This document shows, in pieces, positions 1 to 64,000 of a DNA stretch of 64,000 nt (position 1 is the stretch's first letter; every line of letters begins with the position of its first letter). This stretch comes from Curvibacter sp. Its GTDB lineage: Bacteria > Pseudomonadota > Gammaproteobacteria > Burkholderiales > Burkholderiaceae_C. The notes under the pieces are model-generated. The model saw nothing but the letters and a program-made list of their open reading frames with translations. It was not told the DNA's origin and made no database searches. Position numbers and translations under genes: made by a program. The DNA is taken from the NCBI GenBank assembly GCA_019233055.1, contig JAFAMV010000162.1, positions 3,306 through 67,305 of the forward strand. Reading direction: 5' to 3'.

Positions 1-1491
1 GCGCGAAGACACCGCGCCCGGCAGCCCGGCCAGGTGCCGCAACACGCCCGGCACCGGCACCGCCATCGCATGCCCATGTCGGGTCACCGCCAGGCGGGTC
101 GCATGGCGCATCAGGTCGGGGTGCGGGGACCGGTACGCGGTCTGGATCTGTTCCAGCCAATGGGTCCAGGGTTGCTCGAGCAGTTGCCGGCGCGCCGCGC
201 CGGTGCTGCCCAGGGCGGTGTAGAAGCTCAGCACGGTGGGCCGGGGCCGAGGGTCCAGGCGCTGATGGCCGGCATCGACATAGCCCAGGTCGGCCTGGCC
301 GTAGAGCACGTTGTCCCAGGCGGGTGCCGCGCCGGGGCGGTCCTGCAGCGGCGCGGACAGGTGCAGGTTGGCCACCACCCAGGCCGCATGCTGCCAGCGC
401 CGGGCCGTGCCCAGGACCCAGTCGGGCGGTGCAGACAGCACGCGGGCCGCCACATGCACCGGCAGCGCCAGCACGCAATGGGCCGCCAGCCAGCGCTCCA
501 CCCGCCGGGCCGTGCAATCCCAACTGTCCACCAGCACGCCATGGCGCTGCGCCTCGATCCGCAGCACCACCCGCCCGGTGAAGAGCGGTCCGCTGCGGCC
601 CTGCTGCAGGGGCTCGGCCAGACGCGCGGCCAGCCAGCCATTGCCTTCGGGCCAGGTGAGGACGCCCGGGTCGTCGGCCTCCTCGTCGCCCGGCGCATGG
701 AAGCCATGGCGGCAGGCGAAATAGTGGATGCCGGCCCAGGCCGAGACCTGGGACGAGCCGCAGCCGTAGTCGTCACGGCAGCAGTAGTCGAGGTACCAGC
801 GCAGCTGGGGGTCGCTGAGGCCTTCGCGCTGCAGCCAGTCGTCGAAGGTCAGCGCGTCGAGGGCCAGGTGCAGCGGGGCCAGCGCCTGACCGGCCATGGG
901 CACCACGAAGCGCGCCTGCCGCTGGCACTCGCCGACGCGGCGGGCAAACAGCCGGTACTGGGCCAGGGTGGCGGGCCCCACATCCTGCTGGGGCAGCAGG
1001 CTGTCCTGCCAGCGGCCCTGGAAATACAGGCGCTCCTGCGGGCTGTGGCACAGGTGCAGCTCGTCGATCACCCAGCGGCCGGCTTCGCGCCGCCGCAGCC
1101 CCAGTTCCTCGAGCAGGGCCTGCACCTGGGGCGCATCGTCCGAAGGCACCGGCAGGTAGTGGGCCCCCATGGGGCAGGGCTGGCCGTCGAGCACCGTGCC
1201 GCGGCTGTTGCCGCCGGCCTGGTCCTCGAGTTCCAGCACCGCCAGGTCGTCGACCCCGCCCTGGCGCAACGCGCGGGCGGCCGCCAGACCGGCGATGCCT
1301 GCGCCCAGCACCAGGGCCCCGACCCGGCGCGACACCGCAGGCGCCGGCCAGCGCTGCGCCGGATCGCGCAGCAGATGGCCGCGCTCGAAGGCCATGCCCT
1401 GGAAGCCGCCCGGCAGCGCCGAGGCCGCCGGAGCGCAGGAGGAGAGCCAGGGCAGGCCCGCCGCGGCGGCCAGCCAGTCGCGCCGCTTCAT
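1..1491 (-). CDS. FAD-dependent oxidoreductase (flavin amine-oxidase-like) with signal-like N-terminus; 3' end runs off the window
   Basis: Absent from the ORF track because the frame has no stop inside the window. Reverse-strand ATG at 1491-1489 reads MKRRDWLAAAAGLPWLSSCAPAASA..., then GALVLGAGIAGLAAARALRQGGVDDLAVLELEDQAGGNSR (GxGxxG dinucleotide fold plus acidic residue and GG motif). I translated both ends by eye; the interior was not checked codon by codon. Confidence 0.7.
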   Translation of the reverse strand, partial: MKRRDWLAAAAGLPWLSSCAPAASALPGGFQGMAFERGHLLRDPAQRWPAPAVSRRVGALVLGAGIAGLAAARALRQGGVDDLAVLELEDQAGGNSRGTVLDGQPCPMGAHYLPVPSDDAPQVQALLEELGLRRREAGRWVIDELHLCHSPQERLYFQGRWQDSLLPQQDVGPATLAQYRLFARRVGECQRQARFVVPMAGQALAPLHLALDALTFDDWLQREGLSDPQLRWYLDYCCRDDYGCGSSQVSAWAGIHYFACRHGFHAPGDEEADDPGVLTWPEGNGWLAARLAEPLQQGRSGPLFTGRVVLRIEAQRHGVLVDSWDCTARRVERWLAAHCVLALPVHVAARVLSAPPDWVLGTARRWQHAAWVVANLHLSAPLQDRPGAAPAWDNVLYGQADLGYVDAGHQRLDPRPRPTVLSFYTALGSTGAARRQLLEQPWTHWLEQIQTAYRSPHPDLMRHATRLAVTRHGHAMAVPVPGVLRHLAGLPGAVSSR

Positions 1492-1528
1492 GGCCGGGAT
1501 CCTGGTCCGGGAGGCCGTGTCGAGCCCA

Positions 1529-3139
1529 TCAATGCGCCACCACCTGGCCCCACTCCTGCTCGTAGGTATGGACCAGGATCTGGTTGGACAGCCGGTTGAT
1601 GCCGGTGGGCACCGGTCCCATGTCCTGCGGGAAATCGAACAACAGGGGCAGGCTGCCGAGGTTCAGGAAACGCAGGCCCTCGGGCAGGGTGGCGGGCTGA
1701 TGCCAGGGACGGCGCCCGGCGATCACATAGCCCCATTCACCGAAGCTGGGCACATGGGCGTGGTAGGCGGTGGCCTGCAGGCCGGCAGCCTCGACGGTGT
1801 GGACGACGGTCCAGAAGCTCTTGCGCGCCACCAGGGGCGAGGTGGTCTGGATCACCGCATAGCCGCTGGCCGCCAGGCGCTGGTCGAGCAGGGCGTAGAA
1901 GGACTGGGTGTAGAGCTTGCCGATGGCGAAGTTGGTGGGATCGGGAAAGTCGACCACGATCACATCGAAGCTGTCGGCCTCGCTCTGCAGCCACTGGAAG
2001 GCATCGGCATTGACGACCTTGACGCGCGGATCCAGCAGCGCGCTGTGGTTGAGCCCCAGCAGTTCGGGGCGGGTGCTGAACAGGCGGGTCATCTCGGGAT
2101 CGAGTTCGACCAGGGTGACCTGCTGCACGCTCGGGTATTTGAGGATCTCGCGCACCGCCATGCCGTCACCCCCGCCCAGCACCGCCACCCGCTGGGGGTG
2201 GCCGTGGGCGGCCATCACCGGATGCACCAGGGCTTCGTGGTAGCGGTATTCGTCGCGCTCGGCGAATTGCAGGTTGCCATTGAGAAAGAGCCGGTAGCCC
2301 TGCCGCCCGCGGGTGACCACGATGCGCTGGTAGGGCGTGCTGACGCCGAGCACCACCCGGTCCTGGTAGAACTTGTCCTCGGCCAGGCTGGTGATGCGGT
2401 CGGCCCCGATCGCCCCGGCCAGCAAGGCGATCAGCACCCCGGCACAGGCCAGGGCATGGGCACGCAGCCGGCGCAGCTCATGCCGGAACAGCCACAGGGC
2501 CCACAGCGCCACGCAGGCGTTCAGGAAACCGAACAGCAGGCCGGTGCGGATCAGCCCCAGATACGGCAGCAGCAGCAGCGGAAAGGCCAGCGACACCACC
2601 AGGGCGCCGAGGTAGTCGAAGGTCAGCACCTGAGACACCAGCTGCTTGAACTGGATCTGGCGCTTCAGGATGCGCATCACCAGCGGGATCTCCAGGCCGA
2701 CCAGGCTGCCGACGGCCAGCACCATCAGGTACAGCAGCAGCTGGAAGGCCGTGGGCAGGTAGGCGCTGGCCAGGAACAGCACCGCCGGCATGGCGCCGCC
2801 CACGCAGGCCACCAGCAGCTCGATGCGCAGGAAATGCGCCGGCAACTGGCGCTCCAGGTAGCGCGAGGCCCAGCTGCCCAGCCCCATGGCGAACAGATAG
2901 GTGCCGATGATGGTGGAGAACTGCAGCACCGAATCGCCCAGCAGGTAGGACGCCAGCGTGCCGGCCGCCAGTTCGTAGAGCAGGCCGCAGGCGGCGATCA
3001 GGAAGACGCTGGCCAGCAGGGCCAGCTCGATCGGCCGGGGGCCGGCAGCCAGGGACGCAGACGCATGCGCATGGGGCGTGCTGCGCCAGACGACATCGGA
3101 CACCTCGGTCGGGGTGGCGGGTTCAGGACGAAGGCTCAA
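1529..3139 (-). CDS. membrane-anchored polyamine aminopropyltransferase (spermidine/spermine synthase-like)
   Basis: 536-aa ORF. The N-terminal half is multi-TM (LLYELAAGTLASYLLGDSVLQFSTIIGTYLFAMGLG...). The C-terminal half carries SpeE-type motifs VLGGGDGMAVREILKY and VIVVDFPDP. Confidence 0.85.
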   Translation of the reverse strand: MSLRPEPATPTEVSDVVWRSTPHAHASASLAAGPRPIELALLASVFLIAACGLLYELAAGTLASYLLGDSVLQFSTIIGTYLFAMGLGSWASRYLERQLPAHFLRIELLVACVGGAMPAVLFLASAYLPTAFQLLLYLMVLAVGSLVGLEIPLVMRILKRQIQFKQLVSQVLTFDYLGALVVSLAFPLLLLPYLGLIRTGLLFGFLNACVALWALWLFRHELRRLRAHALACAGVLIALLAGAIGADRITSLAEDKFYQDRVVLGVSTPYQRIVVTRGRQGYRLFLNGNLQFAERDEYRYHEALVHPVMAAHGHPQRVAVLGGGDGMAVREILKYPSVQQVTLVELDPEMTRLFSTRPELLGLNHSALLDPRVKVVNADAFQWLQSEADSFDVIVVDFPDPTNFAIGKLYTQSFYALLDQRLAASGYAVIQTTSPLVARKSFWTVVHTVEAAGLQATAYHAHVPSFGEWGYVIAGRRPWHQPATLPEGLRFLNLGSLPLLFDFPQDMGPVPTGINRLSNQILVHTYEQEWGQVVAH

Positions 3140-3210
3140 GACGGATCACAAGACAAAAAAACGGACGGAGCGACCGGAGTCCACCCCGCAGACAGACCAC
3201 GGACCGGTTC

Positions 3211-3432
3211 TCAGCCGTGGATGGCTGCGGCCACGATGATGCAGATGCCCAGCGACATGGCGGCCACCACCAGGCCCAGGGCGAGGTTCTGCTTCTCGAC
3301 CAGCTCATGCCACAACTCGTAGGGCGTGAGCCGGTCGATCAGCACGAAGCAGATCCAGAAGACCCCCACGCCCACCAGGGCGAAGAGCAGGGAGGTCAGC
3401 AATGCGTCTGCGTGAAGCCATTCAGGTCCCAT
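3211..3432 (-). CDS. DUF350 (YjfL-like) small membrane protein
   Basis: 73 aa with two hydrophobic helices flanking LTPYELWHELVEKQNLALGLVVAAMSLGICIIVAAAI, the pattern typical of DUF350. Confidence 0.75.
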   Translation of the reverse strand: MGPEWLHADALLTSLLFALVGVGVFWICFVLIDRLTPYELWHELVEKQNLALGLVVAAMSLGICIIVAAAIHG

Positions 3433-3456
3433 GGGAATCTCCTTCAGAAATAGGTT

Positions 3457-4944
3457 TCATTTGTGGCCGCCCCCTGTCGAGAAGCCGCCATACGAACCGC
3501 CGGCACTGCGAAAACCCGTTGAATTGCAGTTCTCCACGGTCGGATCGCAGCTGGAACTGCGGATGAGCAGGTAGACCACCAGCACGATGAACAGGGCAAT
3601 GAGGAATTGCGTCAGGCAGCCCATGCGACGCAATGCGCCCAGGGGCGCCACATCGCCACGCTGGAACAGGCCCGGGTCGGCCTGCAGCTTGAACGCCTGC
3701 TGCACCAGCGAGGCCTCGATCTGGCTGCCCGCCGACCAGGTGACCTCGTTGAGCGCCTGCTCGCGCGACAGCAGGTAGCGCGCATTGGCGAAGTCGTCAT
3801 TGACGGTCTTCTGCCCCCGCGACACCGGCCAGTAGAACTCGCCGCAGGCATAGCTGGTCTCGGCGTTGTAGCTGTACTTGAGCGTGTAGGTGCTGCCCAG
3901 GTAGCTGGCGCTGCGCCCGCCGGACGCCAGCTTGGGCGCCCCCGTGGCGGGACGCACCAGGCTCCAGCCCTCCTCGGAGTCGACGAGGAAGCTGAAACCC
4001 CGCTGGCGGTTGAAGAGCAGGTACTCGCTCCAGCCGAACAGCTCGTCGTCCCCGGGCACCCGCCCCATGCGGTGCTGGAAACCCACCACCTGCCACTCGA
4101 CGCCCTGCAGGCTGCCCGTCGACCCCAGGGGGATGAGGGGCGCCACCGGCTCGTCCTGCAGCGCATGGCGCAATTCACCGCCCAGGCCCTGGGACACGTC
4201 GATGAGGGTGTTGCACGAACGGCAGCTCAGCGTCTTGGTGTTGGCCAGCGTGATCTCGACGGCCGCGCCGCAGTGCGGGCAGTTGAACTGCCGACCCACC
4301 TCGTCCTTGACCGATTCCTGCTTCAGACCGCTGAGCTGCAGAGACTCGAGCAGCACTTCCCGGCCCGCCGACACCGCAGGCGGCGTGCTGCTGTAGTCGA
4401 TGCTGAGCACCTCGCCGCTGTCGCTGCGCAGCTCGACCAGGCCGAAGGGAAAGCCCAGCGGCGGCAGCTTGGGCAGCTCCCCCTGGGCGGCGATCAGGCT
4501 CACCTGGTCGCTGAAGGCCACGCTGTAGGGCTGGCCATTGATGGCGGTGCCCGCCCCGACGCGGAACACCGAGGCGGCAGGGATGTCGCGGCTGACCGGG
4601 CGGGGCCGGCACAGCACATAGGCCCCGTTGTCTTCGCCGAGAAAGGCCTGGCTGCCGTCATCGAACAGCGCGATCCACTCGGTCCAGACGCCGGCCGCCG
4701 ATTTGTATTGCAGCCGCCCGATGAGGGTGAAGGCCTTGCCCTCAACCCGCCCGCTGGCCATCAGCTGCAACGGGCTGTGGTCATCGAACAGCTCGGCCAT
4801 CTTGCCGACGCGGCTCAGCACCTCGCCCTGCCGCACCACGGTGCTCTGGCAGTAGGGGCAGACCGCGTGCGTCGACTGGGCGCTGCGGAACTCAACCGGG
4901 GCACCGCAGCCCGGACAGGGGGCGCGGTAGAAGCGTTCGGTCAC
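3457..4944 (-). CDS. DUF4178-type protein with two zinc-ribbon-like CxxC pairs and a C-terminal TM helix
   Basis: 495 aa. Contains CPGCGAPVEF...CPYCQSTV and CPHCGAAVEI...CRSCNTLID, repeated beta-rich modules, the TM helix LTQFLIALFIVLVVYLLI and a Gly/Ser-rich tail. Confidence 0.7.
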   Translation of the reverse strand: MTERFYRAPCPGCGAPVEFRSAQSTHAVCPYCQSTVVRQGEVLSRVGKMAELFDDHSPLQLMASGRVEGKAFTLIGRLQYKSAAGVWTEWIALFDDGSQAFLGEDNGAYVLCRPRPVSRDIPAASVFRVGAGTAINGQPYSVAFSDQVSLIAAQGELPKLPPLGFPFGLVELRSDSGEVLSIDYSSTPPAVSAGREVLLESLQLSGLKQESVKDEVGRQFNCPHCGAAVEITLANTKTLSCRSCNTLIDVSQGLGGELRHALQDEPVAPLIPLGSTGSLQGVEWQVVGFQHRMGRVPGDDELFGWSEYLLFNRQRGFSFLVDSEEGWSLVRPATGAPKLASGGRSASYLGSTYTLKYSYNAETSYACGEFYWPVSRGQKTVNDDFANARYLLSREQALNEVTWSAGSQIEASLVQQAFKLQADPGLFQRGDVAPLGALRRMGCLTQFLIALFIVLVVYLLIRSSSCDPTVENCNSTGFRSAGGSYGGFSTGGGHK

Positions 4945-4968
4945 GTGGGATCAGGCGAGGCCGTCGGC

Positions 4969-5994
4969 TCAGACCAGCTTCTTCAGCAACTCGGTCTTCT
5001 TGGCATCGAACTCTTCGGCGGTCAGGATGCCCTTGGTCTTGAGGTCGGCCAGCTTCTCGAGGGTGGCCATCACCTCCTCGGGCTTCACGCCCGCCGGTGC
5101 CGCAGGCGCTGCCGCGCCCGCCAGGCCGGCCGACAGGTTCTGCGCCAGCACCTGGCCCAGGGCCACACCGGCGCCCAGCCCCATGGCGTCGCCCGCCACA
5201 CCGCCGCCCTGCCCCACCCCCTCGGCCAGCTTGGGGATGGCCTGGGCGGTCTGGTACTGCATGAACTGGCCCATGTTCTGGCCCACCATGCCGATGCCGA
5301 TCTTCTGGTCGAGCACCTTCTGCAGATCCTCGGGCAGCGAGATGTTCTGCACCGTCAAGGCCTCGAGCTGCAGCCCGAGGCGGGCGAATTCGGGGGCCAG
5401 CTGGGCGCTCAAGGCCTCGGCCAGACCCTGCTGGCGGGCCGCCAGGTCGAGGAAAGGCACGCCGCTGGCGGCAATCGCATTGCTGATGTTCTGCAGCACC
5501 AGACCGCGCAACTGGCCTTCCAGGTCACCCACCGCATAACGTTCGCGGGTGCCCGAGATCTCGGTGTGGAAGCGCCGGGCGTCGGCCACGCGGAAGGCAT
5601 AGTTGCCGAAGGCCCGCAGGCGGATGGCGCCGAAATCCTGGTCGCGGATGGTCACCGGCTGGGGGGTGCCCCAGCGTTGGTCGACCTGCTGGCGCGTGCT
5701 GAAGAAATAGACATCGCTCTTGAACGGCGACTGGAACAGCTTGTCCCAGTTCTTCAGATTGGTCAGCAGCGGCAGGGTCTGGGTGCTGAGCTTGTGGGTG
5801 CCGGGGCCGAACACGTCGGCCACCTGGCCCTCGTTGACGAAGATCGCCACCTGCGACTCGCGCACGATCAGCACGCCGCCGTTCTGGATCTCCATGTCGG
5901 CCATGGGAAAGCGCCAGGCCAGGGTGCCATCGCCGTCCTCGGTCCACTGAATGACGTCAATGAACTGCTTCTTGATGAAATCCATCAGTCCCAT
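4969..5994 (-). CDS. SPFH/Band-7 family protein (YdjI-like, 'virion core protein' type) with C-terminal SHOCT-like domain
   Basis: 341 aa. The N-terminus MGLMDFIKKQFIDVIQWTEDGDG...LIVRESQVAIFVNEGQ is typical of YdjI-type SPFH proteins. The C-terminus KLADLKTKGILTAEEFDAKKTELLKKL is SHOCT-like. Confidence 0.8.
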   Translation of the reverse strand: MGLMDFIKKQFIDVIQWTEDGDGTLAWRFPMADMEIQNGGVLIVRESQVAIFVNEGQVADVFGPGTHKLSTQTLPLLTNLKNWDKLFQSPFKSDVYFFSTRQQVDQRWGTPQPVTIRDQDFGAIRLRAFGNYAFRVADARRFHTEISGTRERYAVGDLEGQLRGLVLQNISNAIAASGVPFLDLAARQQGLAEALSAQLAPEFARLGLQLEALTVQNISLPEDLQKVLDQKIGIGMVGQNMGQFMQYQTAQAIPKLAEGVGQGGGVAGDAMGLGAGVALGQVLAQNLSAGLAGAAAPAAPAGVKPEEVMATLEKLADLKTKGILTAEEFDAKKTELLKKLV

Positions 5995-6117
5995 GGCTTC
6001 CTCCTGCTCGGTGTCGGATGGATCGGGATGATACCTGGGGCCCGGGGCGCCGGCCCGGCTTTGCGCCCCAGGCGTGGGCGCGCCGCCACAGCGGCGACAG
6101 CGGCAGCAGTCCGGCGC

Positions 6118-6417
6118 TCAGGCCTGGACGCTGAGCAGGCTGCCCATCATCTGGTCCTGCGTCTGGATGGTCTGGAGGTTGGCCTTGTAGCTGTAGCTGG
6201 CCGACATCTGATTGACCAGGTCCTGCGCCAGATTGCTGCCGGCCACCGGATCGCTCGTGATGCTGGCACTCGTGCCGCCGTTCGGATCGGCCTGCTGGTT
6301 CACCACCTCGCGGTGGTAGCCGTCGGTATTGAGATTCGCGATGTTGTTGGCGGCCGCGTTGAGCTGCAGCTGGGAAGCCTGCAGGCCCGATAGGCCGATG
6401 GCACTGATGCTGGACAT
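6118..6417 (-). CDS. minimal flagellar basal-body-rod-family protein (N- and C-terminal rod motifs only)
   Basis: 99 aa. AANNIANLNTDGY fits the rod-protein N-terminal signature (N-N-[LIVM]-[SA]-N-x-x-[TSV]-x-G-[FY]). The C-terminus DLVNQMSASYSYKANLQTIQTQDQMMGSLLSV resembles the rod C-terminal helix (EMVN.I.AQRAY.AN.K.I.T.D.M...LL). No other flagellar genes lie nearby. Confidence 0.65.
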   Translation of the reverse strand: MSSISAIGLSGLQASQLQLNAAANNIANLNTDGYHREVVNQQADPNGGTSASITSDPVAGSNLAQDLVNQMSASYSYKANLQTIQTQDQMMGSLLSVQA

Positions 6418-6474
6418 GGCAACGCCCCGGTACGAAGGAAGTCCCTCGATTATCGTCGCATGCCTTCTCTTTGC

Positions 6475-6499
6475 AAAACGGCGGCCGTCAAGTCCGCCG
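6475..6499 (-). terminator. possible rho-independent terminator after the OmpA-like gene
   Basis: On the minus strand, CGGCGG-9 nt-CCGCCG is followed by TTTTGCAAAG. The stem is short (6 bp, all GC). Confidence 0.35.
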
Positions 6500-6518
6500 G
6501 GTCAGCAGAGTTGCCAGC

Positions 6519-7001
6519 TCATCTGATCTGGACCGTGACCGCGTGCCGGGCTTCCGTGGTCACATATTTGACGCGGATGTTCTTGGCCGCCACACCCAGA
6601 CGCAGCAACTCGCTGCGCACCGCCAGCGCACGCGCCAGGGCCACCTGCCGTGCGTTCTTGGGCGCATCCTGTCGGTTGCAGTAGCCGACGACCTCCAGAT
6701 GCGGCGCCTGCACCAGCGTCGGCGCCACCTCGGCCAGCAAGGCCAGGGTGTCGTCCGACAGCCGGGTGTTCTGGGGTTCGAACTCGGCCACGGTCCCGTC
6801 CTCCGGCAGGTGCCGGGGTGCGGGTGCGGCAGGGGCCGCCGGCGCCGGCGCCGCGGCGGGCGCGGCCGCTGCGGACTGACCGGCAGAGCCAGCCCCGGCC
6901 TCCGGCGCACCGGCCTGGGTGGAATCGGGCGGATTGGCAGCGCAGCCGACCAGGGACGCCGCCAGCAGGACCGTACTCAATGCAACACACTTCAAGGACA
7001 T
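6519..7001 (-). CDS. OmpA/MotB-like peptidoglycan-binding lipoprotein
   Basis: 160 aa. It has a signal peptide with the lipobox LVGC, an Ala/Pro-rich linker and a C-terminal OmpA-like segment (VVGYCNRQDAPKNARQVALARALAVRSELLRLGV). Confidence 0.75.
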   Translation of the reverse strand: MSLKCVALSTVLLAASLVGCAANPPDSTQAGAPEAGAGSAGQSAAAAPAAAPAPAAPAAPAPRHLPEDGTVAEFEPQNTRLSDDTLALLAEVAPTLVQAPHLEVVGYCNRQDAPKNARQVALARALAVRSELLRLGVAAKNIRVKYVTTEARHAVTVQIR

Positions 7002-7508
7002 GGGAAGAACTCACAGATAAAGAAAAGAAGCAGATCGGGCCCGCCCCCGGCAGGACGGCAGAGGTACAGAGGTGCACGAAGAAGGCACCAGAAGACTTCT
7101 CCAGGCACATTCTGCCCAAGCCCCATCCTGCGCCGCCAGCACCGCAAAGGGCGTAACGCCTTGCAGTGTCGTCACGATTTGTGAGAAGTTTGCGTCAATT
7201 CTGCTGTTTTATGAAGTTTTGATCCATTTCCCGCCCGCCAGCCCCAGGAGCAGGCTCGGCAGCGAGGGCGCGGCATCCGGGTCAGTGCGATTGCATTGCC
7301 GCAGGACGGCGATCCACAATCGTTGCGCCGCTTTCCGTCGCATCTGGAGCCTTCACGCAAAAGTCAAAACCGATTCACCCATTTACGCAGATTCACCTAC
7401 TAGGGTTTTCCCCGTGTAGCGGTCTACAATCGCGAACCCTTGCGAGACGCATGGCCCGCCGCTGGTGTGCGGAACCCGTCTGGCAAGCCAGCAAGCAGGA
7501 GACACTTG

Positions 7509-9821
7509 ATGCCCCACAACACCCAGGTCAACAAAGAAGAAAAACGTGCCGAACTGCGCCGCGCCGCGCTCGAATACCACGAGTTCCCGACCCCCGGCAA
7601 GGTGGCCATCGCCGCCACCAAGCAACTGGTCAACCAGCACGATCTGGCCCTGGCCTACTCGCCCGGGGTGGCCGCGCCCTGCGAAGAGATCGTCCGTGAT
7701 CCGAACACCGCCTTCAAATACACCAGCCGCGGCAACCTGGTGGCCGTGATCACCAACGGCACCGCCGTGCTGGGCCTGGGCAACATCGGCCCGCTGGCCG
7801 CCAAGCCGGTCATGGAAGGCAAGGGCGTGCTGTTCAAGAAGTTCGCCGGCATCGACGTCTTCGACATCGAGATCGACGAACAGAAAGACCTGGACAAGCT
7901 GGTCGACATCATCGCGGCCCTGGAGCCCACCTTCGGCGGCATCAACCTCGAAGACATCAAGGCCCCCGATTGCTTCTACGTCGAGCGCAAGCTGCGCGAA
8001 CGCATGAAGATCCCAGTCTTCCACGATGACCAGCACGGCACCGCCATCGTGGTGGGCGCCGCCCTGCTCAACGGCCTCAAGGTGGTGGGCAAGGACCTGA
8101 AGAAGGTCAAGCTGGTGACCTCGGGCGCCGGCGCCGCCGCCCTGGCCTGCCTGGGCCTGCTGCTCAAGCTCGGCCTGCCGCGCGAGAACATCTACGTCAC
8201 CGACCTGGCCGGCGTGGTCTACGAAGGCCGCACCGAGCTGATGGACGAGGACAAGATCCAGTTCGCCCAGAAGACCGACGCCCGCACCCTGTCCGACATC
8301 ATCGAGGGCGCCGACGTGTTCCTGGGCCTGTCCGCCGGCGGCGTGCTCAAGCAGGAAATGGTCGCCAAGATGGCGGCCAAGCCGCTGATCTTCGCCCTGG
8401 CCAATCCGAACCCGGAGATCAACCCCGAGGACGTCAAGGCGGTGCGCGACGACGCCATCATGGCCACCGGCCGCACCGACTACCCGAACCAGGTCAACAA
8501 CGTCCTGTGCTTCCCCTACATCTTCCGCGGCGCCCTCGACGCCGGGGCCTCGACGATCAATGACGCGATGGAGATCGCTGCGGTGCATGCCATCGCCGAA
8601 CTGGCCCAGGCCGAGCAGAGCGAAGTGGTGGCCGCCGCCTACGCCGGCCAGCCCCTGGCCTTCGGCCCGGAGTACCTGATCCCCAAGCCCTTCGACCCGC
8701 GCCTGATGATGATGATTGCGCCGGCCGTGGCCAAGGCGGCCGCCGACAGCGGCGTCGCCCAGCGTCCGATCCAGGACATGGAAGCCTACCGCGAGAAGCT
8801 GCAGAGCTTCGTCTACGCCTCGGGCACGACCATGAAGCCGATCTTCACCGCCGCGCGCAACGCCGCCAAGAAGCGGGTGGCCTATGCGGAAGGTGAAGAG
8901 GAACGCGTGCTGCGCGCGGCCCAGATCGTGGTCGACGAGAACATCGCCCGCCCGACCCTGATCGGCCGCCCGCCCATCATCGCCGAGCGCATCGAGAAAT
9001 TCGGCCTGCGCCTGCAGGAGGGCCGCGACTACGACGTGGTCAACGTCGAGCAGGACCACCGCTACCGCGACTTCTGGCAGACCTACCACCGCCTGACCGA
9101 GCGCAAGGGCATCACCGCCCCAATCGCCAAGATCGAGATGCGCCGCCGTCTGTCCCTGATCGGCGCAATGCTGCTGCACAAGGGCGACGTCGACGGCATG
9201 ATCTGCGGCACCTGGGGCACCAACCCCATGCACCTGAACTACATCGATCAGGTGGTGGGCAAGCGCGCCGGCGCCAACACCTATGCCTGCATGAACGGCC
9301 TGCTGCTGCCCGACCGGCAGGTCTTCCTGGTCGACACCCATGTCAACTACGACCCGACCGCCGAGCAGCTGTGCGAGATCACCATCATGGCAGCCGAGGA
9401 GATGATGCGCTTCGGCATCAAGCCCAAGGCCGCCCTGCTCTCGCACTCCAACTTCGGCAGCAGCAACCAGCCCAGCGCGGTGAAGATGCGCCAGACACTG
9501 GAGCTGCTGCAGGTCCAGGCCCCGTGGCTCGAAGTCGACGGAGAGATGCATGGCGACGTGGCCCTGGATGGTGCAGCCCGGGCCGCCCTGATGCCCCACA
9601 GCGCACTGCAGGGCAGCGCCAATCTACTGGTCCTGCCCAACATCGACGCGGCCAATATCTCGTACAACCTGCTCAAGACAGCCGCCGGCGGCAACATCGC
9701 GATCGGCCCGGTGCTGCTCGGCGCGGCACAACCTGTGCATATCCTCACGGCCAGCACCACCGTGCGCCGGATCGTGAACATGACAGCCTTGACAGTTGCC
9801 GATGCGAACGCCAGCCGGTAA
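7509..9821 (+). CDS. maeB: NADP-dependent malic enzyme (malic enzyme fused to a phosphotransacetylase-like domain)
   Basis: [21 protein letters not shown]...AYSPGVA...[26 protein letters not shown] are classic MaeB motifs. Start moved to the ATG at 7509, which is preceded by AGGAG. Confidence 0.95.
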
Positions 9822-9860
9822 GGAATTGAAGATTAGCAAGCGCTAACTTATCCACCTGTC

Positions 9861-9906
9861 GAAATGCAATGCGGCTGCCCATTTTTTGGGCAGCCGCTTG
9901 CATTTC
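9861..9906 (+). terminator. long hairpin terminator downstream of maeB
   Basis: GAAATGCAA(T)GCGGCTGCCCA-TTTTT-TGGGCAGCCGCTTGCATTTC. The 11-bp inner stem is followed by a U-rich segment that also forms a 9-bp outer stem. Confidence 0.6.
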
Positions 9907-9977
9907 AGGACCAAATACGTCAAACTTACGCTTTGAAATTTTGGGGTTTACCCGGAGTTTCCGAAAGGTGATATTTC

Positions 9978-10385
9978 ATGCTGCAAAACGTTGCCGCCAG
10001 AACAAGCCGGGCTTTGCTCACTTGTCTGTGGTTGGCAGCGGCCCTGGCGGGCACCTCATTGGTGCATGCCCGCGAGACGCCCGCAACCGATGGCCTGACA
10101 ACGGTTGCCCTGCCTGAGCTGCCGGCTCAAGGCCGAGAGACTTACCAACTGATCCTGCAAGGCGGACCTTTCCGCCATGCGAAGGATGGTGTTGTCTTCG
10201 GCAATCGGGAGCACATCCTGCCGGCGCACAAGCGGGGTTTCTACCGTGAATACACCGTACGGACACCCGGAGAGCGTGACCGAGGCGCCCGACGCATCGT
10301 CTGCGGCGGTCTGCAGCCCACGGCGCCCGACGCCTGCTATTACAGCGACGACCACTACGCGAGCTTCCGCCGCATCGTCGAATGA
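9978..10385 (+). CDS. secreted guanyl-specific ribonuclease (RNase Sa / barnase family)
   Basis: 135 aa with a signal peptide. GGPFRHAKDGVVFGNREHILPAHKRGFYREYTVRTPGERDRGARRIVCGG...YYSDDHYASFRRI aligns by eye with RNase Sa (GPFPYSQDGVVFQNRESVLP...YHEYTV.TPG...RG.RRI.CG...YYT.DHY.TF). Confidence 0.9.
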   Translation: MLQNVAARTSRALLTCLWLAAALAGTSLVHARETPATDGLTTVALPELPAQGRETYQLILQGGPFRHAKDGVVFGNREHILPAHKRGFYREYTVRTPGERDRGARRIVCGGLQPTAPDACYYSDDHYASFRRIVE

Positions 10386-10483
10386 GCCTGGGACCCGCCC
10401 TCGGTTTGACAGCGAACCCCGGCCCGGCACGAGCGTCGGGCAGGCAGCCGATTATTTTTGACCTTAGAGAAAGAGAAGCGGAG

Positions 10484-10885
10484 ATGGATACGCCACTTCG
10501 TACCGTTCGAACCAACATCGTTCAGTCGATTCGGGCCTTTCGGGTACAGGACCTTCAGGACGCCGCCCAGAGCCTGGGCCATCATTTCCTGTACGCCAAT
10601 CTGGCCAATGCGCAGTCCAAGCAGGATGTGCTCGACATGATCGCCGCCCAATTCACCTTCCCATCGCATTTCGGGAAGAATTTCGACGCGCTGTGCGACT
10701 GCATGACCGATCCGCTGCACAAATCGGGCCCGCAGCCGGGCTTCATCGTGGTGCTCGAACAGATTCCGGCCCATGCCAAGTTCGACAAGGAAGCACGGGA
10801 GCAGTTGCTCGACATCTTCCGAGACGCCGCAGACTACTGGGGGGACCGCAAGATCCCCTTCCGGTGTTTCTATTCTTTTCTGTAG
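10484..10885 (+). CDS. barstar-family ribonuclease inhibitor
   Basis: Lies immediately downstream of the RNase. FGKNFDALCDCMTD matches the barstar YGENLDALWDCLTG motif. Start set at the ATG at 10484, preceded by a purine-rich SD. Confidence 0.85.
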   Translation: MDTPLRTVRTNIVQSIRAFRVQDLQDAAQSLGHHFLYANLANAQSKQDVLDMIAAQFTFPSHFGKNFDALCDCMTDPLHKSGPQPGFIVVLEQIPAHAKFDKEAREQLLDIFRDAADYWGDRKIPFRCFYSFL

Positions 10886-11098
10886 CCCGTTCTGCACAAG
10901 CTGGCCAAGCAGAACGGGCCAACGAGGCTGAAGTCGGCACGACCCTGACCGGGATCGCCCTGACCACCCACGACAACGGCGAAAAGATGCCCACCGACAA
11001 GCTGGTGGACGTCTCGCCCCAGGCGCTGCGCATGAGCAGCCCCTTCAATTCAGGCTATTGGCTCTCCGCCGCCTGAGCGGCCTGCCCCCCCCCGCCCG

Positions 11099-11138
11099 CC
11101 CCTGGCCTGGTCATGGCACCAGGCCAGGGGGCATTTTT
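11099..11138 (+). terminator. strong rho-independent terminator
   Basis: Perfect 13-bp stem CCCCTGGCCTGGT / ACCAGGCCAGGGG with a 6-nt loop, followed by GCATTTTT. Confidence 0.75.
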
Positions 11139-11360
11139 CATCGGGGTGTCATTTCTTTGGCTTCACATCGCCCCTCACAGGCCAACGCTGCTCATCTCCG
11201 TTTCTACAGGGATGTGAAAACAACTAACGGCAGGGTTGACGGGGATTGCCTGTAGGGCACGGTGCATGCAACATGCACCGCAGCAAGGGCTTGGCGCCGG
11301 ATCCATCCGATCCTGGCGTGACTCTTGCCTGTACTCGCAGCACCTCCTGGAGGCAACAAA

Positions 11361-13145
11361 ATGAACTTCCTGAACCGCCTTTCGATTCGCGCCCGTTTGT
11401 ATTTTGGAACGGGCTTCTCCCTGGTCCTGCTGACCGTCATCGGCCTGACCGGCTTCTGGGCCCTCAACAGCACCCAGGCCACGCTCAAGACCCTGCTCGA
11501 ACAGAAGGTCCAGGTGCTGACCTCGCTGGACGCGCTGCGCCTGCAGGCGGCCGATGTGCGCCGCAGCGAAAAAGACATCATCATCAATTTCAACAATTCG
11601 GTCGAGGTCGGCAACCTGCGCGAAGCCTGGAAGAAGCAGCTGGGCAGCCTGGGCGCCGCCACCACGGCATTGGCACAGCAGAACAGCGCAGACGCGGCAT
11701 TGGCCGAACCGCTGAAGCAGGTCTCGGCAGCACTGAAGGAATACGAAACCGGGCTGACACCGATTCTTGAACAGGTCGAACGCGCACAGATCGACGGTGC
11801 GGCCGCCGGTGCCTACGCCGACCGCCTGAAGAAGCACATGGAGACCGCCGACCAGGGCCTGTCGACCCTGTCCACGCAGGCCACCGAGGCCATGCAGGCG
11901 GCCCAGGCACAGATGCAGAGCGACATCAACCGCCAGATCGGCCTGATGGTGGGCCTGCTGGTGATCGCGCTCGTGGTGCTCATCCCCCTGACCGTGCTCA
12001 GTGTGCGCGGGCTGGCCCATGCCATCACCCAGGCTCGGGATCTGGCCGAACGCATCGCCCAGGGCGATCTCTCCAACGAGGTGTCGAGCGACGCCACCGA
12101 TGAACTGGGACAACTGGTGAGCGCCATGGGCAGCATGCAGCAATCGCTGCGCGATCTGGTGCGCCAGGTGTTGCAGGCCACCGAAAGCATCGCCACAGCC
12201 AGCACCGAGATCGCCAGCGGCAACAACGACCTGTCGCAACGCACCGAACAGACAGCCGCCAACCTGCAGAAGACCTCCTCGTCGATGGAAGACCTGACGC
12301 TCAATGTGCAGCAGTCGGCGGAATCGTCGCGGCAGGCCAGCTCCCTGGCCAGCTCGGCCTCATCCGTGGCCCAGGAAGGCGGCCAGGTGGTGTCCAAGGT
12401 GGTCTCGACCATGGAAGAGATCCGCAGCGCCTCGCGCAAGATCGGCGACATCACCGGGGTCATCGACGGCATCGCCTTCCAGACCAACATCCTGGCCCTC
12501 AACGCTGCCGTCGAGGCCGCACGCGCCGGCGAGCAGGGACGAGGCTTCGCGGTGGTGGCCGGCGAGGTGCGCTCGCTCGCCCAGCGCGCAGCCCAGGCGG
12601 CACGCGAGATCAAGTCGCTGATCGGTGCGTCCGAGGCCAAGGTCGAATCCGGCGCCGAACTGGTTCAGCAGGCCGGCACCACGATGAGCGATGTGGTGGT
12701 GTCCGTCCAGCGCGTGGCGCAGATCGTCGCCGACATCACCCATGCGGCCAGCGACCAGAGCACCGGCATCGGTGACGTGAACCAGGCGATCGCCCAGCTC
12801 GACCAGGTGACACAGCAGAATGCCGCCCTGGTCGAGGAGTCGGCCGCCGCAGCGCAATCGCTGCAGGGCCAGGCCGAACAGCTCGAGCACCTGGTGCGCC
12901 GCTTCCGACTGGACCAGGGTGGGGCGGCAACGGCCCGACCGGCCCCGGCACGCCCCGCCATGACCACCACGCCTGCGCCGATGGCACGCCCGCTGCCCGC
13001 CGCAGCGCGGTCCAAGCCGCTGGCCAAGGCCGCCAGCACACCGACACTGCCACTGAAGAAGGTTGCCAACGCAGCCTCCAACCCGGCGCCGGCAGCCACG
13101 CCGCCGGCAGCCGCCAACAACAACGACGACTGGGAAACCTTCTGA
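11361..13145 (+). CDS. methyl-accepting chemotaxis protein (4HB/HAMP type) with C-terminal DWETF pentapeptide
   Basis: Conserved signalling hairpin [39 protein letters not shown]. The protein ends ...NNNDDWETF, resembling the NWETF CheR/CheB-tethering motif. Start at the ATG at 11361. Confidence 0.92.
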
Positions 13146-13179
13146 CGGGCTATGCGCCGGGCCGCCGCCCGGCAGCGGC

Positions 13180-13941
13180 TCAGAGCGCCTGGGCCAGGGC
13201 GACGTAGTCGCCCACCGGCACCTCTTCGGCGCGGCGCTGGGTATCGAAGACACCGCCATAGCCACGCGCCTCGAGCCAGCGGCCCAGCGTGTGGCGCAGC
13301 AGCTTGCGCCGCTGGCTGAAGGCCACCTGGACCAACTCTTCCAGCAGAGCCACCGACAGGGCCGGCGGTGCGGCCAGCGGCACCATGCGCACCACCGCAC
13401 TGTCCACACGCGGCGGCGGATCGAAGCTCTCGGGCGGCACGAACAGCACATTGGCCATCTCGTAGCGCCACTGCAGCATGACGCTCAGGCGGCCATAGTC
13501 AGAGGTGGCCGGGGCGGCGACCATCCGGTCGATCACCTCTTTTTGCAACATGAAGTGCTGGTCCTGCACCGCGCCGACATGGTTCAGCAGGTGGAACAGG
13601 ATGGGGGTCGAGATGTTGTAGGGCAGATTGCCCACCACCCGCAGGCGGGGCACGCCGAGTTCGGCGGCCAGTGCCGTGAAGTCCACCCGCAGCACATCGG
13701 ATTCGATGACCTGGAGCTGGGGATGCTCGCGCAGACGGCGCGCCAGGTCACGGTCCAGTTCGATCACCGTGAGGCGTCCCAGGCGCTCGACCAGCGGCTG
13801 GGTCAGCGCCGCCAGGCCGGGGCCGATCTCGACCACGGGCTGGCCGGGCTGCGGGGCGATCTCGCGCACGATGCCGTCGATGATGCCGGCATCCGACAGG
13901 AAATGCTGGCCGAAGCGTTTGCGGGGAATGTGTTTCATCAA
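13180..13941 (-). CDS. rsmA: 16S rRNA (adenine1518/1519-N6)-dimethyltransferase
   Basis: [18 protein letters not shown]...[12 protein letters not shown]...[10 protein letters not shown] are KsgA/RsmA hallmarks. Confidence 0.95.
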
Positions 13942-13977
13942 AGAGCCCTCGGCATCGCCGCCACTGCGGCGGCGCGT

Positions 13978-15345
13978 TCACTGGGGCGGATCACGGAATT
14001 CGACATAGGCGCGGGCGCGGACTTCCTGGGCCCAGGACACAAAGGCTTCGTCCATCTTCTTCTCGCGCAGGGCGTTGCGAGCCAGCTCCCGCTGATCCCG
14101 GGTCGACAGCGGCTGTTCACGCCGTTCGACCAGTTGGATCAGATGGACGCCGAAGCGGCTCACCACCGGGGCACTGACCTGGCCTGGCTGCAGCGCATCC
14201 AGAGCCTCCTCGAACTCAGGCACGAACTGGCCCGGGTTGGCCCAGCCGAGATCGCCGCCCTGTTTGGCGCTGCCATCCTGTGAATGTTCGCGCGCCACAT
14301 CGGCAAAGCTGGCCCCGCCGTCCACGATGCGCTGGCGATAGCCTTCGATCTGGGCAATGGCCGCCGCCTCGGTGAGCTTGGGGCCGGTGCGCAACAGGAT
14401 ATGCCGCGCATGGCTCTGCGTGATGGTCAGGCCCTGGGCCTGGCCGCCCTTGCGGTCCAGCAGCTTGAGGATGTGGAAGCCTGCGCCGGAACGCAGGGGC
14501 CCGGCCAGACCGTTGATCGGCAGACCCTGTACCCCCGAGACAAAGAGCTCCGGGTAACGGTCGGTGGGCCGCAGGCCCATGTCGCCGCCTTTCTCGCGAT
14601 CCAGGCCATCCGAGTAGTCTCTCGCGAGCTGGGCGAAATCGGTGCCGGAACGCGCCTGGTTGAGGATCCGCTCGGCGCGGGCCTTGAGTTCGGCCACCTC
14701 GGAGGCACTGGCGCTTTCCGGCACGGCCACCAGGATCTGGGCGATGTCGACCTCGCCGCCGGAGCTGGCCTGGGCCGCCAACTGATCCTGCAGGTACTGG
14801 TCGATGTCGGCGTCGGTGATCTTCACCCGGGGTTCGACCTCGCGCTCGCGCACCCGCGCCAGCAGCAGTTGGTTGCGCAGGTCCTCGCGCAGTTGGGCGA
14901 CGGTCATGCCGTCCTGGGTGAGCCGGCGGTGCAGTTGCTCCACCGTCATCTGGTTCTGACGGGCGACGTTCTGCTCGGCCAGATCGACCGAACTGTCCTC
15001 GATCTTGAGGCCGTTCTCCACCGCCACCTGGGCCTGGGCCTTTTCATTGATGATGCGCTCCAGGGTCTGGTGCAGCACCTGATCCATGGAGGGCGGCGTG
15101 ATGCCCTGCTGGGCCAACTGCTGCAGGGCCCTGGCCGCACGCTGGCGCACCTCGTTGTTGGTCACCGGCTCCGAATTGACCACCGCGACGATGTAGTCGG
15201 CCTGCTTGGGGCTGCTGTCGACCACCGCCGGACGCGGCGTGCTGCCCAGGCTGGCATGCGGCAGACGGATGCCCTGGGCCTGCACCGACAGAACGGCCAG
15301 ACAGGCCAGCGCCAGGACGGAAACGCGTTTGATCATGGTGTGCAT
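13978..15345 (-). CDS. surA: periplasmic chaperone / peptidyl-prolyl isomerase SurA
   Basis: Signal peptide, SurA N-terminal domain and two parvulin-like segments (HILL...GGDLGW...). Sits in the canonical position between lptD and rsmA. Confidence 0.9.
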   Translation of the reverse strand: MHTMIKRVSVLALACLAVLSVQAQGIRLPHASLGSTPRPAVVDSSPKQADYIVAVVNSEPVTNNEVRQRAARALQQLAQQGITPPSMDQVLHQTLERIINEKAQAQVAVENGLKIEDSSVDLAEQNVARQNQMTVEQLHRRLTQDGMTVAQLREDLRNQLLLARVREREVEPRVKITDADIDQYLQDQLAAQASSGGEVDIAQILVAVPESASASEVAELKARAERILNQARSGTDFAQLARDYSDGLDREKGGDMGLRPTDRYPELFVSGVQGLPINGLAGPLRSGAGFHILKLLDRKGGQAQGLTITQSHARHILLRTGPKLTEAAAIAQIEGYRQRIVDGGASFADVAREHSQDGSAKQGGDLGWANPGQFVPEFEEALDALQPGQVSAPVVSRFGVHLIQLVERREQPLSTRDQRELARNALREKKMDEAFVSWAQEVRARAYVEFRDPPQ

Positions 15346-15360
15346 AGGCTCGCAAGAGCC

Positions 15361-17727
15361 TTAGTCATAGTTGCTGAAGCGGCTGGGCGCCGTCACCTGC
15401 TCACGCAGGTACTGGTAACGGGGAATGGCTTGCCGCAGGGTCTGCAGCGGGCTGGCTCCCAGCCGGGAGAAGCCCACGAATTCGATCTGGAACAGCACAC
15501 GGGTGTTGGCCGTGGTGAGGTTGGTGTTCAAACGGTCCAGCACGATGCGCCCGATCCAGCAGTCGGCATCGTACTCAAAGCCGATGATGGAGTCGACCAT
15601 GCGCTTGTTCAGCATGTCGTAGTTGAGCCGCCCCACCCCGTACCAACGGCCCGGCCCGAGGCCTCGGCCGGGGCCGTTGTCCACGCCCTTGTCGCCCCAG
15701 AGGTCATTGAGCGGCCACTGCCAGCCGATGTCGAGCTGCTGGCTGTTGCCACGCTGGAAGCGGTAGGCGTAATTGAACACCCGGTAGTTGCTCGGGCTGT
15801 AGCGGGCGCCGAAGGAAGAGGCATCCACCGCATGCGCCTGCGGGTTCCAGGCCAGTGCCGTGTTCAGGGTCCACAGCGGGTTCCAGTTGATGTCGGCCCC
15901 GCCCAGCACCTCGCCCGCATGGCCGGTGACCGGCTGGTTGCCCGGCAAGGTGATCAACTGGTCACGGAACTGGGCGCGGGCCGCCAGGCCGAAGCGGGCG
16001 ATCTCTGCCCCCGTCTCGGGCGATTGCAGACGGCTGATGGCCCCCACCGTCAACATGTCGGCATCCGCGATGCGGTCATGCCCCCCGAACTTGTTCTCGG
16101 AGAAGATGGTGGTGAAATTGAAATCGTTGAGCGCGGTGTCGTAGATCGGCAGCGTGTTCTGGTTCCGGTACGGCGTGTAGACGTACATCGCCCGGGGCTC
16201 CAGTGTCTGGTGGTAGTCGCGGCCGAAATAGTTGACATCGCGGTCGAAATACAGGCCGCTGTCCAGGCTGAAGGTGGGCACCACCACATTGGCTGCCGTG
16301 CGCCCATCGCTGAGCGCCGAGCTGAAGGTGTAGCTGGCGGCCTGCATCTGCAGCTTGGGTGTGACGAACCAGCCCGGCGACAGGAAGGGCCGGCTCAATT
16401 GGCCCAACACATAGTTGCGCTGCGCATTGGGCTGGTTGGTCAAGGTGGGATCGGCCAGGAACTGCGAATGATCGCCCTCCACCAGGTAGTCGAAGCCACC
16501 CACGTTGGTGCGGGTGTAACGCCCCAGGAATTCCGGCGCCCGGTCGTAGGGCGGGGTGATCGGCGAAGTGACCTCCTGCAGCGTCTGCCAGCGCAGGGAG
16601 CGGAACTGGGCGAAGAAATTGTCCTTCGACCACGACACATTGACGTCGTTGGGCAGCAGCCGCTGGGTCAGCGAGGGCACCGTGCGGTTGAAGTCGCTCC
16701 AGTAGTTGTCGTCGCTCACGCGGTTCAGGTTGAAACCCACCGCCACATTGCCGATGGCGCCCACGCCGGTGTCCACCAGACCGTTGTGCTGGGCCGAATA
16801 GCCCCAGCGGGACATGCCGCGCAGCTTGTCGTCGGGCATGTAGTCGGCCCAGACCTGCCCCTTGTAGGTGGTCTCGAGGTAGCGGAAATCACCGGCCATG
16901 TCCACACCGCGCTTGCTCATCAGCGTCGGGTAGAGCGTGGCGTCGCGGTTCGGCGCGATGTTCCAGTAATAGGGCTGGGTGTACTCGAGCCCGTTGAGCG
17001 ACGAGGTGCCGATGGAGGGCGGCAGCCAGCCCGACTTGCGCGCATCGCTGAGCGGAAAGCTCAGCGACGAGGCCCGGATCACCGGCTTGCCGTAGAACTC
17101 GAGCACCCCGTTCTGGGCATCGCCGATGTCGTTGTCCTGATCCAGCTTGAGGGCGTCGGCACGCAACAGCCAGGCCGGCACCCAGTCCGGCCCCGGGGTC
17201 CGCCGACAGGTGCTGTAGGTGCCCTGGCGCACCACCATGTGGTTGTCGCCCACAAAGTCGATGCGCGCGGCGTCTCCATAGGCGTGGGTGGCCAGGAACT
17301 CATAGTGCGGCTGGGTGAAGAAGCCTTCGAAGGCATCGACCTTGAGCTCCAGCAACTGCCCCTGGTAGGTGTTGCCCGCGCGGTTGATGTAGACATGGCC
17401 GCGCACCTTGGCGAGGTCATCGGGCTGGTAATACTCGAGCCGGTCGCCCCGGATCACCGTGTCGGCCCGCCGCAGCTCGCCGTGGCCGTCGACCACGGTC
17501 TGCAATTCGTTCTGGCCGCTGATCTGGTCGCCGGTGACGAAGGTGGGCATCTGCGGACGCACCTGGGCCGGGATCTTCTCCTGCAACAACTGGCTGCTCT
17601 TGAGGTGCGGCTGCGGCTCGTCGGCGTCCACCGGGCGCAGGCCCGAATCGGCCAGCGCCTGGGCCTGGACCAGGCCGGTCTGGAACAAAAGCCCGACCAG
17701 GCATGCGACAGGGGTGCGAACGAACAT
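15361..17727 (-). CDS. lptD: LPS-assembly outer-membrane protein LptD
   Basis: Large beta-barrel protein upstream of surA. I prefer the start at the internal Met (MFVRTPVACLVGLLFQTGLVQAQA signal peptide). The longest ORF (to 17862) would overlap the divergent gene start. Confidence 0.88.
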   Translation of the reverse strand: MFVRTPVACLVGLLFQTGLVQAQALADSGLRPVDADEPQPHLKSSQLLQEKIPAQVRPQMPTFVTGDQISGQNELQTVVDGHGELRRADTVIRGDRLEYYQPDDLAKVRGHVYINRAGNTYQGQLLELKVDAFEGFFTQPHYEFLATHAYGDAARIDFVGDNHMVVRQGTYSTCRRTPGPDWVPAWLLRADALKLDQDNDIGDAQNGVLEFYGKPVIRASSLSFPLSDARKSGWLPPSIGTSSLNGLEYTQPYYWNIAPNRDATLYPTLMSKRGVDMAGDFRYLETTYKGQVWADYMPDDKLRGMSRWGYSAQHNGLVDTGVGAIGNVAVGFNLNRVSDDNYWSDFNRTVPSLTQRLLPNDVNVSWSKDNFFAQFRSLRWQTLQEVTSPITPPYDRAPEFLGRYTRTNVGGFDYLVEGDHSQFLADPTLTNQPNAQRNYVLGQLSRPFLSPGWFVTPKLQMQAASYTFSSALSDGRTAANVVVPTFSLDSGLYFDRDVNYFGRDYHQTLEPRAMYVYTPYRNQNTLPIYDTALNDFNFTTIFSENKFGGHDRIADADMLTVGAISRLQSPETGAEIARFGLAARAQFRDQLITLPGNQPVTGHAGEVLGGADINWNPLWTLNTALAWNPQAHAVDASSFGARYSPSNYRVFNYAYRFQRGNSQQLDIGWQWPLNDLWGDKGVDNGPGRGLGPGRWYGVGRLNYDMLNKRMVDSIIGFEYDADCWIGRIVLDRLNTNLTTANTRVLFQIEFVGFSRLGASPLQTLRQAIPRYQYLREQVTAPSRFSNYD

Positions 17728-17860
17728 CCGCCCGGCAACAGGTCTCGGGTCACGCATCGGTCGGGGCATCCATCGCAGGCAATTCAGGGACAGGCTCAAG
17801 AAAAGAGACAGGGCCGGACACGCGATCGGTCCGGGCCGGGTTTGTAGAATCCGATTATCC

Positions 17861-19000
17861 ATGACCCAGCCCGTGCCCCCATCCGTGCCACCTTCAGCGC
17901 CCGCCGTCTCCGCCCCCCCGCCTCAGGCCCAGCCCCAGCCCGCGCTGCACTGGGATGATCCGCAGCGTGCCGCCGCCTTCCAGGCCTGGCTGGGCGAGGT
18001 CGCGCCCGCCCATGGGCTGGTGCCCGCCAGCGTCGTGCTGGCCTCGGCCGATGCCAGCTTCCGGCGCTACCTGCGGATCGACAGCCGCCAGGGCAGCCGC
18101 ATCATCATGGACGCGCCGCCCGAGCGCGAGAACTGCGCCCCCTTCGTCCATGTCGCCGGCCTGATGCAGGCGGCCGGCCTGCATGTGCCGGACATCCTTG
18201 CCTGGGACCGGGTCCGGGGCTTCATGCTGCTCAGCGACCTCGGGACCCACACCATGATGAGCGCGCTCGATCCCGAGCGCCCGCAGGACGCCGCCCCCCT
18301 CTACCGGCAGGCCACCGACACCCTGCTGGCCTGGCAGCAGGCCTCGCGCCCCGGCGAGCTGCCCGATTGCGACGCCGCCCTGCTGCAGCGTGAATTGGCC
18401 CTGTTTCCTGAGTGGTATGTGGGCCGGCACCGCCAGTTCAAGCTCGACGACAGCCAGCGCAGCACCCTCAGCCAGGCCTTTGACACCATCGTCGCGCACA
18501 ACCTCGCGGCGCCCCGGGTCCATGTGCACCGGGATTTCATGGCACGCAACCTGATGCTGCCGCAGACCGCCGGGGGACCGCTCGGCGTGCTCGACTTCCA
18601 GGACGCCATCCACGGCCCCATCACCTACGACATCGCCAGCCTGCTGCGCGATGCCTTCCTCAGCTGGGAAGAGGATTTCGTCATCGACATCACCGTCCGA
18701 TACTGGGAGAAGGCGCGCAAGCTGGGCCTGCTCGACTTCGAGGACTGGCACAGCGATTTCGGCGCCTTCTACCGCAGTGTCGAGTGGATGGGCCTGCAGC
18801 GCCATCTCAAGGTGGCCGGCATCTTCGCCCGCCTGACCCTGCGTGACGGCAAGCCCAGGTACCTGGCCGACACCCCGCGCTTCATCGCCTACATCCGCAG
18901 CACCGCGCACCGCTACCGCCCCCTGGCGCCGCTGCTGCGCCTGATCGACCAGATCGAGAACCTGCAGGCCGCCAGCGGCTACGCCTTCGGACGGGTCTGA
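17861..19000 (+). CDS. aminoglycoside-phosphotransferase-fold kinase, AmgK-like (anomeric MurNAc/GlcNAc kinase family)
   Basis: SADASFRRYLRI...IIMDAPPERE...LLSDLG...VHRDFMARNLM...DFQDA..GPITYDIASLL. Divergent from lptD, as for amgK in pseudomonads. Start at the ATG at 17861. Confidence 0.8.
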   Translation: MTQPVPPSVPPSAPAVSAPPPQAQPQPALHWDDPQRAAAFQAWLGEVAPAHGLVPASVVLASADASFRRYLRIDSRQGSRIIMDAPPERENCAPFVHVAGLMQAAGLHVPDILAWDRVRGFMLLSDLGTHTMMSALDPERPQDAAPLYRQATDTLLAWQQASRPGELPDCDAALLQRELALFPEWYVGRHRQFKLDDSQRSTLSQAFDTIVAHNLAAPRVHVHRDFMARNLMLPQTAGGPLGVLDFQDAIHGPITYDIASLLRDAFLSWEEDFVIDITVRYWEKARKLGLLDFEDWHSDFGAFYRSVEWMGLQRHLKVAGIFARLTLRDGKPRYLADTPRFIAYIRSTAHRYRPLAPLLRLIDQIENLQAASGYAFGRV

Positions 19001-19003
19001 ACC

Positions 19004-19756
19004 ATGCCGCGCTTCCATTGCCCGGCGCCGCTGCACGCCGGTGCCGCCCTCAGCCTGCCCGCCGGCACCGCCCGCCATGTGCAGGTGCTGCGCCTGCAGC
19101 CCGGTCAGACCATCACGCTCTTCAACGGCGAGGGCGGCGAATTCGACGCCACCATCACCCGCATGGGCCGCAGCGAGGTCGAGGTCGAGGTCGGCAGCCA
19201 TCGGCTGCTGGAGCGCGAGAACGCCCGCGCGGTGCACCTGCTGGCCTGCATGCCGGCCAATGACCGCATGGACTGGCTGGTGGAGAAGGCCACCGAACTG
19301 GGCGCCAGCCGCATCACGCCGCTGATGAGCGCCCACAGCGTGCTGCGCCTCAAGGGCGAGCGCGCCGACAAGAAGGTCGCGCACTGGCAGGCGGTGGCCG
19401 TCGGCGCCTGCGAGCAATGCGGGCGCAACCGGGTGCCCGAACTGCGGCCGGTCCAGGACCTGGCCGACTGGCTGCGCCAGTCGCCCCCCGCCGCGCCCGG
19501 TGAGACCCGCCTGCTCCTGTCGCTGCGCGAAGACAGCCGGCCGCTGGCCGAGCTGCTGGCGGGCGGCACCGGGCCGGTCACCGTGCTCAATGGCCCCGAG
19601 GGCGGACTGCAGCGCGAAGAGGAAGACGCTGCCGTCGCCGCCGGCTTCGTGCCGGTCACCCTGGGGCCGCGTGTGCTGCGCGCCGAAACCGCGCCGCTGG
19701 CCGTCCTGTTCTGCTGCACCGAGGGCGACGCGGCGCGCCACACCCCATCGACATGA
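19004..19756 (+). CDS. rsmE: 16S rRNA (uracil1498-N3)-methyltransferase
   Basis: MPRFHCP...LRLQPGQTITLFNGEGGEFDATI...ATELGASRITPL...LNGPEGGL is the typical RsmE pattern. Confidence 0.9.
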   Translation: MPRFHCPAPLHAGAALSLPAGTARHVQVLRLQPGQTITLFNGEGGEFDATITRMGRSEVEVEVGSHRLLERENARAVHLLACMPANDRMDWLVEKATELGASRITPLMSAHSVLRLKGERADKKVAHWQAVAVGACEQCGRNRVPELRPVQDLADWLRQSPPAAPGETRLLLSLREDSRPLAELLAGGTGPVTVLNGPEGGLQREEEDAAVAAGFVPVTLGPRVLRAETAPLAVLFCCTEGDAARHTPST

Positions 19757-21156
19757 CCCCTGCCCTTTCGCTGCAAGACCTCGATCTCCCGGACCTCAAT
19801 CTCGCGACCGCAGCCCCGACCGACCGCCCCGCCGATGCCGACGACTCCGGCGACGCCCGCCTGGCCGACTATTTCCGCGACACCGAAGCCGCCGGCGATT
19901 CGCCCTGGGCCGGCCGCATCGAAGCCCATGGCGCCCTGATCGACGCCCTGCGCGCGCTGTTCCACGGACCGGCCGGCCTGGTGCGCCTGCGCCTGTGGGT
20001 GTTCATGACCCTGGTCGAACAGGGCAACGCCCTGTTCAACCGCGACGAGATCGACGCCCTGCTGCATGCGCTGCGCCCAGACGCCCTGGACACGGTGCTC
20101 AAACGCCTGCGCGAAAGCGGCCTGCTGGCCTGGGACGACACCCAGCGGCGCTACCAGGTCACGCCGCTGGCCCAGCAGCTGACCGCCGTGCTCAGCCCCC
20201 TGGCGACCGCCAGCCCCGCCGACGGCGAACTTGCCGGCCTGCTGGGCCAGGTGATCGGCGCCGAGCAACTGGGCACCCTGGACGTGAACCAGATCCAGAT
20301 GCTGCAGGCCCAGCTGGTGCGTCTGCATGCCGAGTTCTCGGACGCCATCGCCAGCGGCTCCGAATTCCGCCTGCGCGAGGCGCGCAAGCGCTACGAGCGC
20401 GCCGCCACCCTGATCGACCGCGCCAGCGACACCATCGCGGCCATCATCCACCAGGCCGACGGCCATGCCGGCCTCGAAAAGGCGGCCCGGGCCCTGGGCC
20501 AGGCCCAGTCGCGCCTGCTGGCCATGGCCAGCCAGTTCAACCGGGCCCTGCAGCAGGTCGACCGCCAGCGCGTCACCCTGGGCACCACCGGCATCACCAG
20601 CACCGATGTGAAGCGCTGGCTGCAGACCCTGCCGCAGGCCGGTCGCCTGCTCGACGGCGCCCTGGCCAGCGGCCTGATCCCGGCGGCGCTGGCGCCGCAC
20701 GACCTGCTGGACGTCACCGAGGCCGAGTTCGAACGCGACCGCCCCCAGGCCGGCCGGGCCGAAAGCCTGCCCCCCGCCCTCAGCGCCCCCCAGGGCAGCC
20801 TGGCCGCCGTGGCGCTGCCGCGCGAGCTGGGCGATCTGGCCGAACTGCTGGGCGCCTGGGCCACGGGCGGCCAAGCCGGCCTGCCGCGCCCGGTGGCCGA
20901 GGCCCTGCTCGGCCCCCAGCCGGCGCGCAGCCGCTACGCCCAGGTGGCCTACAAGACCCAGCTGCTGCCCCTGCTCGGCGACGCCCAGGCGCGCGAGCTG
21001 CCGGGCGCCACCGGCGCCCTGGCTCGCCAGCCCTGGCGTGTGCAGTGGCAGGCCGCCACCCAGGCCATCGACCACGACGAGATCGAACTGCTGAGCCAGG
21101 GCCAGCTCGTGCCCGCCGCCGACACGCCCGGCCAGCCCCCCGACAAGACCCCCTGA
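19753..21156 (+). CDS. hypothetical; kleisin-like candidate (MksF/JetA position) with winged-helix-like and coiled-coil segments
   Basis: 467 aa. Acidic disordered N-terminus, wHTH-like LVEQGNALFNRDEIDALLHALRPDALDTVLKRLRESGLLAWDD and helical Q/A/R/L-rich middle. Its start overlaps the rsmE stop (ATGA). The family call rests on size, order and context only. Confidence 0.45.
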   Translation: MTPALSLQDLDLPDLNLATAAPTDRPADADDSGDARLADYFRDTEAAGDSPWAGRIEAHGALIDALRALFHGPAGLVRLRLWVFMTLVEQGNALFNRDEIDALLHALRPDALDTVLKRLRESGLLAWDDTQRRYQVTPLAQQLTAVLSPLATASPADGELAGLLGQVIGAEQLGTLDVNQIQMLQAQLVRLHAEFSDAIASGSEFRLREARKRYERAATLIDRASDTIAAIIHQADGHAGLEKAARALGQAQSRLLAMASQFNRALQQVDRQRVTLGTTGITSTDVKRWLQTLPQAGRLLDGALASGLIPAALAPHDLLDVTEAEFERDRPQAGRAESLPPALSAPQGSLAAVALPRELGDLAELLGAWATGGQAGLPRPVAEALLGPQPARSRYAQVAYKTQLLPLLGDAQARELPGATGALARQPWRVQWQAATQAIDHDEIELLSQGQLVPAADTPGQPPDKTP

Positions 21157-21160
21157 CACC

Positions 21161-21841
21161 ATGGACGACGCTGCCCTCCTGATTGCCGAACTGCTGGCCC
21201 GCCGCTACCTGCCGCGCAGCCACCCGCGTGTGAAACGTGCCCTGGTCGACGCCGAGCTGTTCGCCCAGATCGAACAACGCCTGGCCCAGTCCGGCCTGCG
21301 CTGGATGGACAACATCTACGCCGACCATGTCAGCCTCGCCCTGCTGCCGGCCGCCCAGGTCGCGGTGCTCGGCGAAAGCGCCTTGAACGCCAGCAACAAC
21401 CTGGAGCTGCCGCGCGACGCGGTGGCCCTGCTGGTCGTGGTCTGGGCGTTGATCATCCTGCCCAAGCGCGAGCGCCAGACCAGCCGCACCGCCCCCGAGG
21501 CACCGCAGGACGACATGTTCGCCGGCGCCAAGCCCCTGCCCAGCGGGCGCGATGTCAGCCCCGTGCTCTCGTACAAGGCCCTGCTCGAGGACTACGGCAA
21601 CCAGCTCGGCAAGAAGATGCGCCTGGACGCCAACCTCAAGCTGCTGGAGCGCCACGGCTTCATCGGCCGGCGCCAGGACGAGATCACCGAAGGCCCGCTG
21701 CTCGACGTGCTGCTCGACTACGACGTGCTGGCCCCGCGCATCCTCGACGGGGCGCTGGCCGATGTGCTGCAGCGCGAACGCCTGAACCCGCCCGCCGACG
21801 CCCACCCCACCCCCACCGAAGCCGCCGACCAAGGGCTCTGA
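21161..21841 (+). CDS. hypothetical; MukE/MksE/JetB-like candidate
   Basis: 226 aa, 4 nt after the previous stop and 3 nt before the next start. Its size and position match the KITE subunit of Mks/Wadjet operons. I recognise no diagnostic motif. Confidence 0.4.
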   Translation: MDDAALLIAELLARRYLPRSHPRVKRALVDAELFAQIEQRLAQSGLRWMDNIYADHVSLALLPAAQVAVLGESALNASNNLELPRDAVALLVVVWALIILPKRERQTSRTAPEAPQDDMFAGAKPLPSGRDVSPVLSYKALLEDYGNQLGKKMRLDANLKLLERHGFIGRRQDEITEGPLLDVLLDYDVLAPRILDGALADVLQRERLNPPADAHPTPTEAADQGL

Positions 21842-21844
21842 GCC

Positions 21845-24673
21845 ATGTTTCACCTGCAAAGCCTGGAGCTGGTCCACTGGGACTACTGCCAACGCGTCAG
21901 CCTGCCGCTGGACGCCTCCATCATCACCATCGCCGGCCCCAACGGCTCGGGCAAGACCACGCTGCTCGACGCCATGCGCACCCTGCTGGGCCTGCGCTGC
22001 TCGCACCCGCGCGACTTCAAGACCTATGCGCGCCACGCCGGCGCGCAGACCGCCTGGCTGCGCGCGGTGGTCGACAACCGACCGCTGAACCGCCAGAGCA
22101 GCAGCCGGCCCTTCGCCCGCCGGCTGCTCTACAGCGACCAGGTCACCCTGGCCTGCCGCATCGAGCGCAACGGCGGCGACTGGCAGCGCCGCTACCTGGT
22201 GCAGGAAGGCGACCTGAGCATCGAGCAGCTCAGCGCCATGGCCGACAAGGACCTCGGCCTCATGGGCATCGAGGCCTGGAACCGGCTGCTCGCCAGCGCC
22301 GGTCTGTCGCCCGCCATCTGCAAGGTGCTGTCGCTCGAACAGGGCCAGACCGACCGGCTGTGCGAATTCAGCCCCAAGGAACTGCTGCGCCTGGTCTTCG
22401 ACGTGTTCGGCGACCAGGACGTGCTCGACGCCTACGACACCGCGCGCGAGCACCAGCAGCAACTGGCCCGCGAGATGGGCCAGGCAGAACACGAACTCGA
22501 CCACAGCCGCGCCCAGCTGGCCGAACTGCAGAACCGGGTCAGCAACTACCAGAGCTGGCAGCACAAGGTGCAGGAACGCGAGCGACTCGCCAGCGAGGTG
22601 CTGCCGGTGCTCGAATGGCATGGCGCCCGCCGCCGGCTGGCCGAGCGCGCCCGCGAACTGCGGCGCCAGCGCCAGCAGCTCGGCAGCACCCAGACCGAAC
22701 GCACGCAGCAGCAGGGCCGCCTGCTGGACCTGCTCAAGGAACGCAGCCGGGCGCAGGACGACGAGGCCCGCCTGCTGGCCGAACGCGACGAGGCCAACCG
22801 ACTGCGCGAACAGGCCCGCGACCTCGAGGCCCCGCTCGAGGCCCTGGTCAAGCGCGAAGCCGAACTGCTGGCCCTGATCACCGACGAGACCGACACCACC
22901 GCCCTGCACACCCGCCTGGCCGAACTCGAGGCCGAACTGCAGGGCCTGCAGGAACAGTCGGCCCGGCTGCGCGAGCGCGAGGCCCAGGCCCGGTCCAGCC
23001 TGGCCGGTCTGCAGGACCGCCAGGCCCCGCCGCCGCCCGAAGAGGCGCGCAAGCTGCGCCAGCGCCTGCAGCAGGCCGGCATCGCCCACCAGTTCCTGGC
23101 CGATGTGGTCGAGGTGCGTCACGAGCCCTGGCGCCACGCCATCGAAGGCGTGCTGCGACCCAACCGCTGGATCGTGCTGCTGGAGGACGGCGCCGACGAA
23201 CTGGCCGCCTACGAACTCGCCGAACGCGAACGCTACCGCCACTACATCGTGGCGCCGGCCGAATGCCAGCGCCCGTCCGGCCAGGCCCCCGCCCACAGCC
23301 TGCTGGCCCAGCTTCACTTCAGCGCCCCGGTGCCGCGCTGGCTGCTCCAGCAACTGGAGCGCCTGCGCTGCGTCGACAGCCCGAAGGCCGGCCGTCAATC
23401 GGGCGAGGCCTGGATCACGCCCCAGGCCTATGTCTACGACGGCCGCGGGGCCCGTTCGGTCTTCGTCGAGCCGCGCGACCACCAGTTCGGCACCGCAGCC
23501 CTGCAATCGCGCCAGGCGTCCGCCGAACAGGAGCTGCAGCGGGTGCAGGCCCAGCTGGGCGAACTCGGCGCCGCACTGGCGGCCACCAAACGCCTGCGCA
23601 GCGACGTGCAGCAGTCGCTGGCCGGCCACAGCGCCGCCGAAGAGCTGGCGCGGCGCAGCGAGGAATTCGCCCAGGCCCGCGCCAGCCTGCCCGCGGCCAA
23701 GCAGCAGCGCATCGGCCAGGGCCTGCGCTGGCAGACCCTGGACAAGGCCTATGCCGCCGCCCGGACCACCCTGGTGCAGGCCGAGAACGCCTACAACGCG
23801 CTGGGCGTGTCCCTCAGGCGCGGGGTCGAGGACGGCGAGCGCCTGCGCCAGGAGCTGGACCAGCGCTGCCGCAGCCTGCGACTCGACAGCGCCGCCTCGC
23901 GCCAACGCCGCAGCGCCTTCGCCCCCGGCTGGACCCGCCCCGAGGCCGTCAGCCGCCTCGTCGACACCTACCAGAACGACACCCAGGCGCGGCTGCGCCT
24001 GGCCTCGGTCGAGGAAGACCTGCAGCAGGAAGGCTGGGAGCACGATGCCACCGTGCAGGAACGCTACCAGCGCATGGAGCTCACGGTGCGCGAGCAGGGC
24101 TACAACCTGGACGACCACCAGGTGAAGAATGCCCAGGCCGCCACTGCGGTGCACAACGCCCGCGAGAGCTACATCGAGGTGCTGCGCGCCACCGTGCGCC
24201 GCTACCGCAACAACATCCGCGAACTCGGCCTGCTGGCCGGCGTGGACGTCGCCGCCGAACTGCCGGTGCTCGAGAACCACGACAGCGTGCTGGCCCAGGC
24301 CGGCCTCAAGGTGCATTTCAGCTTCGACGGCAAGGGCAGCATCGGCCTCAACGACGGCGAGGCCTCGGGCGGCCAGCAGGTCATCAAATCGCTGATCCTG
24401 CTGGTGGGCCTGCTCAAGGACGACGAGACCCCGGGCGGCTTCGTCTTCATCGACGAGCCCTTCGCCCACCTGGACGTGCGCAACATCCAGCTGGTGGGCC
24501 ATTTCCTGCGCAGCACCCAGGCCCAGTACGTGCTGACCACCCCGATCACCCACAACCTCGAGGTCTTCGAGCCCTCCGAGATCACCCTGGTGACCGGCAA
24601 GAAACCCAAGGACTCGAAATGGGCGCCCCCGATCGCGGTGGCCAAACGCCGGGCCCCGGCCGAGGTGGTGTGA
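21845..24673 (+). CDS. SMC-family ABC ATPase (MksB/JetC-like)
   Basis: 942 aa. N-terminal head LELVHWDYC...ITIAGPNGSGKTTLLDAM (Walker A), long heptad-like Q/R/E/L/A coiled coils, central hinge-like globular block (GIAHQFLADVVEVRHEPWRHAIEGVLRPNRWIVLLED) and a C-terminal head with signature EASGGQQ and Walker B FVFIDEPFAHLD. Confidence 0.8.
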   Translation: MFHLQSLELVHWDYCQRVSLPLDASIITIAGPNGSGKTTLLDAMRTLLGLRCSHPRDFKTYARHAGAQTAWLRAVVDNRPLNRQSSSRPFARRLLYSDQVTLACRIERNGGDWQRRYLVQEGDLSIEQLSAMADKDLGLMGIEAWNRLLASAGLSPAICKVLSLEQGQTDRLCEFSPKELLRLVFDVFGDQDVLDAYDTAREHQQQLAREMGQAEHELDHSRAQLAELQNRVSNYQSWQHKVQERERLASEVLPVLEWHGARRRLAERARELRRQRQQLGSTQTERTQQQGRLLDLLKERSRAQDDEARLLAERDEANRLREQARDLEAPLEALVKREAELLALITDETDTTALHTRLAELEAELQGLQEQSARLREREAQARSSLAGLQDRQAPPPPEEARKLRQRLQQAGIAHQFLADVVEVRHEPWRHAIEGVLRPNRWIVLLEDGADELAAYELAERERYRHYIVAPAECQRPSGQAPAHSLLAQLHFSAPVPRWLLQQLERLRCVDSPKAGRQSGEAWITPQAYVYDGRGARSVFVEPRDHQFGTAALQSRQASAEQELQRVQAQLGELGAALAATKRLRSDVQQSLAGHSAAEELARRSEEFAQARASLPAAKQQRIGQGLRWQTLDKAYAAARTTLVQAENAYNALGVSLRRGVEDGERLRQELDQRCRSLRLDSAASRQRRSAFAPGWTRPEAVSRLVDTYQNDTQARLRLASVEEDLQQEGWEHDATVQERYQRMELTVREQGYNLDDHQVKNAQAATAVHNARESYIEVLRATVRRYRNNIRELGLLAGVDVAAELPVLENHDSVLAQAGLKVHFSFDGKGSIGLNDGEASGGQQVIKSLILLVGLLKDDETPGGFVFIDEPFAHLDVRNIQLVGHFLRSTQAQYVLTTPITHNLEVFEPSEITLVTGKKPKDSKWAPPIAVAKRRAPAEVV

Positions 24674-24780
24674 GACCACCCCGTTGCTCCGCAGCCTGGC
24701 AACCGATGACTGCGCGCCGGTTTCATGCGTCGCGGGTGACGCGCAGCGCCTTGGACCACTGATGTGAGGCCAGGGCTGAT

Positions 24781-26319
24781 TCAGCGCTGACGGCCGAGCA
24801 CCCCGCGACGGTACTGCACCGCCTCGGCGACATGCGGGCTGCCGATGGGGCCGCCGCCGGCCAGGTCGGCCACGCTGCGCGCCACCTTGAGCACCCGGTG
24901 GATGCTGCGCGCCGACCAGCCCAGCTTCAGCGCCACCGCCTGCAGCAGGGCCAGGGCCTCGGGCTGCAGGCGGGCCTGCTCGTCGAGCGCCGCGCCCTGC
25001 AGGTCCTGGTTGCTGCAGCCCTGGCGCTGCAGGGCCAGGTCGCGCGCCTGCTGCACCCGGGCCCGGATGGCAGCGCTGCCCGCCCCCGGCGGCGCCTGCA
25101 GCAGTTGCTCCGGCGGCAGTGCGTTGACCTCGACCTGCAGGTCGATGCGGTCGAGCAGCGGCCCGCTGAGCTTGCCCTGGTAGCGCGTGACCTGCTCGGG
25201 CGTGCAACGGCAGGCCCGCAGGCTCGAGCCCAGGTAGCCGCAGGGACAGGGGTTCATCGCGGCCACCAGTTGGAAGGCGGCCGGGAACTCGCTGCGGCGC
25301 GCCGCCCGCGAGATCGTGATGCGGCGGGTCTCCAGCGGTTCGCGCAGGGCTTCGAGGGCGCTGCGCGGGAACTCGGCGATCTCGTCGAGGAAGAGCACGC
25401 CATGGTGCGCCAGCGAGATCTCGCCGGGGCGCGGCGGCGAGCCGCCACCCACCAGGGCCACTGCGCTGGCGGTGTGGTGCGGCTGCCGGGTCGGCCGCAG
25501 CGCCCATTGCTCAGGTGAAAAGCGGCCGTCCAGGCTGAACAGTGCCGCCGATTCGAGGGCCTCGTCCAGGCTCATGTCGGGCAGCAGGCCGGCGAAGCGC
25601 TGCGCCAGCATCGATTTGCCCGAGCCGGGCGGTCCCGACATCAACAGGCTGTGGCCGCCGGCGGCCGCGATCTCCAGGGCGCGCTTGGCCGCCGCCTGGC
25701 CCTTGACCTCGGCCAGGTCCGGGTAGTCGCTCTGGCGCGGCCGCGCCGGGCTGTCGAGCCGGCACCAGCCCTCGTCGGCCCCGACCGGGGCCGCCTCGGC
25801 CGACGGCGCAAAGGCCTGGACCACATCCAGCAGGTGGCGGGCGCGCCAGACCTGGGCTTCGGGGACCAGGGCCGCCTCCTCGGCGCTGCCCGGTGGCAGC
25901 ACCAGGCGGGCCGCAAGCCCCTGCCGGCGCAGGGCCAGGCTCATGGCCAGGGCACCCCGCACCGGGCGCAAGGCCCCCGACAGCGAGAGCTCGCCGGCAA
26001 ACTCATGCCCGGCCAGGCGGGCGGCATCGATCTGGCCGCTGGCGGCCAGCAGGCCGAGCGCGATCGGCAGATCGAAGCGGCCCGAGTCCTTGGGCAGATC
26101 GGCCGGCGCCAGGTTGACCGTGATGCGCTTGTTGTGTGGGAAGTCGAGCCCCGAGTTCTGCAGGGCCGAGCGCACGCGCTCGCGCGCCTCCTTGACCTCG
26201 ACCTCGGCCAGCCCGACCAGGGTGAAGCTGGGCAGCCCGTTGGCCAGATGCACCTCGACCGTCACCGGGGCGGCCTCCAGACCCAGCTGGGCCCGGCTTT
26301 GCACCAAAGAAAGACACAT
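24781..26319 (-). CDS. yifB: YifB/ComM family Mg-chelatase-like AAA+ ATPase
   Basis: SRAQLGLEAAPVTVEVHLANGLPSFTLVGL...RITVNLAPADLPKDSGRFDLPIALGLL...GPPGSGKSMLA...GVLFLDEI. I prefer the start at the internal Met (26319), because the longer ORF would cover the NtrC-like site of the divergent promoter. Confidence 0.9.
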   Translation of the reverse strand: MCLSLVQSRAQLGLEAAPVTVEVHLANGLPSFTLVGLAEVEVKEARERVRSALQNSGLDFPHNKRITVNLAPADLPKDSGRFDLPIALGLLAASGQIDAARLAGHEFAGELSLSGALRPVRGALAMSLALRRQGLAARLVLPPGSAEEAALVPEAQVWRARHLLDVVQAFAPSAEAAPVGADEGWCRLDSPARPRQSDYPDLAEVKGQAAAKRALEIAAAGGHSLLMSGPPGSGKSMLAQRFAGLLPDMSLDEALESAALFSLDGRFSPEQWALRPTRQPHHTASAVALVGGGSPPRPGEISLAHHGVLFLDEIAEFPRSALEALREPLETRRITISRAARRSEFPAAFQLVAAMNPCPCGYLGSSLRACRCTPEQVTRYQGKLSGPLLDRIDLQVEVNALPPEQLLQAPPGAGSAAIRARVQQARDLALQRQGCSNQDLQGAALDEQARLQPEALALLQAVALKLGWSARSIHRVLKVARSVADLAGGGPIGSPHVAEAVQYRRGVLGRQR

Positions 26320-26393
26320 CTCCAGATCGCTCCCCGCAACACCTTCACCAGAAGAGTGCATTTGTAATGGCTTCGGCGTAGGCTGGGCAGGTC

Positions 26394-26410
26394 TGCACCA
26401 AACAGGTGCC
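26394..26410 (+). promoter_or_regulatory. NtrC-type enhancer half-palindrome
   Basis: TGCACCAAACAGGTGCC versus the consensus TGCACC-N5-GGTGCA (one mismatch). It lies about 100 bp upstream of the sigma-54-like promoter. Confidence 0.5.
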
Positions 26411-26496
26411 TTTGTCACCATTCATTCACATAGAAAGGAGCCGTTCTGGGGCGTGCAGACCATTCAGGCCCTGATCAGACTGAGGGCATTCCGTGT

Positions 26497-26512
26497 TGGC
26501 ACGCAATGTGCA
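26497..26512 (+). promoter_or_regulatory. sigma-54 (-24/-12) promoter for porin-glnK-amtB
   Basis: TGGCACGCAATGTGCA fits TGGCAC-N5-TTGCA with GG-N10-GC spacing. It lies about 47 nt upstream of the GTG start at 26559. Confidence 0.6.
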
Positions 26513-26558
26513 TTAGTTCCGCATCCACCCGATGATTTTTTGTAAACAGGAGAACCCC

Positions 26559-27729
<1,171 letters not shown>

Positions 27730-27767
27730 AGCAAGACCGCTGTCGTGCCCAACAGAAAGTCCCAACC

Positions 27768-29342
27768 ATGAAAAAACTGTTTGCAACACTTGCCCTGGGT
27801 TTCGGGCTGATGCTCGGCGGCTCCGCCGTGCTGGCCCAGACCGCTGCCGCCCCTGCGGCGCCTGCCGCAGCCGCGCCGGCTGCCGCCGACGCCAAGGCCC
27901 CTGACGCTGCGGCGGCCCCGGCTGCTGCAGCTGCCGCCCCGGCCGCTGCGGCCGCTGCGCCGGCCGACGCCGCTGCAGCACCGGCTGCGGCAGCCCCCGC
28001 CCCGGTGGTGCCCAACAAGGGCGACACCGCCTGGATGATGGTCTCCACGCTGCTGGTGATCCTGATGACCGTGCCGGGCCTGGCCCTGTTCTACGGCGGC
28101 CTGGTCCGCAGCAAGAACATGCTGTCGGTGCTGATGCAGGTGATGGTCACCTTCTCGCTGATCGTCGTGCTGTGGTTCGTCTACGGCTACAGCCTGGCCT
28201 TCACCGAAGGCAACTCCTTCATCGGCGGCTTCGATCGCCTGTTCATGAAGGGCATCTGGGACAACGCCGCCGGCACCTTCGCGAACGCCGCCACCTTCAG
28301 CAAGGGTGTGGCGATTCCCGAGATCGTCTACGCCGCCTTCCAGGCCACCTTCGCCGGCATCACCTGCTGCCTGATCGTGGGCTCCTTCGCCGAGCGCATC
28401 AAGTTCTCCGCCGTGCTGGCCTTCATGGTCCTGTGGTTCACCTTCAGCTACGCCCCGATCGCCCACATGGTCTGGTTCTGGGAAGGTCCTGACGCCTACA
28501 CCACCAAGGAAATCGTCGACGCCACCAACGCCAAGGCCGGTCTGCTGTGGCAATGGGGCGCGCTGGACTTCGCCGGCGGCACCGTGGTGCACATCAACGC
28601 CGCTGTCGCCGGTCTGGTCGGCGCCTTCATGGTCGGCAAGCGCATCGGCTACGGCAAGGAGTCGATGGCTCCTCACAGCCTGACCCTGACCATGGTCGGC
28701 GCCTCGCTGCTGTGGGTGGGCTGGTTCGGCTTCAACGCCGGCTCCGCCCTGGAAGCCAACGGCTTCGCCGCCCTGGCCTTCATCAACACCTTCCTGGCCA
28801 CCGCCGCCGCCGTGCTGTCGTGGTCCCTGGGTGAAGCCCTGCACAAGGGCAAGGCCTCGATGCTGGGTGCCGCTTCCGGCGCCGTCGCCGGCCTGGTGGC
28901 CATCACCCCGGCCGCCGGCAACGTCGGCATCGCCGGTGCCGTGATCATCGGCCTGGTCGCCGGCTTCGTCTGCCTGTGGGGCGTGACGGGTCTGAAGAAG
29001 ATCCTGGGCGCCGACGACACCCTGGACGTGTTCGGCGTGCACGGCGTGGGCGGTATCCTGGGCGCGCTGCTGACCGGCGTGTTCAACTCCCCCAGCCTGG
29101 GCGGCCCGAGCTTCCCGGTCGACTGGTTCAGCGGCACCCTGGTGACGGCTGACGCCTACTCCATCGCAGCCCAGGTCTGGGTGCAGGCCAAGGCCGTGCT
29201 GGTGACCATCGTCTGGTCCGGCGTGGTCTCCATCGTGGCCTACAAGCTGGTCGACCTGACCATCGGCCTGCGCGTCAGCGAAGAAGACGAGCGCGAAGGC
29301 CTGGACATCTCGTCCCACGGCGAAACCGCCTACAACCGCTGA
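27768..29342 (+). CDS. amtB: ammonium transporter with long Ala/Pro-rich N-terminal extension
   Basis: Core motifs DTAWMMVSTLLVILMT.PGLALFYGGL, DFAGGTVVHINAA and GVHGVGGILGAL. It has a signal peptide plus a roughly 60-aa Ala/Pro tract before TM1. Confidence 0.95.
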   Translation: MKKLFATLALGFGLMLGGSAVLAQTAAAPAAPAAAAPAAADAKAPDAAAAPAAAAAAPAAAAAAPADAAAAPAAAAPAPVVPNKGDTAWMMVSTLLVILMTVPGLALFYGGLVRSKNMLSVLMQVMVTFSLIVVLWFVYGYSLAFTEGNSFIGGFDRLFMKGIWDNAAGTFANAATFSKGVAIPEIVYAAFQATFAGITCCLIVGSFAERIKFSAVLAFMVLWFTFSYAPIAHMVWFWEGPDAYTTKEIVDATNAKAGLLWQWGALDFAGGTVVHINAAVAGLVGAFMVGKRIGYGKESMAPHSLTLTMVGASLLWVGWFGFNAGSALEANGFAALAFINTFLATAAAVLSWSLGEALHKGKASMLGAASGAVAGLVAITPAAGNVGIAGAVIIGLVAGFVCLWGVTGLKKILGADDTLDVFGVHGVGGILGALLTGVFNSPSLGGPSFPVDWFSGTLVTADAYSIAAQVWVQAKAVLVTIVWSGVVSIVAYKLVDLTIGLRVSEEDEREGLDISSHGETAYNR

Positions 29343-29414
29343 GCCGGTTGCGCACCCTGGGGCGGCCACCCGTCCCAGGCAGGCGATTTTTTTTGAGAGT
29401 CTCCCTTGGATATT

Positions 29415-29442
29415 GGGCCCGCCTTGGCGGGCCCCTTTTTTT
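29415..29442 (+). terminator. rho-independent terminator after amtB
   Basis: GGGCCCGCC-TT-GGCGGGCCC followed by CTTTTTTT. Confidence 0.75.
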
Positions 29443-29519
29443 GCCATCGACGGAACCGGTACGTGCCTGGACGGCCCGGTGCCCGCAGGCACAATCGGGG
29501 CCATCCCTGTGAGGTCCCC

Positions 29520-30416
29520 ATGCACCACCCTGACGCCCTGATCCTGGACAACCGTGCCCTCGGCGGCCACCTGCGCTGCGAGGTCAGGCCCGATCTGGGG
29601 GCCTGCCTGGCCGGCCTGTGGTGGCGTGAGCTGCCGGTGCTGCGCCTGCCGCCGACCGCCGGGCTGGACAACGCCCGCCATTCCGGCAGCTATCCGCTGG
29701 TGCCCTTCAGCAACCGGGTCGGCCATGCGCTGCTGCACTGGCAGGGCACGGGCCACCCGCTGGTGCAGAACAATGCCCCGGAACCCCATGCCATCCACGG
29801 TGTCGGCTGGCAGCGCCCCTGGACGGTGCTCGAGCACCGCCCGGATCAGCTCATGCTGGCCTTCGAGCATGCCGCAGATGCCGCCTGGCCCTTCGCCTTC
29901 GATGCCTCGCAGATCATCGGGCTGCAGGGCGACACCCTGGTGCTGCAGCTGTCCATGACCAACCAGGCCCCGGTGGCGGTGCCGGCAGGCCTGGGCTGGC
30001 ACCCCTGGTTCATCAAACGGCCCGGCAGCCACATCGCCTTCGAAGCCGGTGCCCGCTGGGAGATGGGCCCCGACAAGCTGCCCACCCACCGCACGCCATC
30101 CACCGGACTGCATGCCGATTGCGCCGGGCTCGACGTGGACCATTGCTTCGAAGGCTGGGACGGCGACCTCCTCCTGCGCGACCCGGTGCTGAGCGTGCGT
30201 GTGCGCAGCCGCACCCCCTACCTGGTGGTCTGCACCCAGCCCGGACGCGACGCCATCGCCATCGAACCGGTCAGCCACGCCAACAACGCGGTCAACCTGC
30301 AACACGCCCTGGGCCTCGACCCCCGACAACTGGGCATGCGCACCCTGGCCCCGGGCGAGTCCATGAGCCTGGCGATGAGCATCGAGATCCACAACGACGA
30401 AGGAGACACCCCATGA
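29520..30416 (+). CDS. aldose 1-epimerase family protein
   Basis: YPLVPFSNRV...HG.GW...W...GWHPWF...EP motifs of the mutarotase superfamily. Start at the internal ATG at 29520. Confidence 0.7.
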   Translation: MHHPDALILDNRALGGHLRCEVRPDLGACLAGLWWRELPVLRLPPTAGLDNARHSGSYPLVPFSNRVGHALLHWQGTGHPLVQNNAPEPHAIHGVGWQRPWTVLEHRPDQLMLAFEHAADAAWPFAFDASQIIGLQGDTLVLQLSMTNQAPVAVPAGLGWHPWFIKRPGSHIAFEAGARWEMGPDKLPTHRTPSTGLHADCAGLDVDHCFEGWDGDLLLRDPVLSVRVRSRTPYLVVCTQPGRDAIAIEPVSHANNAVNLQHALGLDPRQLGMRTLAPGESMSLAMSIEIHNDEGDTP

Positions 30417-31354
30417 GCACCGTGCTGAAGCTGGACTGGCAGGTCGTGGCGCCCGAGCGCAGCCTGCTCGGCGAGTCGCCGTTCTGGCACCCGCAGGAGC
30501 AGGCGCTGTACTGGGTCGACATCCCGGGCCGCGAGATCCTGCGCCATGGCGCGCACGGGCTGGAGCGCTGGGCCATGCCCTCCGAGCCGGGCTGCATCGC
30601 CCCGGCGCGCCAGGGTGGCCTGGTCATCGCCCTGCGCGACGGCGTGTACCGTGCGCCCAACTGGGGAGGCGGGCTGGACTGCCTGGCCCGCTTCAGCCAC
30701 GACCCCGCCACCACCCGCTTCAACGACGGCAAATGCGACCCCTTGGGCCGCTTCTGGGCCGGCACCATGTACGAGCCGCGCGACCGGCGTCTGGGCGAGC
30801 TGTTCTGCATCGACGCGCGTGGCGACGGCAAGCCCGAGATCAGCCTCAAGGCCATCAACAACGTGATCTCCAACGGCCTGGCCTGGTCGCCCGATGCGCG
30901 CACCCTGTATTGGGCCGACACCATGCACCACCGCATCCATGCCTGGGACTGGGACGCCGCCAGCGGCGCCCTGAGCCACCACCGGCCCTGGTTGCAGCTG
31001 CCCGGCAAGCCGGCCGGCTTCCGCTCCGACGACCTCGAGGCGGCCTCGCGCTACGGCGGCCGGCCCGACGGCGCGGCCGTCGATGCCCAAGGCCGCTACT
31101 GGAGCGCCCAGTTCGAGGGCGGCCGCCTGCTGTGCCTGTCCCCCACCGGCGACCTGGTGGCCGAGGTGCCGCTGCCGGCACGCTGCCCCACCATGCCCTG
31201 CTTCGGCGGCCCGGATGGCCGCACCCTGTACGTCACCACCGCCTCGCACGGCCGGCCACAAGGCGAGCTGGAACGCTGGCCCGACAACGGCCGGGTGCTC
31301 GCCGCCCGTGTCGAGGTGCCGGGTCTGCCGGTCAACTTCTTCGAAGGCCGTTGA
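30413..31354 (+). CDS. SMP-30/gluconolactonase/LRE family protein
   Basis: LGESPFWHPQEQALYWVDI...FNDGKCDPLGRFWAGTM...NGLAWSPD..TLYWADT...PDGAAVD..G..W...CFGGPD..TLYVTTA. The ATGA overlaps the epimerase stop. Confidence 0.88.
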   Translation: MSTVLKLDWQVVAPERSLLGESPFWHPQEQALYWVDIPGREILRHGAHGLERWAMPSEPGCIAPARQGGLVIALRDGVYRAPNWGGGLDCLARFSHDPATTRFNDGKCDPLGRFWAGTMYEPRDRRLGELFCIDARGDGKPEISLKAINNVISNGLAWSPDARTLYWADTMHHRIHAWDWDAASGALSHHRPWLQLPGKPAGFRSDDLEAASRYGGRPDGAAVDAQGRYWSAQFEGGRLLCLSPTGDLVAEVPLPARCPTMPCFGGPDGRTLYVTTASHGRPQGELERWPDNGRVLAARVEVPGLPVNFFEGR

Positions 31355-31457
31355 GGCGGCGCCGGGCCGCGCCGTCAAATTTCTGCATGCCCGGGCGTCA
31401 AAAAAATCAAGCCCGGGGGCTGGGCAGCCGGAGGGCGCTGCCGCTACCATCGTCAGG

Positions 31458-32528
31458 ATGCAGACCGCCCTCACCTCGATGATCGAGCGCATCCGCGCCG
31501 CCGCCGACGCTGCCACCCCCCTGCGCATCCGGGGCGGCGGCACCAAGGATTTCTATGGCCAGGCCTTGCACGGCCAGATTCTCGACACCACCGCACTGGC
31601 CGGCATCAGTGCCTACGAGCCCAGCGAACTGGTGATCACCGCCGGGGCGGGCACGCGCCTGGCCGACATCGAGGCGGCGCTGGCCGGGCGCGGCCAGTGC
31701 CTGCCCTTCGAGCCCCCGCATTTCGGTGCCGGCGCCACCCTGGGCGGCATGGTGGCGGCCGGCCTGGCCGGCCCGGCCCGGGCCAGCGTGGGCAGCGTGC
31801 GCGACTATGTGCTGGGCCTGGAACTGGTCAACGGCCGGGGCGAGGCCCTGAGCTTCGGCGGCCAGGTCATGAAGAATGTCGCGGGCTACGACGTGTCGCG
31901 CCTGCTGGCCGGTTCGCTGGGCACGCTGGGCCTGATCACCTCGGTCTCGCTCAAGGTGCTGCCCCTGCCGGTGGCCGAAGCCAGCCTGCGCTTCGAGGCC
32001 GCCGAGGCCGACGCCCTGACGCGCTTGCAGACCTGGGCCGCCCAGCCCCTGCCGCTGAACGCCTCCTGCTGGCACGACGGCCAACTCACCCTGCGCCTGC
32101 GGGGGGCCCGCGCTGCGGTCGACGCCGCCTGCCGCAAGCTCGGCGGCGATCTCCTCGATCCATCCCAGGCCCAGGCTTTCTGGCAGTCGCTGCGCGAACA
32201 GAGCCATGCCTTCTTCGATCTCGACAGGCACGAGAGCCTGTGGCGGCTGTCGGTGCCCGACACCGCCGCGCCGCTGCAGCTCGGCCAGAGCCTGATCGAA
32301 TGGGGCGGCGCCCAGCGCTGGCTCAAGGCCCCTTCCGACCAGCTCAAGCGCCTGCGCCACCATGCGGTCAGCGCGGGCGGCCACGCCACCCGCTTCCGCG
32401 GACCCGATGCCCTGCAAGAGGTGTTCACCCCGCTGTCGGCCCCGCTCGAGCGCATCCAGCGCGGCCTCAAGCAGCAGTTCGACCCGGTCGGCATCTTCGG
32501 CCACGGCCGCCTCTACCGCGGCTGGTGA
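31458..32528 (+). CDS. glcE: glycolate oxidase FAD-binding subunit
   Basis: PLRIRGGGTKDFYG...YEPSELVITAGAGTRLADIEAAL...KNVAGYDVSRLLAGSLGTLGLI. Start at the ATG at 31458. Confidence 0.85.
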   Translation: MQTALTSMIERIRAAADAATPLRIRGGGTKDFYGQALHGQILDTTALAGISAYEPSELVITAGAGTRLADIEAALAGRGQCLPFEPPHFGAGATLGGMVAAGLAGPARASVGSVRDYVLGLELVNGRGEALSFGGQVMKNVAGYDVSRLLAGSLGTLGLITSVSLKVLPLPVAEASLRFEAAEADALTRLQTWAAQPLPLNASCWHDGQLTLRLRGARAAVDAACRKLGGDLLDPSQAQAFWQSLREQSHAFFDLDRHESLWRLSVPDTAAPLQLGQSLIEWGGAQRWLKAPSDQLKRLRHHAVSAGGHATRFRGPDALQEVFTPLSAPLERIQRGLKQQFDPVGIFGHGRLYRGW

Positions 32529-32540
32529 CGCCGCCCGACC

Positions 32541-33320
32541 ATGCGACGCCTGCGCCACCTTGCCAGCCAGCACCGCACGCCGGCCACCAACCGGATGCTC
32601 GGCTTCCTGCTGGCCTTCAATGCCGGTGCCATCAACGCCGGCGGCTTTCTGGTGGTGGGCCTGTACACCTCGCACATGTCGGGCTTTGTCTCCATGCTGG
32701 CCGACAACCTGGTGCTGGGCCATCTGGTGCTGGTGCTGACCTCGGTCGGGGTGCTGCTGTCCTTCACCAGCGGCGCGGCCCTGACCGCCATCCTGGTGAA
32801 CTGGGCGCGGGTGCACCACCTGCGCAGCGGCTATGCCATCCCCTTGCTGCTCGAGGCCCTGCTGATGCTGGTCTTCGGCGTCATCGGCGGCACGCTGAAC
32901 CGCCAGACCCCGTTCGCAGTGCCGGGCACCGTGCTGCTGCTGGCCTTCATCATGGGGCTGCAGAACGCGCTGGTGACCAAGATCTCCTCGGCCACCATCC
33001 GCACCACCCACATGACCGGCATCGTCACCGACCTGGGCATCGAGCTGGGCAAGATGCTGTACTGGAACGGCCGCGAAACCGGCGCCCAGGGCGGCGTGTA
33101 TGCCAACCCGGTGCGGCTCAAGCTGTTCGCCTCGCTGCTGGGCCTGTTCACCGTGGGCGGGGTGGTGGGCGCGGCGGGTTTCAAGCACATCGGCTTCGTC
33201 TGGGTGCTGCCCCTGGCCATGGTGCTGCTGTCCCTGTCCCTGCCACCGCTGGTGGCTGATTTCCGGCGCATCGTGCGCCTGCTCGGTGCACGCGCCCCCC
33301 TCTCGCCGAACACCGACTGA
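32541..33320 (+). CDS. YoaK/DUF1275 family membrane protein
   Basis: LLAFNAGAINAGGFLVVGLYTSHMSG...TTHMTGIVTDLGIELG is the typical DUF1275 pattern. The gene is inserted between glcE and glcF. Confidence 0.75.
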   Translation: MRRLRHLASQHRTPATNRMLGFLLAFNAGAINAGGFLVVGLYTSHMSGFVSMLADNLVLGHLVLVLTSVGVLLSFTSGAALTAILVNWARVHHLRSGYAIPLLLEALLMLVFGVIGGTLNRQTPFAVPGTVLLLAFIMGLQNALVTKISSATIRTTHMTGIVTDLGIELGKMLYWNGRETGAQGGVYANPVRLKLFASLLGLFTVGGVVGAAGFKHIGFVWVLPLAMVLLSLSLPPLVADFRRIVRLLGARAPLSPNTD

Positions 33321-33353
33321 GCCCCTGTCCCACCTTCCGTTGACCGTCCCACC

Positions 33354-34583
33354 ATGCAAACCCATCTCGCCCCCCCCTACCAGGACAGCCCGCAGGGCCG
33401 CGAGGCCGAGGCCATCCTGCGCAAATGCGTGCACTGCGGCTTCTGCACCGCCACCTGCCCGACCTACCAGCTGCTGGGCGACGAGCTCGACGGCCCGCGC
33501 GGGCGCATCTACCTGATCAAGCAGGTGCTCGAGGGCCAGGCCCCGACACGCAAGACCCAGCTGCACCTGGACCGCTGCCTGACCTGCCGCAACTGCGAAT
33601 CGACCTGCCCGAGCGGCGTGCAGTACGGCCACCTGGTCGACATCGGGCGCCAGATCGTCGAGGAGCAGGTGCCGCGCCCGGCGGGCGAGCGCGCGCTGCG
33701 CTGGCTGCTCAAGGAGGGCCTGCCTTCGCCTCTGTTCGCGCCGGCCCTGAAGCTCGGCCAGGCGGTGCGCGGCGCGCTGCCGCCCAAGCTGCGCGCCAAG
33801 GTGCCGCTGCCCCAGCAAGCCGGCCGTCGACCCGAGGCCCGGCACGCACGCCGCATGCTGATGCTCGAGGGCTGCGTGCAGCCGGCCCTCTCGCCCAACA
33901 TCAACAACGCCACCGCCCGGGTGCTCGATGCCGCCGGCATCAGCCTGCTGCCGGTGCCGCAGGCCGGCTGCTGTGGCGCGGTGAAATTCCACCTCAACGA
34001 CCAGGGCGGCGGCCTGACCCAGATGCGCGCCAACGTCGACGCCTGGTGGCCGCTGCTCAGCTCCGGCCAGGCCGAATGCCTGGTGATGAATGCCTCGGGC
34101 TGCGGCGTCACGGTCAAGGAATACGGCCACCTGCTCAAGGACGACCCGGCCTATGCCGACCGGGCCCGCCTGGTCAGCGAGCGCACCCGCGACCTCAGCG
34201 AGCTGCTGCCCGAGCTGGTGCCGCTGCTCAAGCCGCGCCTGCAGGAGGTGCCTCGCAGCAAGCTCGCCTACCACCCGCCCTGCACCCTGCAGCACGGGCA
34301 GAAGCTGCGCGGCGGCGTCGAAGCCGGCCTGCGCGAGCTGGGCTTCGACGTCCATCTGGCCTGCAACGAGGCCCATCTGTGCTGCGGCTCGGCCGGCACC
34401 TACTCGGTGCTCAACCCCGACATCTCCTACGAGCTGCGCGACCGCAAGATCGGCCACCTCGAAGCCCTGCAGCCCGAGGGCATCGTCAGCGCCAACATCG
34501 GCTGCATCACCCACCTGCAAAGCGGCACCGCCACGCCGGTGCGCCACTGGGTCGAGGTGCTCGACGAGGCCCTGGCCGACTGA
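33354..34583 (+). CDS. glcF: glycolate oxidase iron-sulfur subunit
   Basis: Two ferredoxin-like clusters, CVHCGFCTATCPTY and CLTCRNCESTCPSG, plus C-terminal CCG repeats (CCGAV, CCGSAG). Confidence 0.92.
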   Translation: MQTHLAPPYQDSPQGREAEAILRKCVHCGFCTATCPTYQLLGDELDGPRGRIYLIKQVLEGQAPTRKTQLHLDRCLTCRNCESTCPSGVQYGHLVDIGRQIVEEQVPRPAGERALRWLLKEGLPSPLFAPALKLGQAVRGALPPKLRAKVPLPQQAGRRPEARHARRMLMLEGCVQPALSPNINNATARVLDAAGISLLPVPQAGCCGAVKFHLNDQGGGLTQMRANVDAWWPLLSSGQAECLVMNASGCGVTVKEYGHLLKDDPAYADRARLVSERTRDLSELLPELVPLLKPRLQEVPRSKLAYHPPCTLQHGQKLRGGVEAGLRELGFDVHLACNEAHLCCGSAGTYSVLNPDISYELRDRKIGHLEALQPEGIVSANIGCITHLQSGTATPVRHWVEVLDEALAD

Positions 34584-34661
34584 CCACAGGGCGGCGGCGG
34601 CCCCGCCGCCCGCCAAGGCTGGCATGATGGAGGGTTTGACCCTCCAACCGACCGTCACGCC

Positions 34662-35471
34662 ATGACCGAGCCCGTGTCCGAAAAAGAACAGAATCCCGCC
34701 GCCGAACGCCCTGCCGAGCCAGCCGGCGAAGTGCCACAACAGACCGCAGCCCCGCGCCAGGAACCGAACGCCCGTGGCCCGCGCCCGGCCCGCGGACGTC
34801 GCGGCGGCGCCCGCCGCCCACGCGAGGCAGCGGCGGCCACCGCCGCCGCACCCCAGGCCGAGGCGCAGGCGCCGCGTGCGCCGCGCAGCCACCCGGTGCT
34901 CGAGCAACTGGCCGGCCTGTACCCGGCGCTGTTCGGCGAGAACTTCCTGCCGCTCAAGCGCGGCATCTTCCAGGACCTGCTGGAGGCGCACCCCGAGCTG
35001 TTCGATCGCGAATCGCTGAAGGCTGCCCTGGCCCTGCACACCCGCTCCAGCCGCTACCTGAGCGCCCTGGCCTCCGGCCAGCAGCGCCACGACCTGCAGG
35101 CGCAGGCGGTCGAGGCGCTGGCGCCCGAGCATGTGCACCATGCCCTGCTCGAGGTCTTCCGCCGCCGCCAGCAACGCAGCCCCGAAGACCTCGGCGCCAA
35201 GCTGCGCCGCCGCATCGTGCTGGCCTTCGAAGCCTCGGGCCTCAGCCGCGAGGCCTATGCCGAGCGGGTACGCAGCCGCGACGAGGCCGCCAACGCGGTG
35301 CTCGACGCAGCCCTGGCCGAGGTCGCCGAGCAGGCCGCCCGCGACGAGGCGAGGCTGCGCGCCTTCGAGGCCAGCGGCCAGACCCTGGAAGCCTTTGCCG
35401 ACATGTACGGGCTGGACCCGCGCGACACCGCGCGCACCCTGGAGCGTGCCCGCCAACGGCGCGGGCGTTGA
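34662..35471 (+). CDS. ProQ/FinO-family RNA-binding protein with Arg/Ala/Pro-rich N-terminal extension
   Basis: HPVLEQLAGLYPALFGENFLPLKRGIFQDLL...ALHTRSSRYL resembles the FinO/ProQ N-terminal domain core. Confidence 0.75.
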   Translation: MTEPVSEKEQNPAAERPAEPAGEVPQQTAAPRQEPNARGPRPARGRRGGARRPREAAAATAAAPQAEAQAPRAPRSHPVLEQLAGLYPALFGENFLPLKRGIFQDLLEAHPELFDRESLKAALALHTRSSRYLSALASGQQRHDLQAQAVEALAPEHVHHALLEVFRRRQQRSPEDLGAKLRRRIVLAFEASGLSREAYAERVRSRDEAANAVLDAALAEVAEQAARDEARLRAFEASGQTLEAFADMYGLDPRDTARTLERARQRRGR

Positions 35472-35547
35472 AGCGAGGCTGCTGACACCCCGTTGTCAGC
35501 AGCCCCCCGGCAGCATGGAGCCCTGTCCATTCCAACAGGAGCTTTTC

Positions 35548-35946
35548 ATGTCTGCCACCCCTGCACCGGCGCTGCGCGCCATCAACTGGTTCGAGATCCC
35601 CTGCACCGACCTGGCCCGCGCCCAGGCCTTCTACGAAACCGTGCTGGGCCGCCCGCTGCTGCGCCGCGACGACATGGGCGGCGACCCCATCGCGGTCTTC
35701 AGCTACAGCCTGCCGGCCACCGGCGGCTGCCTGATCTGCGGACCGGGCCGCCACCCGAGCGCCGACCACGGCACCCGCATCTACCTCGACTGCGCGCCCG
35801 GCCTCGACACCGCCGTGTCGCGTGTCGCGGCGGCCGGCGGGCGGGTGATCGACGCCTGCATCGAGCTGCCGCAGGACATCGGCTTCATCGCCAATGTGCT
35901 CGACACCGAAGGCAATACCGTGGGCCTGCACGCCCGCAGCCGCTGA
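35548..35946 (+). CDS. VOC (glyoxalase/bleomycin-resistance) family protein
   Basis: INWFEIPCTDLARAQAFYETVLG...DTEGNTVGLH is the typical single-domain VOC pattern. Start at the ATG at 35548. Confidence 0.8.
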   Translation: MSATPAPALRAINWFEIPCTDLARAQAFYETVLGRPLLRRDDMGGDPIAVFSYSLPATGGCLICGPGRHPSADHGTRIYLDCAPGLDTAVSRVAAAGGRVIDACIELPQDIGFIANVLDTEGNTVGLHARSR

Positions 35947-36428
35947 TGCAGCCCGATCTGTTCGAGCGGCCGGCCGCCCCGGCCCGCAACTGGGTGGCCG
36001 TGGCCTGTGCCGAACATGCGCGCCGCGGCCGCGAACACCAGCCCCTGGGCTTCATGCAGGTCTGCCACGGCCGCCTGGCGCCGCTCAGGCGCCTGCGCCC
36101 CGGCGACCGCGTCGCCTACTACGCGCCATCGACACGCTCCGGCGAGGTCGACGGCCTGCGCAGCTGGGTCTCGCTCGGCCGGGTCGCGCCAGGTCTGCCC
36201 TATGCCTTCGACATGGGGGGCGGCTTCGTGCCCCACCGGCGCGATGTCCGCTACGATCTGAGCAGCCGCGAAATCCCCATCGCCCCGCTGCTGGACCGGC
36301 TCGAGTTCATCGAGGACCGCCGACACTGGGGCCAGCGCTTTCGCTTCGGCCTGTTCGAGATCGGCGACCACGACATGCGCCTGATCGCCGACGCCATGGC
36401 AGCCGACCTGTCGGCGCTCGGCTTCTGA
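35946..36428 (+). CDS. EVE (PUA-like) domain protein
   Basis: RNWVAVACAEHARRGREHQPLGFMQVCHGRLAPLRRLRPGDRVAYYAP matches the bacterial roughly 150-aa EVE-domain family. Its ATG overlaps the VOC stop (TGATG). Confidence 0.65.
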   Translation: MQPDLFERPAAPARNWVAVACAEHARRGREHQPLGFMQVCHGRLAPLRRLRPGDRVAYYAPSTRSGEVDGLRSWVSLGRVAPGLPYAFDMGGGFVPHRRDVRYDLSSREIPIAPLLDRLEFIEDRRHWGQRFRFGLFEIGDHDMRLIADAMAADLSALGF

Positions 36429-36446
36429 ACCCACAAGGACCCACCC

Positions 36447-37154
36447 ATGCGCCGTGCCGACCGACTGTTCCAGATCGTCCAGCTGGTGCGAGGACGCCGG
36501 CTCAGCACCGCCGCCTTCCTCGCCGGGCGGCTGGAGGTGTCCGAGCGCACCATCTACCGCGACATCGCCGACCTGCAGCACCAGGGGGTGCCGCTGGAAG
36601 GCGAGGCCGGCGTGGGCTACCGCCTGGGCAAAGGCTTCGAGCTGCCGCCGCTGATGTTCAGCCAGGGCGAGGCCGGTGCCCTGGTGGCGGCGGTGCGCCT
36701 GGCCCAGGCCTGGCTGGACCCCGCCCTGGCCCACCAGGCCGAGCTGGCCCTGGGCAAGGTGCTGTCGGTGCTGCCCGGCGCGGCCCGGGTGGCGGCCGAG
36801 GCGCAGATCCTGTATGCGCCCGCCGTGGGCCTGGCGCCCGAGGTGCAGCAGACCCTGCAGACCCTGCGCGAGGCCGCCCAGGGACGGCGCAAGGTCCGCG
36901 TCCAGTACCTCTCGCTGGAAGAGCAGCCATCGGAGCGGGTGCTGCGGCCGCTGGGTTGCTTCTACTGGGGCCGGGTCTGGACCCTGGCCGCCTGGTGCGA
37001 GACCCGGACCGCCTTCCGCAGCTTCCGCCTGGACCGCATCCAGGAACTGGCGATGCTGGACGAGCGCTTTGCCGACGAGCCGGGCAAGACCCTGGCCGAT
37101 CTGTTCCGCCAGATCGAGGCCGGGCGCGGCGCCTGCGCCGGCCTCACGCGCTGA
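36447..37154 (+). CDS. YafY-family transcriptional regulator (HTH + WYL domain)
   Basis: MRRADRLFQIVQLVRGRRLSTAAFLAGRLEVSERTIYRDIADLQHQGVPLEGEAGVGYRL, then RVLRPLGCFYWGRVWTLAAWCE..FRSFRLDRI (WYL-type). Confidence 0.9.
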   Translation: MRRADRLFQIVQLVRGRRLSTAAFLAGRLEVSERTIYRDIADLQHQGVPLEGEAGVGYRLGKGFELPPLMFSQGEAGALVAAVRLAQAWLDPALAHQAELALGKVLSVLPGAARVAAEAQILYAPAVGLAPEVQQTLQTLREAAQGRRKVRVQYLSLEEQPSERVLRPLGCFYWGRVWTLAAWCETRTAFRSFRLDRIQELAMLDERFADEPGKTLADLFRQIEAGRGACAGLTR

Positions 37155-37184
37155 AGGCGGCGCGGCGAGACCGTGAGCAGGTTG

Positions 37185-38804
37185 TCAGTGCCGGCTCAGG
37201 CGACGCGCCGACGCGGCGCGGGCCGGGACCGGGGTCTGCGCCGTGCCGGACTCGGCCTCGAGCCGGAACACCGCCAGGGCCTCGCGCAGCACCGCCACCT
37301 GGGAGGCCATGGCCGAAGTGGCGGCACTGGCCTGCTCCACCATGGCGGCGTTCTGCTGCGTCATGCCGTCCATCTGCGAGACCGCCCGGTTCACCTCTTC
37401 GATGCCGGCGGTCTGCTGCAGATTGGCCTCGGCAATGCCCTCCATGAGGCCGGTGATGCGGTGCACCGATTCCACCACCTCGCCCATGGTCTTGCCGGCC
37501 TGCTCGACCAGCTCGGAGCCGGCGTTGACCTCGTCCACCGATTCGCTGATCAGGGTCTTGATCTCCTTGGCCGCCGCCGCGCTGCGGCCGGCCAGCGCGC
37601 GCACCTCGGCGGCCACCACCGCGAAGCCCCGGCCCTGCTCACCGGCCCGTGCCGCCTCGACGGCGGCGTTGAGCGCGAGGATGTTGGTCTGGAAGGCGAT
37701 GCCGTCGATGACGCCGATGATCTCGTTGATCTTGCGCGAACTGGCGCTGATGGACCGCATGGTCTGCACCACCCGGTCCACCGCCTCGCCGCCCTGCACG
37801 GCGGTGCGGGCCGTGCCCGACACATACTCGGCGGCCTGGCGCGCGTTGTCGGCGTTCTGCCGCACGGTGGCGGTCAGCTGCTCCATGCTCGAGGCGGTCT
37901 GTTGCAGCGACGAGGCCTGCTGCTCGGTGCGGCTCGACAGGTCGCCGTTGCCCTGGGCGATCTCGGCGGCAGCGTGCGCAATGGTGCCGGTGGCCTGCTG
38001 GATGCGGGTCAGGATGCCCGAGAGCTGGTCGCGCATGAAACCGATGGCGTACAGCAGACTGAGCCGGTCGCCCGGGCGCACCGCCACCCGGGTCTGCAGA
38101 TCGCCTTCGGCGATGCGCAGCGCCAGCGCGGCGGCGACGCCGGGTTCACCGCCCACCGCACGCTCGATGTCGCGCACGACCCAGAAGGTCAGGCCCGAGA
38201 TCAGCAGGCCGAGCAGGGCCAGCAGCCCGATCGAGCGGTACAGCGCGATGTGGAAGCTCTGCTCGATGTCGTCGACATAGTCGCCCGCGACCAGATCGAG
38301 GTTCCAGGGCCGGAAGCGAATCACATAGCCCATCTTCGGGCTGGGCTGGTCGCTGCCCGGGCGCGGCCACCAGTAGTCGACGAAGCCGCGGCCGGCGGCC
38401 GAGCTGCCGACCGCCGCGATGTCGACATACAAGGCGTTGCCCTTGGCGTCCTTGAAGCCCAGCATGTTCTTGCCATTGAGATCAGGCTTGATCGGGTGCA
38501 TGGCGATCACCGAGTCGGCGCCGATCACGGTGACATAGCCGTCCTTGCCGTAGCGCTGCGACGCCAGCCGCGCGAAGGCGGCGCTGCGCGCCTCCTCGAC
38601 CGAGAGCTTGCCGGCCTGGGCCTGCTTTTCATAGTCGGCCAGCACGGTCAGCGCCATGTCGGTGATGTCGGAGAGCGCCGAGCGGCGCGCCTCGTACTGG
38701 AGCTGGCGGGTCTGCCAGGCGTTCGCCAGGGTCAGGGCCAGCAGGCCCAGCCAGGCCAGGAGAAGGGGCAGCCAGAGCTTCTGGCGCAAGGTGAGCTTGT
38801 TCAT
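37185..38804 (-). CDS. methyl-accepting chemotaxis protein with periplasmic single-Cache-like sensor
   Basis: The N-terminal periplasmic block (GKDGYVTVIGADSVIAMHP...GFVDYWWPRPG) is sCache_2-like. It also has HAMP and the conserved [37 protein letters not shown]. Confidence 0.9.
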   Translation of the reverse strand: MNKLTLRQKLWLPLLLAWLGLLALTLANAWQTRQLQYEARRSALSDITDMALTVLADYEKQAQAGKLSVEEARSAAFARLASQRYGKDGYVTVIGADSVIAMHPIKPDLNGKNMLGFKDAKGNALYVDIAAVGSSAAGRGFVDYWWPRPGSDQPSPKMGYVIRFRPWNLDLVAGDYVDDIEQSFHIALYRSIGLLALLGLLISGLTFWVVRDIERAVGGEPGVAAALALRIAEGDLQTRVAVRPGDRLSLLYAIGFMRDQLSGILTRIQQATGTIAHAAAEIAQGNGDLSSRTEQQASSLQQTASSMEQLTATVRQNADNARQAAEYVSGTARTAVQGGEAVDRVVQTMRSISASSRKINEIIGVIDGIAFQTNILALNAAVEAARAGEQGRGFAVVAAEVRALAGRSAAAAKEIKTLISESVDEVNAGSELVEQAGKTMGEVVESVHRITGLMEGIAEANLQQTAGIEEVNRAVSQMDGMTQQNAAMVEQASAATSAMASQVAVLREALAVFRLEAESGTAQTPVPARAASARRLSRH

Positions 38805-38921
38805 GAGGGCATCCCAGGAAAAAAGGATTCAACCAGAAACACTCGACGGTTCGATGAAACCCCGCTGGGGATCCGGAGCCTTTTCCAGGCTTCTTCGGGA
38901 TCCTACTCCTCCCTGGACCGA

Positions 38922-39923
38922 TCACTCGAGGGCCAGCAGGCCGAAGGTGGCCAGCCAGTGCTCGCCTTCGTAGTGCCCGCTGGTCACCTGGGGCAGGCTG
39001 GCCTCGATGTGGGCCTGGGCCGCCGCCGACAGTTGCGCCTGCAACACCGAGCCCGGCGGCAGTCGCCGGGCGATGTGCTTCATGCACCAGGCCCGGCTCA
39101 GGTTGAGGCCGTCGAGGTGGGCGATCTTCGGGTCGCTGCGGTCGCTGACCTCGGCGGGCTGCATGAGTCGCCCGGTGCCGCCCAGATCGGGCAGGAAGCG
39201 CTCCAGCCAGGGCCGGAAGAGATCCGGTGACAGCACGTCGGCCATCAGCAGGGCCTCGGTCAGGGCCGCCGACAGGAACTCGTCGCCGCCGGGCTCGAAA
39301 CGCGCCGGGTAGTCGGTGTCGGCCAGGTAGTGGCGGCGGGCCGTGGCCAGCAGAGCGCTTTCGAACTCGCTGTCGTGTCGGTGGCGGGCGAAGTCCAGCG
39401 CCAGCTTGAGCGCGAAGGCACTGTTGTAGTGGGTGCCGACACGGATCGGGTAGCTCAGCGACGCAAAGTAGCGCAGCGTGCGGCTGCGGATGCCCTGCAC
39501 CAGCGGCTCGAGCGCGGCATGCCACTGCGGCGCGCGCGGGTGCTGCCAGTCGGCCAGCGCCTGGGCCAGGGCCAGCACCCAGGCATAGCCGTAAGGGCGC
39601 TCGAAGGAGGCCCGGCCCGGGACGTCGAAATACGCCAGCTCGGCGGCCATGTGCGGCCCGGTGAAGTGCTCGTCGAACAGGGCCTCGATCTCGGCGCGCT
39701 GCGGCAGCGTCGGCCAGTCCTGGGCGCAGCGCGCCAGCAGCCAGAAGCCGTGCACCGCCGAGTGCCAGTCGTAGCAGCCATAGAACACCGGGTGCAGCGC
39801 CCTGGGCGACAGCACGTCCTGCGGGCCGTTGAGCACATGCATGATGTGGTTGGGGTATTCGTGGCGCAGCGAGCGCAACGGCAGGGCGGCGAAGATCGCG
39901 GCCTGTTCCAGGGTCAGGGTCAT
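38922..39923 (-). CDS. DUF2891-like protein of unknown function
   Basis: 333 aa, soluble, all-helical appearance, with YGCYDWHSAVHGFWLL and ERPYGYAWVLAL. Family assigned from memory only. Confidence 0.55.
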   Translation of the reverse strand: MTLTLEQAAIFAALPLRSLRHEYPNHIMHVLNGPQDVLSPRALHPVFYGCYDWHSAVHGFWLLARCAQDWPTLPQRAEIEALFDEHFTGPHMAAELAYFDVPGRASFERPYGYAWVLALAQALADWQHPRAPQWHAALEPLVQGIRSRTLRYFASLSYPIRVGTHYNSAFALKLALDFARHRHDSEFESALLATARRHYLADTDYPARFEPGGDEFLSAALTEALLMADVLSPDLFRPWLERFLPDLGGTGRLMQPAEVSDRSDPKIAHLDGLNLSRAWCMKHIARRLPPGSVLQAQLSAAAQAHIEASLPQVTSGHYEGEHWLATFGLLALE

Positions 39924-39935
39924 GGCGTTCGGCTT

Positions 39936-40922
39936 TCAGCGGAAGACGATGAAATACATCAGCAGGATGTTGGCCGTGAGCAGCGGGATCGCGGTCGGGA
40001 TCTGCACCTTGATCACCTCGTACTTGTTCTTCAGTTCGAGCAGCGCCGCCGGCACGATGTTGTAGTTGGCCGCCATCGGGGTCATGAGGGTGCCGCAGTA
40101 GCCCGCCAGCATGCCGATGGTGACCAGGGGCGCCGGATCGGCGTGCTGGCCCTGGATCAGGAAGGGCAGCGCGATGCCGGCGGTCATCACCGGGAAGGCC
40201 GCGAAGGCATTGCCCATGACCATGGTGAACAGCGCCATGCCGAGGCAGTAGATCACCACCAGCAGGAAGCGGTTGTCGGGGTTGACGAAGAGGGCCACCA
40301 CCTTCTGCACCGAGGTGCCGGTCTGCGCCGCCACGAACACGCCGCCCAGCATGGCCAGCATCTGCGGCAGGATGGCGGCCCAGCCGATCGCGTCGACCAG
40401 GCGCCGCGATTCGCGCACGGCGGCCAGCGGCGTGCCGCCGGTGAGCTTCCAGCCGGCCAGGATGGCGCAGACGCAGGCCACGCTCAGCGAGGCCAGCGTG
40501 AGCTGTTTCTGGTCGAGCAGGAACATGCCGCCCAAGGACACGCCTTTGAGGCCCAGGGTGCACAGCACCGTGACCACCGGGATCAGCACCGCCGGCATGA
40601 AGATCCAGTTGCCGATGCGGTCGGCCGAGGCCTGGCGCTCTTCGGCGCTGCGCTGGCGGTAGGTGCCGATGGCCAGTTGGCCGCTGCCCGCGATCAGCGA
40701 GATCAGCACCACCATGCCGCCGATGAGGCGGTAGGCCAGGTGCTTGCCCAGGGCGTCGACCATCAGGTCGCCGAACAGGAAGATGGCGCCGAAGAGGAAC
40801 CAGAACAGCGCCGTCGGCAGGCGCTTGGGATGGCCCTTGTCGGTCAGCGTCATGCCGACCAGCATCATCACGATGAAGCCGATCAGGTAGTAGATCTCGT
40901 TGAGGGTCAGGAGCGTGCTCAT
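39936..40922 (-). CDS. DUF979 family membrane protein (putative transporter subunit)
   Basis: 328-aa polytopic membrane protein, MSTLLTLNEIYYLIGFIVMML.... Its start overlaps the stop of the upstream DUF969 gene by 4 nt. Confidence 0.7.
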   Translation of the reverse strand: MSTLLTLNEIYYLIGFIVMMLVGMTLTDKGHPKRLPTALFWFLFGAIFLFGDLMVDALGKHLAYRLIGGMVVLISLIAGSGQLAIGTYRQRSAEERQASADRIGNWIFMPAVLIPVVTVLCTLGLKGVSLGGMFLLDQKQLTLASLSVACVCAILAGWKLTGGTPLAAVRESRRLVDAIGWAAILPQMLAMLGGVFVAAQTGTSVQKVVALFVNPDNRFLLVVIYCLGMALFTMVMGNAFAAFPVMTAGIALPFLIQGQHADPAPLVTIGMLAGYCGTLMTPMAANYNIVPAALLELKNKYEVIKVQIPTAIPLLTANILLMYFIVFR

Positions 40923-41659
40923 GCGGCCACCTTGTTGTCGGTCAGGTTGCGGTTCGTGGATTGGCTGGCTTCCCACTCGGCCACATCGCGGCGGATGCTG
41001 GCGTCGAGCCGGGTCAGGCGCACCATGTGGATCACCAGGGCGGCCAGGGCGGTGGGGATGGCCCACAGGCCCAGGGTCAGCGGCTCGATCCCCTGGATGC
41101 CGTTTTCCTTGAGGAAGGCATCGATCAGCAGCACCGCGCCGAAGGCGATGAAGATGTCTTCACCGAAGAAGACCGCGATGTTGTCGCAGGCCGCCGAATG
41201 CGCCTTGAGCTTGTCGCGGATCGGCTCGGGCAGCGGGCCGTGCCGGGCCACCGCGGCGCCTTCCACCATCGGCGCCAGCAGCGGCCGCACCGTCTGCGCC
41301 TGGCCGCCGATGTAGGTCAGGCCCAGGGCGCCCGCGCCCTGGCGCACCAGGAAGTACAGCATCAGGATGCGCGCCGAGGTGGCGCTGGCCATGCTGGCGA
41401 TCCAGTCCTGGGCGCGCTCCTTGAGGCCGAAGCTTTCCAGCAGGCCGATCACCGGCAGGATCAGCACGAAGGTGGCCAGCGAGCGGCTGTTGACGAACTT
41501 CTCGCCGAAGGTCTCCAGCAGGGTGCCCAGGTCCATGCCCACCGACAGCCCGGTGGACAGGCCGGCCACGGTCACGACCAGCAGGGGGTTGAAGCGCAGC
41601 GCGAAGCCGGCCACCACGATGGGGATGCCGATGAGGGGCAGCAGTCCGTTGAGGTCCAT
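40919..41659 (-). CDS. DUF969 family membrane protein (putative transporter subunit)
   Basis: 246-aa membrane protein, MDLNGLLPLIGIPIVVAGFALRFNPLLVV..., paired with DUF979 as usually observed. Start at the internal ATG at 41659. Confidence 0.7.
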   Translation of the reverse strand: MDLNGLLPLIGIPIVVAGFALRFNPLLVVTVAGLSTGLSVGMDLGTLLETFGEKFVNSRSLATFVLILPVIGLLESFGLKERAQDWIASMASATSARILMLYFLVRQGAGALGLTYIGGQAQTVRPLLAPMVEGAAVARHGPLPEPIRDKLKAHSAACDNIAVFFGEDIFIAFGAVLLIDAFLKENGIQGIEPLTLGLWAIPTALAALVIHMVRLTRLDASIRRDVAEWEASQSTNRNLTDNKVAA

Positions 41660-41783
41660 GGAAGATTCTCCTGAGGTTGGTGGCCGTGCGTTGTTCGGGC
41701 CGGGGGGTGAGGTGGAGGAGGAAGTGAAAGTGTGGAAGTGGAAAAAGGCCGCCCGGTGACCCCACCGGACGGCCGCGGGTCCG

Positions 41784-45470
<3,687 letters not shown>

Positions 45471-45509
45471 GGCTTGTGGAATGGAAACGGAAAAATGCGT
45501 CGCCCGGGT

Positions 45510-46316
45510 TCAGGGCGTCGTCGGGGCCCGGTGCAGCAGGTCGGTGACCAGCATGTGCCCGGGGGCGTGGGTGATGCAGAAATCGGGGCGCGCCGCCTGG
45601 AGCGCAGCCTGGGGCGTGACCCCGCAGGCCCAGAACACCGGCAGTTCATCGGAGCGCAGTTCGACTGCGTCGCCATAGTCGGGCCGGGCCAGGTCGGCGA
45701 TGCCGATCAGGGACGGATCGCCCAGGTGCACCGGCGCGCCATGCGCCTGCGGCAGGGCCGAGGTGATCTGGATGGCACGGATGGCATCGGCCGCCCGCAG
45801 GGGCCGCATCGACACCACCACCGGCCCGGCAAACGGGCCGGCCGGCACGGTGGCCAGCGTGCTGCGGTACATGGCCACGTTGCGGCCCTGCTGCACATGG
45901 CGCAGCGGGATGCCGGCGGCCAGCAGCGCATGCTCGAAGGTGAAGGAGCAGCCCAGGGCGAAGCTCACCAGGTCATCGCGCCAGATCTCGCTCAGGTCGG
46001 TCAGTTCGGCCACCCGCTCGCCACGGCGCCACAGGTGGTAGCGCGGAACATCGCTGCGCAGGTCCAGATCCTGGCCCAGCGCCGGCCAGTCGGTCTGCCC
46101 GGGCCGCGTCACCGCCAGCAGCGGGCAGGCCACCGGGTTGCGCTCGCAGAACTGCCCGAAATCGTCGGCCAGGGCCGCCGGCAACAGGACCAGATTGACC
46201 TGCACATGGGCGCTGGCCAGGCCGCTGGTATGACCGCTGAAGAGGCCCTCACGGGCCGCCAGCCTGACTTGCAGGGCGGTCGACTGGCTCGACAGGGGAG
46301 ATGCGGAGGGGGTCAT
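45510..46316 (-). CDS. UPF0317/DUF1445 putative hydro-lyase (D-glutamate cyclase-like)
   Basis: 268 aa. [19 protein letters not shown]...[12 protein letters not shown]...[11 protein letters not shown]...MYRS...VVSMRP...HGAPVH.GDP matches the DUF1445 family. Confidence 0.8.
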
Positions 46317-46413
46317 CGGATGGCTTCAGAACGGCAGTGGCAGATCGTCGGTGCAAGGTCTGCTGCGGATTGTGAAAGCCGTGTGAAAAGGAATCCAACG
46401 AGAAATTTCCGCA

Positions 46414-46442
46414 TTTCCTCATCGAAATTTTCGATGAGGAAA
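46414..46442. promoter_or_regulatory. perfect 14-bp-arm palindrome containing an ATC-N9-GAT (T-N11-A) LysR-type box
   Basis: TTTCCTCATCGAAA-T-TTTCGATGAGGAAA. It lies in the AT-rich 205-bp gap between the LysR gene and the DUF1445/oxoprolinase operon. Confidence 0.55.
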
Positions 46443-46521
46443 ACTGGATTTTCGATATAGCGAATTCCATGCCATCGCCATTGGTAGTTTCCCGGGGATT
46501 TCTGACGCCTTCTGGTGCACC

Positions 46522-47430
46522 CTAGGGGGTTGCACGCTTCCTGCGCGCCATCGTGGGGCGCGTGGCAAAGGCCACCGCCGATTCGAGCACCGATTCGGTC
46601 ACCCCGGCGCCCGGGTCTTCACGGTAGCCCGCATGGATGGGCAGGGGCGCCAGGCGGATGTCGGTGCGCAGGATGCGCAGGGGCAGGCGCTCCGACAGGC
46701 GCTGGGTGGCGGCACGCGGCAGGGTGGCGACGCCGAAGCCGCCCTCGACCAGCTGGACCATGGCCGAGATCGACGAGATGGCATGGATGCGCGGTGCCGT
46801 CCGGCCGGCCTCCTGGAACAGCTGCAGCAGGGCCTGGTGCGGCTGCGAGCCGCGCTGGAAGGTGATGAGGTCGAGCGCGCCCAGTTCCTCGAGGCTGTAG
46901 TCCTGGGCGCCATGGTGGCTGCGGTGGCCGACGAAGACCATCTCCATCGGCGGCAGCAGCCGGGTGCGCACCTCGCTGTCGGTGCCGGCGATCGAGGTGA
47001 AGACCAGGTCCTGGGCGCCGCGCCGGATCTGATCGATCAGCACCGGCGAGGTCTCCACGGTCAGTTCGAGTTCGAAATCAGGATGTTGCGCCCGCATCTG
47101 CTGCAGCCAGCCCGGCAGCCAGCTGTGCACCACCGACTCGATGGCGCCGATGCGCAGGGCCATCGGCCCACCCGTGTTGCTGCCCATCTCCTGCTTGACG
47201 TGGCGCTGCAGCTCCAGCAGTTTCACGGCCAGCAACTGGAAGCGCTGACCGGCGACCGTGAGCCGGAACTGCTTCTCGCGCCGATCCAGCAGGACCACGC
47301 CCAGCTCCTCTTCGAGCGAAGCGATGCGGCTGGACATCGCCGACTGGGTGATGTGCAGCTTTTCCGCGGCGCGCGTGATGCTTTTCAGGGAGGCGGCCCA
47401 GTGAAAGGCCTCGACGAAGCGAAGGTTCAT
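46522..47430 (-). CDS. LysR-family transcriptional regulator
   Basis: MNLRFVEAFHWAASLKSITRAAEKLHITQSAMSSRIASLEEELGVVLLDRREKQFRLT is a canonical LTTR HTH. The real start is the ATG at 47430; the listed 645-aa ORF is an upstream read-through artefact. Confidence 0.92.
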   Translation of the reverse strand: MNLRFVEAFHWAASLKSITRAAEKLHITQSAMSSRIASLEEELGVVLLDRREKQFRLTVAGQRFQLLAVKLLELQRHVKQEMGSNTGGPMALRIGAIESVVHSWLPGWLQQMRAQHPDFELELTVETSPVLIDQIRRGAQDLVFTSIAGTDSEVRTRLLPPMEMVFVGHRSHHGAQDYSLEELGALDLITFQRGSQPHQALLQLFQEAGRTAPRIHAISSISAMVQLVEGGFGVATLPRAATQRLSERLPLRILRTDIRLAPLPIHAGYREDPGAGVTESVLESAVAFATRPTMARRKRATP

Positions 47431-47478
47431 GGCGCATTGTCGCCGTCTGTCGCCGGGATTCGCTACCATGCGGGCCTC

Positions 47479-48351
47479 ATGAGCCCGTCCCCACGACCCG
47501 CCGGCATACCCCAGCAATTCGATTCGCCACGCGACCGGGCGCTGTACCGCCGCGTGCCGCACCGCGCCGGCGTGGAGCTGTACCGGGCCGAGATCGTGGA
47601 CCACGCCTTCGCCCCCCATGCGCACGACGCCTTCGGCATGGGCGCGGTCGAATGGGGCGTCGAGCGCTTCCGCTACCGGGGCAGCGAGCACCTGGCCGGG
47701 CCGGGCTCGCTGGTGCTGATGGACGAGGACGAGCTGCACACCGGACGGGCCGACACCCAGGGGGGATGGCGCTACCGCATGGTCTATGTCGAATCGGGCC
47801 TGCTGGCCGAACTCAGCGGCCGCCCGGTGCAGCGCTTCGGTCAGCCGGCGGTCGATGACCCGGCCTTGGGCGGGCAGGTGACGCATCTGCTCGATGCGCT
47901 GTGGGCCGCAGCCGAGGAGCCGCTGGCCTTTGACAGCCTGCTGCAGACGCTGGCCGGCGAGATGGTGCAGCGCCACGGCCGGGCCGGTGGATCCGAGCCG
48001 CCGCCGCGCGCCGGCCTGTCCGGAACCGCCCTCGCCCGGGTGCGCGACTACATCGAGGCCCATCTGCACGAAAGCCTGCGCCTGGAAGAACTGGCGGCGC
48101 AGGCGGACCTGTCGCCGTTCCACTTCCTGCGCCGCTTCAAGCAGGCCACACGCCACACGCCCCAGGTCTTCCTGCAGGCGCGGCGTGGCGCGCGTGCCAA
48201 GGCGCTGCTGGCCCAGGGGCTGGCGCCGGCCGAGGTGGCGGCCAGCGTCGGCCTGTGCGACCAACCGCATCTGAACCGCCTGTTGCGCCGCCTCTACGGC
48301 ATCACGCCCGGGGCCTACCAGGGGCAGCTGGGCGTCGGCACGCGGCGCTGA
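47479..48351 (+). CDS. AraC-family transcriptional regulator (cupin-like N-terminal domain)
   Basis: The C-terminus LRLEELAAQADLSPFHFLRRFKQATRHTPQVFL...LCDQPHLNRLLRRLYGITPGAY is an AraC-type double HTH. Confidence 0.88.
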   Translation: MSPSPRPAGIPQQFDSPRDRALYRRVPHRAGVELYRAEIVDHAFAPHAHDAFGMGAVEWGVERFRYRGSEHLAGPGSLVLMDEDELHTGRADTQGGWRYRMVYVESGLLAELSGRPVQRFGQPAVDDPALGGQVTHLLDALWAAAEEPLAFDSLLQTLAGEMVQRHGRAGGSEPPPRAGLSGTALARVRDYIEAHLHESLRLEELAAQADLSPFHFLRRFKQATRHTPQVFLQARRGARAKALLAQGLAPAEVAASVGLCDQPHLNRLLRRLYGITPGAYQGQLGVGTRR

Positions 48352-48487
48352 GAATCTGCCCACGGTCTCGCCGGGGCCATGGCAGACCTTGCCCCGCTGC
48401 CAGGGCGCAATCCTGTCCAAGACAGCCCCCTGCAACTGCGCCAAACTCGCCGCTTTCAACGCTCAGGACCCGCAGGAAAGACAGCGC

Positions 48488-49483
48488 ATGGCAGCAGGAG
48501 ATTTGATCAAGGGGGTGCTCTACGCCCTCGGCGCGGGCCTGATGTGGGGCCTGGTGTTCGTGGCGCCGGCCCTGCTGCCCGACTACCCGCCGGTGGCCCT
48601 GGCCTTCGGGCGCTACCTGGCCTTCGGGCTGGTGGCGCTGCTGCTGGCCCTGCCCGACCGCCAGCGGCTGCGGGCCTTGCGCCGGGCCGACTGGGTCGAG
48701 GCGCTGAAGCTCGCGGCGGTGGGCAACATCATCTACTACCTGTTTCTCTCGGGCGGCATCCAGGCCGCCGGTGTGCCGCTGGCCAGCGTGCTCATCGGCA
48801 CCCTGCCGGTGGTGATCGCGGTCTGCGCCAACTGGCACGACCGCTCCCTGCCCTGGCGGCGGCTGGCGCCTTCGCTGCTGCTGATCGGCGCTGGCATCGC
48901 CTGCGTGAACCGGGCCGAGATGGCGCTGCTGGCGCCCGGCCAGGGGCCGGCCTACGCGCTGGGCGCTGCCCTGACTGCGGTGGCGGTGGCCGCCTGGACC
49001 TGGTACCCGATCCGCAACGCCCGTTGGCTGAAGGCGCACCCCGGCCTGTCGGCCACCACCTGGACCACGGCCCAGGGCCTGGCCACCCTGCCGCTGGCCG
49101 CCCTGGGCTGGGCCGGCTATGTGCTGTGGCGCGGACTGGCCCCGTCCGCCCAGGCAGGGGCCTGGGGGCTGGGGCCGCGTCCGGCCCTGTTCAGCCTGCT
49201 CATGCTGGCCATGGGGCTGTTCGCCTCCTGGCTGGGCACCCTGGCCTGGAGCCGGGCCAGCAAGCTGTTGCCGACCTCGTTGACCGGGCAACTGATCGTG
49301 TTCGAGACCCTGTCGGCCCTGGCCTACGGTTTTGCCCAGCGCGGCGAACTGCCCGGCTGGACCACCGGGGCCGGCATCGCACTCCTGGTCGGCGGGGTGG
49401 CGATGGGCGTGGCGGCATTCGGTCCACGGCCGGCGGCGGCCCAGACCGGCGCGGCGCTCGGCCAAGCTGCCGGCGGCCACTGA
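48488..49483 (+). CDS. DMT-superfamily (EamA-like) transporter
   Basis: Ten predicted TM helices in two EamA-like halves. Start at the ATG at 48488. Confidence 0.8.
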   Translation: MAAGDLIKGVLYALGAGLMWGLVFVAPALLPDYPPVALAFGRYLAFGLVALLLALPDRQRLRALRRADWVEALKLAAVGNIIYYLFLSGGIQAAGVPLASVLIGTLPVVIAVCANWHDRSLPWRRLAPSLLLIGAGIACVNRAEMALLAPGQGPAYALGAALTAVAVAAWTWYPIRNARWLKAHPGLSATTWTTAQGLATLPLAALGWAGYVLWRGLAPSAQAGAWGLGPRPALFSLLMLAMGLFASWLGTLAWSRASKLLPTSLTGQLIVFETLSALAYGFAQRGELPGWTTGAGIALLVGGVAMGVAAFGPRPAAAQTGAALGQAAGGH

Positions 49484-49615
49484 CGCCCCACCCGCCGCCG
49501 CTGTTGCAACAAGATACAACTTGCTCTATCATGTCATTTTGATCATTATTCGCAGCAATTGAAATTCACAAAGATCAATTAAGGCGAATTCATCGGCATT
49601 TCAGGGCGGATTTCC

Positions 49616-50809
49616 ATGGTGGAAATTGATACATCCAATCTTTTGGATCTGATGGACGGGGTGGACGAATTCACCCAGTTGCGGGCCTACGCCGGCGACG
49701 TGCTGTTCACCGAGAAGATGGCGGGCAACCAGGTCTACCTGATCAAGGAAGGCCAGGTCGATCTCTACCTGATGCGCGAAGAGCGCCGCGTGGTGGTCGA
49801 CACCCTGGGCAAGGGCCAATGCTTCGGCATGAACTCGAGGCTGTTGCACTGCAGGCGGCCCACCCATGCCATGGCCAGGACCTACAGCGAGTTCTATGTG
49901 GTCGATGGCGCCACCCTGGAGCGCCATCTGAAGGCGACGCCGCAGCTCATCGAATCACTGCTGCACACCCAGGCGGCGCGGATCGACCGCGCCAACGAGC
50001 TGATCGCCACCAAGGTGAACTACCAGCCCGAGCTGCAGGCCTATGCCCATCTGCTGCAGATCCTGGGACAGGCAGACCTCGCCGGCCGCGCCGGCGAAGC
50101 GCAGCGGCGCGGCGAGCCGGCCACGGTCGCGCATGTCCTGCTGAGCGAGTTCCAGGGGCATGCACGGGCGCTGCTGGGGCATTCGGACCCGCACATCCGG
50201 CAGGTGCTGGGCCGGCTCGAAAGCCTGCACCTGCTGCACCACGAGGGCGACCGGGCGCGGGACAGAAAGCTGGTGTTCTTGCCGAAGAACATCGTCGATC
50301 AGGCCCGCAAGCTGACCGAGTCCGACCCGCATCGCGGCAAGCTCGACTTCGAGTACCTCAGCGTCGACGAGCTGTCGACGATGGTCAACGTGGACCGCCA
50401 CACCCTGTTGAGCAAGCTGGCGCAATCCGAGTTCTCCGACGAGCTCATCACCTTCAGGAAAAGCGAGGTGGTGCGGCTGCTGGACGCCAAGGGGCGCCGC
50501 TTCTTTGCCGACCGCAAGATCAAGACGCCCAGCGAGTTCACCGACATCCTCGACATCGAGTTCGCCACCCAGAAGGCGCTGGTCAGTGCATTGGCGCGGG
50601 TGGACGCCTTCGACCTGGCCAAGCTCATGAGCACCATCGAGGTGAGCGCGATCCGCGACCGCATCCTGGCCTGCCTGCCGAGGGCCAAGCGCGAGGAGGT
50701 GCTGAGCGAATCGGCCGACATCGGGCAGGTCGACACGGTGGAGATCCTGCAGCTCGAGCAGTTGATCATCAAGCAGTTGCGCGAGCTGATGCTGCCGGCC
50801 CTGGCCTGA
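49616..50809 (+). CDS. cyclic-nucleotide-binding-domain protein with HTH-like middle region and FliG-C-terminal-like domain
   Basis: 397 aa. N-terminal beta-barrel pattern VLFTEKMAGNQVYLIKEGQVDLYL...LGKGQCFGM (degenerate phosphate-binding cassette). Middle region LSVDELSTMVNVDRHTLLSKL is HTH-like. The C-terminus FTDILDIEFATQKALVSALARVDAFDLAKLMSTIEVSAIRDRILACLPRAKREEVLSESADIGQVDTVEILQLEQLIIKQLREL parallels FliG_C (F.DI..LD...IQ.LLREVD...LA.ALKGAS.E...KI..NMS.RAAE.L.EDL...GPV....VE.AQ..IV...R.L). Confidence 0.6.
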   Translation: MVEIDTSNLLDLMDGVDEFTQLRAYAGDVLFTEKMAGNQVYLIKEGQVDLYLMREERRVVVDTLGKGQCFGMNSRLLHCRRPTHAMARTYSEFYVVDGATLERHLKATPQLIESLLHTQAARIDRANELIATKVNYQPELQAYAHLLQILGQADLAGRAGEAQRRGEPATVAHVLLSEFQGHARALLGHSDPHIRQVLGRLESLHLLHHEGDRARDRKLVFLPKNIVDQARKLTESDPHRGKLDFEYLSVDELSTMVNVDRHTLLSKLAQSEFSDELITFRKSEVVRLLDAKGRRFFADRKIKTPSEFTDILDIEFATQKALVSALARVDAFDLAKLMSTIEVSAIRDRILACLPRAKREEVLSESADIGQVDTVEILQLEQLIIKQLRELMLPALA

Positions 50810-50828
50810 CGCCGGGGCGGTGAAAACC

Positions 50829-51314
50829 TCAGGCCGACAGCGCGGCCTCGATGTCGCCGGCCAGCCGCGCCGGTGCATCCTGCGGGGCGTAGCGCCGGAT
50901 CACCTGGCCGTCACGGCCGACCAGGAACTTGGTGAAATTCCACTTGATGGCCTTGATGCCCAGCAGGCCGGGGGCCTCGGTGGTGAGCCAGCGGTACAGC
51001 GGATGGGCGTCGGCGCCGTTCACCTCGATCTTGTGCATCATCGAAAAGCTCACGCCGTAGTTGAGCTGGCAGAAGCTGGCGATCTCGGCGTCGCTGCCCG
51101 GGTCCTGGCGGCCGAACTGGTTGCACGGGAAACCCAGCACCACCAGCCCCTCGGCGCCATAGCGCTGGTGCAGGGCTTCCAGGCCTTCGAATTGCGGCGT
51201 GAAACCGCAGGCGCTCGCAGTGTTGACGATCAGCAGGACCTGCCCCTGGAACTGCTTCAGGGGCACGGTCTGGCCGTTGATCTGCTGGGCTTCGAAATCG
51301 TAGAGACTGGACAT
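50829..51314 (-). CDS. glutathione peroxidase (Cys-type)
   Basis: LIVNTASACGFTPQ...LGFPCNQFG.Q.PG...WNFTKFL. Start at the internal ATG at 51314. Confidence 0.93.
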   Translation of the reverse strand: MSSLYDFEAQQINGQTVPLKQFQGQVLLIVNTASACGFTPQFEGLEALHQRYGAEGLVVLGFPCNQFGRQDPGSDAEIASFCQLNYGVSFSMMHKIEVNGADAHPLYRWLTTEAPGLLGIKAIKWNFTKFLVGRDGQVIRRYAPQDAPARLAGDIEAALSA

Positions 51315-51411
51315 GGGCGCTCCTGGCGGCTCGGGTGGGTTGGCGCATGGTAGCGCCTGCCGCGCCGGCCTGCAGGCACGGGGCCATCGGCCCCGGGCGC
51401 GCGCGCGGGGC

Positions 51412-52716
51412 TCAGTGCCCCTTGTCGTTGCGGGCCTGGGCCAGCAGTTGCTGCAGCTCGGCCGCATGCTGCACCGTGTTGTGGCGGTGCCAGCGCTTGA
51501 TCAGCCACATCGCCAGGGCCACGACCAGGCCGAAGCAGGTGATGGCGCCGAAGGCCGAGAGCCCGAATTTGGTCGACAGGCTGTAGAGCGCGCCCAGGGC
51601 CAGGATGCAGGCCTGCTCATTGAAGTTCTGCACCGCGATCGAGCGGCCCGAACCCATGAGGTTGTGGCCGCGGTGCTGCAGCAGTGCATTCATCGGCACC
51701 ACCAGGAAACCGCCCAGACCGCCGAGCAGGATCAGGAAGGGCGCCGCCACCCAGACGTTGCCGATGAAGTTCATCAGGATCACCAGCACGCCCATCGCAA
51801 TGCCCAGCGGCATCACGCTGGTGGCCTGGTCGAGCCGCATGCGCATCGAGGCCAGCACCGCACCGACGGCGGTGCCGATGGCCACCACCCCGACCAGCGA
51901 CGAGGCCTGGGTGGTGCTGTAGCCGAGTGCCGCAGCGCTCCAGGCCAGCACGATGTAGCGCAGATTGCCGCTCACGCCCCAGAACAGGGTGGTGGTGGCC
52001 AGCGAGATCTGTCCGAGCTTGTCGGTCCACAGACGGCTGTTGCATTGCCAGAAATCGGGCAGCAGGTTCAGGGTATTGCGCAGGACGCTGAGTTCCGGGT
52101 CCTGGCGCATCGGCCGCATCTCGACGCCGGTGCGGGGGATGCGGGTGTTGAACCAAGCGGCCACCGCATAGACGAAGATCAGCACCGAGATCGCCGCCTG
52201 CGGCGGGGTGTTGATGCCGGTGTCGATGATGGGAAAGTCAAAGGACAGCAGCAGGCGCGAGACCGAATGCCCGACCAGTTGCCCGCCGAGCAGCACGCCG
52301 AGGATGATCGAGGCGATGGTCAGGCCCTCGATCCAGCCATTGGCCTTGACCAGTTGGGACGGCGGCAGCAGCTCGGTGAGGATGCCGTACTTGGCCGGCG
52401 AATAGGCCGCAGCCCCCAGGCCGACGACGGCATAGGCCATCAGCGGATGGGTGCCGAACAGCATCATCAGGCAGCCCAGCACCTTGATGGCATTGCTGAT
52501 GAACATCACCTTGCCCTTGGGCTGGGCGTCGGCGAAGGCGCCCACGAAAGGCGCGAGCACCACATAGAACAGGGCGAACATGGGCACCAGGGCGGCCCGT
52601 TCCCATTCGGGGGCTCCCTGGCTCTTCAACAACTCCACCGCCGCCACGAAAATTGCATTGTCGGCCAGCGAGCTGAAGAACTGGGCCGACATGATGGTAT
52701 AGAAACCGCGCTTCAT
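51412..52716 (-). CDS. lplT: lysophospholipid transporter (MFS)
   Basis: MKRGFYTIMSAQFFSSLADNAIFVAA...AYSPAKYGILTELLP is typical of LplT. Confidence 0.85.
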   Translation of the reverse strand: MKRGFYTIMSAQFFSSLADNAIFVAAVELLKSQGAPEWERAALVPMFALFYVVLAPFVGAFADAQPKGKVMFISNAIKVLGCLMMLFGTHPLMAYAVVGLGAAAYSPAKYGILTELLPPSQLVKANGWIEGLTIASIILGVLLGGQLVGHSVSRLLLSFDFPIIDTGINTPPQAAISVLIFVYAVAAWFNTRIPRTGVEMRPMRQDPELSVLRNTLNLLPDFWQCNSRLWTDKLGQISLATTTLFWGVSGNLRYIVLAWSAAALGYSTTQASSLVGVVAIGTAVGAVLASMRMRLDQATSVMPLGIAMGVLVILMNFIGNVWVAAPFLILLGGLGGFLVVPMNALLQHRGHNLMGSGRSIAVQNFNEQACILALGALYSLSTKFGLSAFGAITCFGLVVALAMWLIKRWHRHNTVQHAAELQQLLAQARNDKGH

Positions 52717-52853
52717 CGAGTGGGTGCTTCGAGCATCAGCAAAACTGATGCCTGGGTAATGTTGGTCACTGCCTCAGAAAGGCAGACGGTTATATCACGC
52801 GACTTCCGGGGCCAAATGCCAAAATCCCCTCAGTTCAACTCTGTGCCCCGCCC

Positions 52854-53972
52854 ATGCCACGCCCGATTCTGGCCACTGTTCACACTGCTGCGCTGCAGCA
52901 CAACCTGGCCCGCGTGCGCCAGTCGGTTCCGGATGCCAGGCTGTGGGCCGTGGTCAAGGCCAATGCCTACGGCCATGGCATCGAGCGCGCCTTCGAGGGC
53001 CTGCGCGGGGCCGATGGTTTTGCGCTGCTCGACCTGGCCGAGGCCGAGCGCGTGCGCCGCCTGGGCTGGCGCGGTCCGGTGCTGCTGCTCGAAGGGGTGT
53101 TCGAGGCACGCGACCTCGAGCTGTGCTCGCGGCTCGACCTGTGGCATGCGGTGCACTGCGACGAGCAGATCGACATGCTGGCCGCGCACAAGACCCAGGT
53201 GCCGCACCGGGTGTTCCTGAAGATGAACTCGGGCATGAACCGCCTGGGCTTCACGCCCGGGCGCTACCGCGCCGCCTGGACCCGGCTCAACGCCCTGCCC
53301 CAGGTCGACGAGATCTCGCTGATGACGCACTTCAGCGATGCCGACGGCCCACGCGGCATCGCCTACCAGGAAGAGGTGTTTGGCCAGGCCACCGCCGACC
53401 TGCCCGGCGAACGTAGCCTGGCCAACAGCGCGGCCACCCTGCGCCATGCCAGCCAGGCCCGCATCAAGAGCGACTGGGTGCGCCCCGGCATCGTGCTCTA
53501 TGGCAGCGCCCCCGATTTCCCCGAGCAGACGGCCGCCGGCTGGGGCCTGCAGCCGACCATGACGCTGTCGACCCGCCTGCTGGGCGTGCAGCACCTGGCT
53601 GCGGGCGACACCGTGGGCTACGGCTCGCGCTTCCAGGCCGAGCAGGCCATGCCCATCGGCGTGGCGGCCTGCGGCTATGCCGACGGCTACCCGCGCCTGT
53701 GCGACACCGGCACGCCGGTGCTGGTCAATGGCGTGCGCACCCGGCTGGTGGGCCGCGTCAGCATGGACATGGTCACCGTCGATCTGGGCCCGCTTGAAAA
53801 AGCAGGCGTCCCCTTCGGCTTCGGCAGCGAGGTCACGCTGTGGGGCCGCGCCGCCAAAGGCGAGGTGCTGGCCATCGACGAGGTGGCCCGCTGCGCGGGC
53901 ACCGTCGGCTACGAGCTGATGTGCGCGGTGGCGCCGCGCGTGAACATGGTGGTGGACGGCAGCGGCAGCTGA
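52854..53972 (+). CDS. alr: alanine racemase
   Basis: [11 protein letters not shown] (PLP lysine), [11 protein letters not shown] and [10 protein letters not shown]. Confidence 0.95.
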
Positions 53973-54016
53973 GAAACGGCGAAGGGGCCGCACCCGCGGC
54001 GCCCTCCCCCGAGGCC

Positions 54017-54646
54017 TCAGGCCTTGGCCGTGGCCAGGGCCCGCTGCACGGCCGGGCGCTGCAGCAGGCGCTCGCGGTGCGCCACCACGCGCGGAAACTG
54101 CTGGATGTCCACGCTGTCACCGGCCAGCCACTCGCCCACGGTGTAGAGATAGCCGTCGGCCACCGAATAATGGTCTCCCAGCACCCAGGGCCCCTGGTGC
54201 AGCCAGACCTGCTCGATGTAGCGGAAGTTCTCGGTCATGTTCTGCGCCACCTTGCGCTGCATGCCGGCGATCGCCTCGGGCTCGTCGGCCCAGCGGGTGG
54301 CACGCGGGCGGTGGGCGTGGTTGATGTGCACCGTCGAGGACAGGTAGCTGTTGAACTCCTGCAGACGCGCCAGGGCGAAGGGCGAATCGAGCGGCGCCAG
54401 GCCGGCCTGCGGAAACGATTGGGCCACATAGAGCAGCAGGGCCGGGGTCTCGGTGAGCACGCCCTCGGGGGTGACCAGGGCCGGCACGCGGCCCTTGGGG
54501 TTGATCGCCAGGTACTCGGGACTGCGCTGTTCGCCGGCGGCGAAATTCAGCTTGACGACCTCATGGTCCACCCCGGCTTCGTGCAGGGCGATGTGGACGG
54601 CCAGGGCGCAGGTGCCGGGGGCCAGGTAGAGCTTGAGGCGGGACAT
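54017..54646 (-). CDS. glutathione S-transferase
   Basis: LYLAPGTCALAVHIALHEAG...INPKGRVPALV...YSVADGYLYTV shows the GST N- and C-domain pattern. Confidence 0.88.
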   Translation of the reverse strand: MSRLKLYLAPGTCALAVHIALHEAGVDHEVVKLNFAAGEQRSPEYLAINPKGRVPALVTPEGVLTETPALLLYVAQSFPQAGLAPLDSPFALARLQEFNSYLSSTVHINHAHRPRATRWADEPEAIAGMQRKVAQNMTENFRYIEQVWLHQGPWVLGDHYSVADGYLYTVGEWLAGDSVDIQQFPRVVAHRERLLQRPAVQRALATAKA

Positions 54647-54701
54647 GGGATCTCCAGAAGGTCGGATGGAACGGCGCCACCGTGGCGCCGCAGCGCAGTC
54701 T

Positions 54702-54969
54702 AGGGCCTGTTAACACTCATTTCTCCGGATGCGTTGGAGATCCATAAGGCCCAGCGCCAGGCGCAAACCGCAGCTGGGTCGGTGACCCAGCGAGGATTTG
54801 CAACGCCGCGGTGGGCCTTTTGGGCTCCAACCCGAAGGGAAGCCTGCCGCCCAAGCGCCCCTCGGCGTTGCGTGCCTTGCCCAGACGCCCAGTCTGGGCT
54901 GCGCCACGCGCCTTGATGGGCGCTTGGGCGGCAGGCTTCGCACCGGAGAAATGAGTGTTAACAGGCCCT
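54702..54969. repeat. nested palindromic (MITE-like / long-hairpin) non-coding element
   Basis: Outer perfect 27-bp inverted repeat (54702-54728 / 54943-54969, AGGGCCTGTTAACACTCATTTCTCCGG). Inner perfect 22-bp inverted repeat (54839-54860 / 54918-54939, GAAGCCTGCCGCCCAAGCGCCC). Apical 8-bp hairpin at 54879-54899. A 110-nt segment (54729-54838) is present on the left side only. Confidence 0.8.
54759..54809. repeat. short structured repeat unit, copy 1
   Basis: AGGCGCAAACCGCAG-[CTGGGTC GGT GACCCAG]-CGAGGATTTGCAACGCCGC. The flanks are identical to copy 2. The central hairpin has a different sequence but the same 7-bp stem architecture. Confidence 0.75.
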
Positions 54970-55028
54970 GGTACGCCAGCCCGAAGATAGCGGAACACCA
55001 TGAAATCGATGGATTCGCGCGCGGGGCA

Positions 55029-55080
55029 AGGCGCAAACCGCAGCGATAGCCGAAGCTATCGCGAGGATTTGCAACGCCGC
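55029..55080. repeat. short structured repeat unit, copy 2
   Basis: AGGCGCAAACCGCAG-[CGATAGC CGAA GCTATCG]-CGAGGATTTGCAACGCCGC. Confidence 0.75.
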
Positions 55081-55130
55081 CCTGCGTGCGAAGACGCGAT
55101 TTCATGTTTCGTTGTCTCCGGGCTGGTGTA

Positions 55131-56210
55131 CTAAGGCCTGTCGCAGGCCGAGCGGCCGGCGGGGTCATCGAACAGGGCGGCCAGACCGCAGGCCGACCCG
55201 AGCATGCGATCGCCCTCATGCCCCACGCCCGGCACCACATGCGCCTGCTGGCGCAGTTCGGCATGGCGCTGCTGCAGGTAGGCCAGGTAGTGCTGGCCCC
55301 GGTAGAGCCGATAAAGCCCCTGGGTCTCGGCGGCGCAGGAGCGGTCCAGCGCCGGGTGCTGCGGATTGGTGTCGGCCCCTCCCAGCAGATAGACCACATC
55401 GCGCTGCACATAGCGGGCCTCGTAGGCCTCGGGACTGAGTTGGCGGGCATAGGGCGGGGCCTCGGTCCAGCCGTATTTCCAGCTGTTGAAGCCGGGGCAG
55501 GCCTGGGCGTCGGCCGGGCTGAAGCCCCCCGCCGGCAGCGGCCGCTCGGCACTGAAGTAAAGGTAGGACGAGGGGTTGGCCACCACATAGCGCACCGCCA
55601 CGCCGGCGGCGGCCAGCGCGGCCTCGCCCTGGCCCACCACCGCATAGCGCTGCACCACCTGGCCGCCGCCCGAATGCCCGGCCACCACCACCTGACGCAG
55701 CCTTGGAAAACGCTGACGGTCGGCCAGCAGGCCCAGCACCGCATCGATGGCCTCGAAGGAACTGACCGGCGCCGGGCCCAGGGCCTTGTCGCCCCCCATC
55801 CAGCCCTCAAGGCTCCAGCGCAGGGTGTCGGCGGCCAGGGCATGCGCGCTCACGTCGCGCTCGGCCAGGAACTGGGGCACGATCAGCAGGGTGTGCCTGG
55901 AGGCTTCGGGGGCAGCCGCAGCCGCCTGCCGGGCCGAACGCCAATAGACATCGGCATCGCGCAGGCGGCCGTGGAAGACCAGCACCGCCCGATCGATGTC
56001 GGCCTGCACCGCACCATCGTCGAGCGGGCGCGAGGCGTACAGCGCCAGCGATCCCTGGCCCGCACCCACATCCACCCGCAGGCGCTGGTCGCCCACCGCC
56101 TGCACGGGCCAGCGATTGGGGGCATCCTCATCCTTGGCGGACACCGTTTGGGCGACGGACAAAAGCCCCAGCAGCGCCAGGACAGGGATCCAGCGGGTGA
56201 TGGGCTTCAT
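55131..56210 (-). CDS. secreted alpha/beta-hydrolase-fold protein
   Basis: Signal peptide MKPITRWIPVLALLGLLSVAQTVSA and the nucleophile elbow VVAGHSGGGQ. Its start overlaps the upstream stop by 4 nt. Confidence 0.7.
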   Translation of the reverse strand: MKPITRWIPVLALLGLLSVAQTVSAKDEDAPNRWPVQAVGDQRLRVDVGAGQGSLALYASRPLDDGAVQADIDRAVLVFHGRLRDADVYWRSARQAAAAAPEASRHTLLIVPQFLAERDVSAHALAADTLRWSLEGWMGGDKALGPAPVSSFEAIDAVLGLLADRQRFPRLRQVVVAGHSGGGQVVQRYAVVGQGEAALAAAGVAVRYVVANPSSYLYFSAERPLPAGGFSPADAQACPGFNSWKYGWTEAPPYARQLSPEAYEARYVQRDVVYLLGGADTNPQHPALDRSCAAETQGLYRLYRGQHYLAYLQQRHAELRQQAHVVPGVGHEGDRMLGSACGLAALFDDPAGRSACDRP

Positions 56211-57187
56211 GCGGGATAGAGTCCTTTGACACGGGCCTGCAATCGGGCCAGGCCCAGCAGCGCATCGGTGAAGGGGCTGGGCACGCCGGTCAGCTGGCCC
56301 AGCTCGCGCACCGCGCCGACCAGGGCGTCGAGTTCGACGCTGCGGCCGGCCTCCACGTCCTGCAGCATCGAGGTCTTGAAGGCCCCCAGCTTGAGCGTGA
56401 TCTGGTGCCGGTCTTCGGGGCTCTGCGTGATCGGGATGCCGATGCGCGCGCCGATCTCGCGGGCTTCGAGCATCACGCTCGAGATGAACTGGCGCACCAG
56501 CTCGTCGCCCATGATCCGGTCGGTGGTGGCCCCGGTCAGGGCGCTGACCGGGTTGACCGTCATATTGCCCCAGAGCTTGTACCAGGTGTCCTTCTGGATC
56601 TGCTCGGAGACCGTGGTGTCGAAGCCGGCGCGGGCCAGCAGCTTGCCGACGGACTGGACCGCTTCACTGCGCCCGCCGGCCGGCTCGCCGATGATGAGGC
56701 CGTTGCCGAAATGGTGTTTGACCTGGCCCGGACCGTTGAGCGAGCAACTGGCATGCACCACGCAGCCGATGACCTGGGCGGCGGGAATCGCCGCCGCGAT
56801 CTCGCCCGTCGCGTCGACGCTGTGCAGCCGGCTGCCGGCCAGGGAGCCGCCGAAACCCTGCAGAAACCACCAGGGCACGCCATTCATGGCGGTCAGCACA
56901 CGGGTCTGCGGCCCGATCAGGGGGCCGATGCGGCGCGCCACCTCGAGCAGGGCCGGCGCCTTGACCGCGATCACCACCAGGTCCTGCTCCCCCAGTTCGG
57001 CCGGGTCGGCGCTGGCCTGCACCGGCACCGCCTCGTTGCGCCCGCCCTGCTCCAGCCGCAGGCCATGGCCCTGCAAGGCCTGCAGGGTCTCGCCACGCGC
57101 CACCACGCTGACCGCGCTGCCGGCCCGGGCCAGGCCGGCGCCGATCCAGCCGCCGATGGCGCCGGCACCGTAAATACATGTCTTCAT
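56207..57187 (-). CDS. ketopantoate reductase (PanE/ApbA) family oxidoreductase
   Basis: MKTCIYGAGAIGGWIGAGLARAG Rossmann N-terminus and family-typical length (326 aa). Confidence 0.8.
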   Translation of the reverse strand: MKTCIYGAGAIGGWIGAGLARAGSAVSVVARGETLQALQGHGLRLEQGGRNEAVPVQASADPAELGEQDLVVIAVKAPALLEVARRIGPLIGPQTRVLTAMNGVPWWFLQGFGGSLAGSRLHSVDATGEIAAAIPAAQVIGCVVHASCSLNGPGQVKHHFGNGLIIGEPAGGRSEAVQSVGKLLARAGFDTTVSEQIQKDTWYKLWGNMTVNPVSALTGATTDRIMGDELVRQFISSVMLEAREIGARIGIPITQSPEDRHQITLKLGAFKTSMLQDVEAGRSVELDALVGAVRELGQLTGVPSPFTDALLGLARLQARVKGLYPA

Positions 57188-57263
57188 CTGGGTCTTCCTG
57201 GGCGCTCTGCGCCACCGGCATCATAGGGAATCGGTGCCGACTCTGCTGAGCCGGGGGCAAGCA

Positions 57264-58043
57264 TCAGGCCAGGTAGCTGCTGTCCTTGCGGTGCACCTGG
57301 CGCACCAGGGCATCGAAGACATCCTGGCCCGCGCCATGCGCCGGGCTGAACTGCAGCGAGTCGCGCGTGCAGCGGGCGGCGATGGCCTCGCCGATGGGGA
57401 TCGGCGCGCCCATCGACAGGGTGGCCAGCTGGATCTCGCAGGCCCGCTGCAGGGTCCAGAGGATGGCGAAGGTCTGCGGCAGCGTCTGGCCCCAGCTCAG
57501 GAGGCCGTGGTTGCGCAGGATCACCGCCGGGGTGCTGCGGATGGCCCGGGCGATGCGGGGCCCTTCCTCGGCGTGCACCGTGATGCCTTCGAAATCGTGG
57601 TAGCCGACCATGCCGTGCAGCTGGGCGCTGTAGAAGTTGGTCTGCTGCAGGCCGCCCTGCAGGCAGGCCACCGACACCCCGGCGGTGGTGTGGGTGTGCA
57701 TCACGCAGTGCGCCTCGGACAGGTGTTCGTGGATGGCGCCGTGGATCACGAAGCCGGCCGGGTTGACCGGGTGCGGCGAGCCGTCGAGCACCCGTCCGTG
57801 CACATCGATCTTCACCAGATTGCGCGCGGTGACCTCGCTGTAGTGCAGGCCGAAGGGGTTGATGAGAAAGTGCTTCTCGCCACCGCTCACGCTGTCGGGC
57901 AGGCGCAGCGTGATGTGGTTGTAGATCATCTCGGTCCAGCCCAGGTGATCGAAGATGCGGTAGCAGGCGGCCAACTGGGCGCGGGCGGCCCATTCCTCGG
58001 GGTGCATGCCGGCAGGCACGGGGGGCAGTTCGGGGGTGTTCAT
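57264..58043 (-). CDS. class II aldolase/adducin-domain protein
   Basis: ACYRIFDHLGW...INPFGL...HGAIHE...CVMHTHTTAG...LRNHGLL carries FucA/adducin-type metal-binding His motifs. Start at the internal ATG at 58043. Confidence 0.85.
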   Translation of the reverse strand: MNTPELPPVPAGMHPEEWAARAQLAACYRIFDHLGWTEMIYNHITLRLPDSVSGGEKHFLINPFGLHYSEVTARNLVKIDVHGRVLDGSPHPVNPAGFVIHGAIHEHLSEAHCVMHTHTTAGVSVACLQGGLQQTNFYSAQLHGMVGYHDFEGITVHAEEGPRIARAIRSTPAVILRNHGLLSWGQTLPQTFAILWTLQRACEIQLATLSMGAPIPIGEAIAARCTRDSLQFSPAHGAGQDVFDALVRQVHRKDSSYLA

Positions 58044-58066
58044 GGTGGTCTCCAGGATGTTTCTGC

Positions 58067-58870
58067 TCAGATCATGCGGAAGGCGATCGACCCGAGCGGG
58101 CCGTAGTCGGCATGGAAGGTATCGCCCGGCACGGCCGGCGTGGGGCGGGTGAACGAGCCGCCGAGCACCACCTCGCCGGCCTGCAGGCTTTCGCCCCAGG
58201 GCGCCAGCTTGTTGGCCAGCCAGGCCACGCCCTGGGCCGGGTGGTTGAGCACCGCAGCCGCCACGCCAGACTCCTCGATGACGCCGTTCTTGAACAGCAG
58301 GGCGCTGACCCAGCGCAGGTCCACCGCATCGGGGCGCACCGGTCGGCCACCCAGCACGATGCCGGCATTGGCCGCGTTGTCGGCGATGGTGTCGAACACC
58401 TTGCGCGGCGCCTTGGTGTGGCGGTCGAATTGCTCGATGCGGGCGTCGATGATCTCGATCGCCGGCACCACCCAGTCGGTGGCGGCGAGCACATCGAACA
58501 GGGTCACGCCGGGGCCGCGCAGCGGCTTGCCGAGGATGAAGGCCAGCTCGACCTCGATGCGCGGCGCGATGAAGCGCGAGAACGGGATGTCGCTGCCCTC
58601 GGGAAAGAACATGTCGTCGAGCAGGGTGCCATAGTCGGGCTCGGTGATCTGGCTCGAGAGCTGCATGGCCCGCGAGGTCAGGCCGATCTTGTGGCCGCGC
58701 ACGCTGCGCCCCTCGGCCAGCTTGAGCCGGACCCATTCGCGCGAGACGGCGTAGCCGTCTTCGATGGTCATCTCGGGAAAGCGCTTGGAGAAATGCTCGA
58801 CCTGCTGGCGGCTCTTCTCGGCCTGCTGGAGTTCGGCGGCCAGGGTGGCCAGGGTGTCGGGGCTGAACAT
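58067..58870 (-). CDS. hpaH: 2-oxo-hept-4-ene-1,7-dioate hydratase
   Basis: [11 protein letters not shown]...[57 protein letters not shown]...PRIEVELAF aligns closely by eye with E. coli HpcG/HpaH. Confidence 0.9.
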
Positions 58871-58908
58871 GGATGGGGTCCTTGTGGGGCTTGGCATGCA
58901 GGAGGCCC

Positions 58909-59346
58909 TCAGGCCTTGCCGGGGTTGAAGAGCGGGTGCAGGTTGCTGAACTTGCCGTCGTAGGACGGCGCGCCCTCGTCGACCTGCAGCGTCAGGCCGA
59001 GGTGACGCTGTTCATGCAAGGCCGCGAAATGGGCCTTGGCGGTGGCCAGCAGGGCGTCGCCGCACTGCACCACCACCTCGGGCGTGCGACCCGCGCCCAT
59101 GCGCAGGTTCAGGTAGACGAAGGCATAGTCGCCGTTGCCGCCGGCGGCCCGTCCGGCCACACCACCGTCGGAGATGGCGGCATGCGCGGCCGGGTAGGCC
59201 AGCACCCGGGTGCCGCCCGGCGGGAAGACCGCCTTGCCGGCCGCATCGCGCTGCACCAGCATGGTGTCGGCCAGGGCTCGGCACAGCGCCGTCATGTCGG
59301 TCTCGGCTTCGAGATTCGGGGTGTAGAGGATGACGAGATGGGGCAT
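58909..59346 (-). CDS. hpaF: 5-carboxymethyl-2-hydroxymuconate isomerase
   Basis: The [15 protein letters not shown]... N-terminal Pro-1 tautomerase-type start resembles E. coli HpcD (MPHFIVECS.N). Operon context supports the call. Confidence 0.8.
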
Positions 59347-59363
59347 GGCTGCAGCCTGGGGTG

Positions 59364-60287
59364 TCAGAGACGCGAGAACGATTGGTAGCCCTCGGCCGAC
59401 GAGGCCTGGGGCGCGGGGATGTGCCGGCCGGCCTGGGGCGTGACGGGCAGCACCAGATTGACCTGGCCGGTGCCCGAGGCGGCGAAATACGGCGTGATGA
59501 TCTCGGCCTGGCCGTCGTAGTCGGACCAGCCCAGCGCGCCCAACAGCATCGCGGTGTCGTGCATGAAGCCCTCGCCATGGCCCTTGGCCGCGTACTCGGG
59601 CAGCATGGCGCTGAAGGCCGCCCATTCGCCGCGCTGCCACATGCCCAGCACCTGGTGGTCCATGGCTTCGAGGAAGGGGCTCCAGATCTTGAAGGCGAAC
59701 TCGGGCGCCAGGCCGTTCTGCGCGAAGCGGTGCGACAGCGAGCCGCTGGCCAGGAAGGCCACCCGGCCGTCGTAATGGTCCTCGACCGCGCGGCGCATGG
59801 CCCAGCCGAGGCGGGCGCTGTCGTTGAGGTAGTGGCTGGTGCACAGCGCCGAGACCGAGACCACCTTGAAATGCTGGTCGGGGTTCATGTAGCGCAGCGG
59901 CACCAGGGTGCCGTACTCGGGGTTCAGCGTGGTGGCGTCGTGGGCCAGGGTCTCGACCCCGAGGGCATTGCACGATTGCGCCAGCAGGCGGCCCAGGGCC
60001 GGGTTGCCCGGGCATTCGAAGGGCAGGTTGCTGATGAAGTGCGGCAGCTCGTTGCTGGTGTAGACGCCCTTGAAGTGGGGGCCGCAGTTGATGTGGTAAT
60101 TGGCGTTGACCAGCCAGTGCGTGTCGAACACCACCAGGGTGTCGACGCCGAGTTCGCGGCAGCGCCGGCCGATCTCGATGTGGCCGTCGATGGCGTCCTG
60201 GCGCGAGCCCTTGCGCGGGCCGTCCAGCTCGCTGAGGTACATCGACGGCACATGCGTGATCTTGGCGGCCAGTGCGAGGGTTCCCAT
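59364..60287 (-). CDS. hpaD: 3,4-dihydroxyphenylacetate 2,3-dioxygenase (LigB-type extradiol)
   Basis: MGTLALAAKITHVPSMYLSEL...AIDGHIEIGRRCRELGVDTLVVFDTHWLVNANYHINC is near-collinear with the E. coli HpaD/HpcB N-terminus. Confidence 0.9.
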   Translation of the reverse strand: MGTLALAAKITHVPSMYLSELDGPRKGSRQDAIDGHIEIGRRCRELGVDTLVVFDTHWLVNANYHINCGPHFKGVYTSNELPHFISNLPFECPGNPALGRLLAQSCNALGVETLAHDATTLNPEYGTLVPLRYMNPDQHFKVVSVSALCTSHYLNDSARLGWAMRRAVEDHYDGRVAFLASGSLSHRFAQNGLAPEFAFKIWSPFLEAMDHQVLGMWQRGEWAAFSAMLPEYAAKGHGEGFMHDTAMLLGALGWSDYDGQAEIITPYFAASGTGQVNLVLPVTPQAGRHIPAPQASSAEGYQSFSRL

Positions 60288-60313
60288 GGTGCGTCTCCTT
60301 TGCGGTCCGGTGT

Positions 60314-61288
60314 TCAGTTGTCGGCCGTGATGTGCGCGCTGTCGATGACCTGCGCGTAGCGGGTGGTTTCTGACTTGATGAAGGCGGCGAACTGCTCGGG
60401 CGTGCCGCCCTGCGCGCTGATGCCGCCCTTGGCGAAGGCCTCGCGCACCGACGGCGCCTCGAGGGCCCGGCGCAGCTCGGCATTGAGCTTCTGCACCAGG
60501 GCGTCGGGCGTGGCGGCCGGCACCAGCAGCCCGTTCCAGGAGTTCGATTCGACGGCCACACCCTGCTCGGCCAGCGTGGGGATCTGCGGCGCATAGACCG
60601 AGCGCTTCTGGGTCGCCATGCCCAGGGCCACCAGCTTGCCGGCCTGCACCTGAGCGCGGAACTCGGGCCAGTTGCCGAACATCAGGGTCACCTGGCCCCC
60701 GAGCAGGTCGTTGAGCGCCGGCGCCTGGCCCTTGTAGGGGATGTGCGTCAGCGGGATGCCCATCTTCTCGCGCAGCATCTCGCCGGCCAGGTGGGCCGAG
60801 GTGCCGCTGCCGAAGGAGGCGAAGCTGAGCTGGGCTCCCGGCTGGCGGGCGGCCGCGCGCAGATCGGCCAGGCTCTTCAGACCGCTGCCGGGGTGGGTGG
60901 CCAGCACATGCTCAGACAGGCCCATCAGGCCCACCGGTCGCAGATCGCGCGCGCCGTCGTAGGGCAGATGCTTGAGCAGGGTCTGGTTGACGCAGAAGCT
61001 GTTGGCCACGCAGACCAGGGTGTAGCCATCAGGGGCCGCCTTGGCCCCCGCATCCACCCCGATCACGGTGCCGGCGCCGGGGCGGTTGTCGATCACCACC
61101 GGCTGGCCCAGGCCCCGGGCCATCTCGGCCGACACCAGGCGCGAGACCACGTCGGTGGTGCCACCGGGCGGGAAGGGCACGATCAGCCGCAGCGGGTGGG
61201 CGGGCCAGCCCGGGGTCTGGGCCCGGGCCAGGCCGGGCAGCAGGGCGCCCAGGGTGCCCAGGGTGCCCAGCAGTTGGCGGCGTTGCAT
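60314..61288 (-). CDS. Bug/TctC-family periplasmic substrate-binding protein (tripartite tricarboxylate transporter)
   Basis: Tat-like MQRRQLLGTLGTLGALLPGLARAQ, then PLRLIVPFPPGGTTDVVSRL and HIPYKG..PALNDLLGGQV. Start at the internal ATG at 61288. Confidence 0.9.
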   Translation of the reverse strand: MQRRQLLGTLGTLGALLPGLARAQTPGWPAHPLRLIVPFPPGGTTDVVSRLVSAEMARGLGQPVVIDNRPGAGTVIGVDAGAKAAPDGYTLVCVANSFCVNQTLLKHLPYDGARDLRPVGLMGLSEHVLATHPGSGLKSLADLRAAARQPGAQLSFASFGSGTSAHLAGEMLREKMGIPLTHIPYKGQAPALNDLLGGQVTLMFGNWPEFRAQVQAGKLVALGMATQKRSVYAPQIPTLAEQGVAVESNSWNGLLVPAATPDALVQKLNAELRRALEAPSVREAFAKGGISAQGGTPEQFAAFIKSETTRYAQVIDSAHITADN

Positions 61289-61289
61289 C

Positions 61290-62762
61290 TCAAACACCCC
61301 AATGCGGGATGTGGTGGCTGCCCAGCGACACCGCCACGTTCTTGGGTTCGCAGAACACCTCGTAGCTCCAGGTGCCGCCCTCGCGGCCGGTGCCGCTGGC
61401 CTTGGTGCCGCCGAAGGGCTGGCGCAGGTCGCGCACGTTCTGGCTGTTGACGAAGCACATGCCGGCCTCGACGGCGGCGGCCACCCGGTGGGCGCGGCCG
61501 AGGTTCTCGGTCCAGACATAGCTCGAGAGACCGTACTGGATGTCGTTGGCCAGCGCTATCGCATGGGCCTCGTCGCGGAACGGGATCAGGCAGGCCACGG
61601 GGCCGAAGATCTCGTCCTGGGCGATCTTCATGCGGTTGTCGACATCGGCGAAGACGGTGGGCCAGACATAGTTGCCGCGCTTCACGCGTTCGGGCAGCTC
61701 GGCCGCATAGCTGGGGCGGTCCAGGCCGCCGCACAGCAGGGTGGCGCCCTCCTTGGGGCCCAGCTCGATGTAGCTGCGCACCTTGGCCAGGTGGGCGGGG
61801 CTGATCATGGGGCCGACGATGGTCTTGTCGTCGAGCGGGTCCCCGACGGTGATGCGCTTGGCGCGCTCGGTGAACTTCTGCACGAAGTCGGCGTAGATGC
61901 TCTGCTGCACCAGGATGCGGCTGCCGGCGGTGCAGCGCTCGCCATTGTTGGAGAAGATCATGAACACTGCGGCATCGAGGGCGCGGTCGAGATCGGCATC
62001 CTCGAAGATGACGAAGGGGCTCTTGCCACCGAGCTCCATGCTGAACTTCTTGAGGCCGGCGGCCTGCACGATGCGGTTGCCGGTGGCGGTGGAGCCGGTG
62101 AAGCTGATGGCGCGCACATCGGGGTGGCGGCACAGGGGCTCGCCGCTGTCCTTGCCGTAGCCGTGCACGATGTTGAGCACGCCGGCGGGGATGCCGGCCT
62201 CCAGCGCCAGCTCGCCCAGGCGGGCGGCCGTCAGGGGTGACAGCTCGCTCATCTTGAGCACCGCGGTGTTGCCGAAGGCCAGGCAGGGCGCGACCTTCCA
62301 GGTGGCGGTCATGAAGGGCACGTTCCAGGGGCTGATGAGGGCGCACACGCCCACCGGGTGGAACAGGGTGTAGTTGAGGTGGGTGGGCGTGGGGTAGGTG
62401 TGGCCGTCGACGCGGGTGCACATCTCGGCGAAGTAGTGGAAATTGTCAGCAGCACGCGGGATCAGCTGCTTGCCGGTCTGGGCGATGACCTGACCGCAGT
62501 CCTTGGTCTCGGTCTGGGCAATTTCGGCCACGTGCTGGGCGATGAGTTCACCGAGCTTGCGCATCAGCTTGGCGCGTTCGGTGGCCGGCAGGCCGGCCCA
62601 TTTAGGGAAGGCGGCCTTCGCGGCGGCCACAGCCGCATCGACTTCGGCCTGGCCGCCGGCGGCGACCTCGGCCAGCACCTCCTGGGTGGCGGGGTTGAGG
62701 GTTTCGAAGGTCTCTGCGCCGGCCACCGATCGGCCGTTGATGAGGTGCTGGATCTGCTGCAT
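61290..62762 (-). CDS. hpaE: 5-carboxymethyl-2-hydroxymuconate semialdehyde dehydrogenase
   Basis: Aldehyde dehydrogenase motifs (ELGGKSP, ERCTAGSR). The N-terminus INGRSVAG..FETLNPATQEVLAEVA.GG.AEVD.AV..AK.AFP.WA resembles E. coli HpcC. Confidence 0.88.
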   Translation of the reverse strand: MQQIQHLINGRSVAGAETFETLNPATQEVLAEVAAGGQAEVDAAVAAAKAAFPKWAGLPATERAKLMRKLGELIAQHVAEIAQTETKDCGQVIAQTGKQLIPRAADNFHYFAEMCTRVDGHTYPTPTHLNYTLFHPVGVCALISPWNVPFMTATWKVAPCLAFGNTAVLKMSELSPLTAARLGELALEAGIPAGVLNIVHGYGKDSGEPLCRHPDVRAISFTGSTATGNRIVQAAGLKKFSMELGGKSPFVIFEDADLDRALDAAVFMIFSNNGERCTAGSRILVQQSIYADFVQKFTERAKRITVGDPLDDKTIVGPMISPAHLAKVRSYIELGPKEGATLLCGGLDRPSYAAELPERVKRGNYVWPTVFADVDNRMKIAQDEIFGPVACLIPFRDEAHAIALANDIQYGLSSYVWTENLGRAHRVAAAVEAGMCFVNSQNVRDLRQPFGGTKASGTGREGGTWSYEVFCEPKNVAVSLGSHHIPHWGV

Positions 62763-62766
62763 GGGG

Positions 62767-63540
62767 TCAACCTTGGATGGTGTTGTGAAGCTCGCCGATG
62801 GCTTCGATGGAGGTGATGATCTCGGCGCCCGGCGGGCAATCGACCACGCCGTCGGGCGTGCCGGTGAGGATCAGGTCGCCGGGCGACAGGGTCATGAAGG
62901 CACTGAAATACTCGATCAGGAAGGGCACGTCGAACACCATGTCACGGGTGTTGCCGCGCTGGGTCACGGCGCCGTTCACGGTGGTCTGCAGGGCCAGGGC
63001 CATGGGGCCGCCGGGGCGGGCATGGATGTCGGCCGCATCCACCAGCCAGGGCCCCAGCGGGGTGCAGGTGTCGCGGTTCTTGACGCGCAGATTGGGGCGG
63101 TACCAGTTCTCGAGGTAGTCGCGGATCGCGTAGTCGTTGGCCACGGTGTAGCCCTGCACATGGTCGTAGGCGTCGGCACGCTTCACATGGCGCGCGGTGC
63201 GTCCGATCACCACCGCCAGCTCGCATTCGTAGTGCATGTACTGCACGCCGGCCGGCCGCACGGTGTGCTCGCGGTGCCCGATCAGCGAGCCCTCGCCCTT
63301 GATGAAGGTGAGCGGCTCTTCGGGCGGCTTGAATTCAAGCTCCTTGGCATGGTCGGCATAGTTCAGGCCCAGGGCCAGGATGGTGCGTGCGCGCGGCACC
63401 GGCGCCAGCGGCGGCAGCCAGCGGACGGCGTCGAAATCGATGTGGCGGCCGTCGTCCAGGCGCAGGCGGCCCTGGTCCTCGACCGCATGTTGGGCGCCGA
63501 GCTGGGGCGCGTCCTTGAGCACGATGCGGGCGTGTTTCAT
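62767..63540 (-). CDS. hpaG: fumarylacetoacetate-hydrolase-family protein, HpaG C-terminal-half type (isomerase/decarboxylase)
   Basis: ILALGLNYADHAKE...HYECELAVVIG...GYTVANDYAIRD...TGTP are FAH-fold motifs. Its ATGA overlaps the upstream FAH gene, i.e. a split hpaG1/hpaG2. Confidence 0.85.
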   Translation of the reverse strand: MKHARIVLKDAPQLGAQHAVEDQGRLRLDDGRHIDFDAVRWLPPLAPVPRARTILALGLNYADHAKELEFKPPEEPLTFIKGEGSLIGHREHTVRPAGVQYMHYECELAVVIGRTARHVKRADAYDHVQGYTVANDYAIRDYLENWYRPNLRVKNRDTCTPLGPWLVDAADIHARPGGPMALALQTTVNGAVTQRGNTRDMVFDVPFLIEYFSAFMTLSPGDLILTGTPDGVVDCPPGAEIITSIEAIGELHNTIQG

Positions 63541-64000
63541 GCCTGGTTCTCCCGGATGACGAGGTGGCGCAGCGGCTCGAAGCCGGGCGCACGGAGTTCG
63601 ACCTGATCGCCGGCCACCAGGCGCGGGCGCTGCCCGTCGGCGCCACAGTCGGTGCCCAGCATCAGCACGTCGCCGGGGCGCAGGGTCATGAAGTCGCTGA
63701 CCTCGGCGATCAGCTGGTCCGGGCGGCGCACCAGGGCGTCGAAGCGGGTGGTCTGGCGCAGTTCGCCATTGACGCGCAGCTCGATGCTCAGGCCTTCGAG
63801 CGCCTCGGGCGAGGTGAGGGGCCGCAGCGTCGAGCCCAGGCCGAGAAAGCCATCCAGGCAACGGTACTTGACCGGCGGGCGGAAGTAGCTGGCATGGGGC
63901 AGGCTGAAGTCGTTGAGCAGCACGCAGCCGGCCAGGCCTGCGGCGCCGAAGACCAGGCCCAGCGTGGCGCCGGTCTCGACCGCATCGGCGCCCGCCGGCA
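63537..64000 (-). CDS. hpaG: fumarylacetoacetate-hydrolase-family protein, HpaG N-terminal-half type; 5' end off-window
   Basis: The frame stays open upstream of the listed GTG (…ETGATLGLVFGAAGLAGCVLLNDFSLPH…) to the window edge. RPGDVLMLGT is an FAH-type motif. Confidence 0.8.
   Translation of the reverse strand, partial: PAGADAVETGATLGLVFGAAGLAGCVLLNDFSLPHASYFRPPVKYRCLDGFLGLGSTLRPLTSPEALEGLSIELRVNGELRQTTRFDALVRRPDQLIAEVSDFMTLRPGDVLMLGTDCGADGQRPRLVAGDQVELRAPGFEPLRHLVIRENQA

Follow-up and report, generated by a model that had tools for sequence, protein, structure and literature searches.

A PspA-free SPFH-DUF4178-DUF350 gene cluster in Curvibacter with a membrane-fused aminopropyltransferase, a predicted Tat-exported oxidase and a conserved His-Lys tail

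What might a bacterium do with proteins of the kind that accompany PspA when PspA itself is not encoded beside them and two enzymes of apparent polyamine chemistry are? The question is raised by a cluster at the left end of a 64-kb stretch of Curvibacter sp. DNA (the window). An earlier note, made from the sequence alone, had read the cluster as five same-direction minus-strand genes for a membrane-repair or scaffolding device coupled to local polyamine synthesis or oxidation. Its domain assignments, the absence of PspA, the kinship with Psp-type systems and the gene adjacency stood up to analysis, whereas free-polyamine synthesis, a cytoplasmic site of action and a stress role fared less well. 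The open reading frames and the Pfam and NCBIfam matches confirm both the five-gene array and the domain calls (Table 1). All five reading frames have high GC3 and are separated by gaps of 24, 24, 71-107 and 37 bp; for the aminopropyltransferase gene (SpeE) gene callers take the GTG start (3103), with a TTG at 3139 as the alternative. The left boundary is indeed cut by the window, as had been remarked: the oxidase gene is truncated and the cluster runs past the edge. A second contig (L088), 99.98 % identical to the window over 5427 bp, carries the complete oxidase (548 aa), and a 174-aa GNAT acetyltransferase begins 5 bp later.

Table 1. Features of the cluster (positions in the window).
Feature	Position	Strand	Remarks
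SPFH protein	4969..5994	-	341 aa; Pfam Band_7_1 9.9e-76, SHOCT 2.8e-07
DUF4178 membrane protein	3457..4944	-	495 aa; Pfam DUF4178 9.6e-25
Post-TM tail of DUF4178 protein	3460..3561	-	predicted extracytoplasmic; C-terminal His-Lys
DUF350 (YjfL-family) mini membrane protein	3211..3432	-	73 aa, two TM; Pfam DUF350 8.3e-14
7-TM + dcAdoMet-type aminopropyltransferase fusion (SpeE)	1529..3103	-	524 aa from GTG start
FAD amine-oxidase-family Tat lipoprotein (predicted)	1..1491	-	Pfam Amino_oxidase 3.5e-19, NAD_binding_8; 497/548 aa in window
-10-like hexamer TATCAT	6028..6033	-	33 nt 5' of SPFH ATG; likely operon promoter
Weak hairpin then T7 between DUF350 and SpeE	3165..3189	-	consensus scan; fold z-score -0.13

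The PspA/IM30 protein by which phage-shock (Psp) systems are recognized is not encoded in the window or in the related loci, as the earlier note had stated for the cluster. In tblastn searches of the 64-kb window and about 95 related loci (1.68 Mb), no homologues of PspA/YjfJ, YjfI, YjfK, YjfM or YjfC were found at E<=0.01, with E. coli YjfJ taken from its record; an approximate PspA query gave no match in either set at E<=1. A DUF2170 homologue was not found. The proposed kinship to the B. subtilis pspA-ydjGHI and E. coli yjfIJKLMC operons nevertheless holds, YjfL being a DUF350 protein, and E. coli YjfL matches the DUF350 genes of the related loci.

The similarity to the B. subtilis system (also samGHI) lies in the first two proteins. 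The SPFH protein matches Band_7_1 with 254 bits (gathering score 24), has a Gly/Ala-rich, weakly hydrophobic segment and ends in its SHOCT domain. No transmembrane segment was detected in it (top Kyte-Doolittle 19-mer, 1.36), and its sequence indicates a soluble, cytoplasmic protein. The DUF4178 gene begins directly after it, and in its product a unit made of a CxxC…CxxC zinc ribbon and, after it, a DUF4178 beta domain occurs twice, ahead of a single TM segment (residues 443-461) and a 34-aa tail. The SPFH protein thus has the sequence features of the YdjI/SamI type: Band_7_1, no TM and an adjacently encoded zinc-ribbon membrane partner. The eight zinc-ribbon cysteines (10, 13, 29, 32, 222, 225, 241 and 244) are invariant across 39 diverse homologues. 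An AF2 model of the DUF4178 protein is all-beta (pLDDT 75), and no PDB fold matched it at E<0.005. In B. subtilis, YdjG/H recruit the cytosolic SPFH protein YdjI, and part of the phenotype does not require PspA. In both systems the gene for a cytosolic Band_7_1 SPFH protein adjoins one for a membrane protein that combines a TM with two zinc ribbons and a globular domain, which is DUF4178 here and an NTF2/YpeB-like fold in B. subtilis. The Curvibacter cluster further differs in lacking PspA and the TPM-domain YdjH, in its attached polyamine enzymes, and in being a diderm system with a likely sigma-70-type promoter, whereas the B. subtilis operon is sigma-W regulated.

Conservation was counted over 80 Comamonadaceae species loci, with denominators that vary by gene pair. 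The SPFH gene adjoins DUF4178 in 67/69 species and DUF350 is adjacent in 76/78; 51 of 72 species have SpeE within 500 bp and 17 more have it further downstream on the same strand, and the oxidase adjoins SpeE in 37 of 59 and lies at greater distance in another 15. Since adjacency is conserved over these loci, the arrangement is not a chance one: SPFH-DUF4178-DUF350 is almost invariant, and SpeE and the oxidase come after it in most species. Ralstonia, Burkholderia, Novosphingobium (Alphaproteobacteria) and Gemmatirosa (Gemmatimonadota) have this gene set too, mostly accompanied by the AdoMet decarboxylase gene speD, and three metagenomic loci (L084, L096 and L097) also contain the set. The five genes are linked, as had been proposed, but really form two sub-modules, SPFH/DUF4178/DUF350 and SpeE/oxidase: unrelated insertions part them in 17 Comamonadaceae species, and in Ralstonia they lie 11 kb apart on opposite strands. 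SpeD gave no match in the 64-kb window or on L088. It stands beside the cluster in 12/80 Comamonadaceae loci and is adjacent in Ralstonia, Burkholderia, Novosphingobium, Gemmatirosa and three metagenomic loci (L085, L097 and L098); the SpeD proteins of related loci match Pfam AdoMet_dc (3e-24) and have the ESH processing motif.

Similar neighbourhoods had been said to be on record computationally, and they are. Ravi et al. (mSystems 2024; PMC11237479) described operons of CesT/Tir-PspA, 7TM-spermine-synthase, DUF350 and DUF4178, and, among DUF350/polyamine operons, variants in which Band-7/SHOCT proteins occur together with polyamine oxidase and AdoMetDC; they proposed that polyamine levels are tied to membrane dynamics. 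DUF4178, DUF350 and the TM-fused SpeE are encoded together here as in their group 2 modules, and, as in their PspA-free variants, Band-7 plus SHOCT takes the place of the CesT/Tir-PspA pair and an amine-oxidase-family gene is present, with AdoMetDC found in relatives. The Curvibacter cluster differs in that AdoMetDC is not in or near it, a GNAT gene is added, the Ctha_1186-type lipoprotein is absent and the 2TM segment described for the SPFH protein is not evident. For these operons Ravi et al. (2024) predict an intracellular DUF4178 and make no mention of a His-Lys tail or mini-ORF, a Tat signal on the oxidase or an outward-facing catalytic domain. With such neighbourhoods described by Ravi et al. 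(2024) and reportedly also by Li et al. (2019), the cluster belongs to an already known kind.

The SpeE protein matches the 7-TM model PRK03612 (NCBIfam NF002956) with 683 bits (cutoff 472), Pfam Spermine_synth with 120 bits (9.3e-35) and the MFS-fusion model NF037959 only weakly (53.5 bits). It shares its fold and its dcAdoMet and catalytic motifs with canonical cytosolic SpeE of SpeD/SpeE pairs, the closest structure being the T. thermophilus triamine/agmatine aminopropyltransferase (SpeE, 1uir; Foldseek E 8e-16). The GGGDG motif (dcAdoMet) and the D-x-x-D motif (DFPDP; catalysis and amine anchoring) are invariant in 48 sequences, and the conserved Asp that anchors the distal amine would be as compatible with a diamine or polyamine-like acceptor as with any other. 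The protein departs from canonical SpeE in its N-terminal 7-TM domain, in an orientation predicted to be extracytoplasmic and in being obligately linked to DUF350 and DUF4178. Work on such membrane/SpdSyn fusions with AdoMetDC and DUF350, by Li, Kurihara, Kim, Liang and Michael in the Biochem J of 2019, reportedly centred on MFS-type fusions and, in contrast to canonical SpeE, saw no spermidine made; the DUF350-clustered membrane aminopropyltransferase is said to depend on class 1b AdoMetDC, and its acceptor was reportedly proposed not to be putrescine.

On which side of the membrane the catalytic domain would work was judged from the AF2 model, which has seven TM helices, and from the charges of the loops in more than 50 homologues. 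The mean number of Lys plus Arg is 3.3 in the N-terminus and 3.0, 4.0 and 3.05 in loops 2, 4 and 6, versus 0, 0 and 0.03 in loops 1, 3 and 5. Because of this positive-inside bias and the seven-helix model, the catalytic domain is predicted to lie outside the cytoplasm, in the periplasm; were helix 7 not to cross the membrane, it would be cytoplasmic. An outward-facing domain is a new proposal, absent from the account of Ravi et al. (2024). It speaks against polyamine enzymes at work on the cytoplasmic side, since the topology analysis places both the SpeE domain and the oxidase in the periplasm as predicted from sequence and model. A spermidine synthase making local free polyamine, as the earlier note would have it, is doubtful, given a passage in Ravi et al. 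(2024; PMC11237479) that cites Li et al. (2019) for "aminopropylation of other substrates". Four acidic residues, E44, E95, E138 and D163, are invariant, each inside a TM helix.

The oxidase had been called signal-bearing, and its N-terminus, MKRRDWLAAAAGLPWLSSC, refines this to a twin-arginine motif plus lipobox (KRRDWL…LSSC). An RRxFL motif is present in 51/55 relatives, the Ralstonia orthologue likewise has a Tat motif, and nearly all have a Cys after the hydrophobic region; we therefore predict a Tat-exported lipoprotein, a prediction new to this analysis. The protein scores 69.9 bits against PF01593 Amino_oxidase (gathering score 19.8) and has the FAD-binding fold of this family, which also takes in desaturases and protoporphyrinogen oxidase. 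Alignment to putrescine/polyamine oxidases covers only the N-terminal FAD motif (E 5e-08 to 1e-04), and no specific NCBIfam model was reached.

The feature of the DUF4178 protein that had been overlooked beside its TM anchor, which is present as claimed, is the strongly conserved tail that follows, RSSSCDPTVENC…GGSYGGFSTGGGHK-COOH. It terminates in HK at 83/83 Comamonadaceae loci, contains a CDPxxxxC Cys pair and matched no Pfam or NCBIfam family. In Ralstonia, Burkholderia, Novosphingobium, Gemmatirosa and Tritonibacter the tail module is a separate mini-ORF of 48-64 aa 3' of DUF4178, as it is in five metagenomic loci (L084, L085, L096, L097 and L099). All systems examined encode a TM-anchored, Gly/Ser-rich tail with a C-terminal Lys, mostly as His-Lys. 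This tail, fused to DUF4178 here and linked to every system, is newly described.

In 60/70 related loci, the last ~90 nt before the SPFH start contain a TAT(C/G)AT-like hexamer, which in 54 of those 60 is 26-46 nt from the start. No -35 element and no sigma-54 or ECF-type promoter is conserved there across the related loci, only the sigma-70-like -10 box. Neither a regulator gene linked to the cluster nor a stress-induction signal in its sequence was found; the envelope-stress role suggested earlier therefore stands on analogy, with no stress-type promoter conserved upstream of SPFH. The hairpin and T-run between DUF350 and SpeE are probably not a functional terminator: a T-run follows DUF350 in just 5/81 loci, and in several genera the two genes overlap.

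The reading we prefer, at a probability of about 0.5, is that the cluster is one sigma-70-type operon for a PspA-independent inner-membrane machine, organised by the SPFH protein, that would aminopropylate a non-putrescine acceptor on the envelope side. Gene content, conservation, intact motifs, Tat and lipobox signals, the seven-helix model and the charge bias are its basis, and from these we infer orientation, contacts, acceptor and role. The short or overlapping gene gaps and the conserved -10 box count for a single operon, and transcription would start just 5' of the SPFH gene. On the cytoplasmic face, the soluble SPFH/SHOCT protein may dock on the double zinc-ribbon DUF4178 protein, by analogy with YdjG/H recruiting YdjI. 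The membrane layer would consist of the DUF4178 anchor, DUF350 and the 7-TM domain of SpeE, whose four intrahelical acidic residues could help a cationic substrate through, be it dcAdoMet or the amine acceptor. At the outer face, the aminopropyltransferase domain, the Tat-exported flavin amine oxidase and the His-Lys tail would meet; aminopropyl groups would be added from dcAdoMet and then removed oxidatively. SpeD, whose gene neighbours the cluster in relatives, would supply dcAdoMet from elsewhere in the genome, the acceptor would be envelope-side and not free putrescine, and the SPFH/DUF4178/DUF350 part may organise or gate the aminopropyl activity.

Several points count against the preferred reading. 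The SpeE/oxidase genes stand apart from the SPFH module in the 17 Comamonadaceae species and in Ralstonia. We know of no precedent for a periplasmic dcAdoMet-dependent enzyme, and a periplasmic SpeE domain means that dcAdoMet would have to be exported. The GNAT protein found in this lineage lacks a signal peptide and depends on acetyl-CoA, and so should act in the cytoplasm. SpeD is missing from both the window and L088, and the sequence gives no sign of stress induction. The predicted orientation depends on the positive-inside rule and the AF2 model, and the conserved distal-amine Asp would be equally at home with a diamine acceptor.

A more specific and doubtful version, in which the tail is speculatively the acceptor, has the membrane SpeE aminopropylate the C-terminal Lys of the His-Lys tail, whether fused to DUF4178 or on the 48-64 aa mini-protein. 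On the outer side of the inner membrane, the outward-facing domain of SpeE would extend the Lys epsilon-amine into a polyamine-like chain, which the exported oxidase would then trim or take off. In other lineages the mini-protein gene is often translationally coupled to SpeD. E. coli may offer a parallel, since the DUF350 gene yjfL is there followed by YjfM, with a TM, Cys residues and a Gly/Ser/Tyr-rich tail ending in Gly-Gly (…ARGHWGG), and then by YjfC, a peptide-spermidine ligase. In both systems DUF350 adjoins an enzyme of polyamine chemistry, and the YjfM tail resembles the His-Lys tail in composition; no sequence homology between YjfM and the tail is detectable. YjfC is an ATP-grasp enzyme whereas ours is an aminopropyltransferase, and the E. 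coli operon has the PspA-family YjfJ, DUF2170 and DUF2491 and lacks SPFH, DUF4178 and oxidase genes. If lysine is the target, DUF350 systems generally might make membrane-tethered or peptide-borne polyamines, which would explain the "polyamine-independent role" of AdoMetDC. Were the tail indeed the acceptor, protein aminopropylation would be a new post-translational modification, and DUF350, DUF4178 and SPFH proteins of this class would gain a function. Thousands of bacterial genomes, the plant pathogen Ralstonia solanacearum and M. tuberculosis (Rv2597-Rv2601) among them, pair membrane-bound SpeE-like enzymes with AdoMet decarboxylase. The Curvibacter locus is a compact PspA-free example in which the SPFH protein is one of several interchangeable front ends, and it adds the predicted outward catalytic domain, the predicted Tat-exported oxidase and the universally linked His-Lys tail or peptide.

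The alternative closest to the earlier note, a PspA-type membrane-repair or scaffolding device in which free spermidine or spermine, made and oxidised at the cytoplasmic face, stabilises damaged membrane, seems to us unlikely. SPFH and zinc-ribbon partners do accompany PspA in B. subtilis, the PspA-family yjf operon of E. coli does contain DUF350, and the proposal of Ravi et al. (PMC11237479) on polyamines and membrane dynamics would fit. The SpeE domain also has all canonical catalytic motifs, including the diamine-anchoring Asp, and its NCBIfam name is polyamine aminopropyltransferase. Against such a device stand the charge bias and seven helices, which would put the catalytic domain outside the cytoplasm, the predicted Tat export of the oxidase, the failure to find a PspA gene in the 1.68 Mb of related loci and the lack of a conserved stress-type promoter; fusions of this kind also reportedly yielded no spermidine.

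We consider it distinctly improbable that SpeE, the oxidase and GNAT form a polyamine salvage or interconversion unit, like the eukaryotic aminopropyltransferase/SSAT/PAO cycle, downstream of a separate SPFH/DUF4178/DUF350 membrane-organisation module. At the envelope, such a unit would remodel exogenous polyamines or detoxify them. SpeE and the oxidase are a tight pair, with gaps of 0-20 bp in many genomes, and stay paired when split from the SPFH module (Ralstonia, Burkholderia and L097); the DUF350-SpeE junction is an insertion hot spot, and GNAT is near-contiguous with the oxidase on L088 and overlaps it in another locus (L001). GNAT is, however, confined to the Curvibacter group (3-4/47 loci), both modules lie within ~11 kb in every lineage examined, spanning three phyla or classes, and in Gemmatirosa, Novosphingobium and L096 all their genes run in one direction as a single array. 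In Ralstonia and L097, moreover, SpeD is translationally coupled to the DUF4178/His-Lys-tail genes and not to SpeE, which ties the SPFH module to aminopropyl chemistry.

Very improbable, finally, is a role of the tail in tethering, with its terminal Lys cross-linked to peptidoglycan as in Braun's lipoprotein and the inner membrane thereby coupled to the wall, for which the invariant C-terminal Lys on a flexible, predicted periplasmic tail, a periplasmic disulfide suggested by the CDPxxxxC pair and the covalent polyamine-peptidoglycan links that exist in other bacteria could be cited, and against which speak a tail of merely ~30 residues, no L,D-transpeptidase gene linked to the cluster and a tail module that in many lineages resembles a cleavable signal peptide plus a short, non-tethering peptide. 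The polyamine enzymes would, in such a system, modify the wall or the tether.

Five co-directional open reading frames occupy the leftmost 6 kb of the window, all on the minus strand, as the earlier note had proposed. Their GC3 of 0.88-0.91 corresponds to the codon bias of real genes, their domains are recovered with Pfam and NCBIfam (see table), and the gaps between successive genes, from the SPFH gene through the oxidase gene, are 24, 24, 71-107, and 37 bp. The coordinates of the SpeE fusion are those of the GTG start picked by gene callers; an alternative TTG is located at 3139. The SPFH protein lacks a TM segment (top Kyte-Doolittle 19-mer of 1.36, in a Gly/Ala-rich stretch ahead of the SHOCT domain) and had no match among PDB sequences. 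The eight zinc-ribbon Cys residues of the DUF4178 protein are invariant among 39 homologues with identities down to 29%. A profile search of PDB sequences with this protein returned generic zinc ribbons only, and comparison of its AF2 model (pLDDT 75) with the PDB gave nothing significant (best E 5.7e-3, TM-score <0.25).

Features of the cluster and its upstream flank (positions in the window)
Feature	Position	Strand	Basis or description
FAD amine-oxidase-family protein, first 497 residues	1..1491	-	Pfam Amino_oxidase 3.5e-19
SpeE fusion, seven TM helices + aminopropyltransferase domain	1529..3103	-	NCBIfam NF002956 'polyamine aminopropyltransferase', 683 bits vs cutoff 472
T-rich spacer element region	3140..3210	-	semi-conserved in the Curvibacter group
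Hairpin + T7, rejected as conserved boundary	3189..3165		between DUF350 and SpeE
DUF350 protein, 73 aa	3211..3432	-	Pfam; two TM
DUF4178 protein, 495 aa	3457..4944	-	2x (zinc ribbon + DUF4178), TM 443-461, 34-residue tail
SPFH protein, 341 aa	4969..5994	-	Pfam Band_7_1 9.9e-76, SHOCT 2.8e-07
TAT(C/G)AT-like hexamer	6033..6028		TATCAT, before SPFH start
Mini-rod protein, 99 aa	6118..6417	-	N-terminal Flg_bb_rod 36 bits, C-terminal Flg_bbr_C 30 bits
Sigma-70-like site	6477..6449		the mini-rod gene's own
OmpA-like lipoprotein, 160 aa	6519..7001	-	lipobox LVGC, Ala/Pro-rich linker; just upstream of mini-rod gene

The cluster itself will not surprise a specialist. An operon comprising CesT/Tir–PspA, a 7-TM spermine/spermidine-synthase fusion, DUF350, a lipoprotein, and DUF4178 has been described, as have PspA-free variants with a polyamine oxidase in which Band-7 and SHOCT replace the CesT/Tir–PspA pair, with the AdoMetDC linkage and 'aminopropylation of other substrates' credited to Li et al., 2019 (Ravi et al., 2024, PMC11237479), and another 2024 paper states that experimental data on these operons are absent. 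The cluster is therefore of a kind described computationally and never experimentally characterised, and the earlier note's statement to this effect holds. Mentions of 'DUF350' in Pseudomonas papers proved to concern DUF3509, and literature searches on Rv2599/Rv2600 and on protein aminopropylation yielded nothing useful.

The DUF4178 family is large, with 2816 clusters (50% identity, E<=1e-3) and matches in at least 587 species genomes. A genome scan with a narrower alignment matched Comamonadaceae only, and the wider lineages discussed below were drawn from a plasmid collection and metagenome contigs. The top protein matches are in Curvibacter, Acidovorax, and other Comamonadaceae, and in this family the genes were mapped by tblastn at 80 species loci. 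The adjacency on which the earlier note had placed weight is conserved: the SPFH gene directly precedes DUF4178 at 67 of 69 loci and DUF350 directly follows it at 76 of 78. The SpeE fusion lies within 500 bp of DUF350 at 51 of 72 loci and 0.5-8.4 kb further on, on the same strand, at another 17, and the oxidase gene is adjacent to SpeE at 37 of 59 loci and further away at 15. PspA is indeed missing from the cluster, as had also been noted; searches of the window and of 1.68 Mb of related loci recovered no homologue of PspA/YjfJ, YjfI, YjfK, YjfM, or YjfC at E<=0.01. Acidovorax-like genomes have an insertion hot spot at the DUF350-SpeE junction, with inserts of 3-8 kb, some of lower GC (numbered loci L006, 11764..18205, and L012, 11714..19151; also L014, L021, L064, and L066). 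We rejected these inserts as missing components; they include a conserved protein of ~920 aa that is helicase/restriction-like, but are heterogeneous (GGDEF/response regulators and lipoproteins also occur) and unrelated to the system.

The AF2 model of the SpeE fusion (pLDDT 74.5; ~75-90 in the membrane part) contains seven long helices at residues 24-55, 58-80, 87-115, 117-147, 152-182, 184-205, and 213-232, after which come a linker helix and then the SpeE fold. Averaged over more than 50 homologues, the number of Lys and Arg residues is 3.3 at the N-terminus and 3.0, 4.0, and 3.05 in loops 2, 4, and 6, and 0, 0, and 0.03 in loops 1, 3, and 5. By the positive-inside rule these charges predict an N-in/C-out topology, and the catalytic domain is thus predicted to face the periplasm. 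We infer this outward orientation from the model and the loop charges, and it is new to this analysis; a periplasmic dcAdoMet-dependent enzyme would, to our knowledge, be without precedent. Four acidic residues in the helices (E44, E95, E138, and D163) are invariant and would suit the passage of dcAdoMet, a polyamine, or a similar cation. The GGGDG and DFPDP motifs of the SpeE domain are also invariant, and its nearest structure is the triamine/agmatine aminopropyltransferase of T. thermophilus. A fold search with the entire fusion returned soluble SpeE structures only, with no match for the 7-TM domain. Li and co-workers reportedly found in 2019 that membrane fusions of this kind produce no spermidine and fail to complement a speE mutant.

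The oxidase is predicted to reach the same side of the membrane. Its N-terminus reads MKRRDWLAAAAGLPWLSSC, and an RRxFL motif is present in 51 of 55 orthologues, nearly all of which continue with a hydrophobic stretch and then a Cys. Because of these features the protein is a predicted Tat-exported lipoprotein, an assignment also new here, and the Tat route would be expected because the protein folds around FAD before export. The full-length oxidase (548 aa) is found on L088, an ENA contig of the same organism that matches the window over 5427 bp with 99.98% identity and reaches 3.3 kb further left. In this extension a gene for a GNAT acetyltransferase (174 aa, L088 5589..6113) begins 5 bp past the end of the oxidase gene, and after a 170-bp gap TauD-family and BKACE genes follow. 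The GNAT gene follows the oxidase gene at 3-4 of 47 Comamonadaceae loci, all in the Curvibacter group; in this subgroup the combination with SpeE and oxidase is similar to the aminopropyltransferase / SSAT / PAO set of eukaryotes.

We infer that the genes from SPFH through GNAT probably form a single transcription unit. A TAT(C/G)AT-like hexamer occurs in the last ~90 nt before the SPFH start at 60 of 70 loci, 26-46 nt upstream in 54 of them. Across these loci no conserved −35 element and no conserved sigma-54 or ECF-type element was seen upstream of SPFH, and nothing in the sequence argues for stress induction. A hairpin with a T7 run between DUF350 and SpeE, a candidate terminator, was rejected as a conserved boundary (fold z −0.13 vs shuffled; T-run in only 5 of 81 loci), and the two genes overlap in several genera. 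The DUF350-SpeE spacer of the window and of L001, L003, L004, and L005 contains a T-rich element, GTTTTGA[AT]GACTGTGGATTGTTTTGAGCC, that is semi-conserved and in the window has diverged, with a T7 run; the element is unconvincing as a terminator.

The reading we favor, with a probability of roughly one half, is a PspA-independent inner-membrane machine. An SPFH/SHOCT scaffold would rest on the zinc-ribbon/DUF4178 domains at the cytoplasmic side. In B. subtilis, the SPFH protein YdjI is cytosolic and is recruited by YdjH and YdjG, the latter a membrane protein with zinc ribbons, and PspA is dispensable for part of the phenotype. The membrane itself would hold DUF350 and the 7-TM domain, aminopropyl groups would be transferred and, in a flavin-dependent oxidation, removed on the outer face, and the acceptor of the aminopropyl group would be something other than free putrescine. 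The earlier note had instead pictured a membrane-repair or scaffolding device coupled to local polyamine synthesis or oxidation; as a rival, this would mean free polyamine made in the cytoplasm for membrane repair. The predicted C-out SpeE domain and the Tat signal of the oxidase speak against cytoplasmic synthesis, and neither a PspA homologue nor a conserved stress-type promoter element was seen in the loci searched; we consider this version unlikely.

Outside the Comamonadaceae the same genes recur in other lineages. The Ralstonia solanacearum megaplasmid has DUF350–SPFH/SHOCT–DUF4178–61-aa ORF–SpeD, and 11 kb away on the opposite strand it encodes its SpeE fusion together with an oxidase that has a Tat signal and 40% identity to that of the window; Burkholderia stagnalis and L097 have the same two modules in divergent orientation. 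Further arrangements are SPFH–DUF4178–mini-ORF–DUF350–SpeE–oxidase–SpeD (Novosphingobium), SPFH–SpeD–DUF4178–mini-ORF–DUF350–SpeE–oxidase (Gemmatirosa, Gemmatimonadota), SPFH–DUF4178–mini-ORF–SpeE–oxidase (L096), and SPFH–DUF4178–mini-ORF–DUF350–SpeE (L084), and L087 and Tritonibacter have neither SPFH nor oxidase. From these arrangements we conclude that DUF4178, DUF350, and TM-anchored SpeE are the universal core, that SPFH/SHOCT is a frequent but replaceable front end, and that SpeE and the oxidase form a tight pair. A unit for polyamine salvage or interconversion that happens to adjoin an SPFH module could account for the pair and for its separate position in Ralstonia; the two modules nevertheless co-occur within ~11 kb in every lineage examined, and we regard this explanation as quite improbable. 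In the distant operon version of L096, a YfaP_C-domain gene (11310..12095) directly follows the oxidase gene.

Past the TM segment, the window's DUF4178 protein ends in RSSSCDPTVENCNSTGFRSAGGSYGGFSTGGGHK, with the C-terminal peptide …GGSYGGFSTGGGHK. The His-Lys terminus is present in 83 of 83 Comamonadaceae orthologues, most of which also have a CDPxxxxC pair, and in about one third of 150 representatives of DUF4178 clusters. Where the DUF4178 protein has no such tail, a mini-ORF directly downstream bears it, often overlapping the stop codon of DUF4178 and the start codon of SpeD. These mini-ORFs end in …GGFSGGHK (Ralstonia), …WSSGGHK (L085), …SRRSRHK (L084), …GHVYHK (L096), …GGGGSHK (L097), …GGSSWHK (L099), …GPSHK (Novosphingobium), …SYGSHK (Burkholderia), …RFRHGK (Gemmatirosa), and …NSNRVK (Tritonibacter), and the fused tail of L087 in …GGFGGK; a C-terminal Lys was found in every lineage whose contig reaches far enough. 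The mini-proteins all combine an N-terminus bearing K/R with a single hydrophobic helix, and some have a plausible signal-peptidase site; an extracytoplasmic location of the tail is therefore predicted. No match to it was found in Pfam or NCBIfam, DUF1190 included. The apparently universal His-Lys tail is a new observation here. A second class of DUF4178 proteins (representatives P0156-P0270; L084, L091, L093, and L096) has ~630-680 aa; at its C-terminus a TM segment is followed by the conserved motif FExRRWxESDH and a tail of acidic residues (…DDDD). It is these proteins that are accompanied by a separate mini-ORF with a C-terminal Lys, usually His-Lys.

The tail could itself be the acceptor of the aminopropyl group, a conjecture that we hold to be unlikely. 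The E. coli yjfIJKLMC operon offers a parallel, in resemblance only; sequence homology between YjfM and the tail was not detectable. There DUF350 (YjfL) is followed by YjfM (DUF1190; L095, K-12 NC_000913.3 4412387..4413025), whose N-terminus is rich in K/R and which has one TM, several Cys residues, and a tail rich in Gly/Ser/Tyr that ends in …ARGHWGG and is similar in composition to the His-Lys module. Directly after it comes YjfC, now annotated as 'peptide--spermidine ligase', an activity shown in vitro (Pederick et al., 2023, as cited). In each case the terminal chemistry matches the linked enzyme: a Gly carboxylate with an amide ligase adding spermidine in E. coli, and a Lys amine with an aminopropyltransferase and AdoMetDC in the SpeE-type systems. 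YjfC is ATP-dependent, yet a periplasmic location is predicted for the YjfM tail. A peptidoglycan tether like that of Braun's lipoprotein would also use an extracytoplasmic C-terminal Lys, and we regard it as very improbable. Together, the predicted outward-facing topology and the apparently universal tail make the target of these aminopropyltransferases directly accessible to mass spectrometry.

Upstream of SPFH, the mini-rod protein consists of the N- and C-terminal flagellar rod/hook motifs only, and flagellar genes are absent nearby. Its gene was rejected as an operon component, given its own promoter-like site, the conserved −10 box of SPFH itself, and its presence upstream of SPFH in only 17 of 68 Comamonadaceae species. 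The OmpA-like lipoprotein had no tblastn match at E<=1e-5 over the related loci and thus appears specific to the organism of the window. Beyond these two genes lies a divergent malic enzyme gene.

Follow-up and report, generated by a model that had tools for sequence, protein, structure and literature searches.

MukBEF of Escherichia coli and MksBEF of Pseudomonas aeruginosa, three-gene kleisin-KITE-SMC systems, are both suspected to be descendants of Wadjet, a plasmid-defence system, that arose by loss of the JetD nuclease (PMC10586767). Type I Wadjet, whose genes are named JetABCD, MksBEFG or EptABCD, has the order kleisin, KITE subunit, SMC ATPase and Toprim nuclease. The known examples of MukBEF and MksBEF are ancient, and the transition cannot be studied directly in them. 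Here we describe a locus from Curvibacter sp. in which three genes, A, B and C, form a kleisin-KITE-SMC operon with no nuclease gene in the window, meaning the whole 64,000-nucleotide stretch that was analysed (GCA_019233055.1 JAFAMV010000162.1:3306-67305). The trio is probably the motor of a divergent, short-armed Wadjet-type SMC complex, with a role that would be independent of JetD and likely MksBEF-like. The short-armed lineage is uncatalogued: the literature searched describes neither it nor a fourth type of Wadjet, and reports no Wadjet from these genera.

The trio lies within a run of genes on the plus strand. This run opens with an amgK-like gene for an APH-family kinase (17861..19000, start codon uncertain; Pfam APH, 2.9e-29), followed by the 16S rRNA methyltransferase gene rsmE (19004..19756; Pfam Methyltrans_RNA, 1.7e-45, plus PUA_4), whose stop codon and the start codon of gene A overlap as ATGA, read directly in the sequence. 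Gene A (19753..21156, plus strand, 467 aa) is separated by 4 nt (cacc) from gene B (21161..21841, plus strand, 226 aa), and B by 3 nt (gcc) from gene C (21845..24673, plus strand, 942 aa). Beyond the C stop comes a 107-nt spacer (24674..24780), the slot that JetD takes in orthologous loci and that lacks it here, and then the stop of the convergent comM/yifB (24781..26421, minus strand), a Mg-chelatase-like AAA+ gene (Pfam Mg_chelatase, 2.9e-92) that delimits the module on its 3' side. The ORF coordinates and Pfam matches thus agree with the initial annotation, which had described tight packing of the three genes, amgK-like and rsmE genes directly upstream, and a convergent yifB/comM next. Its view that the module is native and not an island also holds, as GC3 is 0.92 in A, B and C and 0.91-0.92 in rsmE and amgK. 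A promoter and terminator scan returned one weak promoter-like site within amgK and no terminator-like sites, and expression of the trio would be driven from the rsmE operon. The mukFEB genes of E. coli likewise lie downstream of a methyltransferase gene in one run.

The order A-B-C is invariant in all 80 related loci, so the arrangement is not due to chance. The upstream setting is also kept: about 45 loci retain the lptD/amgK/rsmE synteny and the rsmE-A adjacency. The amgK-like gene has a divergent lptD next to it in some 45 loci of Comamonadaceae, and also in L093, the closest relative. Downstream, comM/yifB follows C in none of the 80. A tree of C follows the genera, with JetD-bearing and JetD-less tips interleaved. 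Tree, synteny and matching GC3 together show that the lineage is inherited vertically beside lptD-amgK-rsmE in Comamonadaceae. Vertical inheritance within a housekeeping operon sets the window locus apart from type I Wadjet, while a chromosomal housekeeping setting is shared with MksBEF and MukBEF.

Gene C encodes a complete SMC-type ATPase, unusually short and with an Smc-like hinge. The N-terminal head (residues ~1-195) includes Walker A, GPNGSGKT, at residues 31-38 (nt 21935-21958); there are two arms of ~200 and ~230 residues and a hinge at ~399-549 (nt 23039-23491); and the C-terminal head has SGGQ at 841-844 and Walker B, FVFIDE, at 866-871 (nt 24440-24457). C carries the block GIAHQFLADVVEVRHEPWRHAIEGVL, the signature ASGGQ and the Walker B sequence FVFIDEPFAHLD, all of which, like Walker A, are invariant across 39 homologues. 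These are the features on which the initial annotation had based its call of an SMC-type ATPase with arms and a hinge-like block, and each was present. Pfam places C with SMC_N (1.5e-15) and also with AAA_29 and AAA_23. In PADLOC it is JetC-like, with the JetC1 models matching best (6.4e-35, for the most part over coiled coil). The best PDB match of the C profile is the archaeal Smc hinge of P. furiosus (4rsj_A, 3e-5), with the hinge motifs aligned, and the same hinge type has been published for Wadjet-I. Members of the C family are 930-948 aa long, against ~1100-1200 positions in the JetC1 models and 1486 in the NCBIfam model of the much larger MukB, in keeping with the earlier remark that a 942-aa ATPase is short. 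Against those usual in Smc, the arms are shorter by about a third.

The proteins encoded by A and B are harder to place. In an AF2 model of A (pLDDT 75 overall, ~90 in both winged-helix domains), an N-terminal winged-helix domain (~37-150) leads into a long helical region (158-305), after which residues 306-354 form a disordered linker to the C-terminal winged-helix domain (356-455). The sole Foldseek match in the PDB below 1e-3 was MukF (9gm7_C, 7.7e-4 over 437 columns), and further top matches were MukF again (9gm9_D, 3euh_B and 7nyw_C) and JetA (8as8_E). The model of B (pLDDT = 64) has two winged-helix domains (~1-105 and ~133-185) with a disordered linker between them, and its top three Foldseek matches were all JetB chains (8as8_C at 2.9e-5; 8dk1_E/F at 5e-5, probability 1.0), with JetB E-values ranging from 3e-5 to 6e-5; MAGE-G1/Nse3, MukE and ScpB came after them. 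On these folds, A is best described as a very divergent JetA/MukF-type kleisin and B as a very divergent JetB-like KITE protein, assignments that come from a fold search on medium-confidence models whose TM-scores are low because of flexible linkers.

No sequence-profile link from A or B to JetA, JetB, MukF or MukE was found with family models, with family profiles against PDB sequences, or with hhalign. The window A had no match at E<=1 in Pfam, NCBIfam or PADLOC, DUF3375 and the JetA models included, and a Pfam scan of 38 diverse A-family members was negative as well, with no JetA/DUF3375 match at E<=0.1 for 37 further members. B matched no Pfam, NCBIfam or PADLOC sequence model at E<=1, DUF4194 and the JetB models among them, and its family profile matched no PDB sequence. 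In hhalign, A against E. coli MukF and B against E. coli MukE each gave a probability below 1%. The A family is small, with only 196 representatives among 1.84e9 proteins, while B is the best conserved of the three proteins, at 73-86% identity across Comamonadaceae. The structure searches thus agree with the SMC/kleisin/KITE architecture first claimed for the trio, A pointing to MukF/JetA and B to JetB, and they replace the suggestion that A and B might be a new accessory pair; of the profile and structure searches that had been proposed to place the two proteins, the structural half succeeded and the profile half, aimed at DUF3375 and DUF4194, did not.

Gene order and sizes that mirror mukF-mukE-mukB, together with weak matches of C to generic SMC_N, AAA_23, SbcC_Walker_B and LmuB models, would also fit an already familiar system: either an ordinary MksBEF, MukBEF or Smc-ScpAB, or an SbcC/Rad50, RecN or Lamassu LmuB ATPase that happens to adjoin two unrelated small genes. 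Such a reading is very improbable, as there is no full match to MukF, MukE, MukB, DUF3375, DUF4194, ScpA or ScpB, and the MukB model touches C over the P-loop only (E 0.005-0.009). C also lacks a CxxC zinc hook, and SbcD and LmuA neighbours are absent; A has a kleisin fold and B a KITE fold, and relatives carry JetD. The concern raised at the outset that the trio might be the ordinary MksBEF group is answered by the lack of any match at E<=1 to MukF, MukE, DUF3375, DUF4194, ScpA or ScpB, and the matching concern over an SbcC/Rad50/RecN-type ATPase by the missing zinc hook, the hinge and the kleisin and KITE partners.

Individual candidates were set aside on similar grounds. SbcCD/Rad50 was rejected for the hinge-like domain that C has in place of CxxC and for the lack of a conserved SbcD-type nuclease neighbour, and RecN for the hinge and the kleisin and KITE partners. 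For Lamassu (LmuABC), the LmuB models score below JetC1, the partners are a kleisin and a KITE protein, and there is no LmuA-type effector gene. Smc-ScpAB shares the SMC-kleisin-KITE architecture; the hinge profile of C fits an archaeal Smc hinge best, and ScpB is among the fold matches of B. That said, C falls far under the SMC equivalog cutoffs (74.5 bits against TIGR02168, SMC_prok_B, where the cutoff is 567), no ScpA or ScpB model matches A or B, A, which has a winged-helix domain at its N terminus, is a kleisin in the style of MukF/JetA and not an ScpA, and JetD is tied to the lineage of the window.

The link to JetD comes from comparison of related loci. Of 72 assessable orthologous loci in Burkholderiales, 28 have a JetD homologue directly after C. 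It starts 20-120 nt past C and has the invariant Toprim-like residues E274, D323xD325 and KxEQE; no Pfam or NCBIfam model matches these Burkholderiales proteins. Three distant metagenomic relatives (L086, L089 and L090) also have a fourth gene, which matches PADLOC JetD1 (7e-26, 4e-22 and 1.5e-11) and Pfam JetD_C or DUF2399. The window proteins align with theirs over full length, at 24-29% identity for A (E ~1e-39), 35-40% for B and 33-39% for C. Within the 64-kb window, tblastn with three JetD proteins of the same lineage gave no match at E<=1e-3. JetD is likewise missing from 42 of the 72 assessable relatives and from the closest one, 86% identical to the window, in which A, B and C are intact and the downstream genes differ from those of the window. 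Because JetD follows C in so many orthologous loci and in distant relatives, the window holds a copy, with JetD deleted, of a Wadjet-type system of four genes. The claim that the module has no nuclease gene is thus right for the window and wrong for the operon family.

The nuclease gene has been deleted repeatedly and in place. JetD is present in Paracidovorax oryzae, P. cattleyae and P. anthurii, cleanly deleted in P. citrulli and truncated in P. avenae. Relative to P. oryzae, and with 95-97% nucleotide identity elsewhere, P. citrulli has a 2.4-kb deletion that begins just past the C stop, and P. avenae a 410-bp internal deletion. At the level of a genus, no sampled locus of the Roseateles/Mitsuaria/Paucibacter clade has JetD, and the trio is found in all of them; one nested sequence was not assessable. 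Such coexistence of JetD-bearing and JetD-less loci among sister species differs from the situation in MksBEF and MukBEF, and it implies that the transition is recent and repeated.

A copy that has lost its nuclease might simply be a disabled defence system in decay, JetD having gone perhaps under selection to accept plasmids and the other genes surviving because little time has passed. The locus is still being eroded in P. avenae and Diaphorobacter nitroreducens, as their JetD fragments show; some MAGs have insertions, IS and others, between B and C, and Variovorax megaplasmids carry a copy truncated by IS1071. We consider this quite improbable. All three ORFs and the ATPase motifs are intact in 41 of 43 JetD-less loci, neither the window nor its 86%-identical relative has JetD while the genes of both are intact, and the trio has been retained throughout the sampled Roseateles clade. 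Moreover, dN/dS in 43 close JetD-less pairs is 0.10 for A, 0.13 for B and 0.05 for C, a range of 0.05-0.13 that lies below the adjacent housekeeping genes RsmE (0.15) and AmgK (0.15). These values are limited to close pairs, as dS saturates near 0.55 at a GC3 of 0.92 and all-pairs values are uninformative, and some of the pairs may be recent losers of JetD. Because strong purifying selection maintains A, B and C in lineages that lack JetD, the three must function in its absence. The selection implies a JetD-independent role, and the motor is probably of use without its nuclease both in the window and in its JetD-less relatives, which make up over half.

What that role might be is a separate matter, and the trio could still be a defence system that, with no JetD of its own, restricts foreign circular DNA such as plasmids. 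It might rely on a JetD or another nuclease encoded elsewhere, and the JetD search covered only 64 kb of the genome, or it might compact or silence small circles without cutting them, much as Smc5/6 silences extrachromosomal DNA. The family is of Wadjet type with JetD in many members, one distant JetD-bearing relative lies in a restriction/toxin-antitoxin island (with a restriction enzyme, a methyltransferase and an antitoxin), and purifying selection fits any retained function, chromosomal or other. Nevertheless, a defence role seems unlikely: the many in-place JetD deletions with A, B and C kept would be odd if cleavage were the purpose, and defence genes are not usually passed on vertically and in synteny within an rsmE operon. 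In the characterised Wadjet/MksBEFG systems, moreover, the nuclease is the executing part, as described in the review PMC10586767 and in the title of PMC10123090.

The most likely role for the trio, by analogy and on the indirect evidence of vertical inheritance and of purifying selection in JetD-less loci, is taken to be an MksBEF-like one in chromosome folding, segregation or maintenance. By analogy with MukBEF and Wadjet-I structures, C would dimerise through its Smc-like hinge, with two ATPase heads that engage on ATP. The helical region of A, together with its winged-helix domain at the C terminus, would link one C at the neck to the other at the cap, while the N-terminal winged-helix domain of A probably couples two such motors. 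B, as a dimer, would sit midway along A. Once loaded on DNA, the assembly would extrude loops. Where JetD follows C it would complete a plasmid-cleaving Wadjet system; in its absence the trio would fold, segregate or maintain the chromosome. This chromosomal role is a proposal for the window trio, whereas for MksBEF and MukBEF it is not, and A and B have no detectable sequence similarity to MukF and MukE.

It is conceivable, if rather less than an even bet, that the vertically inherited, short-armed lineage of Comamonadaceae and Sphaerotilaceae is turning, in repeated and independent conversions, into a chromosomal SMC complex without a nuclease, the window being one converted copy. With similar reserve, the conversion may represent one more domestication of Wadjet, distinct from the ones suggested for MukBEF and MksBEF. 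In any case, JetABCD and JetABC occupy the same locus in sister species with 95-97% identical DNA, and syntenic orthologous loci in close, culturable species differ mainly in the presence of JetD, with the motor genes under strong purifying selection in both states. The lineage thus allows experimental study of a Wadjet motor without its nuclease, and of how a defence machine might turn into a chromosome organiser. Pfam, NCBIfam and PADLOC miss A and B throughout the lineage, and the first two also miss its Burkholderiales JetD. The short SMC arms (~200-230 residues) may also inform the relation between arm length and DNA-size sensing.

Copies of the lineage occur on plasmids as well. A plasmid search for canonical type I JetABCD returned only this same short-armed lineage, and truncated plasmid-borne copies are found on Variovorax megaplasmids and on a Diaphorobacter plasmid.

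Three tightly packed genes on the + strand, A (19753-21156, 467 aa), B (21161-21841, 226 aa) and C (21845-24673, 942 aa), encode the kleisin, KITE and SMC subunits of a divergent Wadjet-type system. The initial annotation had placed these open reading frames at the same coordinates, with gaps of 4 nt between A and B and 3 nt between B and C, and this is confirmed. The start of A is overlapped by the stop of rsmE (as ATGA), the same-strand genes upstream are an amgK-like kinase of the APH family and rsmE itself, and comM lies convergently downstream of C. GC3 is 0.92 in A, B and C, compared with 0.91-0.92 in rsmE and amgK.

Gene C includes a Walker A motif (GPNGSGKT), a Q-loop, the signature SGGQ, a Walker B motif (FVFIDE) and an H-loop histidine, and all five are invariant across 39 homologues. 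A search for a CxxC zinc hook in C found none. Family models match it only at the generic SMC/ABC level (SMC_N, AAA_29, AAA_23); its score lies far under the SMC equivalog cutoffs, MukB models match the P-loop only, and the best PADLOC models are JetC1, mostly across the coiled coil. When the C profile was compared with the PDB, the top match was the hinge of Pyrococcus Smc (4rsj, E 3e-5), in which 'GIxHxFLAEVVEVxDExWRxAIEGVL' lines up with the classic entry motif of Smc hinges and 'ITPQAYxxDGRGARS' with the 'G...tGG' segment of Smc. This alignment and the helix-breaking residues give an estimate, based on sequence rather than structure, of about 200 residues for one arm and 230 for the other, some two thirds as long as SMC arms usually are.

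For the two smaller proteins, sequence models and structures gave different answers. Neither A nor B matched anything in Pfam, NCBIfam or PADLOC at E<=1, their profiles found no relevant match among PDB sequences, and a Pfam scan of 38 full-length A-family members matched no family. AlphaFold2 modelled A (pLDDT 75) with an N-terminal and a C-terminal winged-helix domain, between which lie a long helical region and then a disordered linker of some 50 residues; its only PDB fold match under E 1e-3 is the MukF kleisin (9gm7_C, 437 aligned columns), with more MukF chains and JetA (8as8_E) within the top whole-chain matches. The model of B (pLDDT 64) contains two winged-helix domains, and three JetB chains lead its fold matches (E 3e-5 to 6e-5, probability 1.0), ahead of Nse3/MAGE, MukE and ScpB, all of them KITE proteins. 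The SMC/kleisin/KITE reading proposed in the initial annotation therefore holds at the level of fold, and the motifs of C bear it out as well. The family-model results argue against placing the trio in a condensin or repair family that is already known, an assignment we regard as highly improbable.

A nuclease gene accompanies the trio in many relatives. Neighbourhoods were examined for distant A-family members, with 24-31% identity to A of the window. In two of these loci (L086 and L090), A-B-C is followed by a gene matching Pfam JetD_C and PADLOC JetD1 (E 7e-26 and 4e-22), and in a third (L089) the JetD-like gene is divergent (DUF2399; JetD1 1.5e-11). The neighbours of L086 include an antitoxin gene, a DNA methyltransferase gene and one for an Eco29kI-type restriction enzyme. 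In all three loci, A, B and C align full-length with their window counterparts, and C, at 936-939 aa, is the same size as that of the window. With these JetD proteins as queries, a JetD homologue of about 400 aa was found directly 3' of C in 28 of 80 related Burkholderiales loci; 42 were without JetD, 2 had JetD fragments, and 8 were unassessable owing to contig ends. The Burkholderiales JetD proteins matched no Pfam or NCBIfam model and have invariant Toprim-type residues (IENRTSFE, DxDPxG, KxEQE). The same queries found no JetD across the 64 kb of the window. The idea of a nuclease-less module thus stands for the window copy, at least locally, but not for its orthologues, which often include JetD. 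With only 64 kb of the genome visible, there is some room for a role in defence, either with a nuclease from another part of the genome or by a mechanism that involves no cutting, though we consider this unlikely.

JetD has been lost repeatedly while the motor genes were kept, and its distribution is patchy even among close relatives. The tree of C matches genus-level taxonomy, with JetD+ and JetD- tips interleaved. Within Paracidovorax, DNA comparison at 95-97% identity with P. oryzae as reference revealed three distinct changes at the site of JetD: a 410-bp deletion within JetD in P. avenae, a 2.4-kb deletion beginning just past the C stop in P. citrulli, and other DNA in place of JetD in Acidovorax sacchari. 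The sampled Roseateles/Mitsuaria/Paucibacter clade has no JetD locus save that of Pelomonas Root1444, with one nested sequence unassessable (contig ends), and JetD is present outside this clade in Ideonella, Rhizobacter and Herminiimonas.

Selection maintains the copies that have no JetD. By the criteria applied here, A, B and C are all intact in 41 of 43 JetD-less loci, and only a scorable A is missing from the two exceptions, L065, whose contig begins inside B so that A is off the contig, and L077. Every complete JetD-less C retains intact ATPase motifs. Among close pairs, dN/dS for A, B and C was 0.10, 0.13 and 0.05 in JetD-less loci (43 pairs) and 0.13, 0.20 and 0.11 in JetD+ loci (3 pairs, in which D itself gave 0.22); the neighbours gave 0.15 and 0.15 (RsmE) and 0.15 and 0.16 (AmgK), respectively. 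Both the intact trios and the low dN/dS speak against a recent inactivation followed by decay, which is very unlikely.

The module is best described as part of a Wadjet lineage that is uncatalogued, has short arms and is inherited vertically; the copy in the window is JetD-less. A, B and C would assemble as in Wadjet-I and MukBEF into a complex predicted to extrude DNA loops, and a motor of this kind without JetD probably serves a nuclease-independent function, most likely an MksBEF-like role on the chromosome. A review has proposed an origin of MksBEF and MukBEF from JetABCD, likewise by loss of JetD (PMC10586767). The main value of the present lineage is that it opens this proposed transition from Wadjet to condensin to testing in culturable, closely related species. 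The literature searched recognises only Wadjet types I-III and makes no mention of the lineage.

A, B and C are conserved throughout Comamonadaceae and Sphaerotilaceae, and the family occurs in at least two genera of Oxalobacteraceae (Herminiimonas and, for A, Janthinobacterium). Database annotation of the homologues is always hypothetical or ATP-binding. The A family is small: a profile search of 1.84 billion proteins recovered just 196 representatives. The A-B-C order is invariant in all 80 genome loci; the upstream lptD/amgK/rsmE context is common to about 45 Comamonadaceae loci, and other clades have different neighbours. L093, the closest relative of the window (86% identical in C), shares its lptD-APH-rsmE-A-B-C layout and likewise has no JetD. 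Immediately after C, however, it has a convergent GD_AH dehydratase and TctC (9532-11091) where the window has comM (24674-26421), and comM follows C in none of the 80 related loci. The place where JetD used to lie resembles a hotspot of rearrangement.

In E. coli K-12 (NC_000913.3, 972500-980500), ycbJ (an APH-like phosphotransferase), cmoM (a methyltransferase), mukF, mukE and mukB parallel the APH kinase, rsmE (a methyltransferase), A, B and C of the window (17861-24673). Similarity between the two kinases is weak and at superfamily level only (27% over 90 aa, E 5e-4), and cmoM and rsmE are annotated as different methyltransferase families, so the parallel is probably coincidental.

Several loci depart from the usual layout. 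The gene overlapping the A start differs in distant relatives, being a 507-aa protein in L082 and L083 (6481-8004), which matches nothing in Pfam or PADLOC and does not resemble JetD, and an RmuC-family protein (Pfam 8.8e-92) in L088 (1-1413). L084 encodes a 471-aa weak relative of A (3476-4891; E ~2e-8 across the N-terminal two thirds). Neither B nor C is close to this solitary gene, whose neighbours are isoprenoid and succinyl-CoA synthetase genes, and its product may be another type of protein that combines winged-helix and coiled-coil parts. Insertions between B and C comprise a GNAT acetyltransferase and an ISL3 transposase in L043 (8700-14500) and a class-I methyltransferase open reading frame in L053 (8700-10060), both possibly misassemblies since these loci are MAGs, and about 500 nt in the complete genome L014 (8624-9207). 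In the complete chromosome of Polaromonas sp. P2-4, fragmented tblastn matches for amgK, rsmE, A and C suggest numerous frameshifts throughout the region, for which errors in assembly or sequencing are a likelier explanation than real pseudogenes. On plasmid 2 (816 kb) of Variovorax sp. WDL1 (4471-10092), an IS1071 transposase gene directly precedes a 457-aa 'ATP-binding protein', taken for a truncated C by size and annotation only, then a JetD homologue of the window's lineage, xseA and xseB; a mobilisable 42-kb plasmid of Diaphorobacter sp. HDW4A carries a JetD fragment (1075-1734). The lineage therefore also occurs, in disrupted form, on secondary replicons.
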